This document shows positions 1 to 64,000 of a stretch of DNA of 64,000 nt, piece after piece. Positions within the stretch are counted from its first letter, which is position 1. Each line of letters starts with the position of its first letter. The notes under the pieces are model-generated. The model was given only the letters and a program-made list of their open reading frames with translations, was not told the DNA's origin and ran no database searches. The DNA is from a phage. The position numbers and the translations under genes were made by a program. The stretch is from sequence record PZ445447.1; one strand, written 5' to 3'.

Positions 1-2
1 AA

Positions 3-341
3 GAGCTTGCAGAAGTTCTGAATAGTGGATATACTTTGCTATCATGCGCCTGCTCAGACACCTACGTTGTGTGGACACTTATCCGGAAGGAAGAGCCTGC
101 AGGGATCTTGGTGCCAAACCCTAAGATTATTAGTGAGGTGGATGACTATTCCCAGGACGGCCTGCCAGAAGGCTGGGAAGTATGGGAAGGTGGTGAAAAC
201 CCTGCACCAGGTAAGTGGGTAAAATATAAACTACGTAGTGGTGCACAGTACGCTGACTACTCTGATGACCTAGACTGGAGTCATTCTTCACCAGGATCGT
301 CTGCAAGTTCATATGATATCGTTGCTTTTCAGGAAGAATAA
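3..341 (+). CDS. hypothetical protein, 5' end outside window
   Basis: Open frame runs from window edge to TAA at 339-341; no recognisable motifs. Confidence 0.4.
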   Translation, partial: ELAEVLNSGYTLLSCACSDTYVVWTLIRKEEPAGILVPNPKIISEVDDYSQDGLPEGWEVWEGGENPAPGKWVKYKLRSGAQYADYSDDLDWSHSSPGSSASSYDIVAFQEE

Positions 342-353
342 GGAGATAGTGTT

Positions 354-836
354 ATGTCAGATTTTATGTGGAAAGTAGGTTACGCAGCTCCTGAAATGTG
401 TGAGGCTTGCTTTGTGAAAATAGGCCGCGAGGATATCGACAAAGTGATCCTTAAGTTTCGTGATGTGGCTGTGATCGGCAACCGAGTGCTTAAGCACTTA
501 AAGAATCTGAAGCTCACCAAAAAGAAATTCTTCGGGCTTTTCGAAGAGAAAGTTGATGCTTGGACCCATTGCATTCAGGAAGCTAAATCTCACTACAGTG
601 CTATCGTTACCCCAGAACGGGTAGCCAAGATGGAAGGACTCATCAACAGCACAGAGTTTGAGTGTCTGAAAGCTGCACTCGATAGTTATCCGAAATGCCT
701 CAAGCACTTGGACAAGTATGTAGAAAAGGATGGGGAAATGTATCTCACCCTGGACGCATATTATGAGATGCAAGAAATTTTAAATTTAGATTTGACATTG
801 GTATCCACCGAGTATACAATAGGTATCCGGGTTTAA
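354..836 (+). CDS. hypothetical protein
   Basis: ATG preceded by GGAG RBS; 160 aa; followed by hairpin terminator. Confidence 0.6.
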   Translation: MSDFMWKVGYAAPEMCEACFVKIGREDIDKVILKFRDVAVIGNRVLKHLKNLKLTKKKFFGLFEEKVDAWTHCIQEAKSHYSAIVTPERVAKMEGLINSTEFECLKAALDSYPKCLKHLDKYVEKDGEMYLTLDAYYEMQEILNLDLTLVSTEYTIGIRV

Positions 837-842
837 CACTAG

Positions 843-869
843 GCCCTGCCCGAAAGGGTGGGGCTTTTT
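843..869 (+). terminator. rho-independent terminator hairpin
   Basis: GCCCTGCCC-GAAA-GGGTGGGGC stem-loop followed by TTTTT; identical copy at 11629-11656. Confidence 0.7.
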
Positions 870-887
870 GCATTAGGAGACAGCAAA

Positions 888-1652
888 TTGAAATTTATCT
901 ACAAAGAACACTACCACAAAGGTGTTGTGTGGAGCCTATTTGACGGATCTGGTGGTGCAGTCATTGACTGGGCAAAAGCTGGATATCTGTGCCTGTGCTT
1001 TAACGCAGAAGGTGCTGACCACGGCAGTTATGCAGAGGTGATCACCGATCATCCAAATATTCACTATGTAGATTATTGGATTGATCCATGGTTCCCTCAG
1101 GAAACTTTCTGCATGTACCCAGCTCCGGACTTTGTTCTTGCATTTCCTCCGTGCACCCACTTAGCGGTGTCAGGTGCTGCACACTTTAAGAAGAAGCTGG
1201 CTAAGGACCCGTTGATCCAGATTAATGCTGTAAAGGATGCTCGGGTTGCAGAAGAGTTGGGAGAGATTTACGATTGCCCGTGGCATGTAGAGAATCCTGT
1301 GGGTGTTATGTCCACACTGTGGCGCAAACCTGATTACCGTTTTCACCCTTCTGACTATGGCGGGTATTTACCGGAGGATGATGTAAACCCCTGGTTTCCT
1401 GAATTTATAGCTCCACGTGATGCCTATCCAAAAATAACTTGCGGCTGGATAGGTAATGGATTTATAATCCCGGCCACAAAACCTGTCCCGCAAATAGTTG
1501 ACGCGGTTAGCGGGTATTCCATGCAACACGCCAAGCTGGGTGGAAAGAGTGCAAGAACGAAGATGATCCGAAGCCTCACACCACGTGGCTGGGCAAAAGC
1601 CGTATTCTTAGCAAACGAGCCTGTAGTAAGGAGCAGAATTAATGGGAAGTAA
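888..1652 (+). CDS. putative DNA (cytosine-5)-methyltransferase-like protein
   Basis: Motifs LFDGSGG (motif I-like), PPCTHLAVSG (PC motif IV-like), VENPVG (ENV motif VI-like); start moved to in-frame TTG after AGGAGA RBS because the ORF-track start lies inside the terminator. Confidence 0.5.
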   Translation: MKFIYKEHYHKGVVWSLFDGSGGAVIDWAKAGYLCLCFNAEGADHGSYAEVITDHPNIHYVDYWIDPWFPQETFCMYPAPDFVLAFPPCTHLAVSGAAHFKKKLAKDPLIQINAVKDARVAEELGEIYDCPWHVENPVGVMSTLWRKPDYRFHPSDYGGYLPEDDVNPWFPEFIAPRDAYPKITCGWIGNGFIIPATKPVPQIVDAVSGYSMQHAKLGGKSARTKMIRSLTPRGWAKAVFLANEPVVRSRINGK

Positions 1653-3720
1653 ATTTATGGCATCTGCATACAACCGTTTCGGTGAGCCAAACCCGAAAGC
1701 AACTAAGTATAAAAGTGGGGGAAGTGTGAAACGAGACTATCGTGATGAAAAAGAGGTTGAAACTGTAGAGACTGTTTTAGAAAATACTAAAATTGTCCCT
1801 GTTCCACAACAAAATATCGGTCTGATGGCTGCACAATATTTTGGTGTGCGATCAGCATTGTCTCAAGAAGACGGTGTGACAGTTACTGCAACATATTTCC
1901 CATATTACGACCGCTACGGAAATCTGTCAGGTTTCAAAAAGCGTGACTGGACGATTCCTAAAGAGCAAAGGGGCCATTTCTCAGTTGTTGGCATAGTAAA
2001 GGCTAACTCTCAGATGTTTGGGCAAAAGCTGTGTGCATCTTCCAACAACCGTAAGCAAATTAACGTTTGTGAGGGGGAAGGTGATGTTATTGCAGCATGG
2101 CAGGCTGCATATCAGATACAAGTAAAAGGGATTCTCACCAACGCTAAAGCCCCGGCAAAGGTGAAGCAGTGGGCTAAAGAGGTCCAGGACGGGATCGATG
2201 CAGTTATCAACGGTGGTGATCTGGCAGGAAAACCCTGCCTACCTTTTGTTGGAATTAACTGTGGATGTGCAAACGCAGTAGATACTTTTGCAAACAATGA
2301 GAAGTTTATCCGTAGCTATGGAACAGTTGTGCTGGCAATGGATAACGATGCAGCTAACGAGGTAGAGAAGCAAAAACACGTCATTAAAGGTGTCGAGGCC
2401 ACGCACAATATCGCAGCATTTTTGATGGCTGATAACGTTTACCACGTAGAATACCCTGGTGAAGTAAACGACCCTGACGGTGTAAAAGATATCCGAGACA
2501 TGCTGAAGGCTAAAAAGCTGGAAGATATTGTCAACATGTTCCGGCATCCTGTTAAATATGTGCCTGATGCTGTGTCGGATTTAGAAGACTTCTCTATCGA
2601 GTCTTTGCGGAAAAAGACTTCCAACGGGGTAGATATCAGCGCAGAGTTCCCAAAACTGCAAAAAATGCTAAAAGGCTTGCACAAAGGTACACTCGTAATG
2701 CTTACAGGCCCATCAGGTGGCGGTAAAACAACCGTAGCTAAAAAACTGGAACACTGTATTGCAAGATACCTAATGGACCCGACATGCCCGAAGGCTGATG
2801 ACTATGAAGAGGATGATCGTCTATGTATGATCCATCTTGAGGAGGACCCAGAGGAAGCAATTAACTCCTTGTATGCAAACCAGTTAGGGTTTGATGTTAA
2901 AGAGTTTGTTGAAGATCCTAGCCAGTTTTTAACTGATCAAGAACACGCAGAGATTCATCAGTCATGGGCAAAAGCTGGAAAAATCAAAGTGTTCAAACAT
3001 TTCGGGTCTATTCCGGTGGATGAGTTGATTACCAAGCTTAAGCAAATGGTTTGCCTGTACCATTGCCGTTATATTGTGCTGGATCACCTGTCCATGGTAA
3101 TTTCAGGGCTTAATGTTAAGGATGAGCGAAAAGAACTGGACATGGCTATGACCCAACTGGCTGCGTTTTGTAAGCAGTTTAATGTGTTTATCTTGGTGAT
3201 CGCTCACCTCAAACGTACAGAGATTGTGCCTCCTAAGGACAAGGATGGTAACCCGTTACCTTTCTGGTATCCTGTGCGAAAAGAGAATTTGCGAGGATCG
3301 GCTGGGCTTGAACAGTTGAGTTGGGTAGTTATAGGTGTCGAGGCCGAAGAAATGGTGGATCGTTCTCGTGGGCGTGTCCGTCTGGTAGGTCTTAAAAACC
3401 GTCCAGCAAAAACTTTAGGTATTGCTGACACTTTAGTTATGGACCCGCACACAGGTAAGTTCCATGATGCCAGTAACTGGTACTGGGACAAAGAAATGCA
3501 AATGTTTACAGACGGAGAAGGTGGGGAGGTTGTTTGGAGACCTCAGGCTATGTTTGAGGATCAGGAGCATGCAGTTGTAGAAACACCTATGGGCAAGGTT
3601 GTGGCTGATAAGGTTGTAACTCCTACTGTTAAGCCTGTTGACACGCAGGAAGACCTCCAGTACGATGATCCGTCCTCTGACCATGTTCCTGGTTTTGAGG
3701 ATGATGAAACACCTTTTTAA
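1642..3720 (+). CDS. DNA primase-helicase (TOPRIM primase domain plus DnaB/T7 gp4-like helicase)
   Basis: TOPRIM motifs CEGEGD and VLAMDNDAAN; Walker A GPSGGGKTT; Walker B-like IVLDHLS; 692 aa. Confidence 0.8.
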   Translation: MGSKFMASAYNRFGEPNPKATKYKSGGSVKRDYRDEKEVETVETVLENTKIVPVPQQNIGLMAAQYFGVRSALSQEDGVTVTATYFPYYDRYGNLSGFKKRDWTIPKEQRGHFSVVGIVKANSQMFGQKLCASSNNRKQINVCEGEGDVIAAWQAAYQIQVKGILTNAKAPAKVKQWAKEVQDGIDAVINGGDLAGKPCLPFVGINCGCANAVDTFANNEKFIRSYGTVVLAMDNDAANEVEKQKHVIKGVEATHNIAAFLMADNVYHVEYPGEVNDPDGVKDIRDMLKAKKLEDIVNMFRHPVKYVPDAVSDLEDFSIESLRKKTSNGVDISAEFPKLQKMLKGLHKGTLVMLTGPSGGGKTTVAKKLEHCIARYLMDPTCPKADDYEEDDRLCMIHLEEDPEEAINSLYANQLGFDVKEFVEDPSQFLTDQEHAEIHQSWAKAGKIKVFKHFGSIPVDELITKLKQMVCLYHCRYIVLDHLSMVISGLNVKDERKELDMAMTQLAAFCKQFNVFILVIAHLKRTEIVPPKDKDGNPLPFWYPVRKENLRGSAGLEQLSWVVIGVEAEEMVDRSRGRVRLVGLKNRPAKTLGIADTLVMDPHTGKFHDASNWYWDKEMQMFTDGEGGEVVWRPQAMFEDQEHAVVETPMGKVVADKVVTPTVKPVDTQEDLQYDDPSSDHVPGFEDDETPF

Positions 3721-3735
3721 TGTTTAACAAAGAGT

Positions 3736-3764
3736 GGGAGGGGTAGTACAACCGCCTCCCCTTT
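3736..3764 (+). terminator. putative terminator hairpin
   Basis: GGGAGG...CCTCCC stem followed by CTTT, between primase-helicase and polymerase. Confidence 0.45.
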
Positions 3765-3778
3765 AAGGAGAACTGTAT

Positions 3779-6556
3779 ATGAGCATGTGGTCGTTCGATT
3801 TTGAGTCATCCGGTTTGCTGGAAGACCCAGATCTTTATTATCACTGCGGCCTGTTTAAAGAGCTGAATAAGAACCGTTTTATGCTGTTCCTTCCTCTGAA
3901 TGACCGCACACACTACTCCGAGGAGGATATAGAGAAGGCCAAGAACTTTATTCTGGCAAAGAAAACTCTTTATAAGGATTTTGAAGTTCGCATAGCAGAT
4001 TTTTCGGAGTTGGAAGGTTGGCTTACAGGAAATTCTGACTGGTCACCAACAGCTTTGAACTGCCATAACTGCTACAGTTATGACTTTATGCTGATGGAGA
4101 GATTATCCGGTATTCATTTTGATATGTTCCGTGATCCTAAATGCATGGGGACTATCAACGACCACCAGGTTAACCTGTTTGATACGTTGGCGATGAGCAG
4201 AATCTTGTGGCCTGATCGCCCTTTACCAAAAGGTTGTCCGGACTCTGTATTCAACCCGGTTACTAAGAAAATGCAGCCTGTTGGTCCTCACGGCCTTATG
4301 GCATGGGGCTACGCCCTTGGTAACCAGAAAGTTCAAATTGATGACTGGCGCGATCTTCCGTTGTGGAAGTATGTGGATCGTGTATTCGAGGACGTTATCA
4401 TCCAGGAGCTGCTCTGGAAAGAGCTGGTAGCGGAATCAAAAGGTGTATTCTACGGCAAATCTGACATGCAGAACTTTATGTACGATCCAGCCAAAGAGAA
4501 GCCGAAAGGGTTCAAGAAAATCACCTGGAAGAACGCATTACGCCGAGGCATGCTGCAGCACTTCCTGATGGAGCTGCAGGCCCGTCAGGGTGTGTATTTC
4601 GACATAGATGGGGCTATTGCTTTACGTGACCGTTGCGATGCGTGGATGAAAGAGATCGCTGATCGTGTTGAACCTCAACTTCCTTTAAAAGAGTTGTCAA
4701 TGTCTCAGCGACCCAAGTTCCCTGAAAAGCCGTTTAACCAAGATGGGACAATCTCCAATAATGGTTGGAAATGGTTAAAAGATAAGCTTGGCTATCCTGT
4801 AGACATGAGCGCTTTAGAATTCAAAGCCCCGCCTAAGCGAGCATTTACCTCCACAGGAGATGTCAGCAAGATGGGGATAAAATGGTGCGAAGAGATGGGC
4901 TGCAAAGACCCCGACAAGATGGCTGATTTCTTGAGAGGTTATATTAAGGGCACCTCCACACCACAACCTTTACCTAAAGAGCTGATGGATCAGGCAATAA
5001 GTGATCTGCAGCAGAAGCGAATGCCTGACTGCAAGATACCTATGAAAATCAGCAATCAGGACGACATTAAGCGATACCTGATCAGTGCTGGTTGGCTTCC
5101 GACAATGTGGAGAACTAAGGATGTAACTAAGGACAGCAAGAAGAAAGCTCTACCTGATGCAGATGTTGATGCACGAGTATATGCATACATGGACGAGCTT
5201 TTAGAGTCAGAGTATTGTGACCTAATTATCAACTTCTGGAACAAAACTGATGCTAAGTTTCAGACAACAGTGCACAAGTTCCGAAGCTTTCCTAACTCCG
5301 AAAGGATTAAAAAGGAAGTGTTCGGGAAAATACGCAGAAAAGCCAGGGCACTTATTACTTCTCCGCAACTGAAAGATACGTTTGGACACCTATGTCCGAA
5401 TCTTGAAAAATTGAACGGAGAGATGGCTAAAGATATCGTCTTGTGGTTATCATTGCGAAACCGCAGATCGGTCCTTGATCCAATCAAGGAGGATAAGGTT
5501 GATACTGGTCTTCTTAATCACCCACGTTTGAAGATTGACCATAAGCTTCCTGCTAAAAGCTCTGGATTAACAAACACTTCCCGACAGAAACACAGTATTT
5601 GTGCAAACATGCCTAAACCATCTCCTAAAGTGGTTATGGGTAAAGAGATGCGTAGCTTGTGGGGTGTTCCTCCTGGATATTTTGAGATCGGTATTGACGG
5701 GTCCAACTTAGAGCAGCTTATCGGGGCTTGGGGTGCCTTTGAGTTCGACAACGGCTTGTACTATGATGTTGTAAGTAACGGAGACGCACACCAAAACAAT
5801 GCTGAGGCATATACAAAAGTAGCAGGCAGAGAGGTGTCTCGTAACGACGGTAAACCTATCACGTATGGGGTTATGTACGGGGCACAAAAAGATAAAGTTG
5901 CAGATATGCTGGATATCTCCCCAGAGTTGGGGCAAAGGGTGATCGATGCACTTTGGGATGCCAACCCCGGTCTTAAGGGGCGCAAAGAGGATCTGGAGAA
6001 ATTCTGGGAAGCAACAGGTAAGAAGTTTATCTACTCTTTTGATGGTCATGCTATCTGGACCCGATCTAAACACTCTTTACTTAATGCATACCAACAAAAT
6101 GGTGGTGCATCGCTGTGTGACTTAGTTGGGATACTCATGCACCACCAAATGGTGAAGCGTGGGTGGTACGATGAAGGTGTCCGTCGTATTATTTATTACC
6201 ATGATGAGTACCAACTTCAGGTCCCTGACACACCTAAGTATAAGACTGTGTACACCTTCGACACAATTGAAGAATTGGAAGCATTTAAGGCAGAGCAGGA
6301 GGCCAAACTTCATGTGTTCGACGGTCATAAGTACAAAAAGGCACGCAAGGATGAAAACGGAAACGAAGTGGTTGACAGAGACGGAAACACGGTGTACGAT
6401 CCTATCCTGAACGATGACGGAAAGCTTGAACTTATCTGGAGCCCTGTGGGTGAAATGGTGGTGCATTGCTTCTGGCAAGCTTCTAAAATGATGGGCGTTC
6501 CATTCCAGATCACAGGTGAATACTTGTGCGGTCGTAACTGGGGTGATTGTCACTAA
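3779..6556 (+). CDS. DNA polymerase, family A (Pol I/T7-like) with 3'-5' exonuclease domain
   Basis: Exo I FDFES; motif A DGSNLEQL; motif B RNDGKPITYGVMYG; motif C YYHDEYQ; AAGGAGA RBS; 925 aa. Confidence 0.9.
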   Translation: MSMWSFDFESSGLLEDPDLYYHCGLFKELNKNRFMLFLPLNDRTHYSEEDIEKAKNFILAKKTLYKDFEVRIADFSELEGWLTGNSDWSPTALNCHNCYSYDFMLMERLSGIHFDMFRDPKCMGTINDHQVNLFDTLAMSRILWPDRPLPKGCPDSVFNPVTKKMQPVGPHGLMAWGYALGNQKVQIDDWRDLPLWKYVDRVFEDVIIQELLWKELVAESKGVFYGKSDMQNFMYDPAKEKPKGFKKITWKNALRRGMLQHFLMELQARQGVYFDIDGAIALRDRCDAWMKEIADRVEPQLPLKELSMSQRPKFPEKPFNQDGTISNNGWKWLKDKLGYPVDMSALEFKAPPKRAFTSTGDVSKMGIKWCEEMGCKDPDKMADFLRGYIKGTSTPQPLPKELMDQAISDLQQKRMPDCKIPMKISNQDDIKRYLISAGWLPTMWRTKDVTKDSKKKALPDADVDARVYAYMDELLESEYCDLIINFWNKTDAKFQTTVHKFRSFPNSERIKKEVFGKIRRKARALITSPQLKDTFGHLCPNLEKLNGEMAKDIVLWLSLRNRRSVLDPIKEDKVDTGLLNHPRLKIDHKLPAKSSGLTNTSRQKHSICANMPKPSPKVVMGKEMRSLWGVPPGYFEIGIDGSNLEQLIGAWGAFEFDNGLYYDVVSNGDAHQNNAEAYTKVAGREVSRNDGKPITYGVMYGAQKDKVADMLDISPELGQRVIDALWDANPGLKGRKEDLEKFWEATGKKFIYSFDGHAIWTRSKHSLLNAYQQNGGASLCDLVGILMHHQMVKRGWYDEGVRRIIYYHDEYQLQVPDTPKYKTVYTFDTIEELEAFKAEQEAKLHVFDGHKYKKARKDENGNEVVDRDGNTVYDPILNDDGKLELIWSPVGEMVVHCFWQASKMMGVPFQITGEYLCGRNWGDCH

Positions 6557-6605
6557 TGTAAACTATCAGCACAGGGAGGTGCTGTTGAGCAAAGAGGAGA
6601 CTTTT

Positions 6606-6890
6606 ATGGTAGTAGAGCCAACAAAAACATTTACATCCATGACCATTCCTGTTATTATGCAGGTGGAGTGTGTTCAGGTATCTCAAGTGTGGCCTGGCAC
6701 CAAAATCCCAACAGGGCCTGATTTCTTTCAGGTTGGGAAAGTGTACAATGTCTGGAAGGCACCAGATTGTTACCCTTTCATTAAAGATGACCGTGGGATG
6801 CTGTGGTATCTTGGAAATGACTTGACACTGCACCTTGGGAATGCTATTATTGCAGTATTCAGACTTAACAAGAAGGAGACCGATCAATGA
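6606..6890 (+). CDS. hypothetical protein
   Basis: ATG after AAAGAGGAG RBS, in frame within ORF 6516-6890. Confidence 0.6.
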   Translation: MVVEPTKTFTSMTIPVIMQVECVQVSQVWPGTKIPTGPDFFQVGKVYNVWKAPDCYPFIKDDRGMLWYLGNDLTLHLGNAIIAVFRLNKKETDQ

Positions 6891-7114
6891 CGACTTTGGT
6901 TAAAGCTACCTTTGTAGAAGAAAAGATGACAGACCTGTCATTCTTTAAAGAAGGAAAGACCTACGAGGTTTATTACGATAAAGCTCGTGCAAACAAAATG
7001 ATTAAAGACGAGGAAGGGGTTGCCTGGTATATCTCTCACCTGGCAAACGGTGAGTATCATATCTACGGAACCACTTTGCTTGCCAAGTTTGTAGTTGTTG
7101 AAGAGGACCTATGA
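6887..7114 (+). CDS. hypothetical protein
   Basis: ATGA stop/start overlap with upstream gene; AGGAGA RBS. Confidence 0.6.
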   Translation: MTTLVKATFVEEKMTDLSFFKEGKTYEVYYDKARANKMIKDEEGVAWYISHLANGEYHIYGTTLLAKFVVVEEDL

Positions 7115-7305
7115 AAGTAAAGTATCTTGCTGAAGGTATGAATAGGTATTTTACCCTTGGTGAAGAATATTGGCCCTTTACAAACAACGGTGATGTCTAC
7201 GTGAAAGATAATTTCGGCACGCCGTGGTTTCTGCACTCTAATGGGCTGGGATACTCCATTTACTGCGGTGCAGTGAACAACACAACTCTTGCAGAGTTCG
7301 TTTAG
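7111..7305 (+). CDS. hypothetical protein
   Basis: ATGA overlap, translational coupling. Confidence 0.55.
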   Translation: MKVKYLAEGMNRYFTLGEEYWPFTNNGDVYVKDNFGTPWFLHSNGLGYSIYCGAVNNTTLAEFV

Positions 7306-7315
7306 AGGAGGTAGG

Positions 7316-7687
7316 ATGTTAGTAAAAGGTACCCATACAGTCAAACAACGTATTGAAGTTGAGATTGATGATTGTGAGCTGAAGCATATTTTACGGTCAT
7401 GCTCCAACGTTTTGCTCCTTAGTATTCTCCAGGAGCGAGCGGAGAACGAGTTCTTAAATGCACTGGCAGGCCGCCCTGGTGATTTCTGTGTGCGTAAGCG
7501 TGGTGACAACAAGTCATGGCTGTGGGAGATAGACGCAGAATGGGATTACCATAAAAATGAGGGTATAGATGAACCTATTCGTGAATTGACGGACAACGAG
7601 GTTCAGATGTACAATGAAGTTTGTCAGTGGGCAAAAAGTCAACAAACTTATCTTGATCCTTGGTGGATGATCGAAAATAGTCGTTGA
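7316..7687 (+). CDS. hypothetical protein
   Basis: ATG after GAGGAGG RBS; in frame with ORF 7289-7687. Confidence 0.6.
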   Translation: MLVKGTHTVKQRIEVEIDDCELKHILRSCSNVLLLSILQERAENEFLNALAGRPGDFCVRKRGDNKSWLWEIDAEWDYHKNEGIDEPIRELTDNEVQMYNEVCQWAKSQQTYLDPWWMIENSR

Positions 7688-7763
7688 CAGGAAGTAAGAT
7701 TAGATATAAGATGCTTCACACAAACAGAGCGTTGATTGTTTAACACTTAAGGAGACCGCTAAG

Positions 7764-8018
7764 ATGAAAATTACTCTGAAGCCAGAATGCGTTGAAAATG
7801 ACCGAGCTTTTAAAGATTGCACAATCGGTGCAATTTATGAAGCAGAGTTTTGTGAGAACCCTTTGGTAAAAGCCCTTCTGGAAGAAGGAGCTCCTCTATC
7901 ACAGGAAGAGCTTGATGAGTTGGAAAACTCAGCACAGTGCCTTACCTTTAAAGATGATGAAGGAGACTCTGTCTGGTGCACTGTTAATGAAGTAGTTTTT
8001 GTAAAACCTGAACATTAA
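7764..8018 (+). CDS. hypothetical protein, paralog of 8082-8354
   Basis: AAGGAGA RBS; shares AF(K/R)DCT and KDD(E/Q)GD..(W/C)CT motifs with the next gene. Confidence 0.65.
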   Translation: MKITLKPECVENDRAFKDCTIGAIYEAEFCENPLVKALLEEGAPLSQEELDELENSAQCLTFKDDEGDSVWCTVNEVVFVKPEH

Positions 8019-8021
8019 TGC

Positions 8022-8050
8022 TTGACAACAGTCATAGGGCCTACTATAAT
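8022..8050 (+). promoter_or_regulatory. sigma70-type promoter
   Basis: TTGACA, 17 nt spacer, TATAAT; spacer and -10 lie within an inverted repeat ATAGGGCC...GGCCCTAT. Confidence 0.7.
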
Positions 8051-8081
8051 GGCCCTATCAAAACGGAAGGGGACCACAGCA

Positions 8082-8354
8082 ATGACCAAACAATATCAAC
8101 GAATTAAAGCCAAGGTTAAGCCAGACTATCTGGAGAAGGACTCTGCTTTTCGGGACTGCACAGCTGACAAAGTTTACACAGGGGCCGTCCTGTTGAACGA
8201 TGAACTTGAAGTAGATATTCTGGGTAAAGAGGCCACTATTAAGGACGACCAAGGCGATTATGTTTGCTGCACCACACGTGAGCTAGAAATCTTAGAATAC
8301 TTCGGTGAAATCTTCACCTCTCTTGATGATTACTTAGATGATGAGGAAGCGTGA
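8082..8354 (+). CDS. hypothetical protein, paralog of 7764-8018
   Basis: ATG downstream of promoter at 8022; in frame with ORF 8022-8354. Confidence 0.6.
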   Translation: MTKQYQRIKAKVKPDYLEKDSAFRDCTADKVYTGAVLLNDELEVDILGKEATIKDDQGDYVCCTTRELEILEYFGEIFTSLDDYLDDEEA

Positions 8355-8743
8355 TGAAAAATATTTGGGATATCGATATCTTTGAAGCCTCTAAGCTTGA
8401 TGGTGCTGATGGAGTGATTATGGTGTCTGATGGCAAGGCAACACTAACTTCTGGGGATATCATCTATGCCTTGGACGAGCTGGCGCTTCTGAAATCTACC
8501 GGTAACACTTTAGAGGAGCGTCTTCAAGGCTTCGCCTTCAAAGAAGGCACAAATACCGCCATGATGTGCACCACACGGACAGTTCAAGTTGGTAACGGTG
8601 TCTATATGATCATTGCTGTGTGTCCTAAATTCAGCAACGTCAACAAAGATGATGCTGACGCTGTCAACGATGTGGTTGTTCTCTTCGTGGGTGACGCTAT
8701 GGCAGATCTGATGAATGCAGGAGAAGCAGCAAATGAAGACTGA
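8354..8743 (+). CDS. hypothetical protein
   Basis: ATG after GAGGAAG RBS; 129 aa. Confidence 0.6.
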   Translation: MKNIWDIDIFEASKLDGADGVIMVSDGKATLTSGDIIYALDELALLKSTGNTLEERLQGFAFKEGTNTAMMCTTRTVQVGNGVYMIIAVCPKFSNVNKDDADAVNDVVVLFVGDAMADLMNAGEAANED

Positions 8744-9035
8744 AAACATCACCCCCGCAGGGTTCTTAAAAGTATACCGTGAACTGCTATATACTACAGA
8801 GGACAGTGTTCTAGAGTATCCAGAATATCTTTTGCTGTATAAGTATCTGCAGGAGGCTGGTGAAAATCTGCCAGTTAGTGCAGAAGGTGGTCCGAACTGG
8901 ATATACAGCGCATGGAGAAAGGTTGACATTCTCCCCGACCCAGGTAAAGATATGGTAGTTTGGCAGCTTATTAACAACATCGGGATTCCAATCTTTGATG
9001 AAGCTGTTAAAATCTATTTTGAACTTGACGATTAA
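8733..9035 (+). CDS. hypothetical protein
   Basis: ATG after GGAGAA RBS, overlaps upstream stop. Confidence 0.55.
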   Translation: MKTENITPAGFLKVYRELLYTTEDSVLEYPEYLLLYKYLQEAGENLPVSAEGGPNWIYSAWRKVDILPDPGKDMVVWQLINNIGIPIFDEAVKIYFELDD

Positions 9036-9052
9036 TATCAGGAGACCTTAAG

Positions 9053-9298
9053 ATGACTGAAGTAGTTGCTCGCGCAGGACAGAAAGTACGTTGTGTTGAA
9101 GTAGGTTTTGGTGGCAAAGGGTGTCAAAACTTGACTCAAGGTAAGGAATACGCTGTTATTTCTGGTGGTGGCGACGAAAGTATTGTGTTCGAGGGCCACA
9201 TCCTGGATGCTGAAAACTTTGAAATCTTTGACGACGATGGGGATCCGATCACCTGCCTGCTGGACGGGAATTGGGGAACTTTCGAAGTGATTGGCTAA
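9053..9298 (+). CDS. hypothetical protein
   Basis: CAGGAGA RBS; 81 aa. Confidence 0.6.
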   Translation: MTEVVARAGQKVRCVEVGFGGKGCQNLTQGKEYAVISGGGDESIVFEGHILDAENFEIFDDDGDPITCLLDGNWGTFEVIG

Positions 9299-9381
9299 CA
9301 AATACCTATTGTAATTTACAGAAGGGGATGCTAAAATAGTGTCTCCTTCTATGTTGTTCAAATAAAATCGGAGATTCCATA

Positions 9382-9747
9382 ATGGAACAAATGAACGATC
9401 AAGCGTCGGTTGCGATGAACGAGCAAGAACAACCTCAAGAATTTTTCTTAGGGTTAAGTAAAGATCAAGTGTCTCTTTTGCTAGTGCTTTCTTCTTTCAT
9501 GGGAAGACTTCAGGAGCTCACACAACAACCGGAGGCTGAACAATTATTTCAGGCTCTGCGTGAAGAAGAAAAATATCGTCGTTTGGACTATGCCTTAGGT
9601 TGGGTAGCTCAACAACGAGATATGCTGATGGCCCTCTCTGGGACCACAAGTTTTGCAATGGGCCTGTTGGCTCAAGTTCAGGACAAATTAATTCAAGCAG
9701 GGTTTGCACACACGGCAAACACTAACGAAGAACAAGGAGACAAATAA
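9382..9747 (+). CDS. hypothetical protein
   Basis: GGAGA RBS; 121 aa. Confidence 0.6.
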   Translation: MEQMNDQASVAMNEQEQPQEFFLGLSKDQVSLLLVLSSFMGRLQELTQQPEAEQLFQALREEEKYRRLDYALGWVAQQRDMLMALSGTTSFAMGLLAQVQDKLIQAGFAHTANTNEEQGDK

Positions 9748-11018
9748 TGAGCGTTATTCAACAATTCGCTAACCCGATGAATCCGCGTGAAACTGTTTTA
9801 CTGGCTCACGGCATGATTAAACGCGTCAGCATCAAGCCTATCAAAGGTGCTGATCCTACAACAGGTATTAAAACCACTGTGTGGCAAGGTAAGAAAATTG
9901 AGTCCAGCCACACCATCTCTTTACTGATTTCTGAACTGGATTCCTCTGATAACCTGCTTCAAGGTGGTGAAGAAGTCTGGATCAGCATGGGTGATAAACT
10001 GCTTAAACCGGGTCATCAAGACTCTGTCTCTGTTAAGATTGATGACAAGTGGGAAACCGTAACGCCAGGATGGATCGTAAATATCCCTTTGAAGGCAAAC
10101 GAGCATAACGGTAAGACCTACTACAAGGGCTCACTGGCTAAGATGGTTAAGCTGGGTGCAGGAGAGGCTCCAGCAGCGACTCAGCAGCAAAAACAGCAAC
10201 AAGGTGCACAATCACAAGGCCAGAAGCAGAAACCTCAGCAGAATGCCAATCAGGACGTTTTACGCATCTATGGCGATGTGACTCAGATTGTTGGCAACGT
10301 GGTTACTGTTAATGACCACAAGATTGGCGAAGGTGCTATGGTTGTCACTGATGAGCAGCTTAAAGACCTGGTGGTAGGTGGTCGTGTTGCAGCCATTGTT
10401 GACAAAGACACCGGAAACATTATCAGTGGTTTCAAAGCCTACCCACCTAAGGCAGAGAACGGCACTCAAGGCTCTGGTGGCAAGCGTAAATCCTCTTACG
10501 ACCCTATTGGTGTGGAGACGGGGCATAGCATCAATGCGTTGCAGATCATCCTGGATCGCGGGTTTAAGGTGGACGACCCACTAGGCGTGGCTAAAACACT
10601 GCACGTAGTCACCATTGAGCTTAAGAAAGAGTATGCTCAAGCCACCAACCGAACTGAAGATGAGGTAGGTGCCAGTGTCGGTAATGCGGTGTTGAACGCT
10701 TGTCGCCGTATTGACAAGAAAACGAAAGTTGATGATTTTGCAGTGGCAATTACTGCAGAAGCAAAAGATGTCTTGACTAATCTGGCTGAGCCGTTGTACG
10801 ATTGGATCAAGAACGGTGCTGGGTCCACTGACCATCAAGAACCTCAAGCTGCCAAACAGGAAGCTGCTTCACAGCAAAATACTGTAGACGCTCCTCCTGT
10901 AAATGACGAGGAAGATGACCCAATGGATCAGAATCCAGCACAGTATGACTTCTGTGATGACATACCTTTCGCTCCGGTGGGTTTGCAATATGGCAAAAGT
11001 AGAATCCACGCATTGTAA
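9747..11018 (+). CDS. putative single-stranded DNA-binding protein
   Basis: Q-rich flexible linker between two folded regions; acidic tail ending DFCDDIPF (bacterial SSB-tip-like) followed by 15 further residues; ATGA-coupled start. Confidence 0.5.
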
Positions 11019-11613
11019 GAGGTGCATCAAGTGTGGAGAGGTGAAAAACCTCTCCGAGTTCTACAAACATCCAAAGATGTCTGACGGTCATCTTAATAAG
11101 TGCAAAGAGTGTTGCAAGAAGGCCAGCAGGGAGGCTGACCAATTTTCCCACGACTCTTCAGAAAAAGGTGTGATCCGCGTGTTGTACAAGACTCAAAAGT
11201 GCAACAGTAAGAAGAGAGGTCACCCACCTCCGACTTACACCAAAAAAGAGTTTAAGGAGTGGCTATACCTAAACGGTTACAAAGAGTTGTATGATCAATG
11301 GGTAGCCAGCGGATACGACAAAAGGAAAAAGCCTTCTTGTGACAGGATAGATGATTTCAAAGGGTACTCTTTTGATAATATCCGTTTAACGACTTGGGGA
11401 GAAAATAAAGACAAGCAGACAGAGGATATTCTGTTACATAGAAGCACCAGCGGTAGACGGTGCAAAAATGTAAGGAGGTTGGACATGAATGGTAACGTTC
11501 TTAAAGAATGGGTATCCCACAATTCTTGCCGAAGAGAAACAGGGATATGTGTTGATTACTACATTCATGAAAAAATTCCAGCTCCCGATGGATACCTCTA
11601 TGAATACTTCTAA
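10990..11613 (+). CDS. putative HNH-type homing endonuclease
   Basis: N-terminal CxxC..CxxC zinc-binding segment; [18 protein letters not shown] motif; overlaps 3' end of SSB-like gene in another frame. Confidence 0.5.
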
Positions 11614-11628
11614 CATTTAGTTAACATA

Positions 11629-11656
11629 GCCCTGCCCGAAAGGGTGGGGCATTTTT
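11629..11656 (+). terminator. rho-independent terminator hairpin
   Basis: Same GCCCTGCCCGAAAGGGTGGGGC hairpin as 843-869, followed by T-run. Confidence 0.7.
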
Positions 11657-11675
11657 GTATAAGGAGATCTAAAAA

Positions 11676-12092
11676 ATGACATTAGAAGATATCATTGTTA
11701 AACCTGAGAACTATGACCAATACAACCTGTCAACTCAATCTGTAGACCTTGGATGCGCCACGGTCAGTGCGTGGCTGGTTAACGGAAAAGAGCTGGATAA
11801 ATGCTTAGAAGCTCACATGTCTATTAACAAGTTTCTGGATGAAAATACTCACTGGCTTGAGGGTGCAGGCGTATATGCTTCATGGTTGGAGAGTATGGGA
11901 TTCGACTACCAATCTGAAGAGGGGTGGTGGAGCTATTTAGCTATCTGCCCAGAGACGCTGCAATGCTTCATGAAATATTCTGAAGATTTGGAGTACCGGG
12001 CGGTGGTTGATAGTGCTATTGCCCGTTATAGCCGTAAACCTTTTTCCCACGACATTAAAACTGTGGAAGAATTTGTTGAAGTTTTCTGTTGA
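11676..12092 (+). CDS. hypothetical protein
   Basis: AAGGAGA RBS; 138 aa. Confidence 0.6.
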   Translation: MTLEDIIVKPENYDQYNLSTQSVDLGCATVSAWLVNGKELDKCLEAHMSINKFLDENTHWLEGAGVYASWLESMGFDYQSEEGWWSYLAICPETLQCFMKYSEDLEYRAVVDSAIARYSRKPFSHDIKTVEEFVEVFC

Positions 12093-12188
12093 CACAAGTT
12101 GAAAGGTGTGTAATTATAACTTCATAGAACGGGAGGACGTGATGAACGAAGAAAACTGGGATGTATAACTAACAGGAGGCCACTGCCC

Positions 12189-12386
12189 ATGATTTATAGA
12201 ATCCGTGTAAGAGAAGATGCACCAGGCTGTTACTTTGACTGGCGTGGGTGGTGGTTTCTCCACCCGATGGATGGACTCACAGATAGAATGCTGGATGCTG
12301 CCCTTTATACAGATACCGATATAGAATATAATCTCTATCTGAAGGACGGTATAGATAACGGCCTATTTGAAGCAATTCCTGTGTAA
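12189..12386 (+). CDS. hypothetical protein
   Basis: AGGAGG RBS; 65 aa. Confidence 0.55.
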   Translation: MIYRIRVREDAPGCYFDWRGWWFLHPMDGLTDRMLDAALYTDTDIEYNLYLKDGIDNGLFEAIPV

Positions 12387-12454
12387 GAAACTGTGATAGC
12401 CATGTTTTATGATCTTCCTGTAGCACCACCACCTGTTGAACCCGGAGAACTAAG

Positions 12455-12880
12455 ATGATCTATGAAATGCCAAAACTGATTCGTGATGATGCCCAAAACG
12501 CTCACACCATTATTATGGGCAAACGCATGGATATTATTTGTCATAAAGACTTCTGGGAAGGGAGTTACTTCACAGAGTATTTTGGTAAACTGGACAATGG
12601 TCTGCTGATCCAGTTCTACACCGATGCGGAAAACAACATTCACTGGGAGTTCGAAACTGAAGATATCCATAAACTTTTCACCTTCCTTGGTATTAAGGTT
12701 GAGGCCAAGTTTGAAGAAGGTGAGTGCGACGATTGTGGATTCTATGAGGTAACAGATTTCTACCTTCCAAGTGGTAAAAATCTCTACTACGAAAGCCATT
12801 TCGGCAACTCAAATATGCCACAGGGTTGGGATGAGTTTTTGGAAATTGCAGAAGAGGAGCTGGAATACCGTGATTATTGA
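12455..12880 (+). CDS. hypothetical protein
   Basis: GGAGAA RBS; 141 aa. Confidence 0.6.
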   Translation: MIYEMPKLIRDDAQNAHTIIMGKRMDIICHKDFWEGSYFTEYFGKLDNGLLIQFYTDAENNIHWEFETEDIHKLFTFLGIKVEAKFEEGECDDCGFYEVTDFYLPSGKNLYYESHFGNSNMPQGWDEFLEIAEEELEYRDY

Positions 12881-13328
12881 TACTGTAAAGGGAGATCTAA
12901 TCTCCATTTTCAAGAAAGGGTCAGGCCACATGATCCACGGTTGTAACTGCTTTCACACAATGGGTGCAGGTATAGCGAAAGATATTGCCCGTGAGTTCCC
13001 TCAAGCACTGGCAGCCGACAAAGAGACTGCTTATGGTAATCTAGACAAGCTGGGTATGTTTTCTTGTTGGGAGCATTTTGCCAAGGCCAGGGTCGTATAT
13101 GGAATCAACCTGTATACCCAGTTCTACCCAGGGCCCAATGCTGAATACTTCTCAATCATGAAAGGTTTTGAGCGAGTCAACGAGGTATTCAAAGGTATGT
13201 CATTGCCGTTCTACATTCCTAAAATCGGATGCGGTATTGGAGGTCTAAAGTGGGAACATGTAGAAGATGTAATTAATCTTGCAACCACAGATATTGATGT
13301 GGTTGTAGTAGAGTACAAAAAGTGTTGA
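12870..13328 (+). CDS. macro domain protein (ADP-ribose binding/hydrolase fold)
   Basis: Motifs IHGCNCFHTMGAGIAKDIA (NxxN...GxG-like) and IPKIGCGIGGL (FPAISTGVYG-like); GTG start inferred, overlaps upstream stop. Confidence 0.6.
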   Translation: MIIDTVKGDLISIFKKGSGHMIHGCNCFHTMGAGIAKDIAREFPQALAADKETAYGNLDKLGMFSCWEHFAKARVVYGINLYTQFYPGPNAEYFSIMKGFERVNEVFKGMSLPFYIPKIGCGIGGLKWEHVEDVINLATTDIDVVVVEYKKC

Positions 13329-13352
13329 CGACCATCTTCTGAGGTGATATAG
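13324..13352 (+). promoter_or_regulatory. sigma70-type promoter
   Basis: TTGACG, 17 nt spacer, TATAGT. Confidence 0.55.
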
Positions 13353-13579
13353 TTTCCACAACAACTAAGAGAGGAGAGCACTGTGGAGACTAAAATCTTA
13401 ATTCTTGCTGTGGTAGATACAACCGAAGGAGCTATATTCGAATCTGCAGGAGGGTATTTCTACCTACCATACGGAAAAAGAACTTCCGAGCCAAGTAAAG
13501 ATTCAATCCTCAAAGTGTTCCCGTGTGCTTTCTGGCTGGAGATTTTGGTATAAGATTGCAGATGATTTGGGAGAGAATT

Positions 13580-13774
13580 ATGAGAAACAAGAAAGAACTT
13601 TACTCTGGTGAGTGGATCAACGATCAACAGGTGGGAGAGGTAACCTGCTTCCGATGTTTTACCAGGTACAATCTTAAAACTGCACCAAAAAGTGTTCCAA
13701 AGACTGATGGTTATTATATAAAAGAACCTCATTGCCCAAAATGTAAATGCCGATTGTACTGGAGCAATCTGTAA
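13580..13774 (+). CDS. hypothetical zinc-ribbon protein
   Basis: GGGAGAG RBS; CFRC...CPKCKC cysteine pairs; 64 aa. Confidence 0.55.
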   Translation: MRNKKELYSGEWINDQQVGEVTCFRCFTRYNLKTAPKSVPKTDGYYIKEPHCPKCKCRLYWSNL

Positions 13775-13778
13775 GAGG

Positions 13779-13806
13779 TTGACATCTGAAAACTGCAGTG
13801 TATAAT
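13779..13806 (+). promoter_or_regulatory. sigma70-type promoter
   Basis: TTGACA, 16 nt spacer, TATAAT. Confidence 0.65.
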
Positions 13807-13837
13807 ATACGCATAAACTAACAGAGAGCGATGTATT

Positions 13838-14029
13838 ATGGTAATTTTTAACCGGGATGGTATCATAGTTAGACAGCACCCGTTCCTTGAATACTATCAA
13901 ATTGAGCAATGGTGCTACGGGGATTGCAGTCACTCCTATGGGCAAAGTTGGGGATATCGTACAGTTTTTGAATCAACAGACCTTGACAAAGTAAGACAGA
14001 AAGTTTTAGAACTTATTAACAACAAGTGA
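13838..14029 (+). CDS. hypothetical protein
   Basis: Downstream of promoter 13779; 63 aa. Confidence 0.5.
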   Translation: MVIFNRDGIIVRQHPFLEYYQIEQWCYGDCSHSYGQSWGYRTVFESTDLDKVRQKVLELINNK

Positions 14030-14038
14030 GTATGATAT

Positions 14039-14371
14039 ATGGTAACATTAGAAAGACGTAAAGCTATCGCTGCCACACTGGCAGACATCTTTTGGGATTG
14101 TAATTTAAAATCTACCCGAAATTGTGGCGCATCTGTAGATGTATTATTCCCACGGCCTACTATTGTTGCAATGGGCAACCTTCTTGATGTGGTATATGGA
14201 GCATGGGACAAGGAAGGTGGATTCTATATCTGGCAACCTGACTACGGGACTTGGAAAGAGGTTAGTGGTTCTACGGACTTCACTCCTGCAGTGGCTAAAA
14301 TGGATGGCTGGAAAATCTATGTCGGTAACGACATGGAACTGAAAGGCGAAATTGTTTACTGGTTACCTTAA
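14039..14371 (+). CDS. hypothetical protein
   Basis: ORF track; weak RBS. Confidence 0.5.
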   Translation: MVTLERRKAIAATLADIFWDCNLKSTRNCGASVDVLFPRPTIVAMGNLLDVVYGAWDKEGGFYIWQPDYGTWKEVSGSTDFTPAVAKMDGWKIYVGNDMELKGEIVYWLP

Positions 14372-14391
14372 GAAAGTGCAGGGGATAAAGT

Positions 14392-14637
14392 ATGAACAAA
14401 GGGTGGACATTTGTAGACGGCGTTGAAAACATGCCTCTAGGAAAGTATATTGTAGCCATGGCAGATGAGAATGGCAAGGTTGATTTCGGAGCTTGCGAGA
14501 TTGTTCTTGCAGGATCTGGTGACCATGTGCACAAAACTGGGATAATTAACGGTCATTTCTACTTTGATTACAACCCTGTTGTGGCGTATATGGCTATGCC
14601 AGAGTTAGAGCTCCCAAAGGAGGGTGCAGATGTTTAA
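14392..14637 (+). CDS. hypothetical protein
   Basis: AGGGGA RBS; 81 aa. Confidence 0.55.
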   Translation: MNKGWTFVDGVENMPLGKYIVAMADENGKVDFGACEIVLAGSGDHVHKTGIINGHFYFDYNPVVAYMAMPELELPKEGADV

Positions 14638-14827
14638 GCTTAAATCTGCATGGAACATCGCTGTGGGGGATGAGATCCGCATCCCAGGTGGAAAGACCAT
14701 TATGAAGATATCACGTATCGAGTATGAAGGTGATCGTGTATTTCATATCTTTGCAGAAGATGGTCGAGAAATTTATATACAGGCAGGCTCTCACATCTAT
14801 ATTCGTAAGAAAGGGGACGACAAATGA
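14624..14827 (+). CDS. hypothetical protein
   Basis: AGGAGG RBS; 67 aa. Confidence 0.55.
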   Translation: MQMFKLKSAWNIAVGDEIRIPGGKTIMKISRIEYEGDRVFHIFAEDGREIYIQAGSHIYIRKKGDDK

Positions 14828-15156
14828 CAGAGATCATCGTTTCAACTGCAGGGTATGTATTCCTGACAATCATTGCGTTGGCTATTCTGGTGGCGGTGTA
14901 TGGATTTGTTATCCTGCCTATTCTTGAGACATTTAGCTTGTGTCGGTGTTGGAGAAAAGCTTACGGACCACAACCGTGGAAAGACTGGTTTCATTTGGTG
15001 CGTATAGCGTTCTCTTATGCCTATGATCACTCCAGCAGTGCATGCGTAACCGGGTACCATGCCTACAACTGGAACTGGGAAGGGCTTGGGAGATGGACTG
15101 TTACAAAAACTATACCCTTACGGTTGTATAAAGGAAAGAACACACTGGGAGCCTGA
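14824..15156 (+). CDS. hypothetical membrane protein
   Basis: ATGA overlap; N-terminal hydrophobic helix. Confidence 0.55.
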   Translation: MTEIIVSTAGYVFLTIIALAILVAVYGFVILPILETFSLCRCWRKAYGPQPWKDWFHLVRIAFSYAYDHSSSACVTGYHAYNWNWEGLGRWTVTKTIPLRLYKGKNTLGA

Positions 15157-15179
15157 TATTTTAAGTTATCAGATTGCCA

Positions 15180-15660
15180 GAGATCAGGAGGATTTCTAAA
15201 ATGGATTTCCTCCTTTTGATATTTTACCTACCAGGATATTTTAAAATCCTTAGAAAATCAGAAAATGGATCGAAAACTAAAATGGATTTTTCAGAGCAGG
15301 CACGACGAGATGAACCACTCATCCTATCGTCTGCACCATATTCCAGACCACCATTACAGATTTCCCGCACATGCTCACATCCTTCTACTAGAACTTCCCC
15401 CACTTACCCTTGACCTTTTATAGTAATAATCCAACCACTACCTTGAAGTTGTGGCGCAGCTTTCCAAGTACTCGATCTGTTTTTCGTTTCAAAGATTGAA
15501 TTTTCTGAAAATTTTTCTCGATAAATTTCTCAGTACTCGATCTGTTTTTCGTTTTCTGAATCGGATTTTCTGGAAATCGTTCCGGCTCTCGACCTGAAAT
15601 TTTTGGGGACGAAATCGATTTTTCGTTTTCAGAAATGGATTTTTAAAATTTCTATATGGG
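15180..15660. repeat. non-coding direct-repeat tract (iteron-like)
   Basis: GTACTCGATCTGTTTTTCGTTT at 15468 and 15534 plus degenerate copies; four or five AATGGATTTT-type repeats. Confidence 0.6.
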
Positions 15661-15757
15661 AATATTTTAGTGGATACTATTTTATAGGAAATTGTTACGG
15701 AGGGTAATTAGCGTGCTAATTAAATTTATTAAATGCGAGGAGTTCTCATTTAGAATT

Positions 15758-15776
15758 TTGAATGATAATCATTCTC
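15758..15776 (+). promoter_or_regulatory. Fur-box-like operator (copy A)
   Basis: TTGAATGATAATCATTCTC matches Fur consensus GATAATGATAATCATTATC at 15 of 19 (ATGATAATCATT core exact). Confidence 0.5.
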
Positions 15777-15790
15777 GTTTGCAGAATAAC

Positions 15791-15832
15791 GGGCAGGCCC
15801 GGTGATTGTCTCCCGGCCCCTACTGCCCCGGC
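15791..15832. repeat. GC-rich imperfect palindrome element (copy 1 of 3)
   Basis: GGGCAGGCCCGGTGATTGTCTCCCGGCCCC...; related copies at 15926-15970 and inverted at 25152-25199. Confidence 0.55.
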
Positions 15833-15893
15833 TTGTTATTATAGTAACACACAGGACAAAGAAAGCAAGAAGTTTTTGCATAAATTTTTAGAC

Positions 15894-15912
15894 GATAATG
15901 ATAATCGTTCTC
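15894..15912 (+). promoter_or_regulatory. Fur-box-like operator (copy B)
   Basis: GATAATGATAATCGTTCTC matches Fur consensus at 17 of 19. Confidence 0.55.
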
Positions 15913-15925
15913 ATTTCATGCAGCG

Positions 15926-15970
15926 CCCATCCCCGGTGGTTGTCTCCCCCGTCACCGGTGCCTGCCGTCC
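15926..15970. repeat. GC-rich imperfect palindrome element (copy 2 of 3)
   Basis: CCCCGGTGGTTGTCTCCCCCGTCACCGGTGCCTGCCG. Confidence 0.5.
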
Positions 15971-16176
15971 TTTCGATAGGTATATTTTGCCACCTGGCGG
16001 GGCCGCTGTCAACACTTTTCAAAAAAAAAAAAATTTCTAACCTGATGCGCTGACCGCTGCAACCTGGCGGGGCCAGCCTGGCAGGGCCTAACTGACCAGG
16101 TAGGAGAGAATGAAGGCTTGCAAACCTGGTGGGCCTATGCTATAGGATAGGTAACAATTGAAGAGGAGGTACAAAA

Positions 16177-16353
16177 ATGGAAGGTAATATGATCCCCCTG
16201 GAAAATGTAGCTATTAATGACGCTGAGGCTATCGCCCTGGTTGAAAAGGCTATGGCGGGAGCGTTGGAACATAAAGAAGAGTACGAAAAAATGGTGGTTA
16301 ACCTGGCAGGGGCGGCGGCTGGAGAATTCTACCCAAAAAATAATTTTAACTAA
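16177..16353 (+). CDS. hypothetical small protein (58 aa)
   Basis: Not in ORF track (under 60 aa); ATG 7 nt after GAGGAGG RBS; clean 58-codon frame. Confidence 0.5.
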   Translation: MEGNMIPLENVAINDAEAIALVEKAMAGALEHKEEYEKMVVNLAGAAAGEFYPKNNFN

Positions 16354-16438
16354 TGGTTGACAGCTCGGACAGTTCTTGTTATTCTTATCCTCGCAAGGTG
16401 AACAACACCACACCAATTAACAGAGAGGATAAAAAATC

Positions 16439-16636
16439 ATGAACGCCTACGGAATTAAAGTACGTCGCAACACTCGCCAGGTGGTCACCAATCAAGTGAT
16501 TTGCCGGGTGGATGTAACCATCAACAACGGGCAAGGCCTTTATAAATTTCGTCGCGGTCATAGCTATACCCTGCAACAGCTTAACCGTTGCGCCCTGACA
16601 AAAGGTCAGATCAACCACTGGTTTAATAAAAAATAA
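16439..16636 (+). CDS. hypothetical protein
   Basis: AGAGGATAAAAAATCATG RBS context; 65 aa. Confidence 0.55.
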   Translation: MNAYGIKVRRNTRQVVTNQVICRVDVTINNGQGLYKFRRGHSYTLQQLNRCALTKGQINHWFNKK

Positions 16637-16638
16637 TG

Positions 16639-16667
16639 TTGACATATGGTCTGACACAAAATACACT
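16639..16667 (+). promoter_or_regulatory. sigma70-type promoter
   Basis: TTGACA, 17 nt spacer, TACACT. Confidence 0.55.
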
Positions 16668-16699
16668 GAAATCACAAAAGACACTAAGAGGATAAAATC

Positions 16700-17098
16700 A
16701 TGAAAACCACTACCTTTAATTTTGATAATGCGGACTTTTCTTTTTCTGATGTCAAGAACTGCCGCCGTGATCGTGGATTTTACAAGGCTTATAATCTGGT
16801 GGGCCTGGACGATGACAATAATTTGCACGAAGTAGCTGAGATCCGGTATTATGCCGCCGCCAGTGGTAACACTCACTACTGCGTGTTTTGGATTCACGAC
16901 AACAAGAACAATAAGTACGGTTATACTGGCGGCAAGGCGAGCGGTCACGGTTACGATAAAGCTAACGCAGCACTTGAGAGCGCATTAAATGCTATGGGGA
17001 TCACTGCCGACGGCTGGATCTACGAAGAAGAGTTTTTGTCGGCACTTGCTGACCACCTGGGCTATAAAAAGCACATTGTGACATGCGCCCACGAATAA
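16700..17098 (+). CDS. hypothetical protein
   Basis: AAGAGGATAAAATCATG; 132 aa. Confidence 0.6.
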   Translation: MKTTTFNFDNADFSFSDVKNCRRDRGFYKAYNLVGLDDDNNLHEVAEIRYYAAASGNTHYCVFWIHDNKNNKYGYTGGKASGHGYDKANAALESALNAMGITADGWIYEEEFLSALADHLGYKKHIVTCAHE

Positions 17099-17142
17099 AA
17101 ATCATTGACACGCTGCAAAATTTAAGTAAACTAGACACAAAA

Positions 17143-17161
17143 GGCGGGAATGTTTCCCGCC
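17143..17161 (+). promoter_or_regulatory. 5' UTR hairpin (GGCGGGAA..TTCCCGCC family)
   Basis: Perfect 8 bp stem between promoter (TTGACA at about 17104) and RBS; related hairpins at 19689-19707 and 23788-23804. Confidence 0.5.
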
Positions 17162-17181
17162 AGCACAAAGGAAAAAAGATC

Positions 17182-17577
17182 ATGAATAAGAACGTACGCC
17201 GCATCATGAACGAACTGGCAAACGATGAAAAAATTATTGACATGCATTTAGTCAACATTTGCCGCCGTTGTGTAACATATAACAACCGCGCCGCAAAAGC
17301 GCGTGAGATGAACGCAAAAGGCACCTTAAAGCCCTTTCAGGTGGTTGTAAAATCTATAACCAGTGCAGCAGGCCAGGCGCATGACCACAACAACGGGAGC
17401 ACTAATATTGATCCGTCTTACGTAATGAAACGGATCCGGACTTGCAAGAATAAAGAGCAGGTGTATAATGTCATAGACTGGTTGGATTCTATGGGCGATG
17501 TGGTTTACAATAGGTTTTCTGCAGCTATCGAGATCCAGCTTGACAGGTTGGACGGTAAAGTACTGAAAACTTACTAA
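17182..17577 (+). CDS. hypothetical protein
   Basis: Start moved to ATG downstream of promoter, hairpin and AAAGGA RBS; in frame with ORF 17083-17577. Confidence 0.55.
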   Translation: MNKNVRRIMNELANDEKIIDMHLVNICRRCVTYNNRAAKAREMNAKGTLKPFQVVVKSITSAAGQAHDHNNGSTNIDPSYVMKRIRTCKNKEQVYNVIDWLDSMGDVVYNRFSAAIEIQLDRLDGKVLKTY

Positions 17578-17578
17578 G

Positions 17579-17626
17579 ATTATTTTTAGATGGCCTTGAC
17601 TTCAGGGCCATCAATAAAGTAAACTA
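17579..17626 (+). repeat. repeated intergenic cassette (promoter-plus-stem-loop-like), copy 1
   Basis: GATTATTTTTAGATGGCCTTGACTTCAGGGCCATCAATAAAGTAAACT; near-identical copies at 18209-18256 and 21949-21994. Confidence 0.7.
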
Positions 17627-17657
17627 ATCCCAGTTAAGCGAAAAAGGAGGCTTGAAG

Positions 17658-17777
17658 ATGAGCACTGCACGCCAACACACAAAGGTAACGATTATCGTTT
17701 GCATCATTGGTTACATCCTGGCGCAAATGTTGATGGGTAGCGCCAATGATTTCGCAAAATTTTTCTTAGACTTTTAA
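17658..17777 (+). CDS. hypothetical small membrane peptide (39 aa)
   Basis: AAAGGAGG RBS 7 nt upstream; hydrophobic core VTIIVCIIGYILAQMLMG; not in ORF track. Confidence 0.45.
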   Translation: MSTARQHTKVTIIVCIIGYILAQMLMGSANDFAKFFLDF

Positions 17778-17805
17778 TTGACAAGCTAACTTAAATCAGT
17801 ATAAT
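17778..17805 (+). promoter_or_regulatory. sigma70-type promoter
   Basis: TTGACA, 16 nt spacer, TATAAT. Confidence 0.7.
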
Positions 17806-17857
17806 ACTAAGCACATAAACGGGAAAACTTCCCAGAACACCAAAAGGAGAAAACATT

Positions 17858-18208
17858 ATGAATACTTCCATCACTATGACCGCCGAAGAAAAAGCCCTGC
17901 AGATCGCCGCTCTGAAAAAACAGATTGCAGAACTTGAAGACAAGATCGACAATTTTGAAATCGACGAAGACAAGTACGACGATAAATATGATGAATGGTT
18001 AGACGAGATCTACGGCGAAATTATGATCGGAAACATCTCTTTTCTTCCGTCGCGTATCCTCAAGGAGCTAGATCCTATCGCTTACCGCTGCGGATTTAGC
18101 GACTACATCGACAGCCTGGATATTGAGGACGATGAAGAATACCAGGAATTACAGACAGAGTTAGAAGAAGCAAAAGAAGAGCTTGCAGAACTGGAAGAAA
18201 ACGAGTAA
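17858..18208 (+). CDS. hypothetical highly acidic protein
   Basis: AAAGGAGAAAACATTATG leader; many D/E residues; 116 aa. Confidence 0.6.
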   Translation: MNTSITMTAEEKALQIAALKKQIAELEDKIDNFEIDEDKYDDKYDEWLDEIYGEIMIGNISFLPSRILKELDPIAYRCGFSDYIDSLDIEDDEEYQELQTELEEAKEELAELEENE

Positions 18209-18256
18209 GATTATTTTTAGATGGCCTTGACTCCAGGGCCATCAATAAAGTAAACT
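18209..18256 (+). repeat. repeated intergenic cassette, copy 2
   Basis: GATTATTTTTAGATGGCCTTGACTCCAGGGCCATCAATAAAGTAAACT directly after a stop codon. Confidence 0.7.
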
Positions 18257-18297
18257 TTATACTGTTAACACTGAACTAATGCATAGGAGTTAAAACC

Positions 18298-18543
18298 ATG
18301 GCAGCACTAATCACCAAATATTATGCCCCTACCAACACCAAAAGCGCCCGTATCATGGTAAAAGGATTCGGACGTAAAAAGGTGTACACCTGGGATTATG
18401 CCTTAGACACGGAAGACAACTACACCAACGCGATGACCGATTTTATTAATGATCTGAACACGCGGATCTTGACAAATTATAAAATTACCGATATTGCCTA
18501 TATAGGGGAAGGCGGGATCTGTTTTGTCGGTATCGTCAAATAA
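18298..18543 (+). CDS. hypothetical protein
   Basis: ATAGGAGTTAAAACCATG leader (same as gene at 22912); 81 aa. Confidence 0.6.
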   Translation: MAALITKYYAPTNTKSARIMVKGFGRKKVYTWDYALDTEDNYTNAMTDFINDLNTRILTNYKITDIAYIGEGGICFVGIVK

Positions 18544-18554
18544 GCTGTTTTTTC

Positions 18555-18590
18555 GGTGGTCCTGGTAGCAGGGCCATCTATAAAGATAGT
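18555..18590 (+). repeat. degenerate copy of the intergenic cassette
   Basis: GGTGGTCCTGGTAGCAGGGCCATCTATAAAGATAGT shares the GGGCCATC-ATAAAG core. Confidence 0.4.
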
Positions 18591-18618
18591 TTATCAATAC
18601 AATGAAAGGAGAAAGTAC

Positions 18619-18972
18619 ATGATCAGCGGGGCAAGTTTTATTATTGGCGCTATTGCTACGGCTTTAATTGTAAACAAGATCCAATCTAAAAACGAAAAAG
18701 ATAGCAACGCCCTTACAGAATACCCGTTTTGGGTATTCAACGACAATGAAGACTATATTATCAAGTACAAGAATGAGAAGGGCGACCAGGTAACACCGCG
18801 ACCGATCCCGGCTTACAAGATGCAAGAAACACTATACCGCCTAAAGGCTGGAGGCGCAAAAATCGTAGACTTTTGGGGATACGATCACACAGATCAGGAA
18901 GTTATAAAGCGCCGTATCCGGGCTATTCAGGCCAATATTGAAGTTAGCAAGGGGGGAATATATGAAGATTAA
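18619..18972 (+). CDS. hypothetical membrane-anchored protein
   Basis: AAAGGAGAAAGTACATG; N-terminal TM helix; in frame with ORF 18556-18972. Confidence 0.55.
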   Translation: MISGASFIIGAIATALIVNKIQSKNEKDSNALTEYPFWVFNDNEDYIIKYKNEKGDQVTPRPIPAYKMQETLYRLKAGGAKIVDFWGYDHTDQEVIKRRIRAIQANIEVSKGGIYED

Positions 18973-19159
18973 TTTTGAGAAGATTGTAAAGCGATCTCAT
19001 GCTTCCGAAGAGCTGCCGGAACGCCGCCAGCGCAACAATAAACTGAATAAGCCAAAAAGATTTGGGAAGATCTGGCGGAATCATTATGATCGCAAATTAC
19101 CGGGCCTGCTTTTGGAACGTGAACGACAGGCGGAACGATACCGCCACAAAGGCAAATAA
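18962..19159 (+). CDS. hypothetical small basic protein
   Basis: AAGGGGGG RBS; R/K-rich; 65 aa. Confidence 0.5.
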   Translation: MKINFEKIVKRSHASEELPERRQRNNKLNKPKRFGKIWRNHYDRKLPGLLLERERQAERYRHKGK

Positions 19160-19167
19160 CAACCAAC

Positions 19168-19194
19168 GCCCCGCCATTGTGCGGGGCTTTTTAT
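19168..19194 (+). terminator. rho-independent terminator
   Basis: CGCCCCGCC-ATTGT-GCGGGGC then TTTTT. Confidence 0.7.
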
Positions 19195-19340
19195 TTCTAT
19201 CCTACAAATAGCGCCCCTGGTTGGCCCTGTAAGCGCCAAAAAGGCCCCACCTATGCAATCGCCCCCCTTTAACCTGAAAACATCGCTTAGGGCCGTTTTA
19301 TGGCGTTAAAAATATCATTGACAGTGATTTTATTTAAAGC

Positions 19341-19368
19341 TTGACATCTTAAACAGGTTAGCTATACT
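19341..19368 (+). promoter_or_regulatory. sigma70-type promoter
   Basis: TTGACA, 16 nt spacer, TATACT; a second TTGACA lies 25 nt upstream. Confidence 0.6.
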
Positions 19369-19400
19369 AACCACATCAAAGAGAGAAAGGAGTAAACGCC

Positions 19401-19661
19401 ATGCGTAAATTAAAAAATTTTGATAAAGTTGATGTTGTCCTGAATAATTTTTACTACTGCAACAACAAGGCCATTTGGTGGCGTGATAGTTCCACCGATA
19501 AAGTCAAGGCGCGCTTTCTCCAGGGGCACTGGCAAGGCCGCCCAGTGATTAAAATCATGGGGCAATTGGTAGCGTTTAAAAATTGCCGCCGTGTTGATGA
19601 CGTTGAAGAGATCTTGAATATTTTACGCCACAATAATTTAAAAAATAGTGTTGACAAGTAA
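19401..19661 (+). CDS. hypothetical protein
   Basis: GAGAAAGGAG RBS; 86 aa. Confidence 0.6.
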   Translation: MRKLKNFDKVDVVLNNFYYCNNKAIWWRDSSTDKVKARFLQGHWQGRPVIKIMGQLVAFKNCRRVDDVEEILNILRHNNLKNSVDK

Positions 19662-19679
19662 ATCTCAATAAGTATACTT
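19651..19679 (+). promoter_or_regulatory. sigma70-type promoter
   Basis: TTGACA, 17 nt spacer, TATACT; followed by hairpin GGCGGGAAGTTTTCCCGCC. Confidence 0.65.
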
Positions 19680-19735
19680 AAGCACACAGGCGGGAAGTTT
19701 TCCCGCCACTAACAAAGAAAATAGGAGAAAATATC

Positions 19736-20359
19736 ATGACCACCGTTAACATTACCACAGGTTGCAATTTATCTTTCGACGTGCTGACCGACGAACAAAA
19801 AGAAAAAGCTATTGAAATGGTCCGCGAAAGAGAAGAACACAGCGGAGAGGATTTTTTCGCAGAAAGTGTAATTGAATATTATAAAGAACAAGTTTTTCCA
19901 GAGTACGGCCTTGAAGATACCGATGTACATTGGTCCGGCTTTTGGTGTCAAGGCGATGGCGCGTCAATTAGTGCTGAAAATGTAGACTTAGAGAAATTCT
20001 TGCGTAAAGTCAAGGCCCTGACCAAGTTCCGATCAATTCGTCACTTGTTCGGCACAATGCACGATGGCGAACTATCAGCCAGTGTTGAACGCGACAAGTA
20101 CAGCCATTACAGCCATGAAAACACTGTAAGCGGATATATTGATACTACCTGGCTAGATCTGACCGCAAAACAAGAAAATAAAGTAGAAGATCTGGAAGAG
20201 CTGATCACCGAGACGGTACGGGAGCTATCCCGCAAGGTTTATGTAGACCTGGAGGAGGCCTATCTTGAACAGTTTACTACCGAAAACCTGATCGGCCTTA
20301 TTGAAGCCAATGATTGGCGGTTTGATGTGGATGAATATGGAGAAATGAGTTTTTCATAA
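19736..20359 (+). CDS. hypothetical protein
   Basis: AATAGGAGAAAATATCATG leader; 207 aa; no confident family. Confidence 0.6.
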   Translation: MTTVNITTGCNLSFDVLTDEQKEKAIEMVREREEHSGEDFFAESVIEYYKEQVFPEYGLEDTDVHWSGFWCQGDGASISAENVDLEKFLRKVKALTKFRSIRHLFGTMHDGELSASVERDKYSHYSHENTVSGYIDTTWLDLTAKQENKVEDLEELITETVRELSRKVYVDLEEAYLEQFTTENLIGLIEANDWRFDVDEYGEMSFS

Positions 20360-20450
20360 ATAAAGTGTTGCAATAATCTAAAAACCTGCTATATTAAAAC
20401 TTAAGGGGGCGAGATGACTTGCCCCCACACAAAACAAAGAGGAAAACATC

Positions 20451-20831
20451 ATGAAAAACACTACTAAAGCTATTGACACCGTTATGTTTAACCTGGTTAC
20501 ATTCCGTGAAGATATGAAAGATCTTCCACGTGAAACAGTGTGCGACCATATCGAAAACTATCGCAAACTAATCAAAGAGTTGCCTTTAAAACGTGACCAG
20601 TACGCGGCTAACGCTATGCTTAACGCCATGATCAAGAAAATGATTCAGTGCGATTTGACTTTAGCTTATGATTATGCAGGTGGTCGTTTTGCAGTATACA
20701 ATCAGCCCGTGCCTGGTATGAGCACCACAGAAGAATTGCACGCGTTAAATCTAAAACAAGACGTATGGGATAACATGCCCCGCGTGGTGGTGTGGGCAGA
20801 AAGCGGAAAGATTTACGGCGATAATTTTTAA
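20451..20831 (+). CDS. hypothetical protein
   Basis: Promoter, hairpin GGGGGCGAGATGACTTGCCCCC and AAAGAGGAAAACATCATG leader. Confidence 0.6.
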   Translation: MKNTTKAIDTVMFNLVTFREDMKDLPRETVCDHIENYRKLIKELPLKRDQYAANAMLNAMIKKMIQCDLTLAYDYAGGRFAVYNQPVPGMSTTEELHALNLKQDVWDNMPRVVVWAESGKIYGDNF

Positions 20832-20840
20832 TCAGGTAAC

Positions 20841-20866
20841 AGGCGGCATATTTGCCGCCTTATTGT
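20841..20866 (+). terminator. rho-independent terminator
   Basis: AGGCGGCATATTTGCCGCCT then T-rich. Confidence 0.65.
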
Positions 20867-20895
20867 TAAACAGAACTGCAAAAGAGGTACATAGA

Positions 20896-21267
20896 ATGGA
20901 ATTTATTATTTTGGCTGTAGTAGTTGCCTTGTTCAACGCCTGGATCGCTGGCAAGATGGGTAGATCCGCTTTTCTATGGTTTGTTATATCTATTTTCCTG
21001 GGAGTGGTTGCAACTATTGTATTGGTTATCCTTGCAATTGTTGACAAGGGGAATAATAGAAAGGGTAAAGTATTTTCAGACCTGTACGACGCTCAAACGT
21101 TTGTCAACGCCTATTATAGTGATCTTCCAGTCTCCCTACGTTGCAGCCTTGCACAACAGGTTTTCGATGAAGCTAAAACCAGAGATCACGCCCATGAGAT
21201 TTGTTTAACTGAGGCGGATCGCCTATTTGAGAGGAATAGAAAATATGTGGACCAGCCGTTTAAATAA
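20896..21267 (+). CDS. hypothetical membrane protein (two predicted TM helices)
   Basis: AAAGAGG RBS; in frame with ORF 20863-21267. Confidence 0.55.
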   Translation: MEFIILAVVVALFNAWIAGKMGRSAFLWFVISIFLGVVATIVLVILAIVDKGNNRKGKVFSDLYDAQTFVNAYYSDLPVSLRCSLAQQVFDEAKTRDHAHEICLTEADRLFERNRKYVDQPFK

Positions 21268-21377
21268 TGCCACGTTAATTAACCCCTTTAGTGAAGATTT
21301 GAAGCCAGCCGCCTGGCGGGATGGATTCAATAACGAAAGCTTTATTTTCAGGCCTGATCTTAAGGAATTTTATAACA

Positions 21378-21503
21378 ATGGATCGAACAACGACAGAGAT
21401 AATTTTTCTTGTAATGTGCGTGGTGATAATACTCCTGGGGGCCATTGCAAACCACGTCACTGCTAACAGGAGGAAAGGGGGAGACGATGACACCCAAGGA
21501 TAA
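21378..21503 (+). CDS. hypothetical small membrane peptide (41 aa)
   Basis: AAGGA upstream; TM helix IIFLVMCVVIILLGAI with charged tail; the overlapping ORF 21245-21466 is N-rich low complexity. Confidence 0.4.
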   Translation: MDRTTTEIIFLVMCVVIILLGAIANHVTANRRKGGDDDTQG

Positions 21504-21606
21504 GCCCCGCACCGATAAGGCGCGCCGTGTTATGGTATGGCTTGAGATCATCGCCCTTGAAATATTGTTAGGCGTAGGGATGTATTTTATCGCTGTAAGT
21601 AACTGA
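21487..21606 (+). CDS. hypothetical small membrane peptide (39 aa)
   Basis: AGGAGGAAAGGGGGAG RBS; basic N-terminus then TM helix; not in ORF track. Confidence 0.4.
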   Translation: MTPKDKPRTDKARRVMVWLEIIALEILLGVGMYFIAVSN

Positions 21607-21745
21607 TAACGGCCCCGATCCCTGGGGCCTAACTTTTCAAATTTTTTCTCCCTGAGTGTTGCAATCCGATCCAGAATATGGATAATAACAATCAACGGGG
21701 AGACACTCCCCACCGCATAGACAAAGTTCCAAAAGGAGAAACAAA

Positions 21746-21946
21746 ATGAGCAACAATATCCGCGTTATTAACTTCAAAAAAGAAGAAAAAATTGCCGTGC
21801 TGATTGACGGTCAAGAAATCTTTAAAGGTGATTATGAAGATCATCAAACGGCGATTAGTATCACTCGCGTGATTGGTTACCATAATTTTTACCCTCAAGG
21901 CGCTGAGGCAGCAGTAAAACGAATTAAAGAGATTGTAGGCCTGTAA
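21746..21946 (+). CDS. hypothetical protein
   Basis: TTGCAA...TGGATAATAA promoter-like sequence, hairpin GGGGAGACACTCCCC, AAAGGAGAAACAAAATG. Confidence 0.6.
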   Translation: MSNNIRVINFKKEEKIAVLIDGQEIFKGDYEDHQTAISITRVIGYHNFYPQGAEAAVKRIKEIVGL

Positions 21947-21948
21947 AA

Positions 21949-21994
21949 TTTATTTTTAGATGGCCTTGACTCCAGGGCCATCAATAAAGTAAAT
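21949..21994 (+). repeat. repeated intergenic cassette, copy 3
   Basis: TTTATTTTTAGATGGCCTTGACTCCAGGGCCATCAATAAAGTAAAT. Confidence 0.7.
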
Positions 21995-22031
21995 TTAAAC
22001 CCTGTTAAAATAATCAGTGCAAAAAGGAGTA

Positions 22032-22337
22032 ATGATCATGTTTATCCAGGCTAATAATCTTTATTTCTTTGATGGTCAGATCGTAGACGGCGTGGAGGTG
22101 GAAATCACCGGGTGCCCTGGCGGTCAGGTTATGACTTTTCGGAATAATGCCTTTGATGATTCTCATATCGTTATGAGAATGGAAGTTAGTAAGCTGGATG
22201 ACAAGAAAACACTTATCGACTATTCCGTCAAAGATCATCCAGACTACCACATGATCTATGGTGATTTGTGCATTGTTGACCGTGACAAGGTGGGCGGCAT
22301 TGTGATCGCTATTGTGAACGATGTTTTCTCAAACTAA
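22032..22337 (+). CDS. hypothetical protein
   Basis: AAAGGAG RBS; in frame with ORF 22017-22337. Confidence 0.55.
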   Translation: MIMFIQANNLYFFDGQIVDGVEVEITGCPGGQVMTFRNNAFDDSHIVMRMEVSKLDDKKTLIDYSVKDHPDYHMIYGDLCIVDRDKVGGIVIAIVNDVFSN

Positions 22338-22354
22338 TTTCAGCAGGTGATTTT

Positions 22355-22705
22355 ATGAAAGTAAAACTATATTACCTTAATGAGCTTAACCCCCTTGCCC
22401 AGGTCCGCGCCCTGGCTAATACCTTGATTTGTGAGAAATCTGTATATTGTGTTGAGCTTAACGCCATGCGTGAACGTCTCAAAGGTGGTTACTTTGACAT
22501 CCATGCTGCAATCAACGGCCTGAATATGGAATTTATCCGCTTACGTAACAGCCGCCAGAATCTGGCAAGAATGGAACAAGATCCGGCCCACCTTCGTAAG
22601 CTGGTTATTGAAAATCATCTGATGTTTAATGCCGATGGTGATTATTACCATTTTCACCGTAAACGCTGGTACCGTAGCGGCAATATAGGAAAGAATGCAA
22701 AATAA
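22355..22705 (+). CDS. hypothetical protein
   Basis: 116 aa; followed by two hairpins. Confidence 0.55.
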   Translation: MKVKLYYLNELNPLAQVRALANTLICEKSVYCVELNAMRERLKGGYFDIHAAINGLNMEFIRLRNSRQNLARMEQDPAHLRKLVIENHLMFNADGDYYHFHRKRWYRSGNIGKNAK

Positions 22706-22742
22706 GGCCCCTGGCAGGGCCTGCAGCGATATAATCACATAA

Positions 22743-22774
22743 AGGCTATGCGGTTGCATAGCCTTTATTATTTT
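22743..22774 (+). terminator. rho-independent terminator
   Basis: AGGCTATGCGGTTGCATAGCCT then TTATTATTTT. Confidence 0.7.
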
Positions 22775-22911
22775 GGCGTTACAGCGGCCCCCAAGGCGCT
22801 TAAAAAATTTTTAAAGAAGTACTTGCATCAAGTCCTACAATATGGATAATAAAGGGTGTCGGGGGGCGGGGAGGCCTCCAATCATTAACCGGATAGATAG
22901 GAGTTAAAACC

Positions 22912-23196
22912 ATGGCTATTGTTACCGTTGGCGATGTAATAGAAATGGAAGCCAAATACTTAAAAGCTGGTATGCATATCATACGGAATGATCAAGAATT
23001 GTTATTAACCATGGTTGAATATAATCCCGGTCAGGATTATCCAAGCATTGACTACTTTTTCCAGTATGTTGATGAAGAATTAAAAGAGGATGAGGCTTAT
23101 CAGGGTGAATTTTGTAATTTCTTTTGCTCTGATGAGGTTGTAAAAGTTATCTATCAACCTGGCGTACCTTTCCCGCTGCACGCTATCAATAAATAA
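22912..23196 (+). CDS. hypothetical protein
   Basis: ATAGGAGTTAAAACCATG leader; 94 aa. Confidence 0.6.
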   Translation: MAIVTVGDVIEMEAKYLKAGMHIIRNDQELLLTMVEYNPGQDYPSIDYFFQYVDEELKEDEAYQGEFCNFFCSDEVVKVIYQPGVPFPLHAINK

Positions 23197-23252
23197 ACCT
23201 GGCGGGGCCGAAAAGGCCCCCCAATTATGAAAATAAAGAGAGGCAAATCATC

Positions 23253-23486
23253 ATGATGGAACAAATTAAACGCGCCGAGGCTATTAATGGCAACGTGATC
23301 TATTTTGTCAGCAAAAACGAAAAAGGCGTACCCTATGCGGCTGTAATAGTACAGCCTGACGGCGATTATTGGTGCACTGTGTACGGCGCTTATTCTTTTG
23401 GGCGTCCAGTGCATGATAAAATTTTGAAAGTAGCGAACCCTACCGGGAAAAATATTACAGCAGAAAAATTTTTTGAAAATAGTTGA
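23253..23486 (+). CDS. hypothetical protein
   Basis: AAGAGAGG RBS; 77 aa. Confidence 0.55.
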   Translation: MMEQIKRAEAINGNVIYFVSKNEKGVPYAAVIVQPDGDYWCTVYGAYSFGRPVHDKILKVANPTGKNITAEKFFENS

Positions 23487-23510
23487 CATGACCTTATAAG
23501 ACTGTAGAAT
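23483..23510 (+). promoter_or_regulatory. sigma70-type promoter
   Basis: TTGACA, 16 nt spacer, TAGAAT; followed by hairpin GGGGGCAACAAGCCCC. Confidence 0.6.
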
Positions 23511-23561
23511 ATAAATCAAAGGGGGCAACAAGCCCCACCAACCACAAAGAGGATAAAAATC

Positions 23562-23741
23562 ATGGCTATTATTGCAAAGACTGAGATCGTAGGCTTAGAT
23601 TCTATTCTCCTCGCATATGAGGAAGCTATAGAAATGTATGTGGTTTCCTATGGTGAATATATCCGTGAATATAAATCTATTGATCTAGCTTTTGAATGTT
23701 ATATTCGCCAGGTCAATAAAGCATATGATGATTATCGTTAA
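23562..23741 (+). CDS. hypothetical small protein (59 aa)
   Basis: Complete promoter-hairpin-AAAGAGGATAAAAATCATG module; clean 59-codon frame; not in ORF track. Confidence 0.5.
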   Translation: MAIIAKTEIVGLDSILLAYEEAIEMYVVSYGEYIREYKSIDLAFECYIRQVNKAYDDYR

Positions 23742-23747
23742 AATAGT

Positions 23748-23776
23748 TTGACAACAGTCAACAATCTGGTAAAGTG
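23748..23776 (+). promoter_or_regulatory. sigma70-type promoter
   Basis: TTGACAACAGTCA (same -35 context as the promoter at 8022); followed by hairpin GCGGGAATACTTCCCGC. Confidence 0.5.
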
Positions 23777-23823
23777 TACTACATAGCGCGGGAATACTTC
23801 CCGCCATTAATGAGGGTAATTTA

Positions 23824-23961
23824 ATGAAAACTTTCAACGCAACAGCCTCGACAATTGGTTATATTATTACAGTACAGGCCGTGGATCTGGTAGCAGCAGC
23901 AAACAAGATTAAAAAGATGATTCCGCCAGGTAGTGAATTTTCCGTTTGGGAAGTAAAATAA
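23824..23961 (+). CDS. hypothetical small protein (45 aa)
   Basis: ATG after AATGAGGGTAA leader; frame verified codon by codon to TAA at 23959. Confidence 0.4.
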   Translation: MKTFNATASTIGYIITVQAVDLVAAANKIKKMIPPGSEFSVWEVK

Positions 23962-24044
23962 ATCTTGACAATAGTTTATTACTTGATAGACTGTATTTCG
24001 TAGGGCGGGGCAATAAGGCAACGCCCATTAATGAGGGTAGAATC

Positions 24045-24149
24045 ATGTTAGAGAAAATTTTCACGGTTGTAGTAGTTGGCCTGGCATTATCGGTTGGAGT
24101 GGTTGCAACTATGGCTAACATGATCCTATCTTCCCACGGTATCGGTTAA
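24045..24149 (+). CDS. hypothetical small hydrophobic peptide (34 aa)
   Basis: Promoter (TTGACA 23965), hairpin, AATGAGGGTAGAATCATG leader; sequence LEKIFTVVVVGLALSVGVVATMANMIL. Confidence 0.45.
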   Translation: MLEKIFTVVVVGLALSVGVVATMANMILSSHGIG

Positions 24150-24159
24150 GGTGAATCAA

Positions 24160-24375
24160 ATGATCACGAATAAGACAGGTAAAACAGAATTTTTACGCGG
24201 CTTGCAAATAGGTAAGCCTGAGATCTGGCATTGCACTAAAACACCACGTGACGAAATGAAAGACTTCACCGCCACGCTGCAACGGGTAAAGATATCCATC
24301 ACGCAGAAAAAGGCCTTGATAGTGGTGGAAGGTGAGATCCCTCAAACCGTTGTTATAGTTGAGCGTACAGCATAG
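24160..24375 (+). CDS. hypothetical protein
   Basis: AAGGTG RBS; 71 aa. Confidence 0.5.
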   Translation: MITNKTGKTEFLRGLQIGKPEIWHCTKTPRDEMKDFTATLQRVKISITQKKALIVVEGEIPQTVVIVERTA

Positions 24376-24466
24376 TTTAATTTATAGCGATACCTGAAAA
24401 TTAACCAATAAATCATAAACAGGCGGTTACCGCCGCCTTAAACGTAGCAGAAAGAGGCTAGACACA

Positions 24467-24751
24467 ATGAAAAAGATGATCGCAGTAGTTGCCCTGGTTG
24501 TTGGACTTAATGCGCCTGTAATGGCTAAAGAGCTGGCAAAAGAGGTTAATCTAACGGATATCCATGCCGTCAATCAAATCGGGGTTACTTATCGCTTATG
24601 CCTTGCCGCTAAAACTTTTAATGACGGCACAACAGAGTACTACGGATTCGAGGGTATCCGGTGCGGTGAGCTTGCTCGCGACCTTAAGGAAGATCCAGAC
24701 CTGGAAGATCTGCCCATCACCGTAAACGGTAAAGCTTACGTAAACCGTTAA
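24467..24751 (+). CDS. hypothetical secreted protein
   Basis: AAAGAGG RBS; N-terminal signal-peptide-like MKKMIAVVALVVGLNAPVMA. Confidence 0.6.
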   Translation: MKKMIAVVALVVGLNAPVMAKELAKEVNLTDIHAVNQIGVTYRLCLAAKTFNDGTTEYYGFEGIRCGELARDLKEDPDLEDLPITVNGKAYVNR

Positions 24752-24900
24752 CCGTGAAAAAGATAATCATTACCTTGGGGATTGTGGCGGGATCGCTGGC
24801 GCTCTTTCCCCTTATGGTTAGATATGTGCTGATCAGTATTGTCCTGGTGGTCAGTGATCTACTAGAAACGGTTGGCACCTTGTTTTAAAGAGCGATAAAA

Positions 24901-25092
24901 ATGAATGTTGAACAAGTTAGAAAGGTATTGGCGGTACTGCGTTATCATAATCATAGAAAGGTCATAGACGATCCTGATTATGTTGATTCAAGTCTGGAAG
25001 AGGATACACTACAAGCCATAAGTAACATGCAAGAATTGCTAAAGCGCATGACAGAGAAAAACCGACCGGACTACATAGGCGAAAAAATATAA
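24901..25092 (+). CDS. hypothetical protein
   Basis: ORF track; weak RBS; terminator-like hairpin downstream. Confidence 0.45.
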   Translation: MNVEQVRKVLAVLRYHNHRKVIDDPDYVDSSLEEDTLQAISNMQELLKRMTEKNRPDYIGEKI

Positions 25093-25151
25093 TCCTTATT
25101 AACTAGAAAACAGGGCTTGCAATGGTCCTGTTTTTTGTTATACTTATTACA

Positions 25152-25199
25152 CGGCAGGCACCTGGCGACGGGGGGAGACAATCACCGGGCCTGCCTGTC
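25152..25199. repeat. GC-rich imperfect palindrome element (copy 3, inverted)
   Basis: ACGGCAGGCACCTGGCGACGGGGGGAGACAATCACCGGGCCTGCCTGT; reverse complement matches the elements at 15791 and 15926. Confidence 0.55.
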
Positions 25200-25220
25200 A
25201 TATAAGAACTATAAAAACCG

Positions 25221-25249
25221 TTGACATCTGCCAGGTGGTGGGGTAACAT
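25221..25249 (+). promoter_or_regulatory. sigma70-type promoter
   Basis: TTGACA, 17 nt spacer, TAACAT; followed by hairpin GGGCAAAAGTGCCC. Confidence 0.55.
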
Positions 25250-25303
25250 TTATCTTGAAGGGGCAAAAGTGCCCACACAACAACCAGAAGAGAGGAAAAC
25301 ATT

Positions 25304-25576
25304 ATGTCAAGCTGGATTAATCAAGAAGTCGAATCACGTTTTAATGCTATTTGGGATCTCATCGAAAAAGAGGACGGAACATCAAGCCCTTATCTCAATA
25401 ATCTTGAATTCCATTTCGTGGAAGCGATGAACGCAGAACATGATCACGAAGGTGGTGCGGATGAGTTCGCTAAAGGGTATGGCTTCAACAATGCCAACGA
25501 AATGATCGAGGCGGTTGTACTCCAGGCTGAGGAAGATTATCAATTAAAAACGCTTGAATTCTGCCGCCGTAAGTAA
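25304..25576 (+). CDS. hypothetical protein
   Basis: AGAAGAGAGGAAAACATTATG leader; 90 aa. Confidence 0.6.
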   Translation: MSSWINQEVESRFNAIWDLIEKEDGTSSPYLNNLEFHFVEAMNAEHDHEGGADEFAKGYGFNNANEMIEAVVLQAEEDYQLKTLEFCRRK

Positions 25577-25636
25577 TAAGATAATGACACGGGCCAAAAG
25601 GCCCACTAATCAGAACCACACAAAGAGAGAAAGAAA

Positions 25637-25855
25637 ATGACAACCCGTAAAATTAAAGTTGTTTGCATTGAATCGACTGGGGGCGCTTTTGTAGTTGGTC
25701 AGGAATATAATGCGGTTTTAATGGGTACGGATTGGAAGGTTAAAGGCCTTAATGGTTACGAGTACGGCACTACTTGCGGCTTGCGTGGTCGAATCGGATA
25801 CGTGAGTTTAGACAACAAAGAAAAATTTGTTTTCGACACCGTTGTGAGTAAATAG
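25637..25855 (+). CDS. hypothetical protein
   Basis: AAAGAGAGAAAGAAAATG leader; 72 aa. Confidence 0.55.
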   Translation: MTTRKIKVVCIESTGGAFVVGQEYNAVLMGTDWKVKGLNGYEYGTTCGLRGRIGYVSLDNKEKFVFDTVVSK

Positions 25856-25933
25856 CATGAATTGCTAAAGACTGATCTGCGAACTGCTGTATTATCAACT
25901 AATCAAAACGAACCGCATAAAGAGGAAAACATC

Positions 25934-26197
25934 ATGAAACGTCTGGATCAGCTTAAATTAGTTCAGTACATGGCCTACAGAATTCTTGAAGTCCAAAAAG
26001 GTAGCAAAAAAGAGGTTTGCGAGAAAGCTTATAAGATCTTTACTCGCAAAAAAGATGACTGGATGCTACGCCAGACCAAAAAATCCGATATCCTGGGGTA
26101 CCTGGAAGAAGAGATCCGGCTTGAAGAACAAGAAGAGATCCGCCGCAGTGAGGCAGATTATCAGGCAGCTTGGGAAAACTGGATGAGCAACAAATAA
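25934..26197 (+). CDS. hypothetical protein
   Basis: AAAGAGGAAAACATCATG leader; in frame with ORF 25862-26197. Confidence 0.55.
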   Translation: MKRLDQLKLVQYMAYRILEVQKGSKKEVCEKAYKIFTRKKDDWMLRQTKKSDILGYLEEEIRLEEQEEIRRSEADYQAAWENWMSNK

Positions 26198-26263
26198 TAC
26201 AACAAGTTACGGTCAGGGGGGTAATAAAGCCCCTTGATCACATAAAAATTATGCTATCCCTGG

Positions 26264-26292
26264 TTGACAGGGATCGGCAGTTTTGCTATATT
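26264..26292 (+). promoter_or_regulatory. sigma70-type promoter
   Basis: TTGACA, 17 nt spacer, TATATT. Confidence 0.65.
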
Positions 26293-26341
26293 CTTTTTTG
26301 AAGGGGAGTTGTAAGAAAATTAACTAAGAGGTAAAAACACC

Positions 26342-26761
26342 ATGAACATTAAATCTAATAATCCGGCATATAGCTTTGATAACGCTTTTTGTCACGGTCC
26401 GGCGGCGAAAGGATTCGAAATCGATGGTAAACTAATTATTGTCAATGTTGACGGGGAAGAGGTTGCAGTATATCCGGTGGCAGACGTTAAAAGCCGTCTA
26501 CAATGCCGCATGGATGTTACCGCCTATCAGCTTGATCCGGTCCGCATAGTTGCCCTGGTCCTGGAAGAAGAAATTAAAGCCATGCACCATAGCAACAGAT
26601 TTATTGGTGACGCGCAGGATAATATGAAAGTATGCCGCCATAAAGTTAATGAAGTGCTTAAAGAGTACGGCTATAAAGATCTTATGATCAAACGCGAGGA
26701 AAAATTCCGCTACCGTAACGACCTGGCAAATCGGATTTTTGAAATATACGAATCATTATAA
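26342..26761 (+). CDS. hypothetical protein
   Basis: AAGAGGTAAAAACACCATG; 139 aa; last plus-strand gene before the convergent hub. Confidence 0.6.
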   Translation: MNIKSNNPAYSFDNAFCHGPAAKGFEIDGKLIIVNVDGEEVAVYPVADVKSRLQCRMDVTAYQLDPVRIVALVLEEEIKAMHHSNRFIGDAQDNMKVCRHKVNEVLKEYGYKDLMIKREEKFRYRNDLANRIFEIYESL

Positions 26762-26780
26762 TTTTTTAACTGAATTATCA

Positions 26781-26805
26781 AGGGGCTTAGGCCCCTTTCT
26801 TTTTG
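26781..26805 (+). terminator. rho-independent terminator
   Basis: AGGGGC-TTAG-GCCCCT then TTCTTTTTG. Confidence 0.7.
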
Positions 26806-26806
26806 T

Positions 26807-29273
26807 CTGCTCTTCCCCCTACCATAAACGGCCCTACCTGGCAAGTGGAATAATTGACGAGCCATCAATCCCACACACTGTACAAACATACATATAAAAT
26901 AACTATTGCATAATTTTTCATTGTGTGGTAGCAGGGCCATTTTTACACGTTTTTCCTTCCAAAATTGCACGTAATGCAGCATTTGCACAAAATTTAACCT
27001 GATGCATATATTCAATAGCTTGTCAACAACTAAAAATCTTTATAAGTCATACACTTACATAACTACAAAAGCGTTTTCTACGTGAAAAATCGAGTATAAC
27101 TATAGCCGCCAGATCTCAGAATTTACGTACGCTCGCCATTCTATAGCCTGCTAAGCATTTATTCCAACCATAGAATAACGGAATAGTCAATACCTGCATA
27201 AAATAATTATTCGTGTAAACTGCATAACATAAATCGGCCCAGGTGTCAACATTTTTCGTAAACAGTCTGGAATTGTCACGTTAGGTTACCATAAGCAGAG
27301 AAATCTTCAGTCGTCTAATGTTTACTGTACGTTACTATATTAACTGAAATCATTAGATGACTAATAGAAAGATAAGAAATAATTAACAATACAATTATTT
27401 TATCTGTAACAATAAGGCAACTATGCAAACGAATGGCATGGCGCGACGGAGTCGCGACATAATATAAAAGCAGTAACCATCACCCCCGTGATAGTTTGTC
27501 TGCAAACTATTAATCAGATCATAGTTGCCTTGTATTTAGTTAATCATGACATAACAAGCAAGGCAACTATAGATCTGCTAATAGTTGCCCTGCTTTTATA
27601 TTATGTCATGCTAATTATAATCAGTGCGATTATTGTCATGTATAATTATTGTCATGCAAACGAATGGCATGGCTGATTATCGGTGTGTAAACAGTCAATC
27701 ATGTAAATGGTTAGCATGTGAACAATCAGGAATGTAAACAATCCAGTGTGTAAACTAATAGGTGTGTAAAAGTGTCATGTTGTGTCAGTTAGGTCACATT
27801 ATGTCAGACAAGTTTTTCTCCTCTTTGTCAAGTGCTGCATGAAAAATTTACAAGCTTGTATGGTAGCATTTTTGCGGCCCTGTTTACATTCAGGAGTGTA
27901 TGTATAATCCTTGGTGTGTGGGCGTTTAGACGTCTGGACGGTAAGAAGTCTGCAGGTTAATATCTAATCTATCGGCTGCTAACTATATCCCACACAAATA
28001 GTAAGAAATATAATTGTTATGTGCGTAAACAGTAACCCATGTTATCAATCCCTGTATGTATCGCCAGTGGTGCGCATAATGGGTATTATGTTAAATTGCC
28101 CGTAATGATAAAGGTTCTCACAATGATAGGTATTCTCATTCACCCTCACAAAATAGATTGCAAATGTTGTGCCACTGTGTGAACGGCCTCACCTATTAAT
28201 TTGCCTCACTGCCTCGATATTTGAGAATTATTATAAGAATGAGAAGTATTCCCATTTCGTCCGCCTGGCAGCACTCCAGTCGCTACGGCTCATGACAGGG
28301 CAGCACTCCTGTAGGTCAGGTCAAAATCGTGGTAGAATTGGGCCTGTTCAGATATTTCTGGCTGACTCTTCAGGTCTGTGTGGGAAAAGCCAACCTCTCC
28401 GGCGGGGCAGGGGGTCATGACGGGAAAATTGCAGGTCAATTAAAAAATTTACGTGGTGTATGAAGCGCTCTTCAGGTAAGGCAGGTATTAGAGGATGAAA
28501 CCCTCTTCAGGCAATGATATTTGTGGGTGTGATATTTGCTGGAAAGCCAGATATGACGGGACTCCCGGCGGGGATGGGGTAGTACAGACAGGGAAAATAT
28601 GGGGATGTAGTTGGGTAAATTGATCAGGCAGGTAGAGTATGGATTATGTTACAGGTATGTTAAATATGGAGGTTGAATATCTGTAAGATTTGTGTGTAAA
28701 ATCAAAGACTTAAGTGGTGTTGTGGTATTTTCTATAAATAATTCAAGTTTAATAGGTAATATTTGTCTCTATCCACTTTGTGTGGTAAACAGATTCAGAT
28801 GAAATTGGTTTACAAGTGTATACATAATATACAAATTAAAGATACAAGAAACCCCCCTCCCCTTCGGCTACCATTCACCTTTTCCTCTGACTGGTACTTA
28901 AACACTTATTCAGACTCTTCAGGTTATCACCCATATATCATATGGCAGTGACTGGTGTCCTCCGGCCCCTCTTTCGTCACCCGTCCGCTTCGCCATGCTA
29001 ATGCCATAGCCAATGGTTCGGTTGTTCACCCTGTTCACTCAGGTGTATCTCCATACCCCTTCAAACCGAAGAGAACAGAAAACCCGAATTACTCGGTAAA
29101 AGAAAAGAGAAGAACTTAATTTTATCAAGATAGGCAAGAATGTCAAGGCATGACTGCTCACTAAACAAGCAAACAGTCATGTGTGGGAGGTAAGTGATTG
29201 TGGTTGTAGGAAATTTAGTTGAAAGATGTGTTATAGGTGCTTCCAGCACTTTAGCCGGGTAGCTAATTGTGTG
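26807..29273. other. large non-coding, repeat-rich region between convergent gene blocks (candidate origin, packaging or regulatory hub)
   Basis: No ORF with credible RBS; AT-rich; inverted repeats around 27425-27610 (ATAGTTGCC in alternating orientation); five TGTAAA(C) repeats 27680-27770; CTCTTCAGG four times 28366-28930. Confidence 0.5.
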
Positions 29274-29489
29274 TCAGTCCAGCGGTTCATCCTCTACTTC
29301 ACTGAAATCAATGTTCATGGTCTCTTCCCAACCATCGATCTCAGCACAAGAGTGGAGTTCTTTAGGGTTTACTCCCAAAGCCTCAGCAACAGAGTCTATA
29401 TTTAACACCTCTGGCAGGTATGATTCATCGAATTCAAGGTAAATCAGGCCACGAGTGTTGTCAGCTCCACCAAATATCTCTATCTTCAT
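29274..29489 (-). CDS. hypothetical small acidic protein
   Basis: GAGGAG RBS; starts MKIEIFGG like several array members; 71 aa. Confidence 0.55.
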   Translation of the reverse strand: MKIEIFGGADNTRGLIYLEFDESYLPEVLNIDSVAEALGVNPKELHSCAEIDGWEETMNIDFSEVEDEPLD

Positions 29490-29610
29490 AAAATCTCCTC
29501 TGGGAATGAAAGTGTGAACAGGGTTTTATACGTTCTAATGCACAGGAATTATACACGTTTGCCTCTTCAGGCCATGCTTTAGCATGAGGAACCTGTGTGG
29601 GCTCGGTGCT

Positions 29611-29778
29611 TCATAGTCTACCACCTCTGAACTCTTCGTGCTCAGGCATAATAGAGAACCAGATATCTACGATGTCCTCCCACGTCAGGTCATCAGCCTC
29701 AGGATCTATCTGGGACGAAGATGAAGAGTCCTCAGAATCTAAGTTTTCCTCTTTAACTGGCTCAGCCAAGGGACACAT
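29611..29778 (-). CDS. hypothetical small acidic protein (55 aa)
   Basis: ATG 6 nt after AAGGAG RBS; in frame with ORF 29611-29850. Confidence 0.45.
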   Translation of the reverse strand: MCPLAEPVKEENLDSEDSSSSSQIDPEADDLTWEDIVDIWFSIMPEHEEFRGGRL

Positions 29779-29780
29779 GG

Positions 29781-30026
29781 TCACTCCTTTGGATGTCTCT
29801 TCAGATGCATGTGTGTGTTGATCATGTTCCACCCGTGAGTATTCCGGCAACAGCTGCTATGGACGTAATGATCATCAGGATCACCACCAAAACCTCTGAC
29901 AATGTTTTCATTGTGTATCCCATATTCTCCAAATGATGTGTGGATATTATCACTGGAGCGGTAATGTGTCAACAGAAACGCCGCGAGGGTTTGGTTAAAA
30001 TCCGAGCGTATGGTGATTTGGGTCAA
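29781..30026 (-). CDS. hypothetical protein
   Basis: ORF track only; weak RBS. Confidence 0.3.
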   Translation of the reverse strand: MTQITIRSDFNQTLAAFLLTHYRSSDNIHTSFGEYGIHNENIVRGFGGDPDDHYVHSSCCRNTHGWNMINTHMHLKRHPKE

Positions 30027-30130
30027 AACGGACGTGCGTTCTCGCTACGCTCGAAAGAGAGACTTGTTTGTAGAAAGCTCTTAAACGCTCTGTAACGAGA
30101 TTATCTGTCCAAGGTATGCAATCGTGCACC

Positions 30131-30161
30131 AGATAAAGAAAAGGACGCCACAGAGCGTCCT
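30131..30161 (-). terminator. rho-independent terminator (minus strand)
   Basis: AGGACGC-TCTGTG-GCGTCCT hairpin followed on the minus strand by TTTTCTTTATCT. Confidence 0.6.
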
Positions 30162-30185
30162 AGGTGTCTTAAATTTGATATTTTG

Positions 30186-30485
30186 CTATACCCATGAGGG
30201 CTTATCAAGGTTGGAGTAGCTGAAAGGTGTCAAAAGGTGACTGTCAAAATCTCTCAAACTATCCAAATCTTTTTCCTCGTCCTGACACCATCTGTGCCTA
30301 CATTTATTGTTGTAGTGCATAGAATGCATAGCGTTCTGCAACTTAACAGGTACAAGTGATTCAGGAGTAGATAGTATTGTTGGGTATGCCAGAATCACCT
30401 CAAACAGTGGAAACACATCGAAACTAAAGTCTACCTCTGCAGAGGTTGATGGCATATAGGAGTATTTAGCCGCCTTTGTAGACAT
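30186..30485 (-). CDS. hypothetical protein
   Basis: ATG after GAGGTGG RBS. Confidence 0.55.
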   Translation of the reverse strand: MSTKAAKYSYMPSTSAEVDFSFDVFPLFEVILAYPTILSTPESLVPVKLQNAMHSMHYNNKCRHRWCQDEEKDLDSLRDFDSHLLTPFSYSNLDKPSWV

Positions 30486-30493
30486 AATCCACC

Positions 30494-30820
30494 TCACACA
30501 GGTTTGATAATACCTTTACCGAATAATTCTTCGTATCTAATCTTATCCGGATCCCATTCTTGGATAATTTCGAAGACAATATCCAACCCAGGGATAATCA
30601 CTTCTCCAGTGTCAAGTTTGGCAAGAACAAAACCAGAAGGCTGAATGGTTTCCCAGTTGCGCCGATTGGAATAGAAGACCTCGAAAATATCGCCGACCTT
30701 TATCTGTTGATCAAGATGTTCAAGATTCTCTTTCATATAGACGCAGCGGATTTTTCGTGCAGGCCATAGACCACCTGCATCACGTTCATTTAGCTCTTTT
30801 ACAGTAATCGGTATACCCAT
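30494..30820 (-). CDS. hypothetical protein
   Basis: AAGGAGA RBS; 108 aa. Confidence 0.6.
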   Translation of the reverse strand: MGIPITVKELNERDAGGLWPARKIRCVYMKENLEHLDQQIKVGDIFEVFYSNRRNWETIQPSGFVLAKLDTGEVIIPGLDIVFEIIQEWDPDKIRYEELFGKGIIKPV

Positions 30821-30841
30821 CTCAAATCTCCTTCATAGATA

Positions 30842-30875
30842 GTAAAAAGAGGGGCCCAAGCCCCCCTCTTTGTCA
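30842..30875 (-). terminator. hairpin terminator (possibly bidirectional)
   Basis: AGAGGGGCCCAAGCCCCCCTCT with T-runs on both strands. Confidence 0.6.
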
Positions 30876-31181
30876 TTATTCTACAGAGCGTTTGAACAGA
30901 ATGTCTGCCTCAGACATGTGCTCAACCTCTTCTTCGATTTTAGCGCGACGTTTTTCAGCCTCATAGCGAATATCGAACTCGGTAGCCACCAGAGATTTGA
31001 TGAATTTAGGAGAATACAGGTGATCCTGCTTCTCAACGAGAATGATATCCTTAATGGCATCTTTCAGATCTTTAATCTGAAGTTGGAGTTCTACCAGTTC
31101 TTCGATTGTTTTGCGAAGGCGATCACGCTCTGCAGTGTCAGAAGGAAGAGAGGTGAACAGTTCAACTTTAGATTTAGCCAT
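30876..31181 (-). CDS. hypothetical coiled-coil protein
   Basis: AAGGAGA RBS; 101 aa. Confidence 0.6.
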   Translation of the reverse strand: MAKSKVELFTSLPSDTAERDRLRKTIEELVELQLQIKDLKDAIKDIILVEKQDHLYSPKFIKSLVATEFDIRYEAEKRRAKIEEEVEHMSEADILFKRSVE

Positions 31182-31209
31182 AGTAAGAGTCTCCTTATGT
31201 TGTTTTAAA

Positions 31210-31461
31210 TTAACGTTCTACAAAAATACCGTTCAGTTCAATAACCAGGAATTTCTGGTCTTCACTATCGTCTCGTGCCAGCACCTCACAGACGTATCGG
31301 TCATCCCCATCATCATCGCAGTCAAATACAAGACTGAGGACTTTATCATGGTAAACCTTCGCCACTACCGCCTCGTAAGTATTGCCGATTGTGAATCCAA
31401 GATAATCTCCGATGCATTTGACAACAACATGGTCTCCAGCATTTAAGTCAATCTTCGTCAT
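31210..31461 (-). CDS. hypothetical protein
   Basis: ATG after AAGGAGC RBS; acidic DCDDDGDDRY segment. Confidence 0.55.
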   Translation of the reverse strand: MTKIDLNAGDHVVVKCIGDYLGFTIGNTYEAVVAKVYHDKVLSLVFDCDDDGDDRYVCEVLARDDSEDQKFLVIELNGIFVER

Positions 31462-31588
31462 TACTGCGCTCCTTGGGTAATAATACTGTATGTAAAACTT
31501 TAACCAGAGATGTGAATAACGCCCCAAAACACACCGATAGCGCTAAAACAGACAAGGCCATCATTAAAGCTTCAGTAAAATCAGTCAT
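31448..31588 (-). CDS. hypothetical small membrane peptide (46 aa)
   Basis: AAGAGGTGAGGA RBS then ATG; sequence MTDFTEALMMALSVLALSVCFGALF...; not in ORF track. Confidence 0.4.
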   Translation of the reverse strand: MTDFTEALMMALSVLALSVCFGALFTSLVKVLHTVLLPKERSNDED

Positions 31589-31616
31589 TCCTCACCTCTT
31601 GTTAGTCACTATACTA

Positions 31617-31880
31617 TCATTTATCCTTGTCGTCAAGAACTTTTTTAAATCTTTCAGGGATATCTCCCGTTCTTAGATAGTTCATGACCTCGCAAGGTTC
31701 CCACTTGAATTTCTTACAGAGCAGGGCGGCTGAGATTGTTTCATTGCGAAAAGAAAGGATATTAATATCCCACTCTGAGAACCCCAACTTCCGAAGGGTA
31801 GCTACAGAAATCCTCACCGCAACCCAGCAGCAAAAACATGCAACAAACGCCACTGCTACAACCCACATCAGGATGTTCAT
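31617..31880 (-). CDS. hypothetical membrane protein
   Basis: AAGGTG RBS; N-terminal TM helix; 87 aa. Confidence 0.55.
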   Translation of the reverse strand: MNILMWVVAVAFVACFCCWVAVRISVATLRKLGFSEWDINILSFRNETISAALLCKKFKWEPCEVMNYLRTGDIPERFKKVLDDKDK

Positions 31881-31889
31881 ATAAGCACC

Positions 31890-31973
31890 TTACTGAAATA
31901 CAAGACACAGTGTTAAGGTTACTGACCAGCAAATAATTAGCAGGACCATTGCAACCTTGGCAAGATTTATCAT
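31890..31973 (-). CDS. hypothetical small hydrophobic peptide (27 aa)
   Basis: ATGA overlap with upstream stop; AGAGG upstream. Confidence 0.3.
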   Translation of the reverse strand: MINLAKVAMVLLIICWSVTLTLCLVFQ

Positions 31974-32257
31974 AGTGCCTCTAAGATTTCATATCCTTCA
32001 GGTCGAAATACAAGCCACTCCGTGGCTCCGTTTGGTCGATACGCTTTATACAGAACAACCTGGTCTCGGCACATGCACATGGCTACATAGTTTTCATCCA
32101 CACCTGCAGCCTGCATTGCATCTTCTTCTCCGGCAACTGCTTTGCTTACAACTTCCTTGGTAGGCAGGTGTGCGATCAGCTCGTCACCATCATTAATTCC
32201 AAAATGGCTGAGTTCGCCGTTGGTATCTTTAATCTTAATCTTAACCAGATCTTTCAT
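31970..32257 (-). CDS. small acidic protein, paralog array member
   Basis: GGGGGAAG RBS; C-terminal ...PEGYEILEAL. Confidence 0.6.
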   Translation of the reverse strand: MKDLVKIKIKDTNGELSHFGINDGDELIAHLPTKEVVSKAVAGEEDAMQAAGVDENYVAMCMCRDQVVLYKAYRPNGATEWLVFRPEGYEILEAL

Positions 32258-32586
32258 TAGTCTTCCCCCAGGTTCAAAGGTCCTAAGATTTCATATGCCA
32301 GATTAGAAGTTACAAGAGGGTCTTCTGCGTCTTTAGTATTATACCACCCGTGAATAACCAGAGTCCCACTTTGTTTCATGTCCAACTGGAACTCTTCTGC
32401 CGTTTCCTCATCCAGCTCCAAGATTTCCATAAGGTATTTGATGTTAGGGAGGTATGCAGCTGTTACAGTCCCCTCTACCAGACCTTCAGGCCAACCTACA
32501 TCTGGATGACAAGTAGGAACCAGGTTGGTCAGCTTAATGGTGTACGCTTTTTCTGCACGAGCCTTCAGTAACGGGTCAATCTTCAT
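32257..32586 (-). CDS. small acidic protein, paralog array member
   Basis: GAGGAGGA RBS; ends ...YEILGPL. Confidence 0.6.
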   Translation of the reverse strand: MKIDPLLKARAEKAYTIKLTNLVPTCHPDVGWPEGLVEGTVTAAYLPNIKYLMEILELDEETAEEFQLDMKQSGTLVIHGWYNTKDAEDPLVTSNLAYEILGPLNLGED

Positions 32587-32936
32587 TATTCGTCCTCCTC
32601 TTCGGTACCTGCTTCCAGTAATAAGTTAAGAATATCTTCTGCACAAGGTTCATAGAACTCTTGGCCTTCATTATCGATGATTTTGTAGTCATCTCCACGA
32701 ATAATCAGGGGATCACTCTCAAAATTATCGAGACCTTTAACAACGACAACACGATCGATTGCCATCATTGTAAGAACTTTATCGACATCTTCCTCTGCTA
32801 CACCATACTGCAGCAGAATGTCTTTGGTAGGAGGAACAGCATCCACCACAACGCCGTTACCAAAACCTTCTGGAAGTTTAGCTAAAATATCTTCCGGAAC
32901 CACATTCACATCAAAACCGGTAATTTCTACTTTCAT
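32586..32936 (-). CDS. small acidic protein, paralog array member
   Basis: Starts MKVEITGFDV; acidic C-terminus. Confidence 0.6.
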   Translation of the reverse strand: MKVEITGFDVNVVPEDILAKLPEGFGNGVVVDAVPPTKDILLQYGVAEEDVDKVLTMMAIDRVVVVKGLDNFESDPLIIRGDDYKIIDNEGQEFYEPCAEDILNLLLEAGTEEEDE

Positions 32937-33197
32937 TTACAGCACCTCTTCGTCAACTACTTCATAAAAATGGCCTGGGATTGCAATAGCGTTCTCACCT
33001 TCACCTACAAACACAGTTCCGTCAAGAATCAACATCATAAGAATTTCTGTAATATCCTCTTCCGGAACATTGCCAAAACCTTTAATCAGCTCGTAGGTTG
33101 GAATATTTACCTCTAAGATGTCACCATCTTTAGAACGGAAATCAACACCGTCCTGAATCTCTGCCGTTTCAAGGTTTTTCAATTTAATCTTCATCAA
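32937..33197 (-). CDS. small acidic protein, paralog array member (family C)
   Basis: Minus-strand promoter TTGACA, 17 nt spacer, AATAAT upstream; ends ...HFYEVVDEEVL, similar to 34361-34630. Confidence 0.6.
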   Translation of the reverse strand: MMKIKLKNLETAEIQDGVDFRSKDGDILEVNIPTYELIKGFGNVPEEDITEILMMLILDGTVFVGEGENAIAIPGHFYEVVDEEVL

Positions 33198-33273
33198 TCG
33201 GTCCCCTGTCTTGTTAAGATGAAGGTATTATTTCACACAGGGTTGGCGTTGTCAACACCTGTGTGCAAGAAAA

Positions 33274-33669
33274 TTACTGAAACAGTGCGGATAAATTACC
33301 TTCTGGTGGGAACTTATCTGCCAAAAACGGTGTTAGCACAGTAGCCTTCTGAAGATCTGGGGTCCACTCGTTGTTCAGAACATCCCAGTAGTACGCAATG
33401 TTGCTGTGTGGGTGCCGCATTACGAACTTTTTCCCTTCGTAGTCATCTGAAACCTCTACAGAAGAAATAACAACAGAATCTTCAAGGGTTTCTTCATAGA
33501 AGGATCCACCTTCAAATTTCCAACGAGATGCAAGAGCCCCTGCCTTGAACGCTGCAGATAACGGACTGTCGGCAAGAACATACATTTCTTGCACTCTGTC
33601 GCTGCGATCTTTGCTTCTTACGTTGTATACAGTATCTGAGCTATACTTAACACGGTATAGGCTTACCAT
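33274..33669 (-). CDS. hypothetical protein, paralog of 35481-35879 (family B)
   Basis: GAGGAGG RBS; shared VMRHPHSNIAYYWDVLNNEWTPD versus VIVHPDSRVKHYWNARTKTWTPF. Confidence 0.6.
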   Translation of the reverse strand: MVSLYRVKYSSDTVYNVRSKDRSDRVQEMYVLADSPLSAAFKAGALASRWKFEGGSFYEETLEDSVVISSVEVSDDYEGKKFVMRHPHSNIAYYWDVLNNEWTPDLQKATVLTPFLADKFPPEGNLSALFQ

Positions 33670-34001
33670 TACCGCACCTCCTCAATAACTTCCACATCTG
33701 AACCTACCACAAATGCAAAAGGACAGGTTTCATGAAAGATATCCGGATCGCCGCCAAGCTTGCTAACAATTTCTCCACCACTAATAAACACAAGCTCACC
33801 GATATTCATCAGATTGCTGAAATAGTACCCATAATGATTAAAGAATGCAGCAGGGTCAGGTAGACTAGTAGCCTCAAGCACTACATCGGTTGAGGTTACT
33901 TTCTTATCATAACCTCTCGCCTTTTGAGATGCAAGATCTGCAGAATCCTCAGGCGACCGGAGATGCACAGGAATTGTTTCACCAATAAAGCGTACTTTCA
34001 T
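33669..34001 (-). CDS. small protein, paralog array member (family A)
   Basis: ATG (MKVRFIGE) in frame with ORF 33669-34028; ends ...DVEVIEEVR. Confidence 0.55.
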   Translation of the reverse strand: MKVRFIGETIPVHLRSPEDSADLASQKARGYDKKVTSTDVVLEATSLPDPAAFFNHYGYYFSNLMNIGELVFISGGEIVSKLGGDPDIFHETCPFAFVVGSDVEVIEEVR

Positions 34002-34005
34002 ATTA

Positions 34006-34269
34006 TCACCCAACAACCATAGCTTCAAAAGGAGTCATGAACGAATAAACGGCATCATCATCTGCTTCAGGGAATGCTCCCAAAGACTTCATATCTGAGC
34101 CCTTGACAAATACAAGGTTTTGATCAAAGGCTTCTTGGGGGTCAATCCGATACATATTTCGTAAAATATCGCTTACCTCCTCATCAAGAGGTGAGTATGC
34201 TGTGCACGTTTTTCCGATCAAGCTTTGAGAATCAGGGTATCCACCTGAAGTTTTAAAATAAACAATCAT
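34006..34269 (-). CDS. small protein, paralog array member (family A)
   Basis: GAGGTGA RBS; 87 aa. Confidence 0.6.
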   Translation of the reverse strand: MIVYFKTSGGYPDSQSLIGKTCTAYSPLDEEVSDILRNMYRIDPQEAFDQNLVFVKGSDMKSLGAFPEADDDAVYSFMTPFEAMVVG

Positions 34270-34360
34270 ATAGTATCACCTCTGGTAAGAGATTGGGACT
34301 CCTTTCCCACAAATAATTACAAATCTTCCTTAGCGAGGAAGTATGCTAATCCAAGCAGGA

Positions 34361-34630
34361 TTATTCCTCTACAATCTCATACACATCAGGAGTTACAATC
34401 AACTCTTCTCCGTTACCCGGTGCAACAAACACCACCAAACCTTCAGGTGTGTGCTTTTTAGCCATCTCGATAACATCTTCTCGCAGAGCTGGCTCCATAA
34501 GATCAAAACCTTCACCTAGGGCATCACGAACCACCTTCATATAGTCCACTGGTTGTGCTTCAACAATCATGCCTTCAACCAGTCCACAATTTTTGTCTGC
34601 CAGCTCAGTTTGGAATAATTTAATTTTCAT
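34361..34630 (-). CDS. small acidic protein, paralog array member (family C)
   Basis: GAGGAG RBS; ends ...DVYEIVEE. Confidence 0.6.
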   Translation of the reverse strand: MKIKLFQTELADKNCGLVEGMIVEAQPVDYMKVVRDALGEGFDLMEPALREDVIEMAKKHTPEGLVVFVAPGNGEELIVTPDVYEIVEE

Positions 34631-34656
34631 TTAGAGGTCTCCTCAATTATTTGATA

Positions 34657-34758
34657 TTAATAGCCGTAACCTAACACATTAACTACAACTGCGATTGCAA
34701 ACATAATTTCAAAGCATGCAATCTCTACATTTGGGACTAATTTCTTAATCACACCCAT
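34657..34758 (-). CDS. hypothetical small hydrophobic peptide (33 aa)
   Basis: GAGGTG RBS then ATG; not in ORF track. Confidence 0.3.
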   Translation of the reverse strand: MGVIKKLVPNVEIACFEIMFAIAVVVNVLGYGY

Positions 34759-34767
34759 TGTAGCACC

Positions 34768-35088
34768 TCATTCTCCAAAGTCAATCTTTACTTTGCCTTT
34801 CCCCTTACCTTTCTTTCCACCGCATTTAGCCAGCTGACGTGCTGCAACATCTACCATACGGTCAGTTGCCTCGTAAGCATCACTGCCTTTAGCCTTGGCA
34901 ATAACTTCTTTTCCAGAATTGTCAAAAATGAACGCCATAACTTCCTGGTGATCATTTTCAACTTTTACACTCACACGTGCATAGTTAACAGAGGGATGTA
35001 AACGCTCCAGCTTGGACATTTTGCGGGAAATAAAAGATACCATACCTTCTGTGATTTCTACATTGTTGCCAGTGATTTCAATCTGCAT
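34768..35088 (-). CDS. hpf: ribosome hibernation promoting factor / RaiA (YfiA) family protein
   Basis: MQIEITGNNVEITEG...KVENDHQEV...GSDAYEATDRMVDVAARQLAK lines up with E. coli HPF as I recall it (MQLNITGNNVEITEA...KVEKV...GQDMYAAIDGLIDKLARQLTK); own minus-strand promoter. Confidence 0.85.
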   Translation of the reverse strand: MQIEITGNNVEITEGMVSFISRKMSKLERLHPSVNYARVSVKVENDHQEVMAFIFDNSGKEVIAKAKGSDAYEATDRMVDVAARQLAKCGGKKGKGKGKVKIDFGE

Positions 35089-35137
35089 AACGTGTTCCTT
35101 TTAAGGAAGAGGGAATAACTATCTCTCTTTGAAAACA

Positions 35138-35166
35138 ATGATACTAAATCTGAAGCGTTGTGTCAA
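35138..35166 (-). promoter_or_regulatory. sigma70-type promoter for hpf (minus strand)
   Basis: Minus-strand TTGACA, 17 nt spacer, TATCAT. Confidence 0.6.
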
Positions 35167-35172
35167 CAGTTT

Positions 35173-35463
35173 TTACAGCTTGTTGTCGATAGTTTTTAAA
35201 ATATCCACAGCAAGATCTGCCATTTTTCGAACATACTCTGCAAACTCAACAGGATCCTTGATCAAAGAATTCACAGGGTCGTACCCTAGAGCGTTTAAAA
35301 TGGCTGCAGCATCTACAACCTTCTCATCATTTGCGAAGATCTCTCCGTCAAACTTGTAGGTCCATTTTGAGTCAACCTTAGCAGAGCAGGGTTTGTCCAT
35401 GCTTGTTACACCATCGTCTTTAAACTCTCCTGCGTTATCAATATTTAGAATTAAATCCATCAT
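35173..35463 (-). CDS. hypothetical protein
   Basis: GAGGTG RBS; 96 aa. Confidence 0.6.
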   Translation of the reverse strand: MMDLILNIDNAGEFKDDGVTSMDKPCSAKVDSKWTYKFDGEIFANDEKVVDAAAILNALGYDPVNSLIKDPVEFAEYVRKMADLAVDILKTIDNKL

Positions 35464-35480
35464 GGTGACACCTCACTGTT

Positions 35481-35879
35481 TCAGTTTAGCTTTTCTTCAA
35501 CAACCCCATAACTTGGGGCAGAGTCAAGAGCTTTCTGGTTTAAAAGTGGCGTAGCAGAATCTGCAAACGGTGTCCAAGTTTTTGTTCTGGCATTCCAGTA
35601 ATGCTTCACTCTGGAATCTGGATGCACTATAACAAAAACTTTTTCACTTGTCAACACATTAATTTCTTCTACACCCTTGCTGATAATTTCTCCGTCATAG
35701 CCCCCAGTCTGGTATCCTTCGTACCAGGTTCTTGCATAGGCATAGCCAGCCTGCCAGCATGCAGCCTCCTCCGAGGTGGAGACTACGTAGAAGTCTTTCT
35801 CAAATTCTGGAATACGCCCTTGCTTTACGCTCCAAGCCCCGCGAATTTTCATTGTAACTTTAAACAGTTTATTTTTCAC
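35481..35879 (-). CDS. hypothetical protein, paralog of 33274-33669 (family B)
   Basis: 132 aa; HP..YW..TW/TP motif shared. Confidence 0.6.
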   Translation of the reverse strand: MKNKLFKVTMKIRGAWSVKQGRIPEFEKDFYVVSTSEEAACWQAGYAYARTWYEGYQTGGYDGEIISKGVEEINVLTSEKVFVIVHPDSRVKHYWNARTKTWTPFADSATPLLNQKALDSAPSYGVVEEKLN

Positions 35880-35891
35880 AACGGTTACCCA

Positions 35892-36146
35892 TCACAGCTC
35901 TACAATATCTGCATCTGACCCTACCCCAAAGGCATAGTAGGACTCTTCCCCGAAATAATATTCAGGTGCACCAGCGGTGATCAGGTCTGATCCCAAGATA
36001 AACACCACGTTGTGGCCTACATAACTGTGATGTTGCCGCACAGGATCATCCCACGGCAACCCTTCAAAGTATACCGCAGGAACGACCTTTCCATTCAGGA
36101 AGGATTGTCCCAAGTAGACGTTAGAATCAAGAATTTTAACCTTCAT
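35892..36146 (-). CDS. small protein, paralog array member (family A, MKVK-LDS type)
   Basis: GGAGGA RBS; starts MKVKILDSNVYLGQ. Confidence 0.65.
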   Translation of the reverse strand: MKVKILDSNVYLGQSFLNGKVVPAVYFEGLPWDDPVRQHHSYVGHNVVFILGSDLITAGAPEYYFGEESYYAFGVGSDADIVEL

Positions 36147-36360
36147 GATCGTCCTCCACTACCTCTACATCCTCACCTAGGGCAAAGTTATAGGTCCACT
36201 GACTGTCAAAGCATTCCTGAGATGCACCAGCGGCAATAAGATCTGCTCCTTTTATTTTTAAAAGGTCAGGGTAATCTTCGTTATGGACAGCAGTAAACAC
36301 TTTTCCTACTAAAGGCTCCTGACCAATATAGAAGCTTGAATCTAAAACTTTAACTTTCAT
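36136..36360 (-). CDS. small protein, paralog array member (family A)
   Basis: GGAGA RBS; starts MKVKVLDSSFYIGQ; ends ...DVEVVEDD. Confidence 0.65.
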   Translation of the reverse strand: MKVKVLDSSFYIGQEPLVGKVFTAVHNEDYPDLLKIKGADLIAAGASQECFDSQWTYNFALGEDVEVVEDDHEG

Positions 36361-36641
36361 CAACGGTCTCCATCAGGTGGTTGTGGGACGTAAACACTGT
36401 TACGAATATCGTCAGCAGTGTAGTAATAAGTGGTTCCAACCCTGTCTCGGGCTGCAATGTACTCTGCTATACCAATAAGTGCCATTGATTTGGTGGCGTA
36501 TCTTCCCCACTCGTTAGCTCCCCAGTAGAATTTAGACCAGTAAGGAATAAGACCGAACAAATATACCTTTTGACGAACTTCCCAGTAAGTGCCTTTTCCG
36601 ACAAGTTTAAACTCGACTTCACTACTGTTAATCTTTTTCAT
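36360..36641 (-). CDS. hypothetical protein
   Basis: GAGGGAG RBS; W/Y-rich. Confidence 0.55.
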   Translation of the reverse strand: MKKINSSEVEFKLVGKGTYWEVRQKVYLFGLIPYWSKFYWGANEWGRYATKSMALIGIAEYIAARDRVGTTYYYTADDIRNSVYVPQPPDGDR

Positions 36642-36728
36642 TATCAATCTCCCTCTACCGTGGTAGGATTGTCAGTAAGAAATTGAGCATTGGCTGGAGG
36701 CACGTTTTTACATATTTAACAAACATCG

Positions 36729-36914
36729 TCACCCCTCATCGCACGTCTGATATAGCCACTCTATAAAATCTTGATACCATTCGCCCTCTGAGCGCTCCGT
36801 AGGCCAATAATCTTCACCCTCTCGTGCATTAAAATCTGAGTATTCAACTTTCCACTCCTTTACCAGCTCGTGGAGAAGGTTTTCAGCCTGCTCTAAAGAT
36901 TTATTTTTTACCAT
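36729..36914 (-). CDS. hypothetical small acidic protein
   Basis: AAGGAGA RBS; 61 aa. Confidence 0.5.
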   Translation of the reverse strand: MVKNKSLEQAENLLHELVKEWKVEYSDFNAREGEDYWPTERSEGEWYQDFIEWLYQTCDEG

Positions 36915-36997
36915 TGCTGTCTCCTTTTTCAAGATAGTTATACATCAGAACTGCACCACCTAAGATGGCTACCAGTAACAATACCCCAGATAGCATC

Positions 36998-37150
36998 TCA
37001 ATAAACATGGCTTGAAACACTGGAAGGCCTCCCTAAATTAACGCACCATTTTAAATACATGCTCTTTTCCCATAAAGGTGCCTGGCTAAGATCTGCGTAG
37101 AACGCAATCTCTTTAAGAACAGTATAAACAGTTTTAGGTGCGGTCTCCAT
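36998..37150 (-). CDS. hypothetical small protein (51 aa)
   Basis: AAGGAGGG RBS 6 nt before ATG; in frame with ORF 36998-37195. Confidence 0.35.
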   Translation of the reverse strand: METAPKTVYTVLKEIAFYADLSQAPLWEKSMYLKWCVNLGRPSSVSSHVY

Positions 37151-37370
37151 CCCTACCCTCCTTTTTCTCCTTACGGATATTCTTGTAGTAATCAACCAGG
37201 CACATTATCACGATGAAGATAACAACAGGCCAAAAAGGTGCAGCAGTGATGATGGTGATAAAATCATCAAACTTCACCCTTCGTCTGGACACGATGCATA
37301 CACCTGTCAAGAATACCGCTGTTATAACGGACATTACCAGGTAACCTATTAGCACAACATTTATACTCAT
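37134..37370 (-). CDS. hypothetical membrane protein (two TM helices, charged C-terminal tail; holin-like topology)
   Basis: GGGAGGA RBS; 78 aa. Confidence 0.55.
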   Translation of the reverse strand: MSINVVLIGYLVMSVITAVFLTGVCIVSRRRVKFDDFITIITAAPFWPVVIFIVIMCLVDYYKNIRKEKKEGRDGDRT

Positions 37371-37400
37371 TGGTCCTCCCTTTGTAGGTTAAACTGTATA

Positions 37401-37925
37401 CTACAAATGGCAACTGAGGGTGTCAAGAAAATTATCCCGTTCTTTCTCAGAGTTTTCATGGGTGTAGCTGAAAAACATATCGAGAATAACCTTATTGATA
37501 TATTCCAGCTCCTCTGTGTTCAGATGCTTAGCAGGATCTACAATGACATCCCAAATATCATACAGACCACACTCATGATACCCATAACGCCACTCAATTG
37601 TCAAGCTGAGCGGCAAATCTTTACCGTCACAAACAACCTTCCATCTACATATGTTGGTATCTGGTCGTATCTGTGCACGGTACACCTGTACAAAATCCAA
37701 TTTGAATTTGAGGTACTCGTCATACAATTTAAGCACAAAGCTCTCGATTTGTGGAGACACTTTTGCAGCAAACTGTGCGTATTTGTACTTGCACTGGATG
37801 ATCTTTCTGCGTTTTGCAGTTAAATTTTTTGCCGCCAGTTGTTCTTCAGTGTATCTCCACCTACGATCAACAAACGCAACAGGGTCTTTGTCCCCATAGA
37901 GGTCTTCCCAGTTAATCAGAAGCAT
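37401..37925 (-). CDS. hypothetical protein
   Basis: GGAGGAG RBS; 174 aa. Confidence 0.6.
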   Translation of the reverse strand: MLLINWEDLYGDKDPVAFVDRRWRYTEEQLAAKNLTAKRRKIIQCKYKYAQFAAKVSPQIESFVLKLYDEYLKFKLDFVQVYRAQIRPDTNICRWKVVCDGKDLPLSLTIEWRYGYHECGLYDIWDVIVDPAKHLNTEELEYINKVILDMFFSYTHENSEKERDNFLDTLSCHL

Positions 37926-37930
37926 ACCTG

Positions 37931-38164
37931 TCACTCCTCCACAACTTCAAGGCCTTTACCGCCTCGCTCTGGCAGATTACTTAAAGATAGGTAATACATA
38001 TAATCAGGAGAGATCCTGCCAGACTCTGCACCTGCAGCTAGTAAATCCTTCCCTTTAACCAGGACAACATTCTCGTTTGCAGATAGCCGTTTTGCTTCCA
38101 CAATTTTACCAACACAGTCAACCAAGGAAGGGTACCCTAAATCTGTAAGAAATTTAACTTTCAT
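37931..38164 (-). CDS. small protein, paralog array member (family A)
   Basis: AGGAGG RBS; starts MKVKFLTDLGYPSLVD; ends ...GLEVVEE. Confidence 0.65.
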   Translation of the reverse strand: MKVKFLTDLGYPSLVDCVGKIVEAKRLSANENVVLVKGKDLLAAGAESGRISPDYMYYLSLSNLPERGGKGLEVVEE

Positions 38165-38203
38165 GCTACCTCCTGCTTCTACCGTCCCCGGTAAGATAAA
38201 TTA

Positions 38204-38602
38204 TTACTGAACAGAGCGCGGAGCTGGGAAGGATAACTCTTCTAAAGAGAAGATTTCATTCCCCACAATCCATGTTGCAGGATCATCTGGGTTGACTGGA
38301 TAGATAATCATCACCTCGTCAGTGTTACATACCCGCTTTTTACCTGTGGAGTCATCAGCAACCAGCATGCGCGGTTCTTCAGAAATGCACAGGTAGCCTC
38401 CTCGGCCCACTGTTCCTTCCACAGGATCTTGTCCTTTGATCACGATGATTATCTTCTCTCCTGAGGTGATATTACCTTGCACACTCACCGTTTGACCAAC
38501 TTTAGATGTGCCGAACTTGGTGGTTTCAAACATTAAATCTCGAATTACTGTTGCATAGTCTCCAGACACTTTCTTACCTTCTTTAGTGATCTCAATCTTC
38601 AT
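38204..38602 (-). CDS. hypothetical protein
   Basis: 132 aa; starts MKIEITKEG. Confidence 0.55.
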   Translation of the reverse strand: MKIEITKEGKKVSGDYATVIRDLMFETTKFGTSKVGQTVSVQGNITSGEKIIIVIKGQDPVEGTVGRGGYLCISEEPRMLVADDSTGKKRVCNTDEVMIIYPVNPDDPATWIVGNEIFSLEELSFPAPRSVQ

Positions 38603-38838
38603 ACACTGGGCTCCTTAAATGAATCTATGTAATCAATTAAATCCCAAGCATCCCTATGACCTGTCAGAGGGTATACTTCTCCAAGAGGGATCATAGCAAT
38701 AAGTCTATCAAAAACCCAAGCTGGACGCAACATTTTATGGTGATACTCCCACTCACCCTCTACAGATTTTTTCTGAGTAATCAGGATCTCTGTGTAGTGT
38801 TTCGCCTGTCTTGAGTAAATTGAAAATGACTTGTACAT
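38599..38838 (-). CDS. hypothetical protein
   Basis: ATG after AAGGGGGTCA RBS; in frame with ORF 38599-38865. Confidence 0.55.
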   Translation of the reverse strand: MYKSFSIYSRQAKHYTEILITQKKSVEGEWEYHHKMLRPAWVFDRLIAMIPLGEVYPLTGHRDAWDLIDYIDSFKEPSV

Positions 38839-38872
38839 AAATGACCCCCTTGTTGATAACAACAATACACAA

Positions 38873-39157
38873 CTACCAGGTTACTGTCAAGTAGGCAACC
38901 GTGTTATTTTTCTCTGGAGAGATGCCAACAACATCTACCTGCAGACCTCCTGCCCTCAAATCCCCAACAATATGCGGGAAGTAATCTGAGAGATGTGAGG
39001 GTAGATTTATCGAAAATCCGCATCCCAGAAAGCCTGCTAACGCTTTATTTTGTATCTCCCCTACAATCGCATCATAAATGGAGTTAAGCTCGTCAGGGAG
39101 CGTTACAGGACGTTTTAGCGCTAACTGGTGCAACTTGTCCTTAGCACTCATTTTCAT
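38873..39157 (-). CDS. hypothetical protein
   Basis: ATGA overlap with methyltransferase stop; in frame with ORF 38873-39226. Confidence 0.5.
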   Translation of the reverse strand: MKMSAKDKLHQLALKRPVTLPDELNSIYDAIVGEIQNKALAGFLGCGFSINLPSHLSDYFPHIVGDLRAGGLQVDVVGISPEKNNTVAYLTVTW

Positions 39158-39687
39158 TTCAAATCTGCCTCTGGTGGTGCCAACCACATAAATGGCGGCA
39201 AGTCTAGACGGTTTTTCTTGTCCCATACAAAATATGCATATGCCTGACCATCCGTTCTACCATTGGATTGGAATGACGGGCGCTTAGATATTGTGATCAC
39301 AGTGGTAGGTGCATTATCAAGCCACCATTCAAATCTGGCCTTGCTTTCCAGAAAATTAAGACGCAAAAGCATAATAACTACGTCGGCATCTTTCAACGCC
39401 TTGTCTACAAACTCACGAGCCAGACTGTATGGTGGGTTGGTGATAATACAGTCAACATGGTTGTATTCTGTATTCAGATAGTCAACACCTTCTTGGATTT
39501 CTCCCCATGCAGATCCTAACGGCATACGGGAGTAGAACACACCTGAGGCACTATTCCTGCAAGGCTCTAAGTAGGTCCAGTCTTCTGGGAACGGAATAAG
39601 GTCATACAGCCCTTCTGCACACCACTCCGGTGTTACATACTCATCGTAGGCGTTACGTTGTTCATCAGGTTTTCTAGCACAAGTCAT
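39154..39687 (-). CDS. DNA adenine (N6) methyltransferase, phage Dam-like
   Basis: Catalytic motif IV ITNPPYS; GGAGA RBS; 177 aa. Confidence 0.65.
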   Translation of the reverse strand: MTCARKPDEQRNAYDEYVTPEWCAEGLYDLIPFPEDWTYLEPCRNSASGVFYSRMPLGSAWGEIQEGVDYLNTEYNHVDCIITNPPYSLAREFVDKALKDADVVIMLLRLNFLESKARFEWWLDNAPTTVITISKRPSFQSNGRTDGQAYAYFVWDKKNRLDLPPFMWLAPPEADLK

Positions 39688-39738
39688 GCAAATCTCCAGA
39701 TCATAAAAGCCCTCCGAAGAGGGCTTTAGAATTAATGT

Positions 39739-40788
39739 TTAAGCTTCTTCGACAATTCCTGCACCCAGGATTTTTTCATTGAGCTCTTTTGCTGTTTTAA
39801 TAATATTGTCCACCAGACGCTTGCGCGTCTTATCTTTCACCTTAACCTCTTCACCGCCGTTCAGAGTAGTCTTCAATTGAGACAGAATATCCTGAAGTTC
39901 AACGACAGAGAATCTCTGCAGATCTTCTGAAGTAATCTCACTCAGGGCAATTCTGACAGTCTCGCCACTTTCCATCTGCAGATTCAGGAACACAGTGTGA
40001 ACATCACCTTTCGAACCACCCGCTTTTGCAGATTCAACAGCATGAACTAACTCATCTAAAGATGTGCACTGGTGAATCTCCGGAAGACCTGCTTCACCTA
40101 ACACGCCTTCTTCATCACCTTTTGCCAAAAGCTTTTTCGGTTTTTGTCCGTTCTGGATGCGTTGTATGTTGCCTTCATCCAGAATAATAGCTCCAGTGCG
40201 TGCTGCCAGCTCTTCTCCGTCCAACCACACTTCGCCACCAGCTGTGATGGATGCGATCTCATCTTCTGTCAGCACCCCACCGTAGTATTTTTCGATCAGG
40301 CGTTCAAAACGTTTTTTCCAGTAGCTGACCTGAGTATTCATGTTCACACCGTTACCATAAGTGCCACCTTGATAGTAGTGGAACATAAACTCTGTGTCCG
40401 GAGCCACAGTACGTTCTTTACAACCAAGCCATAAGATTGTTCCAGCAGAGCAGCACATCCCTTCAGCATGTGCAACAACGCTTGCCTGAGACTCGCGGAA
40501 TGCCTGCAGATAAGCCATTGCAATGTGCACGCAACCCCCAGGACTATTGATGATCACCCGAATGCTTTCTTCCGGCTGAGCCATACGGATCGTCTGCAGA
40601 CGAGACATATGATCTTGTAAGTCTTCCAAATCGTCGATATAAAGAACGTGGTCAACAACAGGTGTTGGGTAGCTGTATGTTTCCATAATACCACCCGGCA
40701 TACCAAACATTTTATTACTCATAGGTTCGAAACCGTTCTGTTTTTCTTTCATGCCGTGTACCATGGTGCTGCGAGGTGTTAAATTCAT
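39739..40788 (-). CDS. ClpP/S14-like serine peptidase with C-terminal extension
   Basis: INSPGGCVHIAMAY (ClpP INSPGG-like) and GMCCSAGTIL (catalytic Ser region); about 150 aa extra C-terminal helical domain. Confidence 0.65.
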   Translation of the reverse strand: MNLTPRSTMVHGMKEKQNGFEPMSNKMFGMPGGIMETYSYPTPVVDHVLYIDDLEDLQDHMSRLQTIRMAQPEESIRVIINSPGGCVHIAMAYLQAFRESQASVVAHAEGMCCSAGTILWLGCKERTVAPDTEFMFHYYQGGTYGNGVNMNTQVSYWKKRFERLIEKYYGGVLTEDEIASITAGGEVWLDGEELAARTGAIILDEGNIQRIQNGQKPKKLLAKGDEEGVLGEAGLPEIHQCTSLDELVHAVESAKAGGSKGDVHTVFLNLQMESGETVRIALSEITSEDLQRFSVVELQDILSQLKTTLNGGEEVKVKDKTRKRLVDNIIKTAKELNEKILGAGIVEEA

Positions 40789-40848
40789 GAGAAATCCTTA
40801 ATATTGGAAGTTGAAAGCTATTTATTTAAACCTGATTCACATTTACCT

Positions 40849-41160
40849 TTATTTAGCAATCACTAGGGAATACTTACGATTGTCAGAAGCATCACAGCTC
40901 AATGATTGCCAGTCTACCACATACCACGTATCATTGTCAACAATTACTTTATCGCCTGTTCTGTAGCAGGTGCTGCTTTCAATAATCCGAGACTCGATAA
41001 AGAATCTGTGTCGGCGCTCACGTAGCAACGCTAAGTTGATTATATTACCACCACTGTCCTTGATCCACACATTCTTGGATCCTTTATTTGCCAAAATTGT
41101 CTCGCCGTTATAGACAAACAGGCAGTATATTTTATTCAGTCTCTCTTGTATTGTAGCCAT
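40849..41160 (-). CDS. hypothetical protein
   Basis: AGGAGA RBS; own promoter 41191-41219. Confidence 0.6.
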   Translation of the reverse strand: MATIQERLNKIYCLFVYNGETILANKGSKNVWIKDSGGNIINLALLRERRHRFFIESRIIESSTCYRTGDKVIVDNDTWYVVDWQSLSCDASDNRKYSLVIAK

Positions 41161-41190
41161 ACTATCTCCTTCTACTTGTCTTGTCCGATA

Positions 41191-41219
41191 ATAATATCTA
41201 AATCTTACCTGTTTGTCAA
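41191..41219 (-). promoter_or_regulatory. sigma70-type promoter (minus strand)
   Basis: Minus-strand TTGACA, 17 nt spacer, TATTAT. Confidence 0.65.
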
Positions 41220-41263
41220 CAACTGTTTTAGATATTTAAGGGTGGAATAACCACCCTTCTGTA

Positions 41264-42052
41264 TTACTCGGAAACAGGGGTCCAAATATGATTTGCACGA
41301 TCCTCGATAAGATTGAGTGCAATCTGACGACCCAACCCGGAACGAACGACATCATCTGGACTATCAAAGCTGATCATTCCAACCTCAGGATCTGGATGGC
41401 GAGTAAAGAAATCCGTCACCCATGCAAGGCCAGATTTACCAGGGATGTCACGTTGGCTATTATCACCCATAATTACAAGGGTGGCTTGATCAGAGATCCT
41501 TGTGATAATTGACAACATTTCTTCAGGGTTAGTTTGCTGTGCCTCGTCAATCAGGACAAAGCATCGCTCATCGAAACTACGACCACGAATGCTTTCAACT
41601 TCACAAATCTCGATACGACTGTTCTGACCGTCTCCCAGCATTGCGGCAAAAGCACCTTTGCCAACACGGAGACAAATCGTGTCCATCATGCTTCGAAGAT
41701 AGGGCCACAGTTTCTGCATTGCATTTCCAGGTTTAAATCCTGAAGTCTTTCCTGTCTGAACGTAAGGGCGTGCAACAATGATCTTATCAATCTCGTTCTT
41801 ACGCAGAAGATCACCTGCATATGCAGATGCCATGAACGTCTTACCAGACCCAAACACACCGTTTACAATAATAATCTTACGTGACCCTAGATAATCAAGA
41901 TACTTTTGCTGCTTCTTGTTCATTGGTCGGAGAGCTGGAGCGGTGTGCTCTCTTTCGTCAGCAAATTTCTCAGCAGCCTTACGCAGGCGATCAGATTTTC
42001 TAGCCTCTCTAGCTTCATCACGCATGCGTTTTGTTTCTTTAGCTCGACCCAT
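41264..42052 (-). CDS. phoH: PhoH-like ATPase
   Basis: Walker A GVFGSGKTF; LIDEAQ; GDNSQRD; AAAGGAG RBS. Confidence 0.85.
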   Translation of the reverse strand: MGRAKETKRMRDEAREARKSDRLRKAAEKFADEREHTAPALRPMNKKQQKYLDYLGSRKIIIVNGVFGSGKTFMASAYAGDLLRKNEIDKIIVARPYVQTGKTSGFKPGNAMQKLWPYLRSMMDTICLRVGKGAFAAMLGDGQNSRIEICEVESIRGRSFDERCFVLIDEAQQTNPEEMLSIITRISDQATLVIMGDNSQRDIPGKSGLAWVTDFFTRHPDPEVGMISFDSPDDVVRSGLGRQIALNLIEDRANHIWTPVSE

Positions 42053-42090
42053 GTTGGGACTCCTTTCAGATTGAGATGTGCCAAGTACTT

Positions 42091-42441
42091 TTACTGCAAC
42101 AGTTTTTCAATAGCCGCTTCCATGCTGCTTGCAACAGCCTGAACTCGGATATTCATCTCTTCTTGGTGGATCAGCTCCTTAAGCTCTTTAATGGTAAATT
42201 CTTTAGAGAAACCTTCCACCATAATCTTGTGTAAGGCTTCTTGCGTGTCTACTTGCAAGAACTTTTCCAGTTTGTTGGCAGAGGCTTCTAAATCAGCCCG
42301 AATGCGAGGGTCATCTGTGCGATTCAGCATTAGGCGTAAGCCATCAAGATTAGTAGAAATAGCGTCTGCATGTTGAGTAACTAACCGTGGCAAAATGAGA
42401 TCTACAAACTTATTAGCCAAATCGATACGTTCTTGTGTCAC
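42091..42441 (-). CDS. hypothetical protein
   Basis: GTG start after AGAGGGGGTG; 116 aa. Confidence 0.5.
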   Translation of the reverse strand: MTQERIDLANKFVDLILPRLVTQHADAISTNLDGLRLMLNRTDDPRIRADLEASANKLEKFLQVDTQEALHKIMVEGFSKEFTIKELKELIHQEEMNIRVQAVASSMEAAIEKLLQ

Positions 42442-42551
42442 TGTTGCACCCCCTCTTCATCCTCATGATGTTTCTTTTCACGCTTGTGTTTTTTCTTGAG
42501 CTCAAGCGCAATTTCTTTTTTGTACGCCTTCTTCAAGGCTTTTTTAGCCAT
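42438..42551 (-). CDS. hypothetical small lysine-rich protein (37 aa)
   Basis: GAGGAGGTG RBS then ATG; MAKKALKKAYKKEIALELKKKHKREKKHHEDEEGVQQ; promoter 42583-42612 upstream. Confidence 0.45.
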   Translation of the reverse strand: MAKKALKKAYKKEIALELKKKHKREKKHHEDEEGVQQ

Positions 42552-42582
42552 TTGGCACCTCCTCTGCTTTCATTTTACGATA

Positions 42583-42612
42583 ATTATACCTATCTGAACA
42601 AAGCTTTGTCAA
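42583..42612 (-). promoter_or_regulatory. sigma70-type promoter (minus strand)
   Basis: Minus-strand TTGACA, 18 nt spacer, TATAAT. Confidence 0.65.
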
Positions 42613-42615
42613 CAG

Positions 42616-43089
42616 CTAGTCTACCTGGACCCAACCGCCTGATACTTTTTTAAACATTCTTTGGTTATCGCTGCCTCGGAACGGTTTCTTGGTTGGTAAA
42701 TCTTTTACATACTTACCGTCAATGATGATATCAGCCAGTTTAAGAACATCACTAGAGATATGGTCAAATGTGAACCCAGTATATACAAGAATAGTTTTCT
42801 TGTCACCAAATTTTTCCTTAATTTTCTCCATCAGGCTAATAATATCTGGCTCATTATAGTATGCTAAGGGTTCTCCACCCAGCAGAGAGATACCGCACAC
42901 AGACGGGTTATCTAAATCTGACAAGATTTTTTGCAAGTCTTCTTCAGTAAACTCTCTCCCCTTATCTTTTGACCAAAATGCCTGATTAAAGCAACCAGGG
43001 CAAGCGTGTGGGCACCCAGATACCCATAAGGCAGTTCTAATACCTGGCCCTTCGGTGTAAGATATTTCTGTGTATCCGGCAATATTCAT
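42616..43089 (-). CDS. nrdG: anaerobic ribonucleotide reductase activating protein (radical SAM)
   Basis: CPHACPGC cysteine motif; 157 aa; downstream of nrdD. Confidence 0.8.
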   Translation of the reverse strand: MNIAGYTEISYTEGPGIRTALWVSGCPHACPGCFNQAFWSKDKGREFTEEDLQKILSDLDNPSVCGISLLGGEPLAYYNEPDIISLMEKIKEKFGDKKTILVYTGFTFDHISSDVLKLADIIIDGKYVKDLPTKKPFRGSDNQRMFKKVSGGWVQVD

Positions 43090-43202
43090 AGATACTCCGC
43101 ATCACATTTAGGGCAATGCCAAATAAAATCGTCCAGTGCCTTGCACCAACGAAGATTGCAACGACAACCACACTTGCAAATTTTATAAATACCTGTAGAC
43201 AT
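43086..43202 (-). CDS. hypothetical small cysteine-rich (zinc-ribbon-like) protein (38 aa)
   Basis: AGGAGG RBS; CKCGCRC...CPKC; ATGA-coupled to nrdG; not in ORF track. Confidence 0.45.
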   Translation of the reverse strand: MSTGIYKICKCGCRCNLRWCKALDDFIWHCPKCDAEYL

Positions 43203-43265
43203 ACTGTACCTCCTAGCTCACTGTATGTCAATAATATGCCACATCCTTGTGGCTTTTGTCAAGTA

Positions 43266-44471
43266 TCAGCAACCACAACTTCCGTAGTGCTTAACCCGTT
43301 CTATAACTTCCGCTTGCTTACCTTTATTGTAAGGACGGGAGTTTGGACTAGACAGGTACCCGGATACACGTCTGATCACACTGATCGTTCCCTCTTCATG
43401 GTTTCCACACTCTGGGCATACGAATCCCTTAGCTGTTGCACTGAACTCACCAGAGAAACCACACTTAAGACATTTATCCACAGGCTGGTTGATACCAAAA
43501 TACATAATGTGTTTATATCCGAAATCAACAAGAGCTTCCAAAGCATCTAAGTTGTTTTTCAGATTTGGTGTCTCTACGTATCCGATGTTGCCACCAGAGG
43601 ATATCATAGCAAAACCTTCTTCATACTCCCACTTATCAAAAGGAGAGCTATTGATCCATACTGGCTGATGGAAACTGTTGGTGAGATATTCATGCTCGTG
43701 CTTCAACACTTCAGGATATTCACGATCCAGACAGGTTGCAGCTTTATAGCATAGACTCTCAGAAGGGGTGCCGTACAAACTAAACGCTAGTCTACTTTTC
43801 TTCTTGTATCGCTCACAAGCATCTCTCATGTGCTGAAGTATTCCAAGAGCTAAAGCCTTGTCACCCTCTCTGCCCAAAATCTGACAGGTTTCATACACAC
43901 CAATATACCCAATACTGATGGAAGCGTACCCGTCATAGAAGAGTTTATCAATACTCTCTTCAGGATCCAGGCGAGCAAGAGCGCCTTCACACCACATGAT
44001 AGGGTTCTGCCCTGCCTTAGTGCCTTTCAGACGGTTAACCCTTACAAGGTGAGCTTCATATGCCAAATCCAGATACTCGTCAAGAACGGAAAAGAAATCA
44101 ACACCTTCCGTCTTAGCTTTTGCCGCAATCATTGGCAGGTTAAGACTAACAACACCCAAGTTGAATCTGCCGAGGTATTTCTCCTCACCTGTTTCCAAGT
44201 CATTGTATTTGCTAAGAAAACTCCGGCAACCCATGCTCGTTACTTTACCATCTGTCGAGCCTGTCACTTTACGATTTAGTGGAACAGAAACAAAGTCAGG
44301 ATAAATCCGCTCTGCAGAGCATTCCAGAGCTAATCGTTTCAAATCATAGTTAGGATCTCCAGGGTTCATGTTGACACCCTCTTCTAGGAAGAACAACACT
44401 TTAGGGAACACAGGTGTGATACGTTCTTCACCAAGACCCATTTTGTGGACTTTCAAGTAGTTTTTGGTAAT
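43266..44471 (-). CDS. nrdD: anaerobic ribonucleoside-triphosphate reductase, exon 2 (C-terminal part)
   Basis: C-terminal CxxC pairs and glycyl-radical-like RVSGYL; exon start placed right after intron terminal G (inferred). Confidence 0.7.
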   Translation of the reverse strand: MTKNYLKVHKMGLGEERITPVFPKVLFFLEEGVNMNPGDPNYDLKRLALECSAERIYPDFVSVPLNRKVTGSTDGKVTSMGCRSFLSKYNDLETGEEKYLGRFNLGVVSLNLPMIAAKAKTEGVDFFSVLDEYLDLAYEAHLVRVNRLKGTKAGQNPIMWCEGALARLDPEESIDKLFYDGYASISIGYIGVYETCQILGREGDKALALGILQHMRDACERYKKKSRLAFSLYGTPSESLCYKAATCLDREYPEVLKHEHEYLTNSFHQPVWINSSPFDKWEYEEGFAMISSGGNIGYVETPNLKNNLDALEALVDFGYKHIMYFGINQPVDKCLKCGFSGEFSATAKGFVCPECGNHEEGTISVIRRVSGYLSSPNSRPYNKGKQAEVIERVKHYGSCGC

Positions 44472-45325
44472 CATTCTACCAAAGACTGAGGTGTCCAGAC
44501 CTAAACTTAATGTGATGAATGGAGTCTGCTGTCTCCTCCCTGTGTTTCCACAGGGCCAGACTATCTCTTACTCTACTTCAATAAGATAATAACCCTTTAT
44601 TGTGAGATGCTTACCTTCGGCATTTCCTTCGATAGCCCTATGAACGTTACCTACGTTCAAATTTAAGGCTTTTGCACAGGCATAGAGTGAAGGATATTCA
44701 CCCACCAAGGTTTTACCTTTGTATGCCTGCACTTTCCTATAGCACTTACCTGGACAAAGTCCTGTTCGGAAAGCATGTCTCTTATTATCTTCCGGCAAAA
44801 CCCACTCTAGGTTAGACGGATGATCATTCAATGTATTGCCATCTTTATGATTCACTTCCCAGTTTTCAGGGTCTACTGGGACATCTGGCAAACAATACAA
44901 GGCAACAACCCTTGAGGTTTGGATTCGAATCTTTTTGCCTTTGTGGTTGAAAGAGTACATATAACGGCGTTTAACATGCTTGTTACCTTTTCCATAACCT
45001 CCCCACAATATTGGGTGCAGCATTCCACGTTTTCCGTATACGTTTCCAACCTCATCAATCACATAGTTTGATTCTTCACCATTAAGAATGATCTTTTTCA
45101 TAGAGCCTCTCCATTTCGAAGTTAGCATTTCAACTAACCCCTACACTACTTGGTTCAGAAATGTTTGTCAAGCATCTCTGCCTTTCGTTAGTCGTTACAA
45201 CCGTTCCAACTCCTGTAAGAACTAGTCACGGGATTGGCATAGCTTTCGCCTTAGCGTTCCCCGTTAGCCGGATTTACCGACCCCTCTTATGAGGTTAGGA
45301 GAGTTTTACAACGGCCAGTTTGTTA
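44472..45325 (-). mobile_element. group I intron interrupting nrdD, carrying an HNH homing endonuclease ORF
   Basis: Begins UAA right after exon 1; contains AACGGGGAAC and CAAUCCCGUGACUA elements resembling the T4 td/nrdD intron core as I recall it; ends AAUG before exon 2. Confidence 0.7.
44568..45128 (-). CDS. HNH homing endonuclease (intron-encoded)
   Basis: NHKDGNTLNDHPSNLEWV HNH motif; same strand as nrdD. Confidence 0.8.
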   Translation of the reverse strand: MLTSKWRGSMKKIILNGEESNYVIDEVGNVYGKRGMLHPILWGGYGKGNKHVKRRYMYSFNHKGKKIRIQTSRVVALYCLPDVPVDPENWEVNHKDGNTLNDHPSNLEWVLPEDNKRHAFRTGLCPGKCYRKVQAYKGKTLVGEYPSLYACAKALNLNVGNVHRAIEGNAEGKHLTIKGYYLIEVE

Positions 45326-46186
45326 ACCGTTGACAGAAGTTAACGTATTGATTTGATAGAGCAAAGTCTGCATGCTGTCAAATACGTCTTTATCTGTCAT
45401 TTGCATTGCAACAGTCTCAGCATCTGGCAACCAATGTTCCTGGCAAAATTTAAGGTTCTTCTCATAGGTCGCTTCAGCATACTGTGCCAGATAATGATCA
45501 ATATGGCTCATAGTCTGACCACCATATTGAGCACTAGCTACTGCACTAGAGATTTGGCTAAGGATTGTTGTTGCAACCCCTATTGACTTCGGCTTACTGA
45601 CATGGGCGTTACCAATGTTGAATCCGTTTTCCAACATATCTGGATAATTTACCAAACAACAGTTTGTTAACGGACTGATCAAGTAGTCAAGATCATGCAC
45701 ATGGATGAAGCCCCTATTGTGCTCTTCTGAGACACGGTCTGGCAGGATCTGTGTTGATGCAAGGTGTTTGCTAAGGATGCCTGCAAGCAGGTCACGATGA
45801 GTGTGTACATGATTGGTAGGCTTATTTGCGTTTTCTTTTGTAAATTCATCACAAGTTCGATCCAAGAAGCCACTAATATCTGCAAGCAGTTTTCCACCTG
45901 CCTCTCTGTTATTATCTCTTGTCTGTCTATACTGGATGTATTCTCTGGCTGCACATTTTAAACCCATATCCATAAGAGCGTCTTCAACAAGGATATGGAT
46001 ATTTTTTACAGAGATCGTGCACTGATCGGTTGGTAGATTGTTAGCAACAACTTCATTAACCGCGCAGGCGATCCGGTAAGCTTCTTCTTCAGTATGTCCA
46101 GACTCAAGTAAGGCGGACTCTGCCGCCTTGATCACCTTAATTCCGTTATAGAACTCTTCTCTACCGTCCCGTTTTACAACTTTCAC
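45326..46186 (-). CDS. nrdD: anaerobic ribonucleoside-triphosphate reductase, exon 1 (N-terminal part)
   Basis: ATP-cone-like N-terminus MKVVKRDGREEFYNGIKV; ORF ends ...TSVNG with stop at intron start. Confidence 0.7.
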
Positions 46187-46461
46187 TTTTTCTCTCCAAA
46201 ACCATTCTTAACAAAAGAGATGAAATCGTCGGCACCGCCTATATGGACACTTTCAAGAGCGCTTTCTAAAAAGATCTGCGGCAACGTTCTGGGGACGATT
46301 GGACTACACTTCTCAATAAGCTCTTCTTTTGTGTAGCCCTCTCCAAGTGTCTTATATACAAAAGGTATACCTTTGCTGACTGCAAATTCTTTTGCTCTGA
46401 CACAATGTGGGCAGTTATCCTTACCGTAGATGATGATGAAAAAAGATTTTTCGCAGCTCAT
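46183..46461 (-). CDS. glutaredoxin/NrdH-like redoxin
   Basis: CPHC active site; 92 aa; adjacent to nrdB/nrdA. Confidence 0.7.
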   Translation of the reverse strand: MSCEKSFFIIIYGKDNCPHCVRAKEFAVSKGIPFVYKTLGEGYTKEELIEKCSPIVPRTLPQIFLESALESVHIGGADDFISFVKNGFGEKK

Positions 46462-46464
46462 ATA

Positions 46465-47553
46465 TTAAAACTCCCAAATTTCTTCTTCAGCGTCGTTAAC
46501 AGTTGTGTTGACGCGGTAGTCAGTGTTCGACATTTCTTGGTTTGCCGTCTGTTGCAATGAAGGTTTCATCCACACCTGCATAAACGGTAGCGGGTCCTTT
46601 GTTGGCGGCACAAAGTCTTTGTCGATGTCGTAGTAATCATAAATCGGTGAGCAGTTATAGTCAACCCATTCTTTAAGCAACGGTGAGTTAAGACCTATAA
46701 TCGCTCTTCCTTCGCTGAAAATATAGTCACTCCAACCGTACTCTTTGGTTCGTACTTCATCAAGAATCTCTTTTAACTCCCCCTTTATCTCAAGGAAGCT
46801 TTTCTCCCATGCGGGATCATTAAGCAGGATATCAATGATGGCAAAATCACCTTTCGAATGCAGCATTTCGTCAAGCATGATTTTTTGAACAAGCTGCGCC
46901 ACCTGAACAAAGATACCCTGTTCAGCTACTGCGAAAGTGCATGCAAAACTTGCAATAAACTCAATACTTTCCAGGGCTAAAAGTGCAAAAAGCGCTCTAA
47001 GAATGCATTTCCGCACAATATCTTCTTCAACACTAGAAGGATCCAGTCGGTATTTTGCACCAATAACCTCAAGCTCTTGCATGTATTTGACAATAACGCC
47101 AGATCTGCTCAGAACGTTTTGGTTTTCCTGAATCTCTTCTATAATCTCACGGGCATTTGGGAGGCATTGTCTAACAATCTCTGAGTAAGTTAGTGCGTGA
47201 AGAACTTCAATCTCTGACTGTTTCATCAATAGAGTGAAAAGCTCACTATTAGTGATGAATGGTGAAAAGAGGCAGATGATCGATCTTGCCGCAACGCTAT
47301 CAGCCTCCCATTGCCACATCAAGGTCTGCACCATCACGTCATAAGTTGACTTGGAGCATGTTACAAAATCTGAAATAGATTGCGACAAATCCACTTCATC
47401 CTCTGCCCAATCTTGCTCTTTTTGTTTTTTGTATAGTTCAAACAGTTGTGGATATTTTTTGTTGATAGAGTCATACATACCCATTTGCTGTCCTAGAAAC
47501 AGCGGATAGTCACCAGTTTTATGAGCGGTGTTCTCAGCATTAAATACAGCCAT
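46465..47553 (-). CDS. nrdB: ribonucleotide reductase small subunit (class I, beta)
   Basis: Di-iron ExxH motifs (EIEVLHALTYSE, DEMLHSKG); C-terminal acidic tail EEEIWEF. Confidence 0.85.
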   Translation of the reverse strand: MAVFNAENTAHKTGDYPLFLGQQMGMYDSINKKYPQLFELYKKQKEQDWAEDEVDLSQSISDFVTCSKSTYDVMVQTLMWQWEADSVAARSIICLFSPFITNSELFTLLMKQSEIEVLHALTYSEIVRQCLPNAREIIEEIQENQNVLSRSGVIVKYMQELEVIGAKYRLDPSSVEEDIVRKCILRALFALLALESIEFIASFACTFAVAEQGIFVQVAQLVQKIMLDEMLHSKGDFAIIDILLNDPAWEKSFLEIKGELKEILDEVRTKEYGWSDYIFSEGRAIIGLNSPLLKEWVDYNCSPIYDYYDIDKDFVPPTKDPLPFMQVWMKPSLQQTANQEMSNTDYRVNTTVNDAEEEIWEF

Positions 47554-47592
47554 TATTCTAACCTCTAAAATGGGGCCGAAGCCCCTTTAAAA

Positions 47593-49908
47593 TTATAGTG
47601 CACAACTTTCGCAATACGGATCTTCAACCGAACTATCTGCAATCAAAGGGTAGTTCTTTCTGGTTTCATCTTCAGCCTGTTTCTTGGCATGAAGTTCCTC
47701 TGCCAATGAGTCACCAGCACCAACCCTGGAGTTTAAATAATACCATGTCTTCATCCCGAATTTAGTGGCACGGATAAGGTACCCTAGCTGCTCCTTCATT
47801 GAAATTTTACCATCTTTCAACTTGGTGTAATCTATGTATAAATCCGCGCTGATTGCCTGACCTGTAAATTTTTGAATCACAGCATACATATCGATCATGT
47901 CGTTAGTATCAACGTCCCAAGCCGAGGTGTAATACTCTTTCAACTCATCATAGTCAGGAACGATAAACAGCACCTGCCCTTGTGGCGACTTTTTAAAGAT
48001 AATGTGCTCACGGACAGGATAAACCCCGTTAGTGGTGTTTGTTGCCAGCGAAGAGCTTTCATTAGGCATATATGCTTCAAGAACGCTATTACGTAGCCCA
48101 CCATTCTCAATGATTTCTTTACGTAACCCTTCCCAATCCTGTTTAAGAGAAGGATCTTTCACCACGCTATCGACCTCTTTGTTATAGGTGTCGATTGGTA
48201 ACCAACCTTCTGGATATTTTGTTTTATGCATCCACTCGCAGACACCACGCTCTTTTGCCAACCGTAAACTTGCCTTATGCAAGCTGTAGCTGTGAAGTTC
48301 TGCAAGATCGTGAACGAGCTGTTTACTTTCAGGAGACCCGTAAGTAACCTTGTGGCTGGCAATAAAATGTGCAACATTGGTAAGGCCAACCCCGATGGAT
48401 CTGCGTTTTTTAACTGTGCTTTCCATATTTTCATACGGATATGTCATGATTTCCATAACATTGTCAATCATAAGCACCGTATAGTATGCAACATCCTCAT
48501 ACTCCTCTGGAGTAACCCTCCCAGCTACAAGAGATGACAGGAAGCACAATGCAACCTCTCCATCATCAGCATCGTACTTGAAGATATTACGCATATCTGA
48601 ATAGCCTTTTGTCGGGAGGGCTATTTCTGCACACAGGTTGCTTGAATAGATCACATCTTTAAAAGGTGTATGTCTATTCATCTCATCTGTCCAGTATACG
48701 TACAGCCTTCCCACCTCAGTGCGCTGCGTGATCAGTTCAACAGCAAGATCTCTAGCTCGGATCCATGTTTTAGGAATACTGTCATCTTTAGCAATACGAT
48801 CAACCTCTGCATCAAACTCCTCCATAGACATGGTGAAGATACCCTCATGCAGTTGAGGCGCGTGCTTATAAGAAACAAGCATCCAATCTAAATTCTTAGC
48901 CACACGGTTGATAAACGACCTATTAATACCGATGGAGTAGTCCATGGTGTTGATTCTTTTTGAAGCAACAGTCATAGGGTTTCTCAAACGGATTAGCTCA
49001 TCAATCTGCGGGTCCAGTGCAAGGAATGATACTGTTGCAGAACCACCACGTGATTGTTGTCTGTTCTCCTTAACCCCAGCATCAATACCTCGATAATATG
49101 GAATCTTACCCATATGTTTAATAGTGTTACCACGAACACCATCGCCTGCAGATCTTGAGGATAAGTAGTAGCCGATACCTGCTTGGTTAACCGTCATTGT
49201 GTACGCAACTTCACGTGCCACACCAATAGATTTTGCTGTATCGTCAGCTTTTATTACACAACAAGATGCATACCCTGTCTTACCTGTGCGCAGCCCGTTT
49301 AAGTACGGTGTTGGGGCATTGATCTTTAAGTCGGACAGATAAGTGTATAATTTTACAACATCGTTGATACGACGTTCTTTCGGCATATTCTTCATGACAG
49401 CCATTGCTATCCCCATAAACATCATCTGGGGAGATTCAAACAAGGTGTCTTTAAGAGTATCCTTGATCCCGTATTTGTCGCGAAACTGTTTAAGGACTGC
49501 ATAGCCATAACCGAGATCTTTACTGTGGTCAATAACAGCGTCTAAAGTGTTTAGCTCGGTAAAGCTATAACCCATATCCTCCCAATAACCTTTCTCAACC
49601 ATGTCATTGTAAAATGATGGTAAGGAAGGGATCTTTGTAAACCCTCCAAAAGCCTCTTTATAGATCTGACCAATAAGAACACGACCAGCCATACGGGAAT
49701 GTGCTTCGTCTTTACGGCTAACACAAGAGTCTATAATAGCTTGGTTAACTTCTTTGGTTGTACATCCATCATACAACCGCTTGTAGGCATCCAGTGCAAT
49801 ATGTGACCAATTGCCGTTACCATCGTCACCGAAAATAGCTGCCTTATTTAAACGTTCTGGATCGAATGCCACTTCACATCCGTTGCTTTTAATTACCTTG
49901 GTGATCAA
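47593..49908 (-). CDS. nrdA: ribonucleotide reductase large subunit (class I, alpha)
   Basis: ATP-cone N-terminus; NLCAEIALPT active-site motif; C-terminal CESCAL; 771 aa. Confidence 0.9.
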   Translation of the reverse strand: MITKVIKSNGCEVAFDPERLNKAAIFGDDGNGNWSHIALDAYKRLYDGCTTKEVNQAIIDSCVSRKDEAHSRMAGRVLIGQIYKEAFGGFTKIPSLPSFYNDMVEKGYWEDMGYSFTELNTLDAVIDHSKDLGYGYAVLKQFRDKYGIKDTLKDTLFESPQMMFMGIAMAVMKNMPKERRINDVVKLYTYLSDLKINAPTPYLNGLRTGKTGYASCCVIKADDTAKSIGVAREVAYTMTVNQAGIGYYLSSRSAGDGVRGNTIKHMGKIPYYRGIDAGVKENRQQSRGGSATVSFLALDPQIDELIRLRNPMTVASKRINTMDYSIGINRSFINRVAKNLDWMLVSYKHAPQLHEGIFTMSMEEFDAEVDRIAKDDSIPKTWIRARDLAVELITQRTEVGRLYVYWTDEMNRHTPFKDVIYSSNLCAEIALPTKGYSDMRNIFKYDADDGEVALCFLSSLVAGRVTPEEYEDVAYYTVLMIDNVMEIMTYPYENMESTVKKRRSIGVGLTNVAHFIASHKVTYGSPESKQLVHDLAELHSYSLHKASLRLAKERGVCEWMHKTKYPEGWLPIDTYNKEVDSVVKDPSLKQDWEGLRKEIIENGGLRNSVLEAYMPNESSSLATNTTNGVYPVREHIIFKKSPQGQVLFIVPDYDELKEYYTSAWDVDTNDMIDMYAVIQKFTGQAISADLYIDYTKLKDGKISMKEQLGYLIRATKFGMKTWYYLNSRVGAGDSLAEELHAKKQAEDETRKNYPLIADSSVEDPYCESCAL

Positions 49909-50135
49909 TTTGCTTCCTCCACTTCACTAACGTATTTATCAAGGCAGGTATCAGTATCTTGCTGGATAAAAGTATCCTCTTCTACAGAGATATTTATAAT
50001 TTTACCTGTATACTCGTCATAATAGACATCATCATACATTTTAATATCGTTTGTCAGGCCATTGAACCAAAGCCAACCAACATACTCTGCCCGACTTGCA
50101 AAACCAAGATCCTTCCACTTGGAGTTATGACTCAT
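49905..50135 (-). CDS. hypothetical protein
   Basis: ATG after AAGGTGGTG RBS; in frame with ORF 49905-50213. Confidence 0.45.
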   Translation of the reverse strand: MSHNSKWKDLGFASRAEYVGWLWFNGLTNDIKMYDDVYYDEYTGKIINISVEEDTFIQQDTDTCLDKYVSEVEEAN

Positions 50136-50145
50136 CTTCACCACC

Positions 50146-50646
50146 TTAGCTTTCAATACCGAATAATTTTTCCAGGCGATGCAGATCTTCAAAATTGAAA
50201 GGTTCATCAACAATATGAATATCTTCAGCCTTTTCAGATTGTTTTGTATACTTTCTTACATTAACACGATCCTCTACAGGGATATCATACGGGAGATCTT
50301 GAACAAGCATTGCCTCACCAGGTGCTTTATCTACATCTAAAATATCTACACCGTTATACATTTGTGGGTATCTAAAGTCTGCACGCATGACACCAGCAAA
50401 TACATCTGCCTTTCGATAATGTGTTGGCTTATTTTTGCATCGAACGTTTTTTCCACGAAGAACATCAATACTTTTTAAATCAAACCCTACGGCAAAGAGT
50501 GCAGCTCGGAGACCGTTTCGTGTGCGAACGTTAAACCCGGGGACGGTAGATAGAAAATCTAAAGTAACTGAAATAAATGTCTTTTTAGGAATCATAACAT
50601 TACTCATATCTGTCTCCATTTCTGGCTCACCAACAAAGTGAGCCAT
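50146..50646 (-). CDS. hypothetical protein
   Basis: 166 aa between nrdA and ThyX-like gene; no confident motifs. Confidence 0.5.
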   Translation of the reverse strand: MAHFVGEPEMETDMSNVMIPKKTFISVTLDFLSTVPGFNVRTRNGLRAALFAVGFDLKSIDVLRGKNVRCKNKPTHYRKADVFAGVMRADFRYPQMYNGVDILDVDKAPGEAMLVQDLPYDIPVEDRVNVRKYTKQSEKAEDIHIVDEPFNFEDLHRLEKLFGIES

Positions 50647-50705
50647 TATTATAGATTATCTAATACTATTAGTCAACACAAAAGTTACCTATCGCTGTGA
50701 TAGGA

Positions 50706-51689
50706 TTAACCTTTCACGAAGTGGTTATTAAGCAGTTGTCTGTGCTGAACCCACCCACAAAAGTTGGCAGACCAGAATTTACCATCACGGTCTTGATGGG
50801 TTACACCTTCCTGCCAAGTACTGATGTCTTGTGTGATTTCACATGAAGACAGGTAGTAGTTTAAACGTTCCATTGCGTTATCGTGATCCATAGGTGTTGC
50901 CTGGTGCTCGTAAGGGCTTGCATGAATACGATCCCCACCAATCAATTTTTTAGCCACACTATCTGCCTTTTCAAACGTGCTGTCAATATTTCGATAAGAT
51001 ACTTGTGCACAGCAACTAGCACTGATAGACAGAGCTTCTTTAGTATCGAGAATGCAGAGCTTTCCTTCTGTGTCACGTACAGCGTAGTTAAACTCCCCGT
51101 CCAAATAAACGTGCTCTACATATGGAGTGTGCCATTGACCCGGTTTAAGGATTTCAGGAGTGCTATTCACAAGAGCCTCCCACATACAATTAGCTAACAT
51201 CTGAATCGTAGGATCCGCATCGTGCCAGCAACGGAGGTGGAAAAAATTATTCCACTCGGTGCTTGTTACAACTGTTTTCATGCGCTGAAAAGGCTCCACT
51301 AAGCGGTTACATACTTGCTTATGGTAACCAGCAAGGGCAAACTTCTCTGCATGCCAAGCGGCGTTTTTTGCAGCTTCTTTCCAAAACTCTTCCGGAGTTA
51401 GCTCCATATCAGTGTACTCTACACGGATCTTTTGATCGTGTTCCCCACCATCTTCCATTCCTCGCTTATTTACACCGAAGCGAACTGGCATTGCCGGATT
51501 CTCCACAATCTGTTGCAGCATCTTTCCGACAGGCACTGCACGGGAAGACATGGCGTTTCGGCTGAACACTCGGTGCGTCATAAGCTCTGAGTGAATAATT
51601 CGAGGATACTCTAGCTCAAAAGTGGTGATGCGCTTACCTTTCTCGGAAATGCTGTCAGCAATGATCTTTGCAGTGCACAGTTTTAGCAT
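50706..51689 (-). CDS. flavin-dependent thymidylate synthase (ThyX)-like protein
   Basis: LMTHRVFSRNAMSSR resembles ThyX RHR-x7-S signature (T in place of first R); 327 aa. Confidence 0.5.
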   Translation of the reverse strand: MLKLCTAKIIADSISEKGKRITTFELEYPRIIHSELMTHRVFSRNAMSSRAVPVGKMLQQIVENPAMPVRFGVNKRGMEDGGEHDQKIRVEYTDMELTPEEFWKEAAKNAAWHAEKFALAGYHKQVCNRLVEPFQRMKTVVTSTEWNNFFHLRCWHDADPTIQMLANCMWEALVNSTPEILKPGQWHTPYVEHVYLDGEFNYAVRDTEGKLCILDTKEALSISASCCAQVSYRNIDSTFEKADSVAKKLIGGDRIHASPYEHQATPMDHDNAMERLNYYLSSCEITQDISTWQEGVTHQDRDGKFWSANFCGWVQHRQLLNNHFVKG

Positions 51690-51889
51690 TATTTAGCTCT
51701 CCTTGTTTTAATTTTGGAAATTTCGTCTGGGTTTATGTTGGCCTTAAATGCAAGGTATCTGTTGAACATATCGGAGCACATGTCTTGGGTGATCCTGGAG
51801 GCATACACCAGCTTACCTCCCAGATCATACACCTCTAGCCAGTCACCGTATCTGACTACAGGATCGCCACCTTTAGAACATCTGCCCAT
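51689..51889 (-). CDS. hypothetical protein
   Basis: ORF track; 66 aa; coupled to downstream gene. Confidence 0.45.
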   Translation of the reverse strand: MGRCSKGGDPVVRYGDWLEVYDLGGKLVYASRITQDMCSDMFNRYLAFKANINPDEISKIKTRRAK

Positions 51890-51890
51890 T

Positions 51891-52484
51891 TCAAATACCT
51901 TCTAAAAACTTTCCTATTTTATACCAGCTATTAGCGGTATAGTCAACACTGACCTTTAACTCCTCAAATTGCTCATAAGGCGTATCTTTTAGGATTTTAA
52001 TAACTTCAGGGCGTGAAGCGAATTGGTTCAGGTATTCATGCCTGTCGTCAATTATAACATCTACAGCCACATTTCCCTTGAAATGCGTGGCGTAGAAGCC
52101 GTGACCCTGGGTGTGATCGTCCAGATCCATAAAATCACTAGTCCAACGCTTTAAGAACCTTGATTTAGATGCAAGGTGACCTTTCTTGCATACCGAGATA
52201 AATGCAAGCTTGTGACCACGAGCCACCAAATCTTTCATAACCTCAATAGCCCCCTCTTCAGGCTTAAGAAAGTCGTAGAGGAACGGGTCACTCCAGAAAT
52301 CAAAAGGCCCTATGATGTTTTCTTTGGGGCGATCAGGCCAATACTTTGACAGATCGTAATACATCAGCCCATTAGAAGGTTTAGCGACTGTCTTACTGGC
52401 TGGACCATATAAACGCTCCAACCACTCCCACCATGCTGTTCCTGAATCTACCAGTGTCAAATCTACATCAATACCGATTAACAT
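51891..52484 (-). CDS. HAD-family phosphatase, putative 5'-deoxynucleotidase
   Basis: HAD motif I IDVDLTLVDSG; 197 aa. Confidence 0.6.
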   Translation of the reverse strand: MLIGIDVDLTLVDSGTAWWEWLERLYGPASKTVAKPSNGLMYYDLSKYWPDRPKENIIGPFDFWSDPFLYDFLKPEEGAIEVMKDLVARGHKLAFISVCKKGHLASKSRFLKRWTSDFMDLDDHTQGHGFYATHFKGNVAVDVIIDDRHEYLNQFASRPEVIKILKDTPYEQFEELKVSVDYTANSWYKIGKFLEGI

Positions 52485-53095
52485 TCTTCTTGGGCCTCTT
52501 TAGAATCAATATACTTGCACACAATCTCCGATGCACATTCCCAAGGTGCACCTTCAGGGTTTACAACATCGAACTCAATTCCTTTTATTCCGTTCTTTTC
52601 CAGACTTAGATAGGTTCTGGAATCATTTCCCCAGTCATATCCGACACGGTGAATACGGAACAACAACAGATCTCCACCTGTGCTGTACGCGTACTCGCTA
52701 AGGCATGCCAGCTCCTCTTTGAATCCACCATCGGAGTAAACAACAACCCCTTTACCTTTAGGGAAATCTTTCTTCAAAGATGCGACTGCGGCTTTACCGA
52801 AAGCATCTTCACCAAAGATAGGTTTAATCAGATTTTCACTACAATGGATCATCCATTCTCGCGGAGAAACATGCTTGCCGTCTATCATTAAGAAAGGGCA
52901 AGGCTCTTCTTTGTAGTGGCGGTCATAAAGTGCATTCCAGATTTGAGGAGTTACGCCAGCTGCCTTAATTGCCACACTGAAGAGCATCTCCTTAACCTCA
53001 CGGTGGTGTGAGTTAGGAATAGCTTCCAACAAGAGATCTGCAATGTGATCCTTACCACTGCTGGGTGGGGCGTTAAGAACAATAATATCCATCAA
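52478..53095 (-). CDS. deoxynucleoside monophosphate kinase (T4 gp1-like)
   Basis: P-loop NAPPSSGKDHIADLL resembles T4 dNMP kinase N-terminus as I recall it. Confidence 0.6.
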   Translation of the reverse strand: MMDIIVLNAPPSSGKDHIADLLLEAIPNSHHREVKEMLFSVAIKAAGVTPQIWNALYDRHYKEEPCPFLMIDGKHVSPREWMIHCSENLIKPIFGEDAFGKAAVASLKKDFPKGKGVVVYSDGGFKEELACLSEYAYSTGGDLLLFRIHRVGYDWGNDSRTYLSLEKNGIKGIEFDVVNPEGAPWECASEIVCKYIDSKEAQEEC

Positions 53096-53295
53096 AAACC
53101 TCCGTGGTATTCTTCAACTGCATCAATAATACTTTTACACTTATCTACCAGCTCGTTAGCCACTACAGCATCGTCTTCCCAAACAGCTTCCTCGATCTGA
53201 TCAAGTAATGATCGCATCTTACCCATCATTTCTGGGATAAAGTCTTCTGAAAAGCTGTCTGGAATTGTTAACTTTAGTGTCATTGCGGTCTCCAA
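53092..53295 (-). CDS. hypothetical small acidic protein
   Basis: ORF track; 67 aa. Confidence 0.5.
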   Translation of the reverse strand: METAMTLKLTIPDSFSEDFIPEMMGKMRSLLDQIEEAVWEDDAVVANELVDKCKSIIDAVEEYHGGF

Positions 53296-53310
53296 TCATA
53301 CTATGCGTTA

Positions 53311-53769
53311 TTAGAAGTTTGTTTTTACACGTCCCTTTTCATCAACCTCGTTGTTGGCTAGAAGCGTTACAAAGTCTGTGAAACGGACATGAAGAACTCT
53401 TTTCTTATCAAGGTATCCTAAAGCCACCCCTGAGAAATTTAGCATCAAAGGGGCTAAAGAAGCTCTGGCACTGAAATGCTGTTGTTCTACCCTTCCAACA
53501 CCCTTAGTGTAGGATGGGTTAAGATTGTAAGTTCTGAATCCCAGTTTTGTTGGAGCTTTAGAATTAAAAACAACTTTATAGCGTTTCTTACTCAACTTAT
53601 GCTCCAGGATAAGCATTCCCTTATCACCCTTGATGAGTTGAAAATCTGTAAAGTGTTCTTTTAAGACAAAAGGTAGTGCCAGCCCCATCGCCTGCCCCCT
53701 TTGTACCGCTGTCTCACCAAAAGCTTTTGCATCAGTAAGTTCTTTGGTCAAGTCTATGCTTTTGATCAT
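53311..53769 (-). CDS. hypothetical protein
   Basis: ORF track; 152 aa. Confidence 0.5.
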   Translation of the reverse strand: MIKSIDLTKELTDAKAFGETAVQRGQAMGLALPFVLKEHFTDFQLIKGDKGMLILEHKLSKKRYKVVFNSKAPTKLGFRTYNLNPSYTKGVGRVEQQHFSARASLAPLMLNFSGVALGYLDKKRVLHVRFTDFVTLLANNEVDEKGRVKTNF

Positions 53770-54550
53770 ACCTAGTCTCCAAAATGTATTGTAGTTCTTT
53801 CTTACCTATACTCTTCATTCCAGCAGTCTTACCTGCTTCTTCTTGAAAAGAAGAATAGCATTCAGCAAACACTCTGTCAACACCGTCGACTAAAGATTTT
53901 ATGAAATATGTCGATTCTTCAGATTTTGGATCATCATCCCCCAATACTTTTCCAGCATTATACCCAACACGTCTTACACAGAAGTCGTAGTCATCTGGAG
54001 TGCTAAAAGAAAATAACTTATTCTCTCCAATCTCTACAGGATCCCTGTTGCACGCCTTTTTCTCCCAAATTTGGAAAACACACGGCACGTCATAAGGTTT
54101 GCCATTAAGTAGAAACGAGTTCTTAGGGCACCTTTCACTGTAGACAAGGTGCATCGACATGTCCAGTTTGTTTGCAAAAAATATTTTTTCAAATGTCCGT
54201 GGCAAGATGAAGGCTATAGCCCCTCCAAGCTCTAGCAATGATGCACAATGGTTAAAGAATTTGCAAGCTAAAGATGAATTCTTGCCAAATGGTGGGTTAC
54301 CTATGAAGACATCTGCCTTGGGATGCACCTCCAAGAAGTTTGCCTGAATGCACGGTGCTGGTCCTTCAAATTCAGGATCTGGTACTAGATCGTAAGACAG
54401 TATCTCTGAAAATAGTTTTGAAAAAGAACCCCTTCCAGCAGAAGGCTCAACGTATGCACAATTTCCATACTTATCTTTTACTTTACCAACAAGATATTCT
54501 GCATACTCAGGGTTTGTGTAATATTTGTCGTTGGACTCTTTCTTGCTCAA
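53732..54550 (-). CDS. DNA methyltransferase (N6-adenine or N4-cytosine type)
   Basis: Motif I VEPSAGRGSF and motif IV FIGNPPFG; TTG start after GGAGG RBS (no in-frame ATG before the motifs). Confidence 0.6.
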   Translation of the reverse strand: MSKKESNDKYYTNPEYAEYLVGKVKDKYGNCAYVEPSAGRGSFSKLFSEILSYDLVPDPEFEGPAPCIQANFLEVHPKADVFIGNPPFGKNSSLACKFFNHCASLLELGGAIAFILPRTFEKIFFANKLDMSMHLVYSERCPKNSFLLNGKPYDVPCVFQIWEKKACNRDPVEIGENKLFSFSTPDDYDFCVRRVGYNAGKVLGDDDPKSEESTYFIKSLVDGVDRVFAECYSSFQEEAGKTAGMKSIGKKELQYILETRYDQKHRLDQRTY

Positions 54551-54560
54551 AGTGCCTCCA

Positions 54561-54587
54561 AAAGGAAAAGGGAGGCGCAAGCCTCCC
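54561..54587 (-). terminator. rho-independent terminator (minus strand)
   Basis: GGGAGGC-TTGC-GCCTCCC followed on the minus strand by TTTTCCTTTT. Confidence 0.65.
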
Positions 54588-54596
54588 TATACTTGA

Positions 54597-55586
54597 TTAG
54601 ATTATCTGAATCAGGGTGTTTTTCATTTCTTCTCTGGTACGGATGTTGTTACGGTCACGAACAACAGATCCACAACCTTCGCAGCGATATGTTTTAAATG
54701 CACTCAGTTGAGTATACGCCAAAGCTTCTTCCTCGTGAAGGTGTTCTCCACCACAGCGTGGGCAACGAACTTTTGGCTCCTCATCCTGGTAGTACAATGA
54801 CATGTTGGGGTGCTGCTTAGCAAACGGGCGTGCCAGCAAATACAGGCCTTCCAGAGATAGGATATCACCAACATTGTACTCCCGCATCTGTTTAAACGCC
54901 TCAAGATCACCATGAACACACTTGATCCACATTTCAAATGTGTGGTCAATCAGTTTCTGTCGGGCAAGTTGGAAGTATTTGCATGCATACTCCAAAGTGT
55001 TTGCATTCAAACGGAATGCCTTCTTGATCATTTTAAGGGTGTCAACCTCTTTGTATGGGCTTGTTGGCGGCAACCCGTGAAATGCAAATCGTTGGTTTGC
55101 CCACCCACAGTCAAAACCTGAATTGTGGGCTACTGCGACATCACATTTATCCAGATAATACCACAAGTCCTGAATCAATTCGAGGTCATTGTGAATATCC
55201 TCATCCCACATTTTGTAATCTGGAAGAGCGCAGTCAACCACACTAGGACTGTCTAACCACTTACCTGCGAAAGTTAGCATATAGGGCATAATTTCAATAC
55301 CGCAGGTTTGAATGTTGGTCTTATAGTGCCCAAAGAACCAGCCGTTTGTTGGTGATGTTTCTGTATCATACACCCAAACTTTAGCTCCTTTGTGTTCTTC
55401 AAGGAAGCGCTCCGTTGCTTCTCCTACAATCTCTGACATATTCTCTTGTGCACGTTTAAGCTGTAGTCGGATCCAACTCTCACGTGACTCACGGCCTAAA
55501 AATTCACGAGCAATTTGTCTATTAGTGTATCCCTGCTGCTTTAGTGTTAAAATTTGCTCAAGAGTTAACTTTGTCATCATCGTCAA
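54597..55586 (-). CDS. putative 3'-5' exonuclease (DEDD family) with N-terminal HTH and C-terminal zinc ribbon
   Basis: VWVYDTET (Exo I-like), VAHNSGFD (Exo II-like), C-terminal CPRCGG...CEGCG. Confidence 0.5.
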   Translation of the reverse strand: MTMMTKLTLEQILTLKQQGYTNRQIAREFLGRESRESWIRLQLKRAQENMSEIVGEATERFLEEHKGAKVWVYDTETSPTNGWFFGHYKTNIQTCGIEIMPYMLTFAGKWLDSPSVVDCALPDYKMWDEDIHNDLELIQDLWYYLDKCDVAVAHNSGFDCGWANQRFAFHGLPPTSPYKEVDTLKMIKKAFRLNANTLEYACKYFQLARQKLIDHTFEMWIKCVHGDLEAFKQMREYNVGDILSLEGLYLLARPFAKQHPNMSLYYQDEEPKVRCPRCGGEHLHEEEALAYTQLSAFKTYRCEGCGSVVRDRNNIRTREEMKNTLIQII

Positions 55587-55592
55587 AATTCC

Positions 55593-55814
55593 TTAGTAAA
55601 ACTGAAGAATGTCTTTTAAAGCGAAGTCACGATATTCGCCCTTGTCTACATCAAAGGCATGCATCAACCACTGCTCTTCTTTATGATACTCTGTAGAGCC
55701 AAACCATAAATTAGGCTCAGTAACGCAGCGATCTGCAACAACACCTTTACAGTTACGGTATTTCATCCTGATCAGGACTGAGTCGCAAGGATTGAATACC
55801 TTTTTCATCCCCAT
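55593..55814 (-). CDS. hypothetical protein
   Basis: GAGGAGAGAG RBS; 73 aa. Confidence 0.55.
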   Translation of the reverse strand: MGMKKVFNPCDSVLIRMKYRNCKGVVADRCVTEPNLWFGSTEYHKEEQWLMHAFDVDKGEYRDFALKDILQFY

Positions 55815-56358
55815 AGAAATCTCTCTCCTCAGTTTTCTTTATAAACTCCTGCATGTAGAACTCAATAGCCTCATGCTTGGTGCACTCCGGATTAATGACA
55901 AGATTGAGATCTGATTCTGCTCGTGCAATGATCGTAGCTTTAGAGCATCTCCTCAAGAACTTTGTCATATCATCTCTGTAGTTTTTGTGGAGCGGGAAGT
56001 CGCTGTAGTCTTTCTCCAAATAGTCAGCCATCCGGCGCAACGCCTCTGATAAACTGCAATCTGTATACTCGTTACAGTATTTCATCCAGTATTTAAGCAC
56101 ATACCCCTCAAAGGTATTAGTGCATTGAGACAAAACACCCCTGCAACGACCAGTCAGATGATCATGATCTAAACAAGGCTTACGAAGTGGCTCGCACAAG
56201 ATTGGATCAAGACCATCCTGCTCCTCTGACAATTCTTTTCGAAAGTTGGCTATGTCCTTAGAATCTTTTAACCACCCGTTATGAACGGGAGCTTTGACAG
56301 CTTTCTTTCTTATTTTACGCTTTGCGATAATCCCTCCAGATGCGCCCTGCCTATCCAA
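55753..56358 (-). CDS. recombination endonuclease VII-like (T4 gp49 family) Holliday junction resolvase
   Basis: CEPLRKPCLDHDHLTGRCRGVLSQCTN matches Endo VII zinc/His-Me finger signature; start uncertain (TTG). Confidence 0.65.
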   Translation of the reverse strand: MDRQGASGGIIAKRKIRKKAVKAPVHNGWLKDSKDIANFRKELSEEQDGLDPILCEPLRKPCLDHDHLTGRCRGVLSQCTNTFEGYVLKYWMKYCNEYTDCSLSEALRRMADYLEKDYSDFPLHKNYRDDMTKFLRRCSKATIIARAESDLNLVINPECTKHEAIEFYMQEFIKKTEERDFYGDEKGIQSLRLSPDQDEIP

Positions 56359-56939
56359 TAAGCATCTGCAAGATCGGCCTTACCTTGTACCAAATTGATC
56401 CCATCTAGGAACCCAGGTTCAGATACTTCGCAGGCCTTAACCATCAACTTTTTATCCATCGTAACAGGTTTCTTCACAGTATGCTCTTTACCTGTCCTTT
56501 TGTCAAGCTTTTTCTTCTCCTCAAAAGCAAGTTCCTCAGGAAGATGACTACGAGCAAACTTTTTGGCAGTTGTTGGTGTCACTGTGTGGACCTTAAACAG
56601 GCCGTCATTTTCACAATCAGCTAAAGCATCCCAAAGCATAACTTCGAGACCGTAAAACAACCCAGCCAGTTCACGTGTGGCATCCCCGCGTGATCCAAAG
56701 GAAAGCCCTTCCATAACCACGGTGTCAACGTGGTGCGTGTGGATATAATATCTGACCTGTTTGCAGATCCAGTCAATACGCTCAGCAGCTGTTGCAAAAG
56801 AAACCGTCCCTGGTTTCTTCTCTTTTGCAGATGAGCTTTGAGTTCGTAACACAACCTTGTGAACAGGCTTTCCATCGTCCCATACAACGCAAGCTGTGTG
56901 TGTCAACGACTGGTCTATGGATAATAGACGCTCTCTCAT
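56310..56939 (-). CDS. RuvC-like Holliday junction resolvase
   Basis: LSIDQSLTHTACVV (IDPG-like N-terminus), VVMEGLSFG, C-terminal ADLADAYWIG. Confidence 0.55.
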   Translation of the reverse strand: MRERLLSIDQSLTHTACVVWDDGKPVHKVVLRTQSSSAKEKKPGTVSFATAAERIDWICKQVRYYIHTHHVDTVVMEGLSFGSRGDATRELAGLFYGLEVMLWDALADCENDGLFKVHTVTPTTAKKFARSHLPEELAFEEKKKLDKRTGKEHTVKKPVTMDKKLMVKACEVSEPGFLDGINLVQGKADLADAYWIGRAHLEGLSQSVK

Positions 56940-57271
56940 GCTTCCTCATCCTCCTCTCCTTCATCAGGAGCATAAGCCTTATCTTTGAACAGGACGAGAG
57001 AGCAAAGCTTAACATCTGTTTCCACACTGGTGAACATGCATAACCGCTCACCCTCAATCAGCTCACAATCCTCTTTTAAAACAGCAGACCATACACGGTC
57101 ATCTGCGTAATCATCCGTGTACAGGATGTATGAAATAGTGTCATCTTCATACAACCGCCACATACCTGTGGCAACAATAAATGTATTTTTTGTTTTAATG
57201 GTCCCTGTTGTATGATCATCCTCAAAAACAGCTTCCATAATTGCATTATCTACAGAATTTTTAGTCATCAA
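56936..57271 (-). CDS. hypothetical protein
   Basis: ORF track; 111 aa. Confidence 0.5.
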   Translation of the reverse strand: MMTKNSVDNAIMEAVFEDDHTTGTIKTKNTFIVATGMWRLYEDDTISYILYTDDYADDRVWSAVLKEDCELIEGERLCMFTSVETDVKLCSLVLFKDKAYAPDEGEEDEEA

Positions 57272-58407
57272 ATTGCTCCAACATTTCTAAGAACGTTAAC
57301 AAGTTTTGTTTGATCATTGAATGTTCGCTTCATATACAAACAGTCAAAAATTATACTCATCCATTGACCTACGGAAATTCTACGATCAACACCATTGAAG
57401 TCAGTATACTTAACAACACCTTTCGGGAACCACTTCTTGTACTGATCAATAATAGCCACCCACATCTCCTTTGGAGTGCTGCACTGAGACAGTAGGTAGA
57501 ATGCTGAGGCATCCCCGAACTTACCCTTACCGATAAGTCCTTGATACGGCTTGATATTGTCAGCAGAGTCACCACACAGCATTTGGTATCCGAAGAACAG
57601 CATTCCGTAACCACCAACCTCTCCATTAGGCTTCATGAAGATGTTTCCCATACCGTTATCGATCAGCATAGGGGTTTCCCTTACAAAATCTCCCTTATCG
57701 TTTCGCATGGGATCGAACACAAGCCCCGGTAGTGTTCTTTGGTCCTTATCAATAGAGATAATAAACTTGTTGAACTTACCTGTTTTTTGGTAGTGGTTCC
57801 AACCTTCAAATTGCTGGATAGCTAACCAGTCGTCAGCCTCGATACCGTTGATCACTTGAGCATTATACTGCTTTTGGAGATACTGTCTTGCATCTCCAAG
57901 CAGCAGTGGTCGAAGAGTATTGTTACGGTTGGCTTTGTATCTTTCCGGCATGGGAAGATCTAGTCTGAAATTACCTGTGCCTCCAAGTACCCCCACGCAC
58001 CGATCTTCCGGAATACCGAGATAATTAAGGACTGCATTAGCTTTACACTTAATTGTGTGCAAGCAGTTCTCTACAGGATCAGGGGTTTGGATATCCAAGA
58101 CATCGAAATCTTCTCGTGTCCACGGAATAAACTCCTTGCCAGCCTTTTTACATGCAGCTTCACGGTTGGTATTCTCAGCTTTTAACCAACCACCAACGGT
58201 GTTCTTCTGCCGCCCCCAGAACTCTGTCCGTGTTTTAAACATCTTCTTACGTCCGGAGGCTTTGTGTGTTACCTCAATTGTCCTTTTTTCACAACTTGCT
58301 GCAGCTTGATATGCAACCTGATCGAAGTCATAATAAACTATAGCGTCAGGTTCAAGAAGATCAGCCAGACAATCTATGGACTCAATAAGTGGATATTCTC
58401 TACTCAA
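57268..58407 (-). CDS. 5'-3' exonuclease / flap endonuclease (FEN, RNase H-like)
   Basis: ERYKANRNN, GIEADDWLAI and ISIDKDQRTL motifs. Confidence 0.8.
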   Translation of the reverse strand: MSREYPLIESIDCLADLLEPDAIVYYDFDQVAYQAAASCEKRTIEVTHKASGRKKMFKTRTEFWGRQKNTVGGWLKAENTNREAACKKAGKEFIPWTREDFDVLDIQTPDPVENCLHTIKCKANAVLNYLGIPEDRCVGVLGGTGNFRLDLPMPERYKANRNNTLRPLLLGDARQYLQKQYNAQVINGIEADDWLAIQQFEGWNHYQKTGKFNKFIISIDKDQRTLPGLVFDPMRNDKGDFVRETPMLIDNGMGNIFMKPNGEVGGYGMLFFGYQMLCGDSADNIKPYQGLIGKGKFGDASAFYLLSQCSTPKEMWVAIIDQYKKWFPKGVVKYTDFNGVDRRISVGQWMSIIFDCLYMKRTFNDQTKLVNVLRNVGAI

Positions 58408-58708
58408 AGACCCTCCTGTTAGTTATTCTGCAAGATGGTTGGATGCTGTAATGGAATGCATCATCACTTTCTGCAATAAGTGACTCAACATCCCAATACT
58501 TTTCAAAAAGGAACGGATTAGAACCCCAGTGATGAGTTATTTTCATCAAGGAGTCTGGTATCAGATAACCAGAGATCTTAACTACATCGCCAGGTTGAAT
58601 TGTGTTTTCATGAAGGTTGCTTGCCTTCTTCAGGATCATACCTTTATGATTCTCGTTTGCATACAACTGGACAATATCTTTATCTTCAATAATAAAAATT
58701 TTAAGCAT
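58400..58708 (-). CDS. hypothetical protein
   Basis: Minus-strand TTGACA, 17 nt spacer, TATTAT promoter upstream; 102 aa. Confidence 0.55.
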   Translation of the reverse strand: MLKIFIIEDKDIVQLYANENHKGMILKKASNLHENTIQPGDVVKISGYLIPDSLMKITHHWGSNPFLFEKYWDVESLIAESDDAFHYSIQPSCRITNRRVFE

Positions 58709-58767
58709 ATCTAGTTCTCCTGGTTTATAAATATCTGAACGATAATATCAGATTAATAACACTTTTG

Positions 58768-59061
58768 TCAAGACTTTTTAGTCTTTCTTGGAGAGCTTTT
58801 TGTTGATCTTTTCCTTTTGTGGTAGATTCCAAGTGCAGCGTTTTCTTGGGCGCACGTTTTAACAGTTCTCAGACAAGAACTTTCAGCTTTAGGCAGGTTT
58901 AACTCCCACCAACCAAGCCAGTAAAGTTCTGATTCAGACAACTGCTCAGATTCAGCCTTCCGATACAAGGCTTGCATACCTCTGATGATATCGTCCAGAG
59001 GTGTATCGAATACAAAAGCTGTCTTATCGAATTTCTCTTTTACAGGTCTCTTAGCCATCAA
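58768..59061 (-). CDS. hypothetical protein
   Basis: ORF track; basic C-terminal tail. Confidence 0.5.
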   Translation of the reverse strand: MMAKRPVKEKFDKTAFVFDTPLDDIIRGMQALYRKAESEQLSESELYWLGWWELNLPKAESSCLRTVKTCAQENAALGIYHKRKRSTKSSPRKTKKS

Positions 59062-59515
59062 GGTAACCCTCTATCCACGAAAAGTCAGTCTTCCATTCTG
59101 GAACTTTACTAAGCTCACGCCACTCTGCAAAGCAGTCTCGGTAATACGCCTCTGCCATACTCTTGGTGATCTTATTCACCTTAGCCAACTGATTAACTGC
59201 CTGAGCATACTTTCCACGGATATTTGCTAACCCAGGATGCACCGATGTGTGACAATCCGGGCACAGTGCTATCAGTCCGACAAGCCGGATCACTCCCTCT
59301 TCGAAAGTGTAAAGTTCATGACACTCCACTGGGTGTTTGCTGCCTTTACCGCCGCACACCTCACAAGTGTAGTTGGCTTCTCTATAGCACTTCTTACGTA
59401 TCTTATCCCACTCACTCTTCTTCACAGCGTTTCGGAGGTTATTATACCAAGCTGTTTCTGGGATCAGTTGCACAATAAGCCTGCGTTCAGACTTCATTAA
59501 ACGTCCGTCTTCCAC
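59051..59515 (-). CDS. hypothetical zinc-binding protein (possible HNH-like nuclease)
   Basis: CEVCGG...HPVECHE...CPDCH; GTG start after GAGGGAG. Confidence 0.4.
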   Translation of the reverse strand: MEDGRLMKSERRLIVQLIPETAWYNNLRNAVKKSEWDKIRKKCYREANYTCEVCGGKGSKHPVECHELYTFEEGVIRLVGLIALCPDCHTSVHPGLANIRGKYAQAVNQLAKVNKITKSMAEAYYRDCFAEWRELSKVPEWKTDFSWIEGYLDG

Positions 59516-59525
59516 GTGTTCTCCC

Positions 59526-59732
59526 TCATTCAAAGAAATGGGTGCGAGGGCAGGAACCTGCCTCACCTTGTTTCACAAGCTCGTAGAGCTCACCTTGACT
59601 TGTCTCATAAAGGCAAATACGTTTACCATTGTCCCGATATACATCGACAAGATACGCTGTTTCACCTGCAAACACGACACCACAGGACAGACATGCTACC
59701 ATGAACAAAATTGCCAACAGAAAATCTTTCAT
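59526..59732 (-). CDS. putative small lipoprotein (spanin or exclusion-like)
   Basis: AGGAGGG RBS; signal peptide with lipobox-like ...FMVACLSCG; 68 aa; directly downstream of endolysin. Confidence 0.55.
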   Translation of the reverse strand: MKDFLLAILFMVACLSCGVVFAGETAYLVDVYRDNGKRICLYETSQGELYELVKQGEAGSCPRTHFFE

Positions 59733-59795
59733 GGTTAAGCCCTCCTAAACATTTTATGAGGTAACAATACCACGTCCGTGTGGTTATGTCAATGA

Positions 59796-60266
59796 TCAAT
59801 CAAGGACAACACCGCCTGCCTTTTTAAACACCTCGATCAACTTCTCGATCTTCTGTTCATGCTGACCATATCCAGCACCAGGTAACGAAGCCCAGCGGGA
59901 ACGGCATTTATGGATAGCCTCGTGGATACGCCCTTCGTCAATGTCGGCGAGAGCCTTGCACTCACGGATCAGTTGCAACGCAATCTTGTCCTGACTGGCG
60001 GGGCCAAAATCTGGCAATCCTAACTGTTCCATGTAGTGTTTAGCAAACTTCTCCAAAACCTGGTAACGACCAGCAGCGGAGGAGGTAAGTTTAGCATTTA
60101 GCTTAACGTACACACCTGGATGCTTGCTGTAATCGCTAAACAGCTTGCCACCAACTATGACATCGTATCCCCGATCCTTAGTGGGTTGCCTACCATTATC
60201 TGTGCCTTCCGAATATGCGATCATGTCCAAGAAAGCTTTTCGTTGAACATTTTTATCAAGTTTCAT
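59796..60266 (-). CDS. endolysin, phage lambda R-like lytic transglycosylase
   Basis: QRKAFLDMIAYSEGTDNGRQ...GYDVIVGG...AGRYQ...WASLPGAGYGQHEQK matches lambda R nearly end to end as I recall it. Confidence 0.9.
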   Translation of the reverse strand: MKLDKNVQRKAFLDMIAYSEGTDNGRQPTKDRGYDVIVGGKLFSDYSKHPGVYVKLNAKLTSSAAGRYQVLEKFAKHYMEQLGLPDFGPASQDKIALQLIRECKALADIDEGRIHEAIHKCRSRWASLPGAGYGQHEQKIEKLIEVFKKAGGVVLD

Positions 60267-60389
60267 TTTTCATACTCTCCAGTTTACTCATAACTAACAC
60301 GATCAACAACACTACACAGTGTGGTTATGTAGGTGCCGATTGAAAACCATCATTCAATTGGCTACCGTTACCTACTGAACCTTCCTACA

Positions 60390-61673
60390 TCATTCAAGCA
60401 CCTCCCAAGTGTCTGGGTTAACATTTCGGACGCAGATACCGACAGGGAATTGGTAGTTGTTGTCTTCTGTCCTTGCTTGGTATTTGAAGGTGACAAACTT
60501 GCCGATCATTTCCTGCATCCTGTCATAGCTACGCTCCTCGTGCGTGCCTTTCATCTTCATTTTAACAACAACACCTTCCTTGTCAACACAGATAAGAACA
60601 CCTTCATCATTCTTATCTTTCTCAACGTCAATAACTTTCACCTCTGCGTCGTTGAACTTTTTCCATTTCAATGCTTCAGATGTTCGCTGACCATACTCAT
60701 ATTTACCGCAGAAATTACGCATGATAGTACCTTCATATCCTTCGGACATGAATATACCAACAGATTCTTCGCAATGATCAACTGTGTACGCAAGCTCCGC
60801 GTCAACAACCTTGATATGATCAAGCATCAGAGTGGTAACGGTATCCTCTGCATCCATAAGATCCTTGCAGCGTCCAGACTCTGTTTCTGGATCCCACCAC
60901 ACCTTGTCGCTAGGAATATCAAAAATGTGATACTCCAGATCGTAGCTACAGTATCCACCGTAACGCAAATCATCACGAACAGGCTCAACATCGACAGGAA
61001 TATCTACCTTGTTGAAGTTTTTGTATGTTGATAAGCCTGCCTTAATTGCTGCATGACGGCGTTTTTTATCTGCCTCATAGTCTTTATCGATCTCGGCCTG
61101 AATCTCTTCCTGTGTGCGCCACCGTTTAGCAAGAGACACTATTTTCTGCAAAGGAAGACCATGAATGTATAGTTCCCCATCAAGTTGTTTAATCCCAGTG
61201 GTAGAATGGAAAGAACGAAGTTGCTCTAAAAGCTTTCCTTGAATAGGGTAGGACTTATTACCACGGGAAATAAATTTAGGCTCACCATTTTGGAAAACAA
61301 CAAGCAGACGAAGGCCATCTAACTTACGCAAGATCCAGCAAGGTAATTTAAGTGCCTTGCCACGCTTCAGGTAGTCATGCACCAGCATAGGTAAAAGATC
61401 AACACCCTGCTCGCAATCTTCCATGTTTTCAACATACCCCAGACGGACTTGTTTTTCCCACTTGCTGATAGCCTCAAGCTCGGCCTGTTGCTCAGCTGTA
61501 GTCTCGTTGGCACGACCTACGTTTTTAGGTGTACATACCGTCTCTTTGTACTGCAATTTACCGTCAAGCTTGCCAAACTCTACGATAACCTTTTCGCCAT
61601 CAGTGAATACTTTCCACTGTTGGTAGCTGCCATCTTTGTTCAGTGCGTACAGTGTTGTTTTGATTTGATGCAT
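60390..61673 (-). CDS. ATP-dependent DNA ligase
   Basis: Nucleotidyltransferase motif I KLDGLR; 427 aa. Confidence 0.7.
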   Translation of the reverse strand: MHQIKTTLYALNKDGSYQQWKVFTDGEKVIVEFGKLDGKLQYKETVCTPKNVGRANETTAEQQAELEAISKWEKQVRLGYVENMEDCEQGVDLLPMLVHDYLKRGKALKLPCWILRKLDGLRLLVVFQNGEPKFISRGNKSYPIQGKLLEQLRSFHSTTGIKQLDGELYIHGLPLQKIVSLAKRWRTQEEIQAEIDKDYEADKKRRHAAIKAGLSTYKNFNKVDIPVDVEPVRDDLRYGGYCSYDLEYHIFDIPSDKVWWDPETESGRCKDLMDAEDTVTTLMLDHIKVVDAELAYTVDHCEESVGIFMSEGYEGTIMRNFCGKYEYGQRTSEALKWKKFNDAEVKVIDVEKDKNDEGVLICVDKEGVVVKMKMKGTHEERSYDRMQEMIGKFVTFKYQARTEDNNYQFPVGICVRNVNPDTWEVLE

Positions 61674-61942
61674 TACTCGGCCTCTTCCTTAAAAATTTTA
61701 AACATCTCTTCTTTACTCATTACCAACCAGTCTCCCATAAAGTCAACTAACCAATCTCCCTGGTACAAAACCAAGTTGCCAAACGGCTCAACAAGCTCAC
61801 ACATGCGACGAATATCTCTGGTCCGAACAGGTGACGATGTAAACACACCTGTATCAATCCACCGTTGCAGATCAGATACTGATGAAGAGCTTCCATCAAA
61901 CTGGTGTGCTTCTACAGGTTTAGCAAGATTAAATAACGGCAT
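61673..61942 (-). CDS. hypothetical protein
   Basis: ORF track; 89 aa. Confidence 0.5.
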   Translation of the reverse strand: MPLFNLAKPVEAHQFDGSSSSVSDLQRWIDTGVFTSSPVRTRDIRRMCELVEPFGNLVLYQGDWLVDFMGDWLVMSKEEMFKIFKEEAE

Positions 61943-62237
61943 TGCAGTCCTCCTTCTGTAGTAGGTCTTTTATAGGATAAACAAGTAAGTGTGGATCGGA
62001 ATAACGTATAGTCCTATTCTGCCACACTATGAACTTTATTACAACCAAATTTACAATATCTTTATCACCATGTAGCCCAACACACACATTTGTCCATATT
62101 TTGTGGTTGAAGATCTTGCTATCGATGTAGATTTTAGTGTCAAACTTATCTTCCATTCTACCTATAAGTTTGATCAGCTCCTTCATCTGGTCGCCAAACA
62201 CAGCATCTTTTTCAAGATCTCTGGAATGCTTGTACAT
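61929..62237 (-). CDS. hypothetical protein
   Basis: ORF track; 102 aa. Confidence 0.5.
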   Translation of the reverse strand: MYKHSRDLEKDAVFGDQMKELIKLIGRMEDKFDTKIYIDSKIFNHKIWTNVCVGLHGDKDIVNLVVIKFIVWQNRTIRYSDPHLLVYPIKDLLQKEDCNAVI

Positions 62238-62299
62238 AACTAACTACCTCACTGCATACTTTCCATAATAAGTAAAGCCGGGTAATCCCGGCTATGTTG

Positions 62300-63013
62300 T
62301 TAAATATACTCTGTTACATCCTTGAAGCTCGAAGGCTTCATAATCTTACCTTTACTGTCAAGGAATATAATAACTTTATTACCGTTGTAGAACTCCTCTT
62401 TAGCAACGAAACCTTCGTAGCGACCACCAAAACGACGCTCAAGATCTTCAATCTCTAACTCTATGAGCAATTCAGTAGACATATCTGCACTGGCACCGTG
62501 AGAATATCGTAGATGGTTGATCCGTGCAAACTTGCTGTCATTAGATTTGAGAACCTTCCGCATCATCCCACACACATCGCCGCGAAGCTGGAACAGCAAA
62601 GCTGTTGACAACTCCGCTAAGCGGTAAGCTGACGCTCTTTGCTTGGATGTGTTTTTCGCAGCGATCAGTGTATCATAGAACTCACCGATCTTGAACTTAA
62701 GACCTCGTGGATTATCAAACAGGTTTGACCACTTTTCGTGATTATCATTAACAAGATAAGCGGCATAACTTGTGACAACGTGAAGATCGCAGGCCTCTTT
62801 TAGCAGGTGATCTCCACCATCACCTTTCTCCAGCTCTTCCAAAACCTCATTGAACTCTTCCTCAATGAAGCTAAGCTGTAATTCGAATGGTGTGTATGAT
62901 TTTTTCACTTTAGCTGCCACACGGTTCCAGTTTTCCACCCAGTTGGCAGACCAAAGGTAGTTTTCAGGCTGAGACAGTTTTTCCAGGTTGTCGATCAGTT
63001 TAGTATTCAGCAT
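62300..63013 (-). CDS. hypothetical protein
   Basis: 237 aa; EE-rich helical N-terminal segment; no confident family. Confidence 0.55.
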   Translation of the reverse strand: MLNTKLIDNLEKLSQPENYLWSANWVENWNRVAAKVKKSYTPFELQLSFIEEEFNEVLEELEKGDGGDHLLKEACDLHVVTSYAAYLVNDNHEKWSNLFDNPRGLKFKIGEFYDTLIAAKNTSKQRASAYRLAELSTALLFQLRGDVCGMMRKVLKSNDSKFARINHLRYSHGASADMSTELLIELEIEDLERRFGGRYEGFVAKEEFYNGNKVIIFLDSKGKIMKPSSFKDVTEYI

Positions 63014-63026
63014 TAAAGGTCTCCTT

Positions 63027-63788
63027 TTAAAGTTCCATAAAGTTTTCTACGGTCTCAATGAATGTTTTATCAGAGAAAGCGTCAACCGCCCCGTTAAACC
63101 AAACCGGGATGCCGCGATCCTCGTACTGGTAAATATCACTACGTGAAATGCCATTCTCCTCTAGATGCTGTGAGTCGTATTTGTTAACGATCAGCAGTTT
63201 GGTGCCCTTATTGCAGGCAGGGAATAGCTCCCAGTTAAAATTGATAACTGTGTTGGAACACCCTACAAGGATAACCATATCATTGCTTGTAAGAGAAGTC
63301 AACAGGTCATACATGTCTGTATACTTCGGAGCTACTTCTCCGAAGAACACCACATTAGGTTTAACCCAGGTATACTTTCCTGCATCTACCTCAGAGTATC
63401 CAATGTCCTTAATGACGTCACTTCCTTCATCGTCCTCATAGACTATTTCTGGCAAATACCCGTGAACATGTAAAATATCTTCATGTTTTACACCAGCACG
63501 CTCCAGCAAATCATCTACATTGGTGGTAAGGTTGATCACACGACCAGACCAGCGGGAATACCACTCAGCGATCCGAAGATGTGCAAGGTTAGGCTCAACA
63601 CCGCCTAGAGCTACACGACGTGCATTGTAAAAGTCATGCACCTTGTAGTAGTTCTTGGCAAAGGTGTGGATGTTGCACACCTCATCGATGCTGAAATTCT
63701 CCCACATTGCAGTGCTACCAGATCGGAAAGTGGGAATACCAGATTCAGCGCTCAAACCAGCACCGGAGATAATAATCAGTCGTCGCAT
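63027..63788 (-). CDS. SIR2-family (sirtuin-like) protein lacking zinc ribbon
   Basis: GAGLSAESGIPTFRSG, TTNVDDL, catalytic-His HVHG, VVFFGE; no CxxC pairs. Confidence 0.75.
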   Translation of the reverse strand: MRRLIIISGAGLSAESGIPTFRSGSTAMWENFSIDEVCNIHTFAKNYYKVHDFYNARRVALGGVEPNLAHLRIAEWYSRWSGRVINLTTNVDDLLERAGVKHEDILHVHGYLPEIVYEDDEGSDVIKDIGYSEVDAGKYTWVKPNVVFFGEVAPKYTDMYDLLTSLTSNDMVILVGCSNTVINFNWELFPACNKGTKLLIVNKYDSQHLEENGISRSDIYQYEDRGIPVWFNGAVDAFSDKTFIETVENFMEL

Positions 63789-63796
63789 AAGTGTCC

Positions 63797-64000
63797 TCAG
63801 TAGATGTTTTGTTTAATCTCTATTCCAAACTTTTTAAACGAGTCAGCTGCAAGCATGAATTTACGAGCCGCTGATGGGTTAGAAGTATGCACGAAAATCT
63901 TCACGTTGTCAACTACAGGGGGCTCACCAAATACAAATTTTTCCTCCAACATAGATAGGCAATCGTACCCTTCGAACAACTCTCCAAGGTCGTTGTCCAT
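63797..64000 (-). CDS. hypothetical protein (ATG at window edge; may be complete or 5'-truncated)
   Basis: Open frame reaches the last base of the window. Confidence 0.35.
   Translation of the reverse strand: MDNDLGELFEGYDCLSMLEEKFVFGEPPVVDNVKIFVHTSNPSAARKFMLAADSFKKFGIEIKQNIY

Follow-up and report, generated by a model that had tools for sequence, protein, structure and literature searches.

Candidate operators for host Fur beside a conserved, probable leader element in a non-coding region of rV5-like phages

Introduction

Fur boxes are well known from the iron genes of bacteria and from certain cargo genes carried by prophages; stx1, for example, is a cargo gene of temperate phages that has a Fur box. 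RyhB in E. coli and PrrF in Pseudomonas are small RNAs that are repressed by Fur. The ompA-type 5' stabilisers and the HK022 put antiterminator RNAs, in turn, are 5'-terminal stem-loop leaders or promoter-proximal RNA elements.

Fur boxes have been described with sitABCD on lambdoid phages (PMC6969025), and this is the one co-occurrence that we found when searching the literature for Fur and rV5-like phages; we found no paper on that combination and no report of Fur boxes as conserved regulatory DNA of virulent phages. In the rV5 genome paper, there is no mention of iron or of the repeats of the region described here. For the iss region of T5 (Repeat Region 3), the sequences have been given as palindromes and repeats, and Fur is never mentioned (Davison, bioRxiv 10.1101/866236).

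The locus that we describe here resembles the sitABCD and stx1 boxes in that phage-borne DNA appears to be wired into the host Fur regulon. It differs from them because their boxes control a cargo protein gene that helps the lysogen, whereas ours lie in the non-coding control region of a virulent phage itself.

Results and discussion

The region and its features

The window, by which we mean the whole 64,000-nucleotide stretch that was analyzed (record PZ445447.1), is 100% identical over the studied region to Escherichia phage MaxBurger (Bas54, MZ501093.1; Vequintavirinae, Vequintavirus), which has a genome of 136,346 bp. Coordinates are those of the window, which equal the MZ501093.1 coordinates minus 66024. 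Both boxes are found in a gap of ~1 kb (15157-16176) that lies downstream of the helicase, primase and polymerase cluster and is flanked by two blocks of small rightward genes. The region is AT-rich, with 22-35% GC. The features are as follows, with operators, leaders and promoters being predictions:

15458-15643, no strand: three iteron-like AT-rich direct repeats of 65-74 nt each (repeat family D1), leftward (downstream) of the Fur boxes
15758-15780, no strand: Fur box 1, with the 19-mer TTGAATGATAATCATTCTC at 15758-15776; 15/19 to consensus, 16.9-17.1 bits
15761-15780: palindromic 20-mer AATGATAATCATTCTCGTTT within Fur box 1
15782-15787, no strand: CAGAAT, an extra hexamer like a Fur half-site, which is the putative -10 of a rightward reading
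15781-15834, minus strand: leader 1 (GC-rich element 1), core GGTGATTGTCTC at 15801-15812, predicted leftward start near 15834
15791-15796 and 15823-15828: the two arms, GGGCAG and CTGCCC, of a stem in leader 1
15841-15868, minus strand: leftward promoter 1, TTGCTT (15868-15863), 16-nt spacer, TACTAT (15846-15841), hexamers chosen by eye
15894-15916, no strand: Fur box 2 (GATAATGATAATCGTTCTCATTT), with the 19-mer GATAATGATAATCGTTCTC at 15894-15912; 17/19 to consensus, 19.8-19.9 bits
15917-15977, minus strand: leader 2 (GC-rich element 2), core GGTGGTTGTCTC at 15935-15946, predicted leftward start near 15977
15984-16012, minus strand: leftward promoter 2, TTGACA-17-CAAAAT with TG before the -10; standard scanner 10/12, p_shuf 0.00
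25104-25137, plus strand: intrinsic terminator hairpin of the upstream operon, the only true terminator, overlapping the -35 of the next promoter
25117-25144, plus strand: promoter of the third copy, TTGCAA-16-TATACT with TG, in the same direction as the genes
25151-25203, plus strand: leader 3 (inverted third copy), core 25175-25186, no Fur box after it
25221-25249: second promoter after leader 3, followed by a gene at 25304

Fur boxes 1 and 2 are parts of a tandem duplication of 134-136 nt, so they are not independent of each other and represent one invention that was then duplicated.

An original prediction, made from the letters of the window, had seen no credible ORF in this region, and this holds. 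Both the deposited MaxBurger ORFs (bas54_0100-0102) and the minus-strand ORFs have stops or frameshifts in relatives and show no third-position bias. Only 2/12 genomes have bas54_0102 intact, and variable columns are spread evenly across codon positions; the ORF frames in the region differ between genera, and the annotation is inconsistent from record to record. We therefore rejected a protein-coding gene at bas54_0100-0102, which fails both the conservation and the codon-position test. No tRNA or tmRNA was found. Rfam gave no credible match in the whole window at gathering thresholds, and in E-value mode, run on the region and three relatives, its best match was a Moco riboswitch at 15 bits and E 2.1, which is not credible. 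We also rejected capture of the region from the host, given that blastn found no match in 5,426 E. coli genomes, and a REP-like dispersed repeat, given the same blastn result and the low copy number of the GC-rich element, for which we counted just three genuine copies over all 136 kb of the genome (at 15801, at 15935 and, in inverted orientation, at 25175).

Fur-type operators

The 19-mers at 15758 and 15894 had been predicted to match the Fur consensus GATAATGATAATCATTATC at 15/19 and 17/19 positions, and we reproduced both matches. When the window was searched with this consensus at three or fewer mismatches, which leaves out box 1 with its four, there were 3 matches compared with 0.01 expected from dinucleotide shuffles. 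We also scored the sites with a Fur matrix made from nine classical E. coli K-12 Fur operators (fepA-fes, fepD-entS, fepB-entC, fhuA, fecA, fecI, cirA, tonB and fur), a check that the original prediction had proposed. The best sites of these nine operators match the consensus at 12-16/19 positions, and in leave-one-out scoring the true operators reach 7.9-15.3 bits, compared with 19.8 bits for box 2 and 16.9 bits for box 1. When the local AT-rich region was shuffled 1000 times with its dinucleotides kept, the best scores reached 8.5 in the median, 12.4 at the 95th percentile and 18.2 at most. The two boxes are the top scores in the 64-kb window and in the whole 136-kb genome. A third consensus match, at 24756 (coding KKIIIT), and a matrix match at 17684 (coding VTIIVC) are inside small hydrophobic ORFs, and judging from this position they are probably coding coincidences.

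The hexamer CAGAAT, together with Fur box 1, makes an ATTCT-N7-AGAAT inverted repeat, for which the equivalent in T5-like phages is ATTCTCAtttGAGAAT. As a -10, its second position varies across lineages (CAGAAT, CTGAAT, GAGAAT, CGGAAT, CTAAAT and CAAAAC), with only GAAT being kept. On this pattern, CAGAAT reads better as one more Fur half-site than as a -10.

The phage boxes have the 19-bp consensus and the 7-1-7 inverted-repeat logic in common with the K-12 operators, and they have an AAT/C-CATTCTC right half in common with fhuA (CTTTATAATAATCATTCTC) and fecI (TGTAATGATAACCATTCTC). Like the extended host operators, they have extra half-sites adjacent to them. They differ in that they belong to a virulent phage and are surrounded by non-coding DNA, without an iron gene in the vicinity; in that they are ~50-75 nt downstream of a conserved promoter rather than over it; and in that they outscore every host operator tested.

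Independently of the consensus, we searched bacterial genomes, one for each species, for exact matches to the 20-mer class of box 1, AATGAKAATCATTCTCRTTT. We found it in at least 120 contigs, which belong to Pseudomonadota, Bacillota, Cyanobacteriota, Chloroflexota and Actinomycetota. Of the ORFs around it, 127 have their start no more than 350 nt away, to the left or to the right; when these were scanned against Pfam, the commonest families, as raw counts, were FUR (9), the TonB-receptor Plug (8), FeoB (7) and FbpA-type iron-binding proteins (7), followed by Cupredoxin_1 (6), the siderophore-binding Peripla_BP_2 (4), ZnuA (3) and IucA/IucC (2). Going by these domain assignments, the families that adjoin AATGAKAATCATTCTCRTTT in bacteria are the Fur regulon. 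The MaxBurger genome itself has no Fur homologue (best E 0.14), so the binding protein would have to be that of the host. Based on these comparisons, we believe that the two 19-mers are very probably Fur-type operators used by host Fur, and we infer that Fur occupies the boxes.

Conservation among related phages

Using sensitive blastn, we found that ~90 nt comprising box 1 and the start of the GC-rich element are 78-88% identical in Seunavirus, Certrevirus, Mydovirus, Phapecoctavirus and an Aeromonas phage, at least five further genera in which the surrounding DNA no longer aligns. The match in every relative sits in a non-coding gap of ~1 kb with one layout: three iteron-like repeats of ~70 nt, one to four palindromes, and then the GC-rich element. 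The palindromes have the form AAATGA(G/T)AATCATTCTCATTT and are spaced ~28-29 bp apart. Triple repeats equivalent to the MaxBurger iterons are found in phAPEC8, Mydo, CR3 and SSE121.

In 12 Vequintavirus genomes, a 520-bp non-coding core (15500-16020) is 95-100% identical, compared with roughly 70-90% for the flanking genes. Within it, the part with the iterons (15500-15660) is 96-98% identical, box 1 (15760-15780) and leader 2 (15940-15960) both have an identity of 1.00, and box 2 has one variable column. Further Vequintavirus loci were sought in IMG/VR through a neighbouring protein, which gave only two more. From these alignments we conclude that a control region at about 15500-16020 is kept throughout the rV5-like supergroup. 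Given that top-quality sites are under strong purifying selection in a non-coding region, a link to the host Fur and iron system is very plausible. The iron-responsive control that had been proposed for this locus is upheld to that extent, with its Fur-type operators, although the direction is probably not rightward.

The GC-rich element and the leftward promoters

A GC-rich element does follow each box by ~15 nt, and a third copy is inverted, as had been predicted. The window has three occurrences of the core CCGGTG(A/G)TTGTCTCCC, at 15799, at 15933 and, in inverted orientation, at 25173-25188, compared with 0.32 expected. In at least 15 of 18 distinct copies of the element from these phages, a sigma-70-type promoter is located on the opposite strand at a fixed distance to its right, and for this reason the element is more likely to be the leader of a leftward transcript. 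The spacer sequence of these promoters varies while the spacer length is constant; p_shuf is <=0.07 in 11/18 copies, and several are confirmed by the standard scanner. Examples from relatives are TTGCAA-17-TATATT (CR3 and Mydo), TTGACC-17-GATAAT, TTGACT-17-CATAAT and TTGACG-17-CATAAT. Promoter 1 of MaxBurger is weak: its -35 matches at 3/6 positions, the standard scanner did not pick it, and the automated top choice at that copy, CTTTCT-16-TATAAT, is no better than shuffles (p_shuf 0.44).

A structural alignment of 17 leaders with RNAalifold keeps only a 6-bp outer stem, AURGCG/CGYYAU. This stem is 90% paired, compared with 26-60% when the partner is slid, and one of its pairs switches from A-U to G-C through G·U. 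The covariation is modest, with the observed score being reached by 13/500 shuffles. Of the cells of the stem, 71 are Watson-Crick in either orientation; the others are 19 G·U and 10 mismatches in the minus orientation, and 5 G·U and 24 mismatches in the plus orientation. One inner hairpin common to the genera was rejected, because the stem positions differ and RNAalifold retains the outer stem only. The covariation search suggested with the original prediction thus gave modest support to an outer stem and none to a common inner hairpin. The remaining conservation is in the primary sequence, namely ACGG, a near-invariant GAGACAAWCACC and CCUGCCYGU. The folding energies of the leaders are ordinary (z from -2.9 to +0.6) and favor neither strand. 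Since the folding is ordinary and only a 6-bp stem is kept, much of the leader conservation is that of primary sequence and could reflect a DNA site; the conserved sequence could serve an RNA or a DNA-binding function.

Two other candidates for the element were rejected. Against a small peptide encoded in the leader, its frame is not conserved and an AUG is missing from CR3. For an intrinsic terminator, there is no T-run after the GC-rich elements on either strand, and the scanner reports no terminator there.

The leader resembles ompA-type 5' stabilisers and HK022 put RNAs in having a stem a few nucleotides from the predicted 5' end, after a sigma-70 promoter, and in occurring at more than one promoter of the genome. 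It differs from them in that its folding is not exceptional, and we know of no sequence relationship between the MaxBurger leader and either of them. Considering the promoter position and the strand asymmetry of the stem, we think it likely that the GC-rich element is the leader of a leftward promoter.

The third copy has a promoter and a leader but no Fur box, indicating that the promoter-plus-leader and the Fur box are separable modules that are joined at the 15758-16012 locus. A Mydo-like contig has an additional copy that is arranged in the same way as this third copy. The leftward promoters and the conserved leader are unannotated in all of the records that we examined, and together they would constitute a new non-coding transcription unit. 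We searched for a product (ORF), a terminator and a target of the leftward transcript, and found none that was recognizable.

A possible role for Fur in leftward transcription

Based on these observations, the best explanation in our opinion is that Fur gates a leftward non-coding transcript. Read from right to left, the module would consist of a minus-strand sigma-70-type promoter, a leader of ~50 nt and a Fur operator; measured from the predicted leftward starts, the Fur boxes are at about +47 to +75. The leader would be the GC-rich element, closed by the short stem and carrying the near-invariant GAGACAAWCACC, and beyond the operators the transcript would enter AT-rich DNA and then the iterons. 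When the host is iron-replete, Fe2+-Fur on the operators would block or attenuate leftward non-coding transcription into the iteron-bearing AT-rich DNA; when iron is scarce, or when Fur has been soaked up by replicating phage DNA, leftward transcription would pass. The arrangement suggests that the phage reads the iron status of its host during infection.

This explanation builds on the observed site quality, conservation, bacterial context, promoter position and strand asymmetry of the stem, while a roadblock effect of Fur and an action of the leftward transcript are what we propose in addition. Classical Fur operators overlap the -35 to +20 region, and the MaxBurger boxes are further downstream, with the weak and poorly conserved rightward candidate being the only promoter that they overlap; to our knowledge, roadblock repression is not an established mode for Fur. 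Taken as a whole, with operators, a leftward leader transcript and a block by Fe-Fur, we give the explanation about an even chance of being correct. The step in which Fur gates the leftward transcript is more tentative when considered by itself.

Contigs in IMG/VR that are unrelated to rV5 also have promoters that lead into the palindrome. In 26/118 palindrome contexts, a promoter with at least 10/12 consensus positions ends 9-39 nt before the box, compared with 10/342 at random positions, which supports the idea of promoters firing into Fur boxes. Two of the uncultivated phage families with the palindrome had no relatives in GenBank.

Fur control of the 58-aa gene at 16177 had been proposed as well, but by eye a promoter-like site belonging to this gene itself is located ~200 nt rightward of box 2 and has no Fur box on it, which argues against that proposal.

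Alternative explanations

In a model along the lines of the original prediction, Fur would repress a rightward promoter, TTGAAT-18-CAGAAT, with the Fur box as its spacer, and iron starvation would release a GC-hairpin small RNA analogous to RyhB or PrrF. A Fur box over the -35 and spacer would be the classical geometry of repression, and most lineages retain TTGAAT at the left edge of the box nearest the promoter. The third copy, in the orientation of the element, folds slightly better (-27.0 compared with -24.0 kcal/mol) and is then followed by a hairpin and UUUUCU that could end an RNA of ~95 nt. There is also a general likeness to RyhB and PrrF, as a Fur box is located beside a short, structured, GC-rich non-coding sequence with a conserved single-stranded stretch. 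However, TTGAAT-18-CAGAAT is no better than shuffles and is the best choice in only 2/18 copies, and the second position of its -10 is not conserved. The closing stem starts inside the supposed -10, in the last bases of CAGAAT, so a rightward RNA, starting 7 nt downstream of CAGAAT, could not form it. The G·U asymmetry (19 compared with 5) favors the opposite strand, there is no terminator after units 1 and 2, and the third copy lacks a Fur box and also, in that orientation, any convincing promoter (0+5). Whereas RyhB and PrrF are small RNAs under Fur, the phage element has no sequence or Rfam similarity to them and no intrinsic terminator after units 1 and 2, and both the promoter and the strand evidence speak against a Fur-overlapped promoter driving an RNA from the element. 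On these grounds we rejected a RyhB/PrrF-type small RNA gene, and we regard the rightward model in general as unlikely.

An equally unlikely explanation, in our estimate, is that the boxes are decoys without any regulation in cis, with the sites on replicating phage DNA sequestering Fur and so derepressing iron uptake for the iron-dependent ribonucleotide reductases. MaxBurger does have genes for iron-dependent ribonucleotide reductases of class I and class III, its sites are better than all nine host operators tested, and no regulated gene is evident. Relatives have arrays of 2-4 boxes at ~28-29 bp, and T5-like phages have about six. On the other hand, each MaxBurger genome supplies just two strong sites. 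Since a cell contains thousands of copies of Fur, the few hundred sites available late in infection would tie up no more than a fraction of them. Nor would titration account for the direct and constant linkage of the box to the leader and promoter.

It is slightly less probable again that the role of Fur is architectural, with Fur being recruited into a nucleoprotein complex at an iteron-formed replication origin, a packaging site or a DNA-entry site that leftward transcription activates or primes. Three iteron-like repeats adjoin the boxes and are kept across genera, no other non-coding DNA here is as conserved as this region as a whole, the replication origin of rV5 is undefined, and T5-like phages have clusters of Fur-like boxes beside DnaA boxes and repeats in the untranslated iss region. 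When we looked for the features of an iteron-type origin at the locus, iterons and AT-rich DNA were present, but DnaA boxes, GATC enrichment and a skew turn were absent; no initiator gene was identified beside the region. The GC skew turns at ~30 kb, where the gene orientation flips, rather than at the locus, and we rejected it as an origin marker because it follows gene orientation only.

A phage-encoded repressor with the specificity of Fur, for which the palindrome would be the operator in an iron-independent timer that shuts off these promoters, is the least probable explanation and seems improbable to us, because although the palindrome follows a consensus promoter by 9-13 nt in many uncultivated phage contigs, which is a typical place for a phage repressor operator, the same 20-mer is found in unrelated phages (rV5-like, T5-like and others) as well as in bacterial Fur regulons across phyla, MaxBurger has no Fur homologue, and one ubiquitous host protein is the more economical explanation.

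Related arrangements in other virulent phages

In the iss region of T5-like genomes, we found a perfect AAATGAGAATCATTCTCATTT with GAGAAT and a GC hairpin after it, together with some six Fur-like boxes that are degenerate. This cluster is beside the DnaA boxes of the untranslated injection-stop region. The T5 and MaxBurger regions are alike in being long, conserved, untranslated and repeat-rich and in belonging to virulent coliphages. They differ in that the T5 region is in the terminal repeat and has paired DnaA boxes while the MaxBurger region has none, and there is no sequence homology between them outside of the palindrome.

Considering the rV5-like, T5-like and many uncultivated phages together, one can speculate that virulent phages from unrelated lineages have incorporated the operator of host Fur into control DNA of their own, early or non-coding, and that iron, sensed through Fur, may be a general checkpoint of lytic development, which in the rV5-like phages would gate a conserved leader-bearing non-coding transcript of no described family. 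We put this generalization forward only as a possibility, and a rather doubtful one. The rV5-like phages are in wide use as broad-host-range agents for therapy and biocontrol; if host Fur binds these sites, they would be expected to behave differently in the gut, infected tissue, serum and other iron-poor settings than in rich laboratory medium. For T5, the Fur-box sequence in the injection-stop region offers a new and testable candidate host factor for a decades-old problem.

Among the rV5-like genera, an additional leftward promoter is located just beyond the boxes in Mydovirus and (by eye) in Seunavirus, so in these phages Fur may act from upstream, and the wiring differs between genera.

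We also noted a second conserved GC-rich block in Mydovirus and Seunavirus, with its own leftward promoter and a real leftward gene of 61 aa. In Vequintavirus, the duplicated unit 2 stands in the place of this block.

Distribution of the palindrome among other phages

The 20-nt palindrome of Fur box 1 (window 15761-15780) is found exactly in at least 120 viral contigs of IMG/VR (L006-L125), e.g. L046, L048, L056, L088, L094, L010 and L082, most of them unrelated to rV5, and a consensus TTGACA-17/18-TAAAAT/TATAAT promoter often lies 9-13 nt ahead of it. Some of these contigs have tandem arrays of the palindrome, with three copies at 30-nt spacing in L082. For two palindrome-bearing families, phage relatives were not found in GenBank.

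The palindrome is also present in T5-like phages, as seen in chee24 (NC_047885.1; locus L261, reverse complement of record 8053-11453):

L261 ~1775-1950 and 2264-2330: perfect palindrome, GC hairpin and box cluster

A perfect AAATGAGAATCATTCTCATTT is followed there by GAGAAT and a GC hairpin, and about six degenerate Fur-like boxes adjoin paired DnaA boxes as well as seven tgtcggattYgcaca repeats. The palindrome, hairpin, boxes and repeats all belong to the injection-stop region, which is untranslated and is situated at the terminal repeat's inner end. A paper describing this region does not mention Fur anywhere in its text (Davison, bioRxiv 10.1101/866236).

The non-coding region in MaxBurger and its relatives

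We noted the following features in the MaxBurger window, most of them in or beside the non-coding core, and in the corresponding region of relatives:

Window 15458-15643: three iteron-like direct repeats of 65-74 nt
Window 16030-16043: run of 13 A
Window 15992, 16062, 16076, 16125, 16301, 22709, 23197 and 59993: recurrent motif ACCTGGCGGGGCC and variants
L003 (Mydo) 1690-1760, L004 1650-1730, L005 1650-1730, L002 1700-1770: second GC-rich block, CTACCGGCGATCCACCTTCC...GTTAGCCCCGCCTTTTCGCCGTGGGGTGGCG, served by a separate leftward promoter
L003 1826-2011, leftward: conserved gene of ~61 aa (Mydo gp055) with its own promoter; equivalent in L005

The position and general form of the iteron-like repeats are kept across Vequintavirinae and Phapecoctavirus, and an inverted motif related to them occurs near 15240-15300; the repeats may serve as an origin, in packaging or in some other role. 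The A run, whose length differs between Vequintavirus genomes, is the sole poorly conserved spot within the conserved core. In the window, ACCTGGCGGGGCC and its variants often form the spacer of TTGACA/TTGCAA promoters. The non-coding region has 5.9 Dcm sites (CCWGG) per kb, compared with 2.0 for the window, and MaxBurger encodes a Dcm-like methyltransferase, bas54_0074.

Mydo-, Certre-, Seuna- and Phapecoctavirus carry the second GC-rich block in strongly conserved form. The MaxBurger window lacks this block, and nothing in Rfam matched it. In Mydovirus and Seunavirus the ~61-aa gene and its promoter sit within the "non-coding" gap, so these relatives have leftward transcription units in this region.

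Other Fur-like strings in the window

Window 17684-17702: Fur-like string, 15.7 bits on the E. coli K-12 Fur matrix, in a very small hydrophobic ORF (coding VTIIVC)
Window 24756-24774: Fur-like string, 14.8 bits, in a very small hydrophobic ORF (coding KKIIIT)
Window 26761-29274: 2.5-kb stretch without annotated genes where rightward and leftward gene blocks converge

The first two strings are probably a by-product of Ile codons rather than operators. GC skew changes sign near the 2.5-kb stretch, which holds a tandem pair of degenerate Fur-like sites with 116 nt between them (28104-28145 and 28222-28262), each with 2/16 mismatches to AATGAnAATnATTnTCATT.

Sixteen GenBank records (MG0656xx) named "Campylobacter phage", with C. 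jejuni as host, have 96-99% identity to the MaxBurger coliphage region, and this host assignment looks doubtful.

Follow-up and report, generated by a model that had tools for sequence, protein, structure and literature searches.

Promoter-early stem-loops (PeSLs) are known from the T4-like phages RB49/phi1, PST/T4 and nt-1/KVP40 (Arbiol et al. 2010, PMC2839356; Comeau et al. 2014, PMC4122927). In RB49, most stem-loops overlap the promoter hexamers or sit between them, outside the unit's own transcript, and a position downstream of the -10 and immediately ahead of the start describes only a minor subclass in the 2010 paper (PMC2839356). A second point of reference comes from E. coli, where 5'-terminal stem-loops or 5' base-pairing shield mRNAs against RppH and RNase E (review PMC3997798), with ompA and papA as the stabilising examples (Emory, Bouvet and Belasco 1992, as cited in PMC3997798). 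As for the promoters themselves, early promoters of sigma-70 type have already been predicted for rV5 (Kropinski et al. 2013, Table S4, PMC3606486), and the UP/-35 consensus reported for Certrevirus is the same (Buttimer et al. 2020, PMC7344957); the rV5/Certrevirus consensus, AAAA-N3/4-TGTTGAC-N17-TATAAT, is concentrated among short hypothetical ORFs (PMC3606486; PMC7344957). The rV5/Certrevirus papers describe promoters and U-tract terminators only, without the promoter-proximal hairpin, shared leader or recombination junctions reported below.

The window analysed here, 64,000 nt, belongs to Escherichia phage MaxBurger (Vequintavirus, an rV5-like coliphage). Comparing its sequence reveals a repeated unit of about 85 bp that runs from the upstream gene's stop codon, at or within which it begins, to a small ORFan's start codon, in the order sigma-70-type promoter, GC hairpin, U-poor and (as predicted) mostly unpaired leader, SD and ATG. 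The cargo proteins are all of unknown function. A sequence-only reading had proposed such a module ahead of at least ten genes. Sequence reading, our own scan and intergenic folds confirm it 5' of nine of the ten (17182, 17858, 19736, 20451, 21746, 23562, 23824, 24045 and 25304), and two that had been missed (22912 and 25637) bring the count to 11. A scan of the whole MaxBurger genome recovered 11 hairpin modules, 10 of them within 17.1-25.3 kb (an 8.5 kb stretch). The modules are as follows (z, hairpin energy compared with dinucleotide shuffles of the respective 5' region).

17105..17184, plus strand: P17105; -35 TTGACA 17105-10, -10 TAAACT 17127-32, hairpin GGCGGGAA-tgt-TTCCCGCC 17143-61, ATG 17182; z -4.8; rV5 P194.
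17778..17860, plus strand: P17778; TTGACA-16-TATAAT (12/12), weak hairpin (C)GGGAA-aac-TTCCC(A) 17820-34, starting 14 nt past the -10, ATG 17858; z -2.7; rV5 P192.
19651..19738, plus strand: P19651; TTGACA-16-TATACT, hairpin GGCGGGAA-gtt-TTCCCGCC 19689-707, loop inverted (AAC) in 10 relatives, ATG 19736; z -6.3; rV5 P185.
20368..20453, plus strand: P20368; TTGCAA-16-TATATT (TGn extended -10), hairpin GGGGGCGAG-atga-CTTGCCCCC 20405-26 (one G.U pair), ATG 20451; z -6.5.
21659..21748, plus strand: P21659; TTGCAA-16-GATAAT, hairpin GGGGAG-aca-CTCCCC 21697-711, ATG 21746; z -3.8.
22823..22914, plus strand: P22823, missed by the earlier reading; TTGCAT-16-GATAAT, G-rich irregular hairpin about 22862-22879 (GGGGG-cgg-CCCCC in relatives), ATG 22912; z -2.4.
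23483..23564, plus strand: P23483; TTGACA-16-TAGAAT, hairpin GGGGC-aacaa-GCCCC 23522-36, ATG 23562; z -3.2; rV5 P174.
23748..23826, plus strand: P23748; TTGACA-16-TAAAGT, hairpin GCGGGAA-tac-TTCCCGC 23788-804, ATG 23824; z -2.8.
23965..24047, plus strand: P23965; TTGACA-16-TAGACT, imperfect hairpin GGGCG..(14 nt)..CGCCC 24003-26, also in Justusliebigvirus and Phapecoctavirus, ATG 24045; z -4.9.
25221..25306, plus strand: P25221; TTGACA-17-TAACAT, hairpin GGGCA-aaag-TGCCC 25260-73, ATG 25304; z -3.0; rV5 P168.
25554..25639, plus strand: P25554, missed by the earlier reading; weak promoter within the 3' end of the upstream gene, TTGAAT-17-TAAGAT, hairpin GGGCC-aaaa-GGCCC 25591-604, ATG 25637; z -4.9.

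The promoter formula given earlier, TTGACA-N16/17-TAtAaT, needs amending for two of the listed cases: those of 20451 and 21746 have a TTGCAA -35, and the latter has GATAAT as its -10. GC hairpins are present at nine of the ten, though 'short perfect' does not suit 24045, with its 5-bp outer stem and irregular interior, and that of 17858 has only 5-6 bp. The tenth case, gene 25934, drops out: its TATTAT lies 22 nt from the sole TTGCTA, the hairpin is absent (dG -0.3, z +0.3), and only the leader and ribosome site are shared. This and further elements of the stretch are listed here.

25862..25936, plus strand: leader/RBS AAAGAGGAAAACATCATGAAA only, identical to 20436-56, with neither hairpin nor correctly spaced -35; upstream of gene 25934.
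19319..19403, plus strand: hairpin-less tandem TTGACA promoters 19319 and 19341, A-rich leader, ATG 19401.
23204..23220, plus strand: hairpin GGGGCC-gaaaa-GGCCCC and leader without a promoter, 5' of 23253.
17575..17625, plus strand: class B repeat, a long irregular hairpin directly after the stop codon with TTGACT in the loop; copies at 18206-18256, 18541-18591 and 21945-21995.

Further hairpin-less promoters similar to 19319/19341 occur at 16357, 16639 and 26264; rV5 P186 and P164 correspond to 19341 and 26264, as P194, P192, P185, P174 and P168 do to modules. A second promoterless hairpin lies at 24421-24438; thus the hairpin is able to exist without a promoter of its own (23204, 24421). The class B repeat does look like a processing site, unlike the promoter hairpins.

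The modules closely resemble PeSLs, as a new example of this known kind of element. Of known systems, the PeSLs of RB49/phi1 come closest: they have in common with the modules the AAAGTGTTGACA upstream motif, stems made of a G-run and a C-run, the A/C-rich leader and ORFan cargo. With PeSLs generally, the modules share an AT-rich stretch that leads into GT(G)TTGACA, a consensus -10, a stable stem-loop of G-run/C-run type, a leader rich in A and C, a strong SD, many copies clustered among small ORFans, and deletion or replacement junctions between close relatives inside the units, giving chimeric units. Among the cargo genes here, that of P25221 has an RB49 homologue, RB49p266 (36% identical). 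Two differences stand out. First, PeSLs belong to the Straboviridae, whereas the lineage here is the Vequintavirinae, with the same module also in Justusliebigvirus and Phapecoctavirus. Second, the stem-loop here always lies 8-14 nt downstream of the -10, and is therefore inside the transcript of its own promoter. Mini-circles and terminator activity enter the comparison on the PeSL side.

The spacing is tight on the promoter side (-10 to hairpin, mean 10.4, sd 1.6) and looser towards the gene (hairpin to ATG, 18-34 nt, sd 5.3). In unrelated mycobacteriophage modules the gap is 10-11 nt in 10/10 copies, within a search range of 8-13. Both observations speak for a hairpin coupled to the start site. 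The tight -10/hairpin spacing could also be the legacy of a common ancestral module, which would speak against coupling by selection.

Hairpin energies lie at z = -2.4 to -6.5 in all 11 modules, as against +0.3 to +0.5 for the nearby hairpin-less promoters P16639, P25862 and P26264 in the same test; P19341, also hairpin-less, gave -2.0, its sole predicted pairing being a weak stem far downstream beside the ATG rather than promoter-proximal. Across 13 Vequintavirus genomes, 0/60 columns of the -35 hexamers vary, against 22% in the spacer, and the hairpin loops are the most variable part of the module (30% of columns), being inverted between orthologues. Stems of at least six unrelated sequences, 5-9 bp long, occupy the equivalent position, and one compensatory change, G-C to C-G, was seen, in P20368, whose loop is inverted in relatives as well. 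The more stable strand was the sense RNA in 22 versus 4 among 45 unique hairpins. Internal non-Watson-Crick pairs in the stems were G.T on the sense strand in 6 cases and A.C in 0, an asymmetry that amounts to about three independent events within stems, or about 6-7 versus 3 overall, and is not significant. Taken together, the comparisons suggest that the hairpin is selected as a structure.

One group of stems does share its arms. GGCGGGAA-N3-TTCCCGCC occurs 3 times against 0.00 expected, and the CGGGAA-N3-TTCCCG subfamily (17143, 17820, 19689, 23788) might be read as an operator near +14, at which a dimeric phage or host DNA-binding protein shuts the promoters off. The arms are identical at four promoters here, recur as GGCGGGAAA-tgg-TTTCCCGCC at several Justusliebigvirus promoters, and overlap +1 to +25, the classic repressor position. 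However, stems unrelated to these occupy the equivalent place in seven other modules, paralogy or gene conversion accounts for the recurrence of the arms, and no cognate regulator was identified, which makes an operator quite improbable. The earlier reading had also suggested an antitermination or processing site. As with the lambda nut sites (boxA plus boxB), a small hairpin sits in the early-transcript leader, at the right location just past early promoters, and a few loops are GAAAA-like (23204, as listed). In contrast to nut sites, the loops differ among modules and invert between orthologues, there is no known N-like protein, a search beside the hairpins found no boxA-like sequence, and the hairpins matched no Rfam family; the antitermination proposal is not sustained. 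Processing is unlikely too, with stems below RNase III length. We regard nut/boxB-like or processing signals as very improbable.

Whether the hairpins terminate transcription deserves closer attention, since attenuation or termination of read-through is the function proposed for PeSL stem-loops (PMC2839356), and here too each cassette might be transcriptionally isolated from those upstream. Like intrinsic (rho-independent) terminators, the hairpins are intergenic and GC-rich; some GenBank records label them as such, that of EdH4 annotating exactly these hairpins as 'terminator'. The PeSL211/210 stem-loop, likewise without a classical U-tract, cut lacZ expression as much as rrnB T1. The promoterless hairpins (23204, 24421) point the same way, as do RB49 and the local class B elements, where the module's own transcript does not include the stem-loop. 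Unlike intrinsic terminators, however, the hairpins have no U-tract and stand downstream rather than upstream of the promoter. The first 10 nt past them contain 10% T, whereas six canonical terminators (five in 17-26 kb and one at 11.6 kb) have 4-8 T within the next 10 nt; the phage's U-tract terminators lie at 19168, 20841, 21611, 22739 and 25104. All 11 hairpins follow their own promoter, where an efficient terminator would abort that promoter's transcripts at about +25. Moreover, the rV5 terminator list (ARNold/MFOLD) holds U-tract terminators only and does not call these hairpins (PMC3606486). We therefore favour the view that the module hairpin is not a terminator, and consider attenuation of read-through unlikely. 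Termination of antisense transcription, with T-rich sequence next on the minus strand, is scarcely probable: our scan made four terminator-like calls on that strand (17161-43, 17834-20, 21715-693, 23536-22), but its T-richness is the mere complement of the A-rich discriminator/start region, U's follow the stem directly in only about 3/10, and no minus-strand genes or promoters face the hairpins within this unit.

Because the stems lack the U-tracts that nearby canonical terminators possess, we prefer a stabilising and insulating 5'-proximal RNA stem-loop to the terminator, operator and nut-site readings. By analogy with RB49, the shared function could be read-through attenuation, and hairpins without promoter (23204, 24421) and promoters without hairpin (19341, 26264) also sit uneasily with this explanation.

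The roles that we infer for promoter, hairpin and leader run as follows. An A-tract followed by (GT)GTTGACA-N16/17-TAnnnT would, judging from sequence and conservation, be read by host sigma-70 RNA polymerase, so that cassette expression would need no phage factor and would presumably be early. The start is predicted 7-8 nt past the -10, at a conserved pyrimidine-purine step; no mapped transcription start sites were found in the literature for any rV5-like phage. From this predicted start, the G-run/C-run GC stem would form in the module's own mRNA at about +3 to +6, 2-5 nt past the start (7-8 nt for 17858), and would also be carried in any read-through transcript from upstream. The position matches that of protective 5'-terminal stem-loops, and the anatomy fits the transcript-stabilising role offered in the earlier reading. 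As in ompA/papA, a stable hairpin lies a few nt from the predicted 5' end with an accessible ribosome site next, and the phage mRNAs would meet the host RNase E/RppH pathway; unlike ompA/papA, the element is repeated as part of a recombining cassette, its starts are only predicted, and free tails of the predicted length, 2-5 nt, are borderline. Full 5' protection has an upper limit on the unpaired tail, and RppH requires merely 2-3 free nucleotides. The predicted tails (2-5 nt; 7-8 nt in P17778) are at or past this limit, a point against the protection role.

The stem might thus serve in three ways: as a 5'-proximal stem-loop impeding RppH and the 5'-end-dependent entry and scanning of RNase E, as an exonuclease barrier at the 3' side of the upstream cistron, and as an insulator that stops upstream sequence pairing with the ribosome site. 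The A/C-rich, U- and G-poor leader (55% A, 17% C, 17% G and 11% T, where T of the region is 26%) is predicted to be largely unpaired with few U-rich RNase E sites, and the SD/ATG would thereby behave alike whatever the upstream sequence.

Comparison among relatives also reveals recombination of the cassettes. Chimeric modules have arisen by deletion or replacement at 19653/20358 and 25634/25903, with overlaps of 13-36 nt; in the latter deletion the left junction is the P25554 leader and the right junction the 25862..25936 region. Three alleles at 23.5-24.1 kb have their edges at a -35 or a hairpin: the FV3/YP-6 replacement has the P23483 -35 as its left junction, the P23748 hairpin is the left junction (23785-95) of a replacement in 8 relatives, and the P23965 hairpin the right junction, at 24001. 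Cassette behaviour shows as well in identical 20-21-nt ribosome-site regions that stand ahead of unrelated ORFs. The S127 insertion junction, 19318-23, falls at the hairpin-less tandem promoters. Junction ends lie inside modules in 8/16 cases, with modules occupying 14.5% of the region (p = 8e-4), an enrichment that vanishes with intergenic DNA alone as background (6/9 intergenic ends, modules 52% of intergenic DNA).

Such junctions raise the alternative that the palindromes act as DNA with no RNA role, as hairpin- or cruciform-prone recombination or template-switching sites, or sites for recombination proteins, spreading with the cassettes. Arbiol et al. speculate on a recombination protein binding GGGG...CCCC (PMC2839356), which counts in its favour, as do the junctions in or at hairpins (23785-95, 24001) and the loop inversion between orthologues, a signature of strand switching within a palindrome. 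Yet other junctions fall at a -35 or in a leader, a DNA recombination site would need no fixed distance from the -10, and both the tolerance of G.T but not A.C and the more stable sense strand point to RNA. We consider a DNA-only role improbable.

As to what the modules mean for the phage, these comparisons show them to be cassette junctions of the PeSL type that are repeated and recombine, the main point absent from the earlier reading. The likeness of the units allows homologous recombination from one to another, which deletes, inserts or swaps the ORFs that they flank. Overall, we lean towards the view that this rV5-like phage carries PeSL-like composite cassette junctions with a 5'-proximal stem-loop that acts as RNA.

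The sequence-only reading had proposed at least ten small genes in this region, each preceded by a consensus promoter, a short GC hairpin, an A/C-rich leader and a ribosome-binding site. Reading of the sequence, scans with the consensus and of our own, and intergenic folds bear this module out before the genes whose ATGs lie at 17182, 17858, 19736, 20451, 21746, 23562, 23824, 24045 and 25304. The tenth, 25934, falls away: it has the leader and the ribosome site, but lacks both a hairpin (dG −0.3, z +0.3) and a −35 at the proper spacing. Two members absent from that list were found: 22912, whose hairpin is G-rich (promoter TTGCAT-16-GATAAT), and 25637 (TTGAAT-17-TAAGAT, GGGCC-aaaa-GGCCC). The promoters are of the TTGACA/TTGCAA-N16/17-TAnnnT type, with an A-rich decamer upstream of the −35 in nine of ten modules. 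The stems comprise 5–9 bp (GGGGC.., GGGGAG.., GGCGGGAA..) with dG from −5.5 to −18.4, and each of the 11 hairpins is more stable (z −2.4 to −6.5) than folds of its own 5' region after dinucleotide shuffling. None of the four neighbouring promoters, at 16639, 19341, 25862 and 26264, has a promoter-proximal hairpin; three of them give z values of +0.3 to +0.5, and the −2.0 at 19341 comes from a weak stem far downstream, beside the ATG.

The 8.4-kb stretch 17000–25400 is, by database search, 100% identical to Escherichia phage MaxBurger (Bas54, MZ501093.1), a Vequintavirus (rV5-like) of the subfamily Vequintavirinae, and is matched by 253 phage records in all; the window corresponds to positions 66025–130024 of the MaxBurger record. 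The module cluster lies within the final 10 kb of a 38-kb plus-strand unit, which begins at a divergent promoter region adjoining an anti-sigma factor gene, runs through rIIA/B, helicase, primase/helicase, DNA polymerase and then ~55 small ORFs, and ends at window position 26761. A genome-wide scan of MaxBurger recovered 11 modules, 10 of them within window 17.1–25.3 kb (8.5 kb), with thresholds that left out 17778, 22823 and 25554, all inside the same cluster stretch. The eleventh, the only one found outside the cluster, lies 1.8 kb left of the window (locus L133):

Record 64239–64325: module TTGACT-17-TAAGAT, GGGGAGG-cact-CCTCCCC, ACAAAAACTAAGG, before a putative N6-adenine methyltransferase gene

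All ten cargo proteins scanned matched only unknown-function families in PHROGs, and a Pfam scan of the same ten gave no family above threshold. The product of gene 25304 shares 36% identity with RB49p266.

Two features of the surroundings are recorded here. About 2.5 kb without annotated genes (26762–29273) lies between the convergent plus and minus units, is the 'non-coding' box on the rV5 map, and holds a terminator at 26780–26797 and, at 26926–26945, a variant arm (TGGTAGCAGGGCCATTTTTA) of the class B repeat described below. At 15458–15643, a 47–57-nt repeat (AAATTTCTCAGTACTCGATCTGTTTTTCGTTTT..GGATTTT) occurs three times at spacings of 65 and 74 nt. It falls within two tiny annotated ORFs (15451–15597 and 15603–15707) of doubtful coding status, beside a 294-nt gap (15157–15450), and may be a regulatory or origin-like repeat.

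The first base of the hairpin follows the −10 hexamer by 8–14 nt (mean 10.4, sd 1.6, n = 11), whereas its distance to the ATG is looser (18–34 nt, sd 5.3). In 8 of 11 modules a pyrimidine–purine step occupies nt 7/8 after the −10, and in the rest nt 6/7; together with the usual sigma-70 start point, this places the stem at a predicted ~+3 to +6 (+8/9 for 17858). The same geometry predicts an unpaired 5' tail of 2–5 nt (7–8 nt for P17778, the module with its −35 at 17778), to be set beside the ompA-type limit of ~2–4. When folded, the predicted 5' untranslated regions form a single 5' hairpin, with the leader, Shine–Dalgarno (SD) sequence and ATG otherwise largely unpaired; the sole exception is a weak 4-bp stem across the SD of the 21746 leader. 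The leaders are 55% A and 11% T, in a region that is 26% T. Partly because the stem is tied more tightly to the −10, and thus to the start site, than to the ATG, we favour an RNA-level role for the hairpin at the predicted 5' end of the transcript, and internally in read-through RNA. Host RNA polymerase would recognise the promoter, as its consensus and the invariance of its −35 suggest. The hairpin would protect the message from RppH and from RNase E 5'-end-dependent decay, would give the upstream cistron a 3' barrier, and would insulate a deliberately unstructured, U-poor ribosome site. Stabilisation of mRNA by 5' base-pairing is established in E. coli (PMC3997798), and the transcript-stabilising role that had been suggested for these hairpins is plausible from the sequence.

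The hairpins could instead be attenuators or terminators of read-through, and one RB49 stem-loop did behave as a strong terminator in a reporter. What follows the stems, however, argues against classical termination here. The A/C-rich 10 nt after them contain only 10% T, unlike six canonical terminators with 4–8 T of 10 (five in the region and one at 11.6 kb), so the U-rich tract is lacking; the region's classical U-tract terminators stand elsewhere, at 19168, 20841, 21611, 22739 and 25104. In addition, a strong terminator at +25 would defeat its own promoter. We therefore consider this reading unlikely, and the same A/C-rich composition speaks for the 5'-end role. Termination of antisense transcripts is highly improbable, and was rejected as the main explanation, the T-richness on that strand being the complement of the A-rich start region.

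What is conserved in the module emerges when the window is set against twelve further Vequintaviruses (loci L001, L003–L007 and L125–L130). Across these 13 genomes, 0 of 60 columns vary in the −35 hexamers and 7 of 60 in the −10 hexamers, against 22% of columns in the spacers, 15% in the stems and 30% in the loops. In one stem a G-C pair has become C-G by compensatory change (GGGGGC.. to GCGGGC..GCCCGC), and cassettes that have replaced these in other genomes come with a promoter of their own and a different hairpin, with the position unchanged. Two loops are inverted relative to orthologues in L001 and L003–L007 (GTT versus AAC at 19697–19699; GACGT versus ACGTC at 20412–20417), the signature of strand-switch inversion inside a palindrome. 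As these loops are exact reverse complements, loop identity is immaterial; with different stems at one place and freely changing loops, it is structure that is kept, not sequence, a further reason for the RNA-level role. Three other readings were weighed. First, antitermination, also raised by the sequence-only reading, is disfavoured: the loops differ and invert where a nut-like site would conserve its boxB loop, the boxA-like YGCTCTTWA occurs at chance frequency and never beside the hairpins, which led us to reject the nut/boxA reading, and an Rfam scan of the whole window matched no family. A nut-like or processing site is thus very improbable. Second, the CGGGAA-N3-TTCCCG subfamily could be the operator of a dimeric repressor. 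The half-sites CGGGAA/TTCCCG are confined to 4 of 11 modules, with unrelated stems elsewhere, where an operator should recur at all the promoters, and we see little chance of this. Third, the palindrome might act in DNA, in recombination. Since the hairpins were chosen for complementarity, covariation among paralogous stems would be circular evidence. Strand-specific wobble pairs served to tell an RNA role from a DNA role. Internal non-Watson–Crick pairs are G.T on the sense strand in 6 versus 0 instances, and the sense strand folds more stably as RNA in 22 versus 4 cases. With only ~3 independent within-stem events, the test leans weakly to sense RNA, and we regard a DNA-level palindrome as quite unlikely.

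Having favoured an RNA role at the 5' end, we would note what counts against it: the predicted free 5' tails (2–5 nt) are borderline, the RB49 stem-loops lie outside their own transcripts, the terminator activity of one of them has been mentioned, hairpins stand without promoters at 23204 and 24421, and the common spacing may simply be inherited. In its favour, modules from an unrelated lineage have the same promoter and start-proximal hairpin geometry. A pattern search turned up by chance, in high-GC, Thonko-like mycobacteriophages, repeated TTGACA-N17-TAACTT/TAATGT, 10–11 nt, GGCGGG-N5-CCCGCC, SD and ATG (IMG/VR contigs, loci L152, L174, L178, L183, L190 and L194). Mycobacterium phage Thonko, to which L152 is 99.5% identical, carries four copies in 3.5 kb. 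The palindromes of Cluster O mycobacteriophages (PMC4351075) proved unrelated, as most do not lie at promoters. Justusliebigvirus (phi92-like) and Phapecoctavirus have the same architecture (TTGACA-16-TAnnnT, ~10 nt, GGCGGGAAA-tgg-TTTCCCGCC, leader, ATG). A scan of viral contigs with GGCGGGAA-N3-TTCCCGCC returned chiefly unrelated GC hairpins and gained little.

The known system that the modules most call to mind is the promoter-early stem-loop (PeSL) described in RB49 and phi1, both T4-like phages. It is a 60–100 bp intergenic unit that combines a strong sigma-70-like promoter and an AT-rich stretch with a G-tract/C-tract stem-loop, an SD and an ATG; PeSLs cluster among ORFans and mediate modular shuffling there (PMC2839356, PMC4122927). 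In experiments, PeSLs are further marked by a stem-loop that lowers expression downstream and by mini-circles that arise through recombination between units. A typical RB49 unit, read directly, is TAAAAAGTTGTTGACA-GGGGATC..GATCCCC-TATAAT-ACACACATACCGAAACGA..GGAGAATCAAAATG, and the upstream motif, stem type and leader type are common to the modules here. Also shared are the strong sigma-70-like promoter and the AT-rich stretch that precedes its −35, the stable G-tract-then-C-tract stem-loop within the same short intergenic unit, the extent of the unit from the stop codon upstream as far as the SD/ATG of a small ORFan, the many copies clustered in a hyperplastic region, and the indel and replacement junctions between close relatives that fall in the units. 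Stop codons of upstream ORFs lie within or abut the −35 hexamer (T-TGA-CA, TAA-TTGACA) at 23483–23488 and 25221–25226, and also at 17775–17783, and RB49 has a likewise packed stop codon and −35 (TAGTTGACA); such cassettes are packed without spare bases.

There are also differences. In most RB49 units the stem-loop lies between the hexamers or covers the −10, whereas all 11 here are downstream of the −10 and within their own predicted transcript. Five stem-loop positions have been described for PeSLs, and 8–14 nt after the −10 corresponds only to the rarest subclass, extending into the transcript. The described hosts of PeSLs are T4-like myoviruses (Straboviridae), and this phage, a member of the Vequintavirinae, falls outside that range. 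The modules are arguably a positional variant of the PeSL, and are best filed as PeSL-like cassette junctions in a lineage where these had not been described before, with the stem-loop consistently in the transcript.

Pairwise genome comparisons, which yielded ~10 deletion, insertion or replacement events, illustrate the cassette behaviour. Phage YP-6 lacks the 207-codon gene at 19736, with a junction at 19653|20358 (13-nt overlap) that joins the stretch upstream of P19651 (AAAAATAGTG) to the TTGCAA −35 of P20368, both modules being named by −35 position. Gene 25637 is absent in most relatives, through a junction at 25627–40|25895–912 (25634|25903; overlap 13–36 nt) that fuses the hairpin at 25591 with the ribosome-site region at 25919. 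The 23.5–24.1 kb locus has at least three alleles, bounded on the left by the P23483 −35 (23488) or inside the 23788 hairpin (23790), and on the right by the 24003 hairpin (24001) in two allele comparisons and inside gene 24045 (24094) in the others. Half of the distinct junction ends (8/16) fall in modules, which make up 14.5% of the region (p = 8e-4); against intergenic DNA alone, 52% of which is module, the 6 of 9 intergenic ends show no enrichment beyond background. The chimeric junctions are, to our reading, the stronger argument for cassettes. Furthermore, two pairs of unrelated ORFs share identical strings that extend from the ribosome site as far as the second codon:

20436–20456 and 25919–25939: identical 21-nt string, AAAGAGGAAAACATCATGAAA
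18283–18302 and 22897–22916: identical 20-nt string, ATAGGAGTTAAAACCATGGC

Such identities are far above chance in 12.5 kb and suggest that the 5' cassette boundary has undergone recombination or gene conversion.

The region contains a second, different repeat (class B), with only four copies in the whole genome, each between a gene driven by one of the modules described so far (class A) and the next gene:

17575–17625: class B repeat, 51 nt, directly after a stop codon
18206–18256: class B repeat, 51 nt, directly after a stop codon
18541–18591: class B repeat, 51 nt, directly after a stop codon
21945–21995: class B repeat, 51 nt, directly after a stop codon

In the RNA fold (dG −20.7 to −27.8, z −4.9 to −7.9), a 2x3 internal loop separates a GC upper stem of 10 bp from an AU lower stem of 7–13 bp, and the hairpin loop encloses a −35-like TTGACT. 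In the divergent copy at 18541 the lower stem is rewritten, yet all pairs are kept through G.U wobbles on the sense strand, which indicates that the structure is that of sense-strand RNA. With its T-run 5' and its A-run 3', class B forms an intrinsic terminator in neither direction. It may serve as a processing site of the RNase III type, or represent a subclass of PeSL whose stem covers the −35.

Parts of these modules have been described earlier. The rV5 paper lists the module promoters P194, P192, P185, P174 and P168, and its P186 and P164 are the hairpin-less promoters 19341 and 26264; its terminators are U-tract ones only. The same consensus for the promoters is given in the Certrevirus paper, and the hairpins are unmentioned in both. 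Our literature search found no paper connecting PeSLs with rV5-like phages, and no usable transcriptome or start-site map for the latter. In the EdH4 record (GenBank MK327930.1; locus L001 3144–3162, 9495–9509 and others), promoter-proximal hairpins are labelled 'putative transcriptional terminator'. This is probably a mis-annotation, since the hairpins lack U-tracts and lie downstream of promoters, and it is likely to spread among Vequintavirus records; the present analysis corrects annotations of this kind.

At its broadest, PeSL-type units might be an integron-like 'plug-and-play' standard for expression and recombination across Straboviridae, Vequintavirinae and Stephanstirmvirinae, unrelated virulent coliphages, a proposal we make tentatively and think unlikely as it stands. 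On that proposal, the flanks (AAAGTGTTGACA ... A/C leader ... GGAG-N-ATG) would let ORFan cassettes cross between phage families co-infecting E. coli. The rV5 lineage would have moved the stem-loop into the transcript, where it would double as a 'punctuation mark' protecting 5' and 3' RNA ends, alongside the processing-like class B hairpins, and the mycobacteriophage promoters with hairpins at +4 would be evidence that selection for 5'-capped early mRNAs had been convergent. As compact, strong and context-insulated expression units (promoter, 5' hairpin, unstructured leader, ribosome site), the modules may also be of use in E. coli engineering. A stem-loop inside the predicted transcript makes transcriptional, RNA-stability and recombination roles separable by simple reporter constructs. 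The PeSL concept, of cassettes that both express and shuffle accessory genes, would reach beyond the T4-like phages to the large rV5/phi92 group, whose members have been widely isolated and find use in phage therapy and the BASEL collection.

Follow-up and report, generated by a model that had tools for sequence, protein, structure and literature searches.

Cassette copies and neighboring genes

The DNA analyzed in this study, a window of 64 kb, belongs to Escherichia phage MaxBurger, a member of the Vequintavirinae (Vequintavirus, rV5-like), with which it is 100% identical. Three near-identical direct repeats of 48-51 nt (17575-17625, 18206-18256, and 21944-21995) and a fourth, diverged relative that is 69% identical (18541-18591) occupy intergenic positions among small early genes, and the flanking genes are all on the + strand (Table 1). 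The original prediction, made from the letters alone, that three near-identical cassettes directly follow stop codons was borne out by searches with a 48-mer, a repeat search, and shuffling. The 48-mer matched at 17578-17625 (one mismatch, in the loop), at 18209-18256 (exactly), and at 21948-21995 (three mismatches, at the edges); the predicted start was thus correct for copy 2 but one position out for copies 1 and 3. In 100 dinucleotide-preserving shuffles the 48-mer had zero matches, and no copy is expected by chance. The repeat search returned a family of 51 nt, upstream stop codon included, together with the diverged copy, which had been anticipated as a degenerate relative; in direct orientation, the copies have 43 or more identical bases. 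When a covariance model based on 29 distinct instances was run on the 64-kb window, it identified exactly four sites (68-81 bits on the + strand, 30-43 bits on the - strand) and nothing else significant in the rest of the window.

Each cassette starts at the upstream gene's stop codon, which lies 11-12 nt before the inner stem. All four sites follow the layout TAA + GATTATTTTTA ... AGGAG ... ATG, that is, an A/T-rich start, a Shine-Dalgarno sequence, and the next start codon. A small gene soon follows each cassette, as had been predicted: the distance from cassette end to start codon is 32, 41, or 42 nt for the canonical copies and 27 nt for the diverged copy. Among the genes of this region, bas54_0109 has homologues in unrelated phage groups, and bas54_0111 encodes a T7 gene 1.1-family protein. 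The gene bas54_0095 is 84% identical at the DNA level to ORF260 of phage phi1, with similarity that stops at the gene borders; phi1 is the phage in which PeSLs, the stem-loop cassettes discussed below, were defined. Homing endonuclease genes of the window are located far from the cassettes.

Table 1. Positions of the cassettes and associated features in the window (bits, covariance model score).
Feature	Position	Strand	Remarks
Cassette copy 1	17575..17628	+	75.9 bits; stop codon of bas54_0106 at 17575-17577
Copy 1 inner stem	17589-17598 / 17603-17612	+	loop ACTT at 17599-17602
Copy 1 hexamers	17596-17601; 17620-17625	+	TTGACT (-35-like); TAAACT (-10-like)
631-bp module	17626..18256	+	bas54_0107, consensus promoter, bas54_0108, one cassette copy
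bas54_0107	17658-17777	+	39 aa; inside 631-bp module
Consensus promoter with 5'-UTR hairpin	17778-17805	+	inside 631-bp module
bas54_0108	17858-18208	+	116 aa; inside 631-bp module
Cassette copy 2	18205..18259	+	76.9 bits; stop codon of bas54_0108 at 18206-18208
Copy 2 inner stem	18220-18229 / 18234-18243	+	loop ACTC
Copy 2 hexamers	18227-18232; 18251-18256	+	TTGACT; TAAACT
bas54_0109	18298..18543	+	81 aa; between copy 2 and diverged copy
Diverged copy	18540..18594	+	68.1 bits; stop codon of bas54_0109 at 18541-18543
Diverged copy inner stem	18555-18564 / 18569-18578	+	GGTGGTCCTG / CAGGGCCATC; loop GTAG; outer helix 13 bp
bas54_0110 + bas54_0111	18619..19159	+	downstream of diverged copy; end at intrinsic terminator
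Intrinsic terminator	19168-19187 plus T run		after bas54_0110/bas54_0111
Cassette copy 3	21944..21998	+	80.7 bits; stop codon of bas54_0118 at 21944-21946
Copy 3 inner stem	21959-21968 / 21973-21982	+	loop ACTC
Copy 3 hexamers	21966-21971; 21990-21995	+	TTGACT; TAAATT
bas54_0119	22038..22337	+	99 aa; first gene past copy 3

RNA hairpin

On the sense strand only, each cassette folds into an interrupted hairpin of ~23 bp. Its A-U outer helix (7-13 bp) extends back to the stop codon and is separated by a 2x3 internal loop from a G-C inner helix of 10 bp, which is capped by a tetraloop. The canonical inner stem is formed by GATGGCCTTG and CAGGGCCATC, with one G-U pair among its 10 bp, and is closed by ACTT or ACTC. 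TTGACT had been predicted to lie within a stem-loop; the stem-loop does overlap this hexamer, but the stem, with its 10 bp and outer helix, is longer than described. Folding energies on the + strand lie between -20.7 and -28.2 kcal/mol (z between -4.3 and -6.0); the diverged copy reaches -28.2 kcal/mol (z -6.05) on the + strand vs. -10.7 (z -1.2) on the - strand, and the covariance model scores the + strand ~38 bits above the other. The same fold is preserved in 44 instances drawn from 14 genomes or contigs, among which compensatory changes occur and G-U pairs are invariant. Paired cells make up 92.4% of the total across the 29 distinct instances, as compared to 35-55% when the partners are slid; pairing is complete (100% of cells) in the inner helix, and six pairs of the outer helix are altered on both sides. 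The covariation score was reached by none of 500 shuffles, and one U-G pair is invariant in every instance. Nucleotide diversity of the cassette without its loop is 0.004-0.053 vs. 0.045-0.113 in the upstream coding flank. On these comparative grounds, the hairpin is evidently maintained by selection that acts at the RNA level and on the sense strand.

Promoter-like hexamers

In the canonical copies (n = 3), the hexamers TTGACW-18-TAAAYT are interleaved with the hairpin, with TTGACT straddling the junction of stem and loop, three bases on each side. As TTGACT-18-TAAACT or TTGACT-18-TAAATT, they match the consensus at 9 of 12 positions with an 18-nt spacer, and 9/12 matches are frequent by chance (56 found vs. 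34.7 expected in 14 kb). The evident promoter P0106 likewise has TAAACT as its -10, CAATAAAGTAAACT of the cassette is similar to CAATAAGTATACT of P0113, and the loop bases AC, which complete TTGAC, are invariant in 23 distinct canonical 55-mers, in which loop positions 3-4 are variable. Copies 2 and 3 were called promoters by PhagePromoter in the Gotham record. The region's 14 strong promoters are unlike the cassettes in that their spacers measure 16-17 nt, their -35 is abutted by A/T tracts, and they have a hairpin in the 5' UTR. In the diverged copy the hairpin is retained and the hexamers are absent, the best -35/-10 match being at most 8/12; copy 1 of contig Ga0129313 likewise retains the hairpin, with the original hexamers 20 nt apart. 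No transcript data for any Vequintavirus were found in the literature searched.

Deletions in related phages

Exactly the 631 bp between copies 1 and 2 are missing from phages ime, magaca, and ECP26 and from one IMG/VR contig, each of which keeps a single hybrid cassette. In ime, ECP26, and the IMG/VR contig the hybrid was read and joins the upstream flank of copy 1 to the downstream flank of copy 2; for magaca, the evidence is that the ime junction query was matched in one BLAST piece. Divergence between ime and EdH4, in which the module is present, is 0.2% on both flanks, and ECP26 differs from a module-bearing contig by 0.2% upstream, and the three deletion carriers diverge from one another by 6-10%. 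These flank distances indicate at least two to three independent deletion events. Judging from the genomes compared, the copies evidently serve as substrates for homologous recombination, with repeated loss of the two-gene module in natural relatives. Breakpoints of synteny at the cassettes, which the original prediction had named as a check, were thereby found, with the hybrid cassette replacing copy 1, the 631 bp, and copy 2. As to the further idea of modular gene shuffling, only deletions, and no replacements or insertions, were seen at the cassettes in relatives. In rV5_ev146 the region is dispensable. Across the genus, the cassettes are constant in copy number and position, with the same 3+1 sites in every Vequintavirus genome or contig examined.

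Discussion

PeSLs are proposed linkers for the shuffling of small accessory genes in T4-like phages, the only phages in which, to our knowledge, they have been described. They occur in RB49/phi1, T4/PST, and KVP40/nt-1 (Arbiol et al., 2010, PMC2839356; Comeau et al., 2014, PMC4122927) and consist of a stop codon in an A/T-rich stretch, sigma70-like -35/-10 boxes, a stable stem-loop, a Shine-Dalgarno sequence, and an ATG (PMC2839356). The stem-loop, in which G-T pairs are allowed, may lie upstream of the promoter boxes, inside them, or across them, and overlap with the -35 is a listed subclass (PMC2839356). PeSL promoters are near-consensus in RB49/phi1 and looser in T4/PST and nt-1. Further traits of the class are a terminator or attenuator role for the stem-loop and the excision of mini-circles when neighboring cassettes recombine. 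The MaxBurger cassettes likewise span the upstream stop codon, in its A/T-rich context, to the Shine-Dalgarno sequence and ATG, carry candidate sigma70-like -35/-10 boxes in the canonical copies, and form a stable stem-loop with G-T pairs, of which the inner stem overlaps the -35 and spacer and the outer helix includes the -10. As with PeSLs, several direct copies lie among small non-essential early ORFs, and close relatives differ by indels with a chimeric cassette at the junction; moreover, a gene exchanged with phi1 (bas54_0095) is nearby. The PeSL match originally proposed thus agrees in anatomy with the published description, and with its subclass of stem-loops over the -35 (PMC2839356), but the phage is a Vequintavirus rather than a T4-type phage. 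That the host genome lies outside the Straboviridae is a matter of where PeSLs were described, not of mechanism. Other differences are that 3+1 copies at fixed positions are present here vs. dozens, that the promoter match (9/12, 18-nt spacer) is weaker than the near-perfect consensus of RB49/phi1, and that both hexamers are enclosed by an interrupted helix of ~23 bp, longer than the stem-loop it contains.

The cassettes are probably PeSL-type intercistronic regulatory elements in an early gene cluster of an rV5-like coliphage that is transcribed by the host polymerase. The hairpin-promoter cassettes of phage TH18, from another Vequintavirinae genus and unrelated in sequence (described below), speak for this reading as well. 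In read-through transcripts from upstream, the hairpin would form at the end of the cistron, where it may protect the 3' end or act as a signal for processing or attenuation. In canonical copies, the interleaved TTGACW-18-TAAAYT would constitute a moderate sigma70 promoter from which transcription could restart ~7 nt past the hairpin, and self-initiated transcripts would therefore be expected to lack it. Together, hairpin and promoter could insulate the expression of neighboring gene modules, so that gain or loss of such modules would be tolerable. If so, a known gene-shuffling cassette type of T4-like phages would be extended to rV5-like phages. The occurrence of PeSL-type cassettes with exact, recurrent natural deletions in rV5-like phages suggests that the mechanism is general for large virulent coliphages, and the gene common with phi1 at 84% DNA identity suggests that phage families share a pool of promoter-equipped modules. 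Selection on the sense-strand RNA also raises a testable question, namely whether the hairpins are RNase III-type processing signals rather than terminators.

Taken to its end, this question leads to an account in which the cassettes are RNA-only elements, serving like the early sites of T7 as RNase III-type intercistronic processing and 3'-stabilizing signals, and their likeness to -35/-10 boxes is incidental; once cut in the internal loop, the upstream mRNA would retain the 10-bp inner hairpin as its 3' end, and recombination would be a by-product. We regard this as possible but unlikely. When folded, the T7 R0.3, R0.5, R1, R1.1, and R1.3 hairpins (names and positions after Dunn and Studier, 1983) have the same geometry of a ~10-bp upper helix, tetraloop, internal loop, and short A-U lower helix, and they too are similar hairpins that recur just behind stop codons in an early operon transcribed by the host. 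The hairpin also persists where the hexamers are lost (diverged copy) or mis-spaced (Ga0129313 copy 1). With its 7-13-bp outer helix, 2x3 loop, and 10-bp inner helix, the cassette provides the roughly two helical turns of double-stranded RNA that characterize RNase III signals, in which an internal loop often confines cleavage to one strand (PMC1540722). If the distal box is placed, by inference, on the pairs beneath the loop, it reads G-C (closing), U-A, U-G in canonical cassettes, the latter two invariant in the 23 distinct canonical 55-mers, and C-G, U-A, U-G in R1.1, a hairpin recognized by its GCAA tetraloop (PMC1540722); in the diverged copy, however, C-G replaces the U-G. The proximal box also departs from expectation, with U-A, A-U, G-C and then the internal loop where G-C, A-U, A-U (in full, G-C, A-U/U-A, A-U, A-U/U-A, with no G-C at the scissile bond) is preferred, and it differs from that of the T7 sites. 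A G-C pair adjacent to the scissile bond is a catalytic antideterminant of RNase III (PMC1540722), and the G-C pair adjoining the internal loop of the cassette would hold that position if it is next to the scissile bond. In favor of an RNase III site, every match of the cassette model within the T7 early region (E up to 10) fell on the R1 or the R0.3 site, with non-significant E values of 2.4 and 3.8, respectively. Sequence homology to the T7 sites is absent. Furthermore, the 43-nt near-identity, unpaired bases included, exceeds what a helix requires, TTGAC never varies in the loop region, and the -10 region is similar to those of the bona fide promoters P0106 and P0113. T7 sites contain no embedded -35/-10.

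Three further readings fare worse. It is very unlikely that the cassette is a DNA-level site, whether a sigma70 promoter under a 24-bp palindromic operator for a dimeric phage or host protein or a cruciform, with the RNA fold irrelevant. Although the near-palindrome GATGGCCTTG/CAGGGCCATC overlaps the -35 and conservation is very high at non-paired bases too, the outer helix has undergone compensatory changes (C-G to U-A, A-U to U-A, G-C to A-U), and the G-U pairs, which would be C-A mismatches on the other strand, are invariant or position-specific. Folding and covariance model are also strongly strand-asymmetric, and the diverged copy has half-sites that disagree at 2 of 10 positions although its RNA pairing is intact. 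Ordinary intrinsic (Rho-independent) terminators between early transcription units, suggested by a stable G-C-rich hairpin directly after stop codons, are hardly credible: the hairpin is followed by AAUAAAG on the + strand and UAAAAAUAA on the - strand, and because it has no U tract the cassette is unlike an intrinsic terminator. A terminator scan listed the region's true terminators (e.g., 19168-19187 and 20841-20860) and no cassette among them. Equally far-fetched is the idea that a dedicated transposase or nuclease has spread the cassettes as a REP/MITE-like mobile repeat. The REP/BIME elements of E. coli are short imperfect palindromes after stop codons in operons that are transcribed, can protect upstream mRNA, and can mediate rearrangements, and the cassettes resemble them in being short, imperfectly palindromic, intergenic, multi-copy, and placed after stop codons. 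Unlike REP/BIME, the cassettes have promoter-like hexamers, a fixed low copy number (the same 3+1 positions in every Vequintavirus examined, with at most three canonical places per record), and no associated transposase, and no copy was found in 5,426 E. coli genomes. Nor was there a significant match outside the genus in phage databases; IMG/VR or metagenome contigs with the core pattern all align to this Vequintavirus region, target-site duplications are absent at the cassettes, and the homing endonuclease genes of the window are distant.

A variant of the favored PeSL-type interpretation, which we offer tentatively and consider rather doubtful, is a "promoter-inside-a-hairpin" insulator. 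Host RNase III would cut the two-turn interrupted helix in read-through transcripts, capping the upstream mRNA with a protective hairpin and leaving the downstream part open to decay, while transcripts from the embedded promoter would start beyond the helix and escape cutting. Each early module would then be autonomous, and recombination could add or remove modules with their neighbors undisturbed. The design might be present in two Vequintavirinae genera with unrelated sequences, the apex corresponding to the -35 in MaxBurger and to the -10 in Escherichia phage TH18, a member of another genus. TH18 possesses three repeated intergenic cassettes after stop codons, at 10312, 13374, and 14546, in which a sigma70 promoter lies inside a ~24-bp interrupted hairpin (z -4.7 to -8.4). 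They resemble the MaxBurger cassettes in being repeated hairpin-promoter units with compensatory differences between copies and differ in sequence, in an apical loop that holds the -10 rather than the -35, and in a stronger promoter (TTGACT-16-TAGAAT, TTGACG-16-TATAAT).

The early region and its cassettes

The window matches Escherichia phage MaxBurger (Bas54, MZ501093.1), an rV5-like Vequintavirus, with 100% identity, and its positions are those of the MaxBurger record minus 66024. Its + strand gene cluster occupies 1-26761 and from ~11.6 kb on consists of ~45 small ORFs of unknown function. Because near-consensus sigma70 promoters (TTGACA, 16-17 nt, TATAAT-like) are found in 14 intergenic spacers of the small-ORF region, this region is regarded as early and transcribed by the host polymerase. 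Most of the 14 promoters have a G-C hairpin ~10 nt downstream, within the 5' UTR.

Three near-identical cassettes with a stem-loop, placed after stop codons, had been described in this region. Except for coordinates off by one base and for the stem shape, that description was correct: a 48-mer recurs at the three sites (Table), had no match in 100 shuffles of the sequence, and a covariance model derived from 29 distinct instances found only the three canonical copies and one diverged copy across the window. The repeat family reaches 51 nt when the upstream stop codon is included. On the + strand, every copy forms an inner helix of 10 bp (GAUGGCCUUG/CAGGGCCAUC, with one U-G pair) capped by a tetraloop, below which lie a 2x3 internal loop and a 7-13-bp A-U outer helix, its 5' arm beginning at the upstream stop codon. 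Fold energies range from -20.7 to -28.2 kcal/mol, with z-scores of -4.3 to -6.0. TTGACT extends from the upper stem into the loop, and 18 nt 3' of it, within the 3' arm of the outer helix, lies TAAACT (TAAATT in copy 3).

Positions of cassettes and other features in the window
Feature	Position	Remarks
Cassette copy 1 (+)	17575-17625	48-mer at 17578-17625, 1 mismatch; next start codon after 32 nt
Cassette copy 2 (+)	18206-18256	48-mer at 18209-18256, 0 mismatches; next start codon after 41 nt
Cassette copy 3 (+)	21944-21995	48-mer at 21948-21995, 3 mismatches; next start codon after 42 nt
Diverged copy (+)	18541-18591	69% identical; next start codon after 27 nt
bas54_0095	13834-14042	phi1 ORF260 at 2497-2706 of the phi1 sequence examined
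Imperfect direct repeats	15458-15643	three, 65-74 nt
Promoter + 5'-UTR hairpin spacers (examples)	17105-17161, 19651-19708, 20368-20426, 21659-21711, 23748-23806	
bas54_0109	18298-18543	
bas54_0111	18962-19159	65 aa
bas54_0120	22331-22694	
Stretch without annotated genes	26762-29274	2.5 kb
GTGTGTAAAC-type motif	within 26762-29274	about five copies
ATAGTTGCC(T/C)TG inverted repeats	27407-27598	
Exact 20-mer	27423 and 27654	two copies
bas54_0178/0179	43266-45973	anaerobic ribonucleotide reductase gene

Distribution of the cassette

The cassette had no match in 5,426 E. coli genomes, leaving a host origin unsupported, and blastn with the cassette and the diverged copy gave no significant match beyond Vequintavirus records. 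Pattern scans found it in one IMG/VR contig and at seven loci on five metagenome contigs; the metagenome loci that were aligned to this region all match, and one 1.2-kb locus lies outside that alignment. Searching the TH18 and T7 early regions with the covariance model yielded no significant matches. Rfam searches, permissive on 15-24 kb and at the gathering threshold on the whole window, returned nothing relevant, and a tRNA scan found none. Under the name 'Campylobacter phage' (MG0656xx), 17 records share 90-97% identity with this region of the E. coli phage; they are probably mislabelled Vequintavirus genomes.

Structure of the cassette RNA

Our comparison drew on 14 genomes or contigs, of which eight are GenBank phages, five are metagenome contigs and one is an IMG/VR contig; together they supplied 44 instances. 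Among the 29 distinct 55-mers, 92.4% of cells are paired, vs. 35-55% with slid partners, and pairing of the inner helix is intact in all of them. Both sides have changed at six outer pairs (e.g., A-U/U-A, U-A/G-U, G-C/A-U, and C-G/U-A), and none of 500 shuffles gave a covariation score as high as that observed. When the diverged copy is taken by itself, a C-G pair is seen to change to U-A between phage lineages, with one C-A intermediate. One U-G pair is invariant and the diverged copy has extra G-U pairs; on the opposite strand, all of these would be C-A mismatches. For the diverged copy, the fold energy is -28.2 kcal/mol (z -6.05) on the + strand vs. -10.7 kcal/mol (z -1.2) on the - strand, and the covariance model scores the + strand about 38 bits higher. 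Covariation, G-U pairs and strand asymmetry argue that the object under selection is the structure of the sense-strand transcript, not a DNA palindrome.

With the loop left out, the cassette is less diverse (0.004-0.053) than the upstream coding flank (0.045-0.113). Most variation occurs at loop positions 3-4 (ACTC, ACTT, ACAC, ACAT, and ACGC), and identical loop variants reappear at paralogous positions across genomes, which suggests either that the copies undergo gene conversion or that only a few states are permitted. Copy 1 of phage Gotham (5501-5566 of the Gotham sequence examined) carries a 5-bp deletion (GGGCC) that ruins the 3' arm of the stem, and copy 1 of the contig Ga0129313 has one additional base in the 3' flank and a loop of 5 nt (ATAAC); judging from these lesions, damage to copy 1 is tolerated in some lineages.

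Recombination at the cassettes

Copies 1 and 2 enclose a 631-bp module comprising bas54_0107, a promoter, bas54_0108 and one cassette copy. In phages ime and ECP26, the homologue of bas54_0106 directly adjoins that of bas54_0109, and one cassette, preceded by the upstream flank of copy 1 and followed by the downstream flank of copy 2, forms the junction. The missing DNA is 631 bp, i.e., the start-to-start spacing of the two copies. The IMG/VR contig has the same junction, and magaca, like ime itself, gave a full-length, single-piece BLAST match to the ime junction query; with this query, only such matches (ime and magaca) are readable as carriers, as the two pieces are joined in module-bearing genomes. 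Assembly collapse is unlikely to lie behind the module-less genomes, since the repeat is only ~50 bp and four separate assemblies share the junction with different flank haplotypes. Ime differs from the module-bearing EdH4 by 0.2% on both flanks, and ECP26 differs upstream by 0.2% from a contig with copy 1 and bas54_0107; three carriers are 6-10% apart and have three different flank haplotypes. Taken together, the flanks indicate that the module was lost on two or more, probably three, occasions, or that the deletion allele itself spread by recombination. Of about 118 records holding bas54_0109, 113-115 contain the module, and replacement by other genes was seen in none of the records compared.

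The evolved strain rV5_ev146 lacks about 0.5 kb (window 17168-17669) and about 6 kb (about 19110-25190), showing that about 16 early genes are dispensable in the laboratory. Cassette-mediated deletion was considered for this strain, which has a single cassette, and rejected: its deletions join an 8-nt microhomology (CACAAAGG, at the 0.5-kb deletion) and unrelated sites, so not every deletion uses cassettes. The gene bas54_0120 is polymorphic for presence, with about 19 nt in its place in Gotham, V5 and one metagenome contig, and the IMG/VR contig lacks about 22417-22708; the junctions in this area are not at a cassette.

Possible promoter activity and role of the hairpin

From sequence, promoter activity of the cassettes is predicted with a roughly even chance, or a little better. 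In its favor, the canonical hexamers match the consensus at 9 of 12 positions, the -10 TAAACT is shared with the evident promoter P0106, and CAATAAAGTAAACT of the cassette resembles CAATAAGTATACT of P0113, another evident promoter of the early region. The AC loop bases that complete TTGAC are constant across 23 distinct canonical 55-mers, and the Gotham record carries PhagePromoter annotations at copies 2 and 3. The spacer of the lac promoter is 18 nt, hence such spacing is workable. However, chance matches at the 9/12 level are frequent (56 found vs. 34.7 expected), and the diverged copy has no hexamers. The strong promoters of the region also look different: their spacers have another length, their upstream A/T tract is placed differently, and they have a 5'-UTR hairpin that the cassettes lack. 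Moreover, two 1-nt insertions in copy 1 of Ga0129313 put the original hexamers 20 nt apart while the hairpin is kept, and the 33 promoters and 20 terminators listed in the rV5 genome paper do not include the cassette element. Neither a Vequintavirus transcriptome nor the cassette sequence was found in the literature searched.

An intrinsic terminator was rejected because the hairpin has no U tract. Its layout is that of the folded early intergenic hairpins of T7, which, by name and position, we take to be the RNase III sites R0.3 to R1.3. The identity of the R1.1 hairpin was confirmed by its GCAA tetraloop (PMC1540722). Internal loops limit RNase III to one cut, leaving a protective 3' hairpin, and the distal box of RNase III sites consists of U-A and U-G pairs (PMC1540722). 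Likewise, canonical cassettes have U-A and U-G exactly beneath the loop-closing pair, but the pairs of their proximal box misfit. By this analogy, RNase III processing is a plausible but unproven candidate mechanism for the RNA part of the cassette, with simple 3'-end protection or attenuation as a fallback.

Relationship to promoter-early stem-loop elements

Promoter-early stem-loop (PeSL) cassettes of T4-like phages begin at the upstream stop codon, which lies in A/T-rich DNA, include a sigma70-like promoter and end at a Shine-Dalgarno sequence and ATG, as delimited by Arbiol et al. (PMC2839356). Their stem-loop has five possible positions, one overlapping the -35, and allows G-T pairs; they concentrate among non-essential ORFs and are located at indel junctions (PMC2839356). 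Comeau et al. added degraded PeSLs that retain only some of the parts (PMC4122927). The MaxBurger cassettes share both the anatomy and the evolutionary behavior of PeSLs, and the diverged copy is the counterpart of the degraded form. The original prediction, which had likened them to PeSLs, is supported for anatomy and, through the hybrid junctions, for recombination; classical termination is unlikely without a U tract, and promoter activity is unproven. Since no PeSLs outside T4-like phages are described in the literature searched, the cassette appears to be the first PeSL-type element outside that group.

Two observations tie the cassette and PeSL systems together, namely gene sharing with phi1 and the cassettes of TH18. 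bas54_0095 and ORF260 of phi1 share 89% protein and 84% DNA identity, and the DNA similarity extends no further than the gene borders, beside PeSL-type intergenic DNA in phi1. This marks a recent gene-sized exchange between phage families. The rV5 record mentions further RB49-like early ORFs. TH18, of another genus of Vequintavirinae, has a three-copy cassette family unrelated in sequence to that of MaxBurger, with TTGACT-16-TAGAAT inside a ~24-bp interrupted hairpin and the -10 at its apex.

Other features of the window

Most other spacers within 13770-26340 contain a promoter followed by a 5'-UTR G-C hairpin (GGCGGGAA..TTCCCGCC being recurrent). These elements, labelled as terminators in the EdH4 record, likewise fit a PeSL subclass. 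The 294-nt gap between bas54_0099 and bas54_0100 holds an array of three direct repeats, and TH18 (7953-8165 of the TH18 sequence examined) has a comparable three-copy array, GTTCTCGATCG...ATCGTATTTG. bas54_0111 matches the family of the T7 gene 1.1 protein, Pfam Phage_1_1, with an E-value of 2.3e-10 that passes the curated cut-off, and bas54_0109 has protein homologues (32-47% identity) in unrelated groups of phages, namely CAjan-like siphoviruses, Pseudomonas myoviruses and Klebsiella podoviruses.

Between the + early cluster and a - cluster lies a stretch without annotated genes, tRNAs or Rfam matches, low in G+C (0.35-0.37) and rich in short repeats, which may be an origin or other cis-acting region. 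The anaerobic ribonucleotide reductase gene is annotated as two joined pieces around a homing endonuclease gene, which is an intron-like insertion, and the window has two other genes annotated as putative homing endonucleases.
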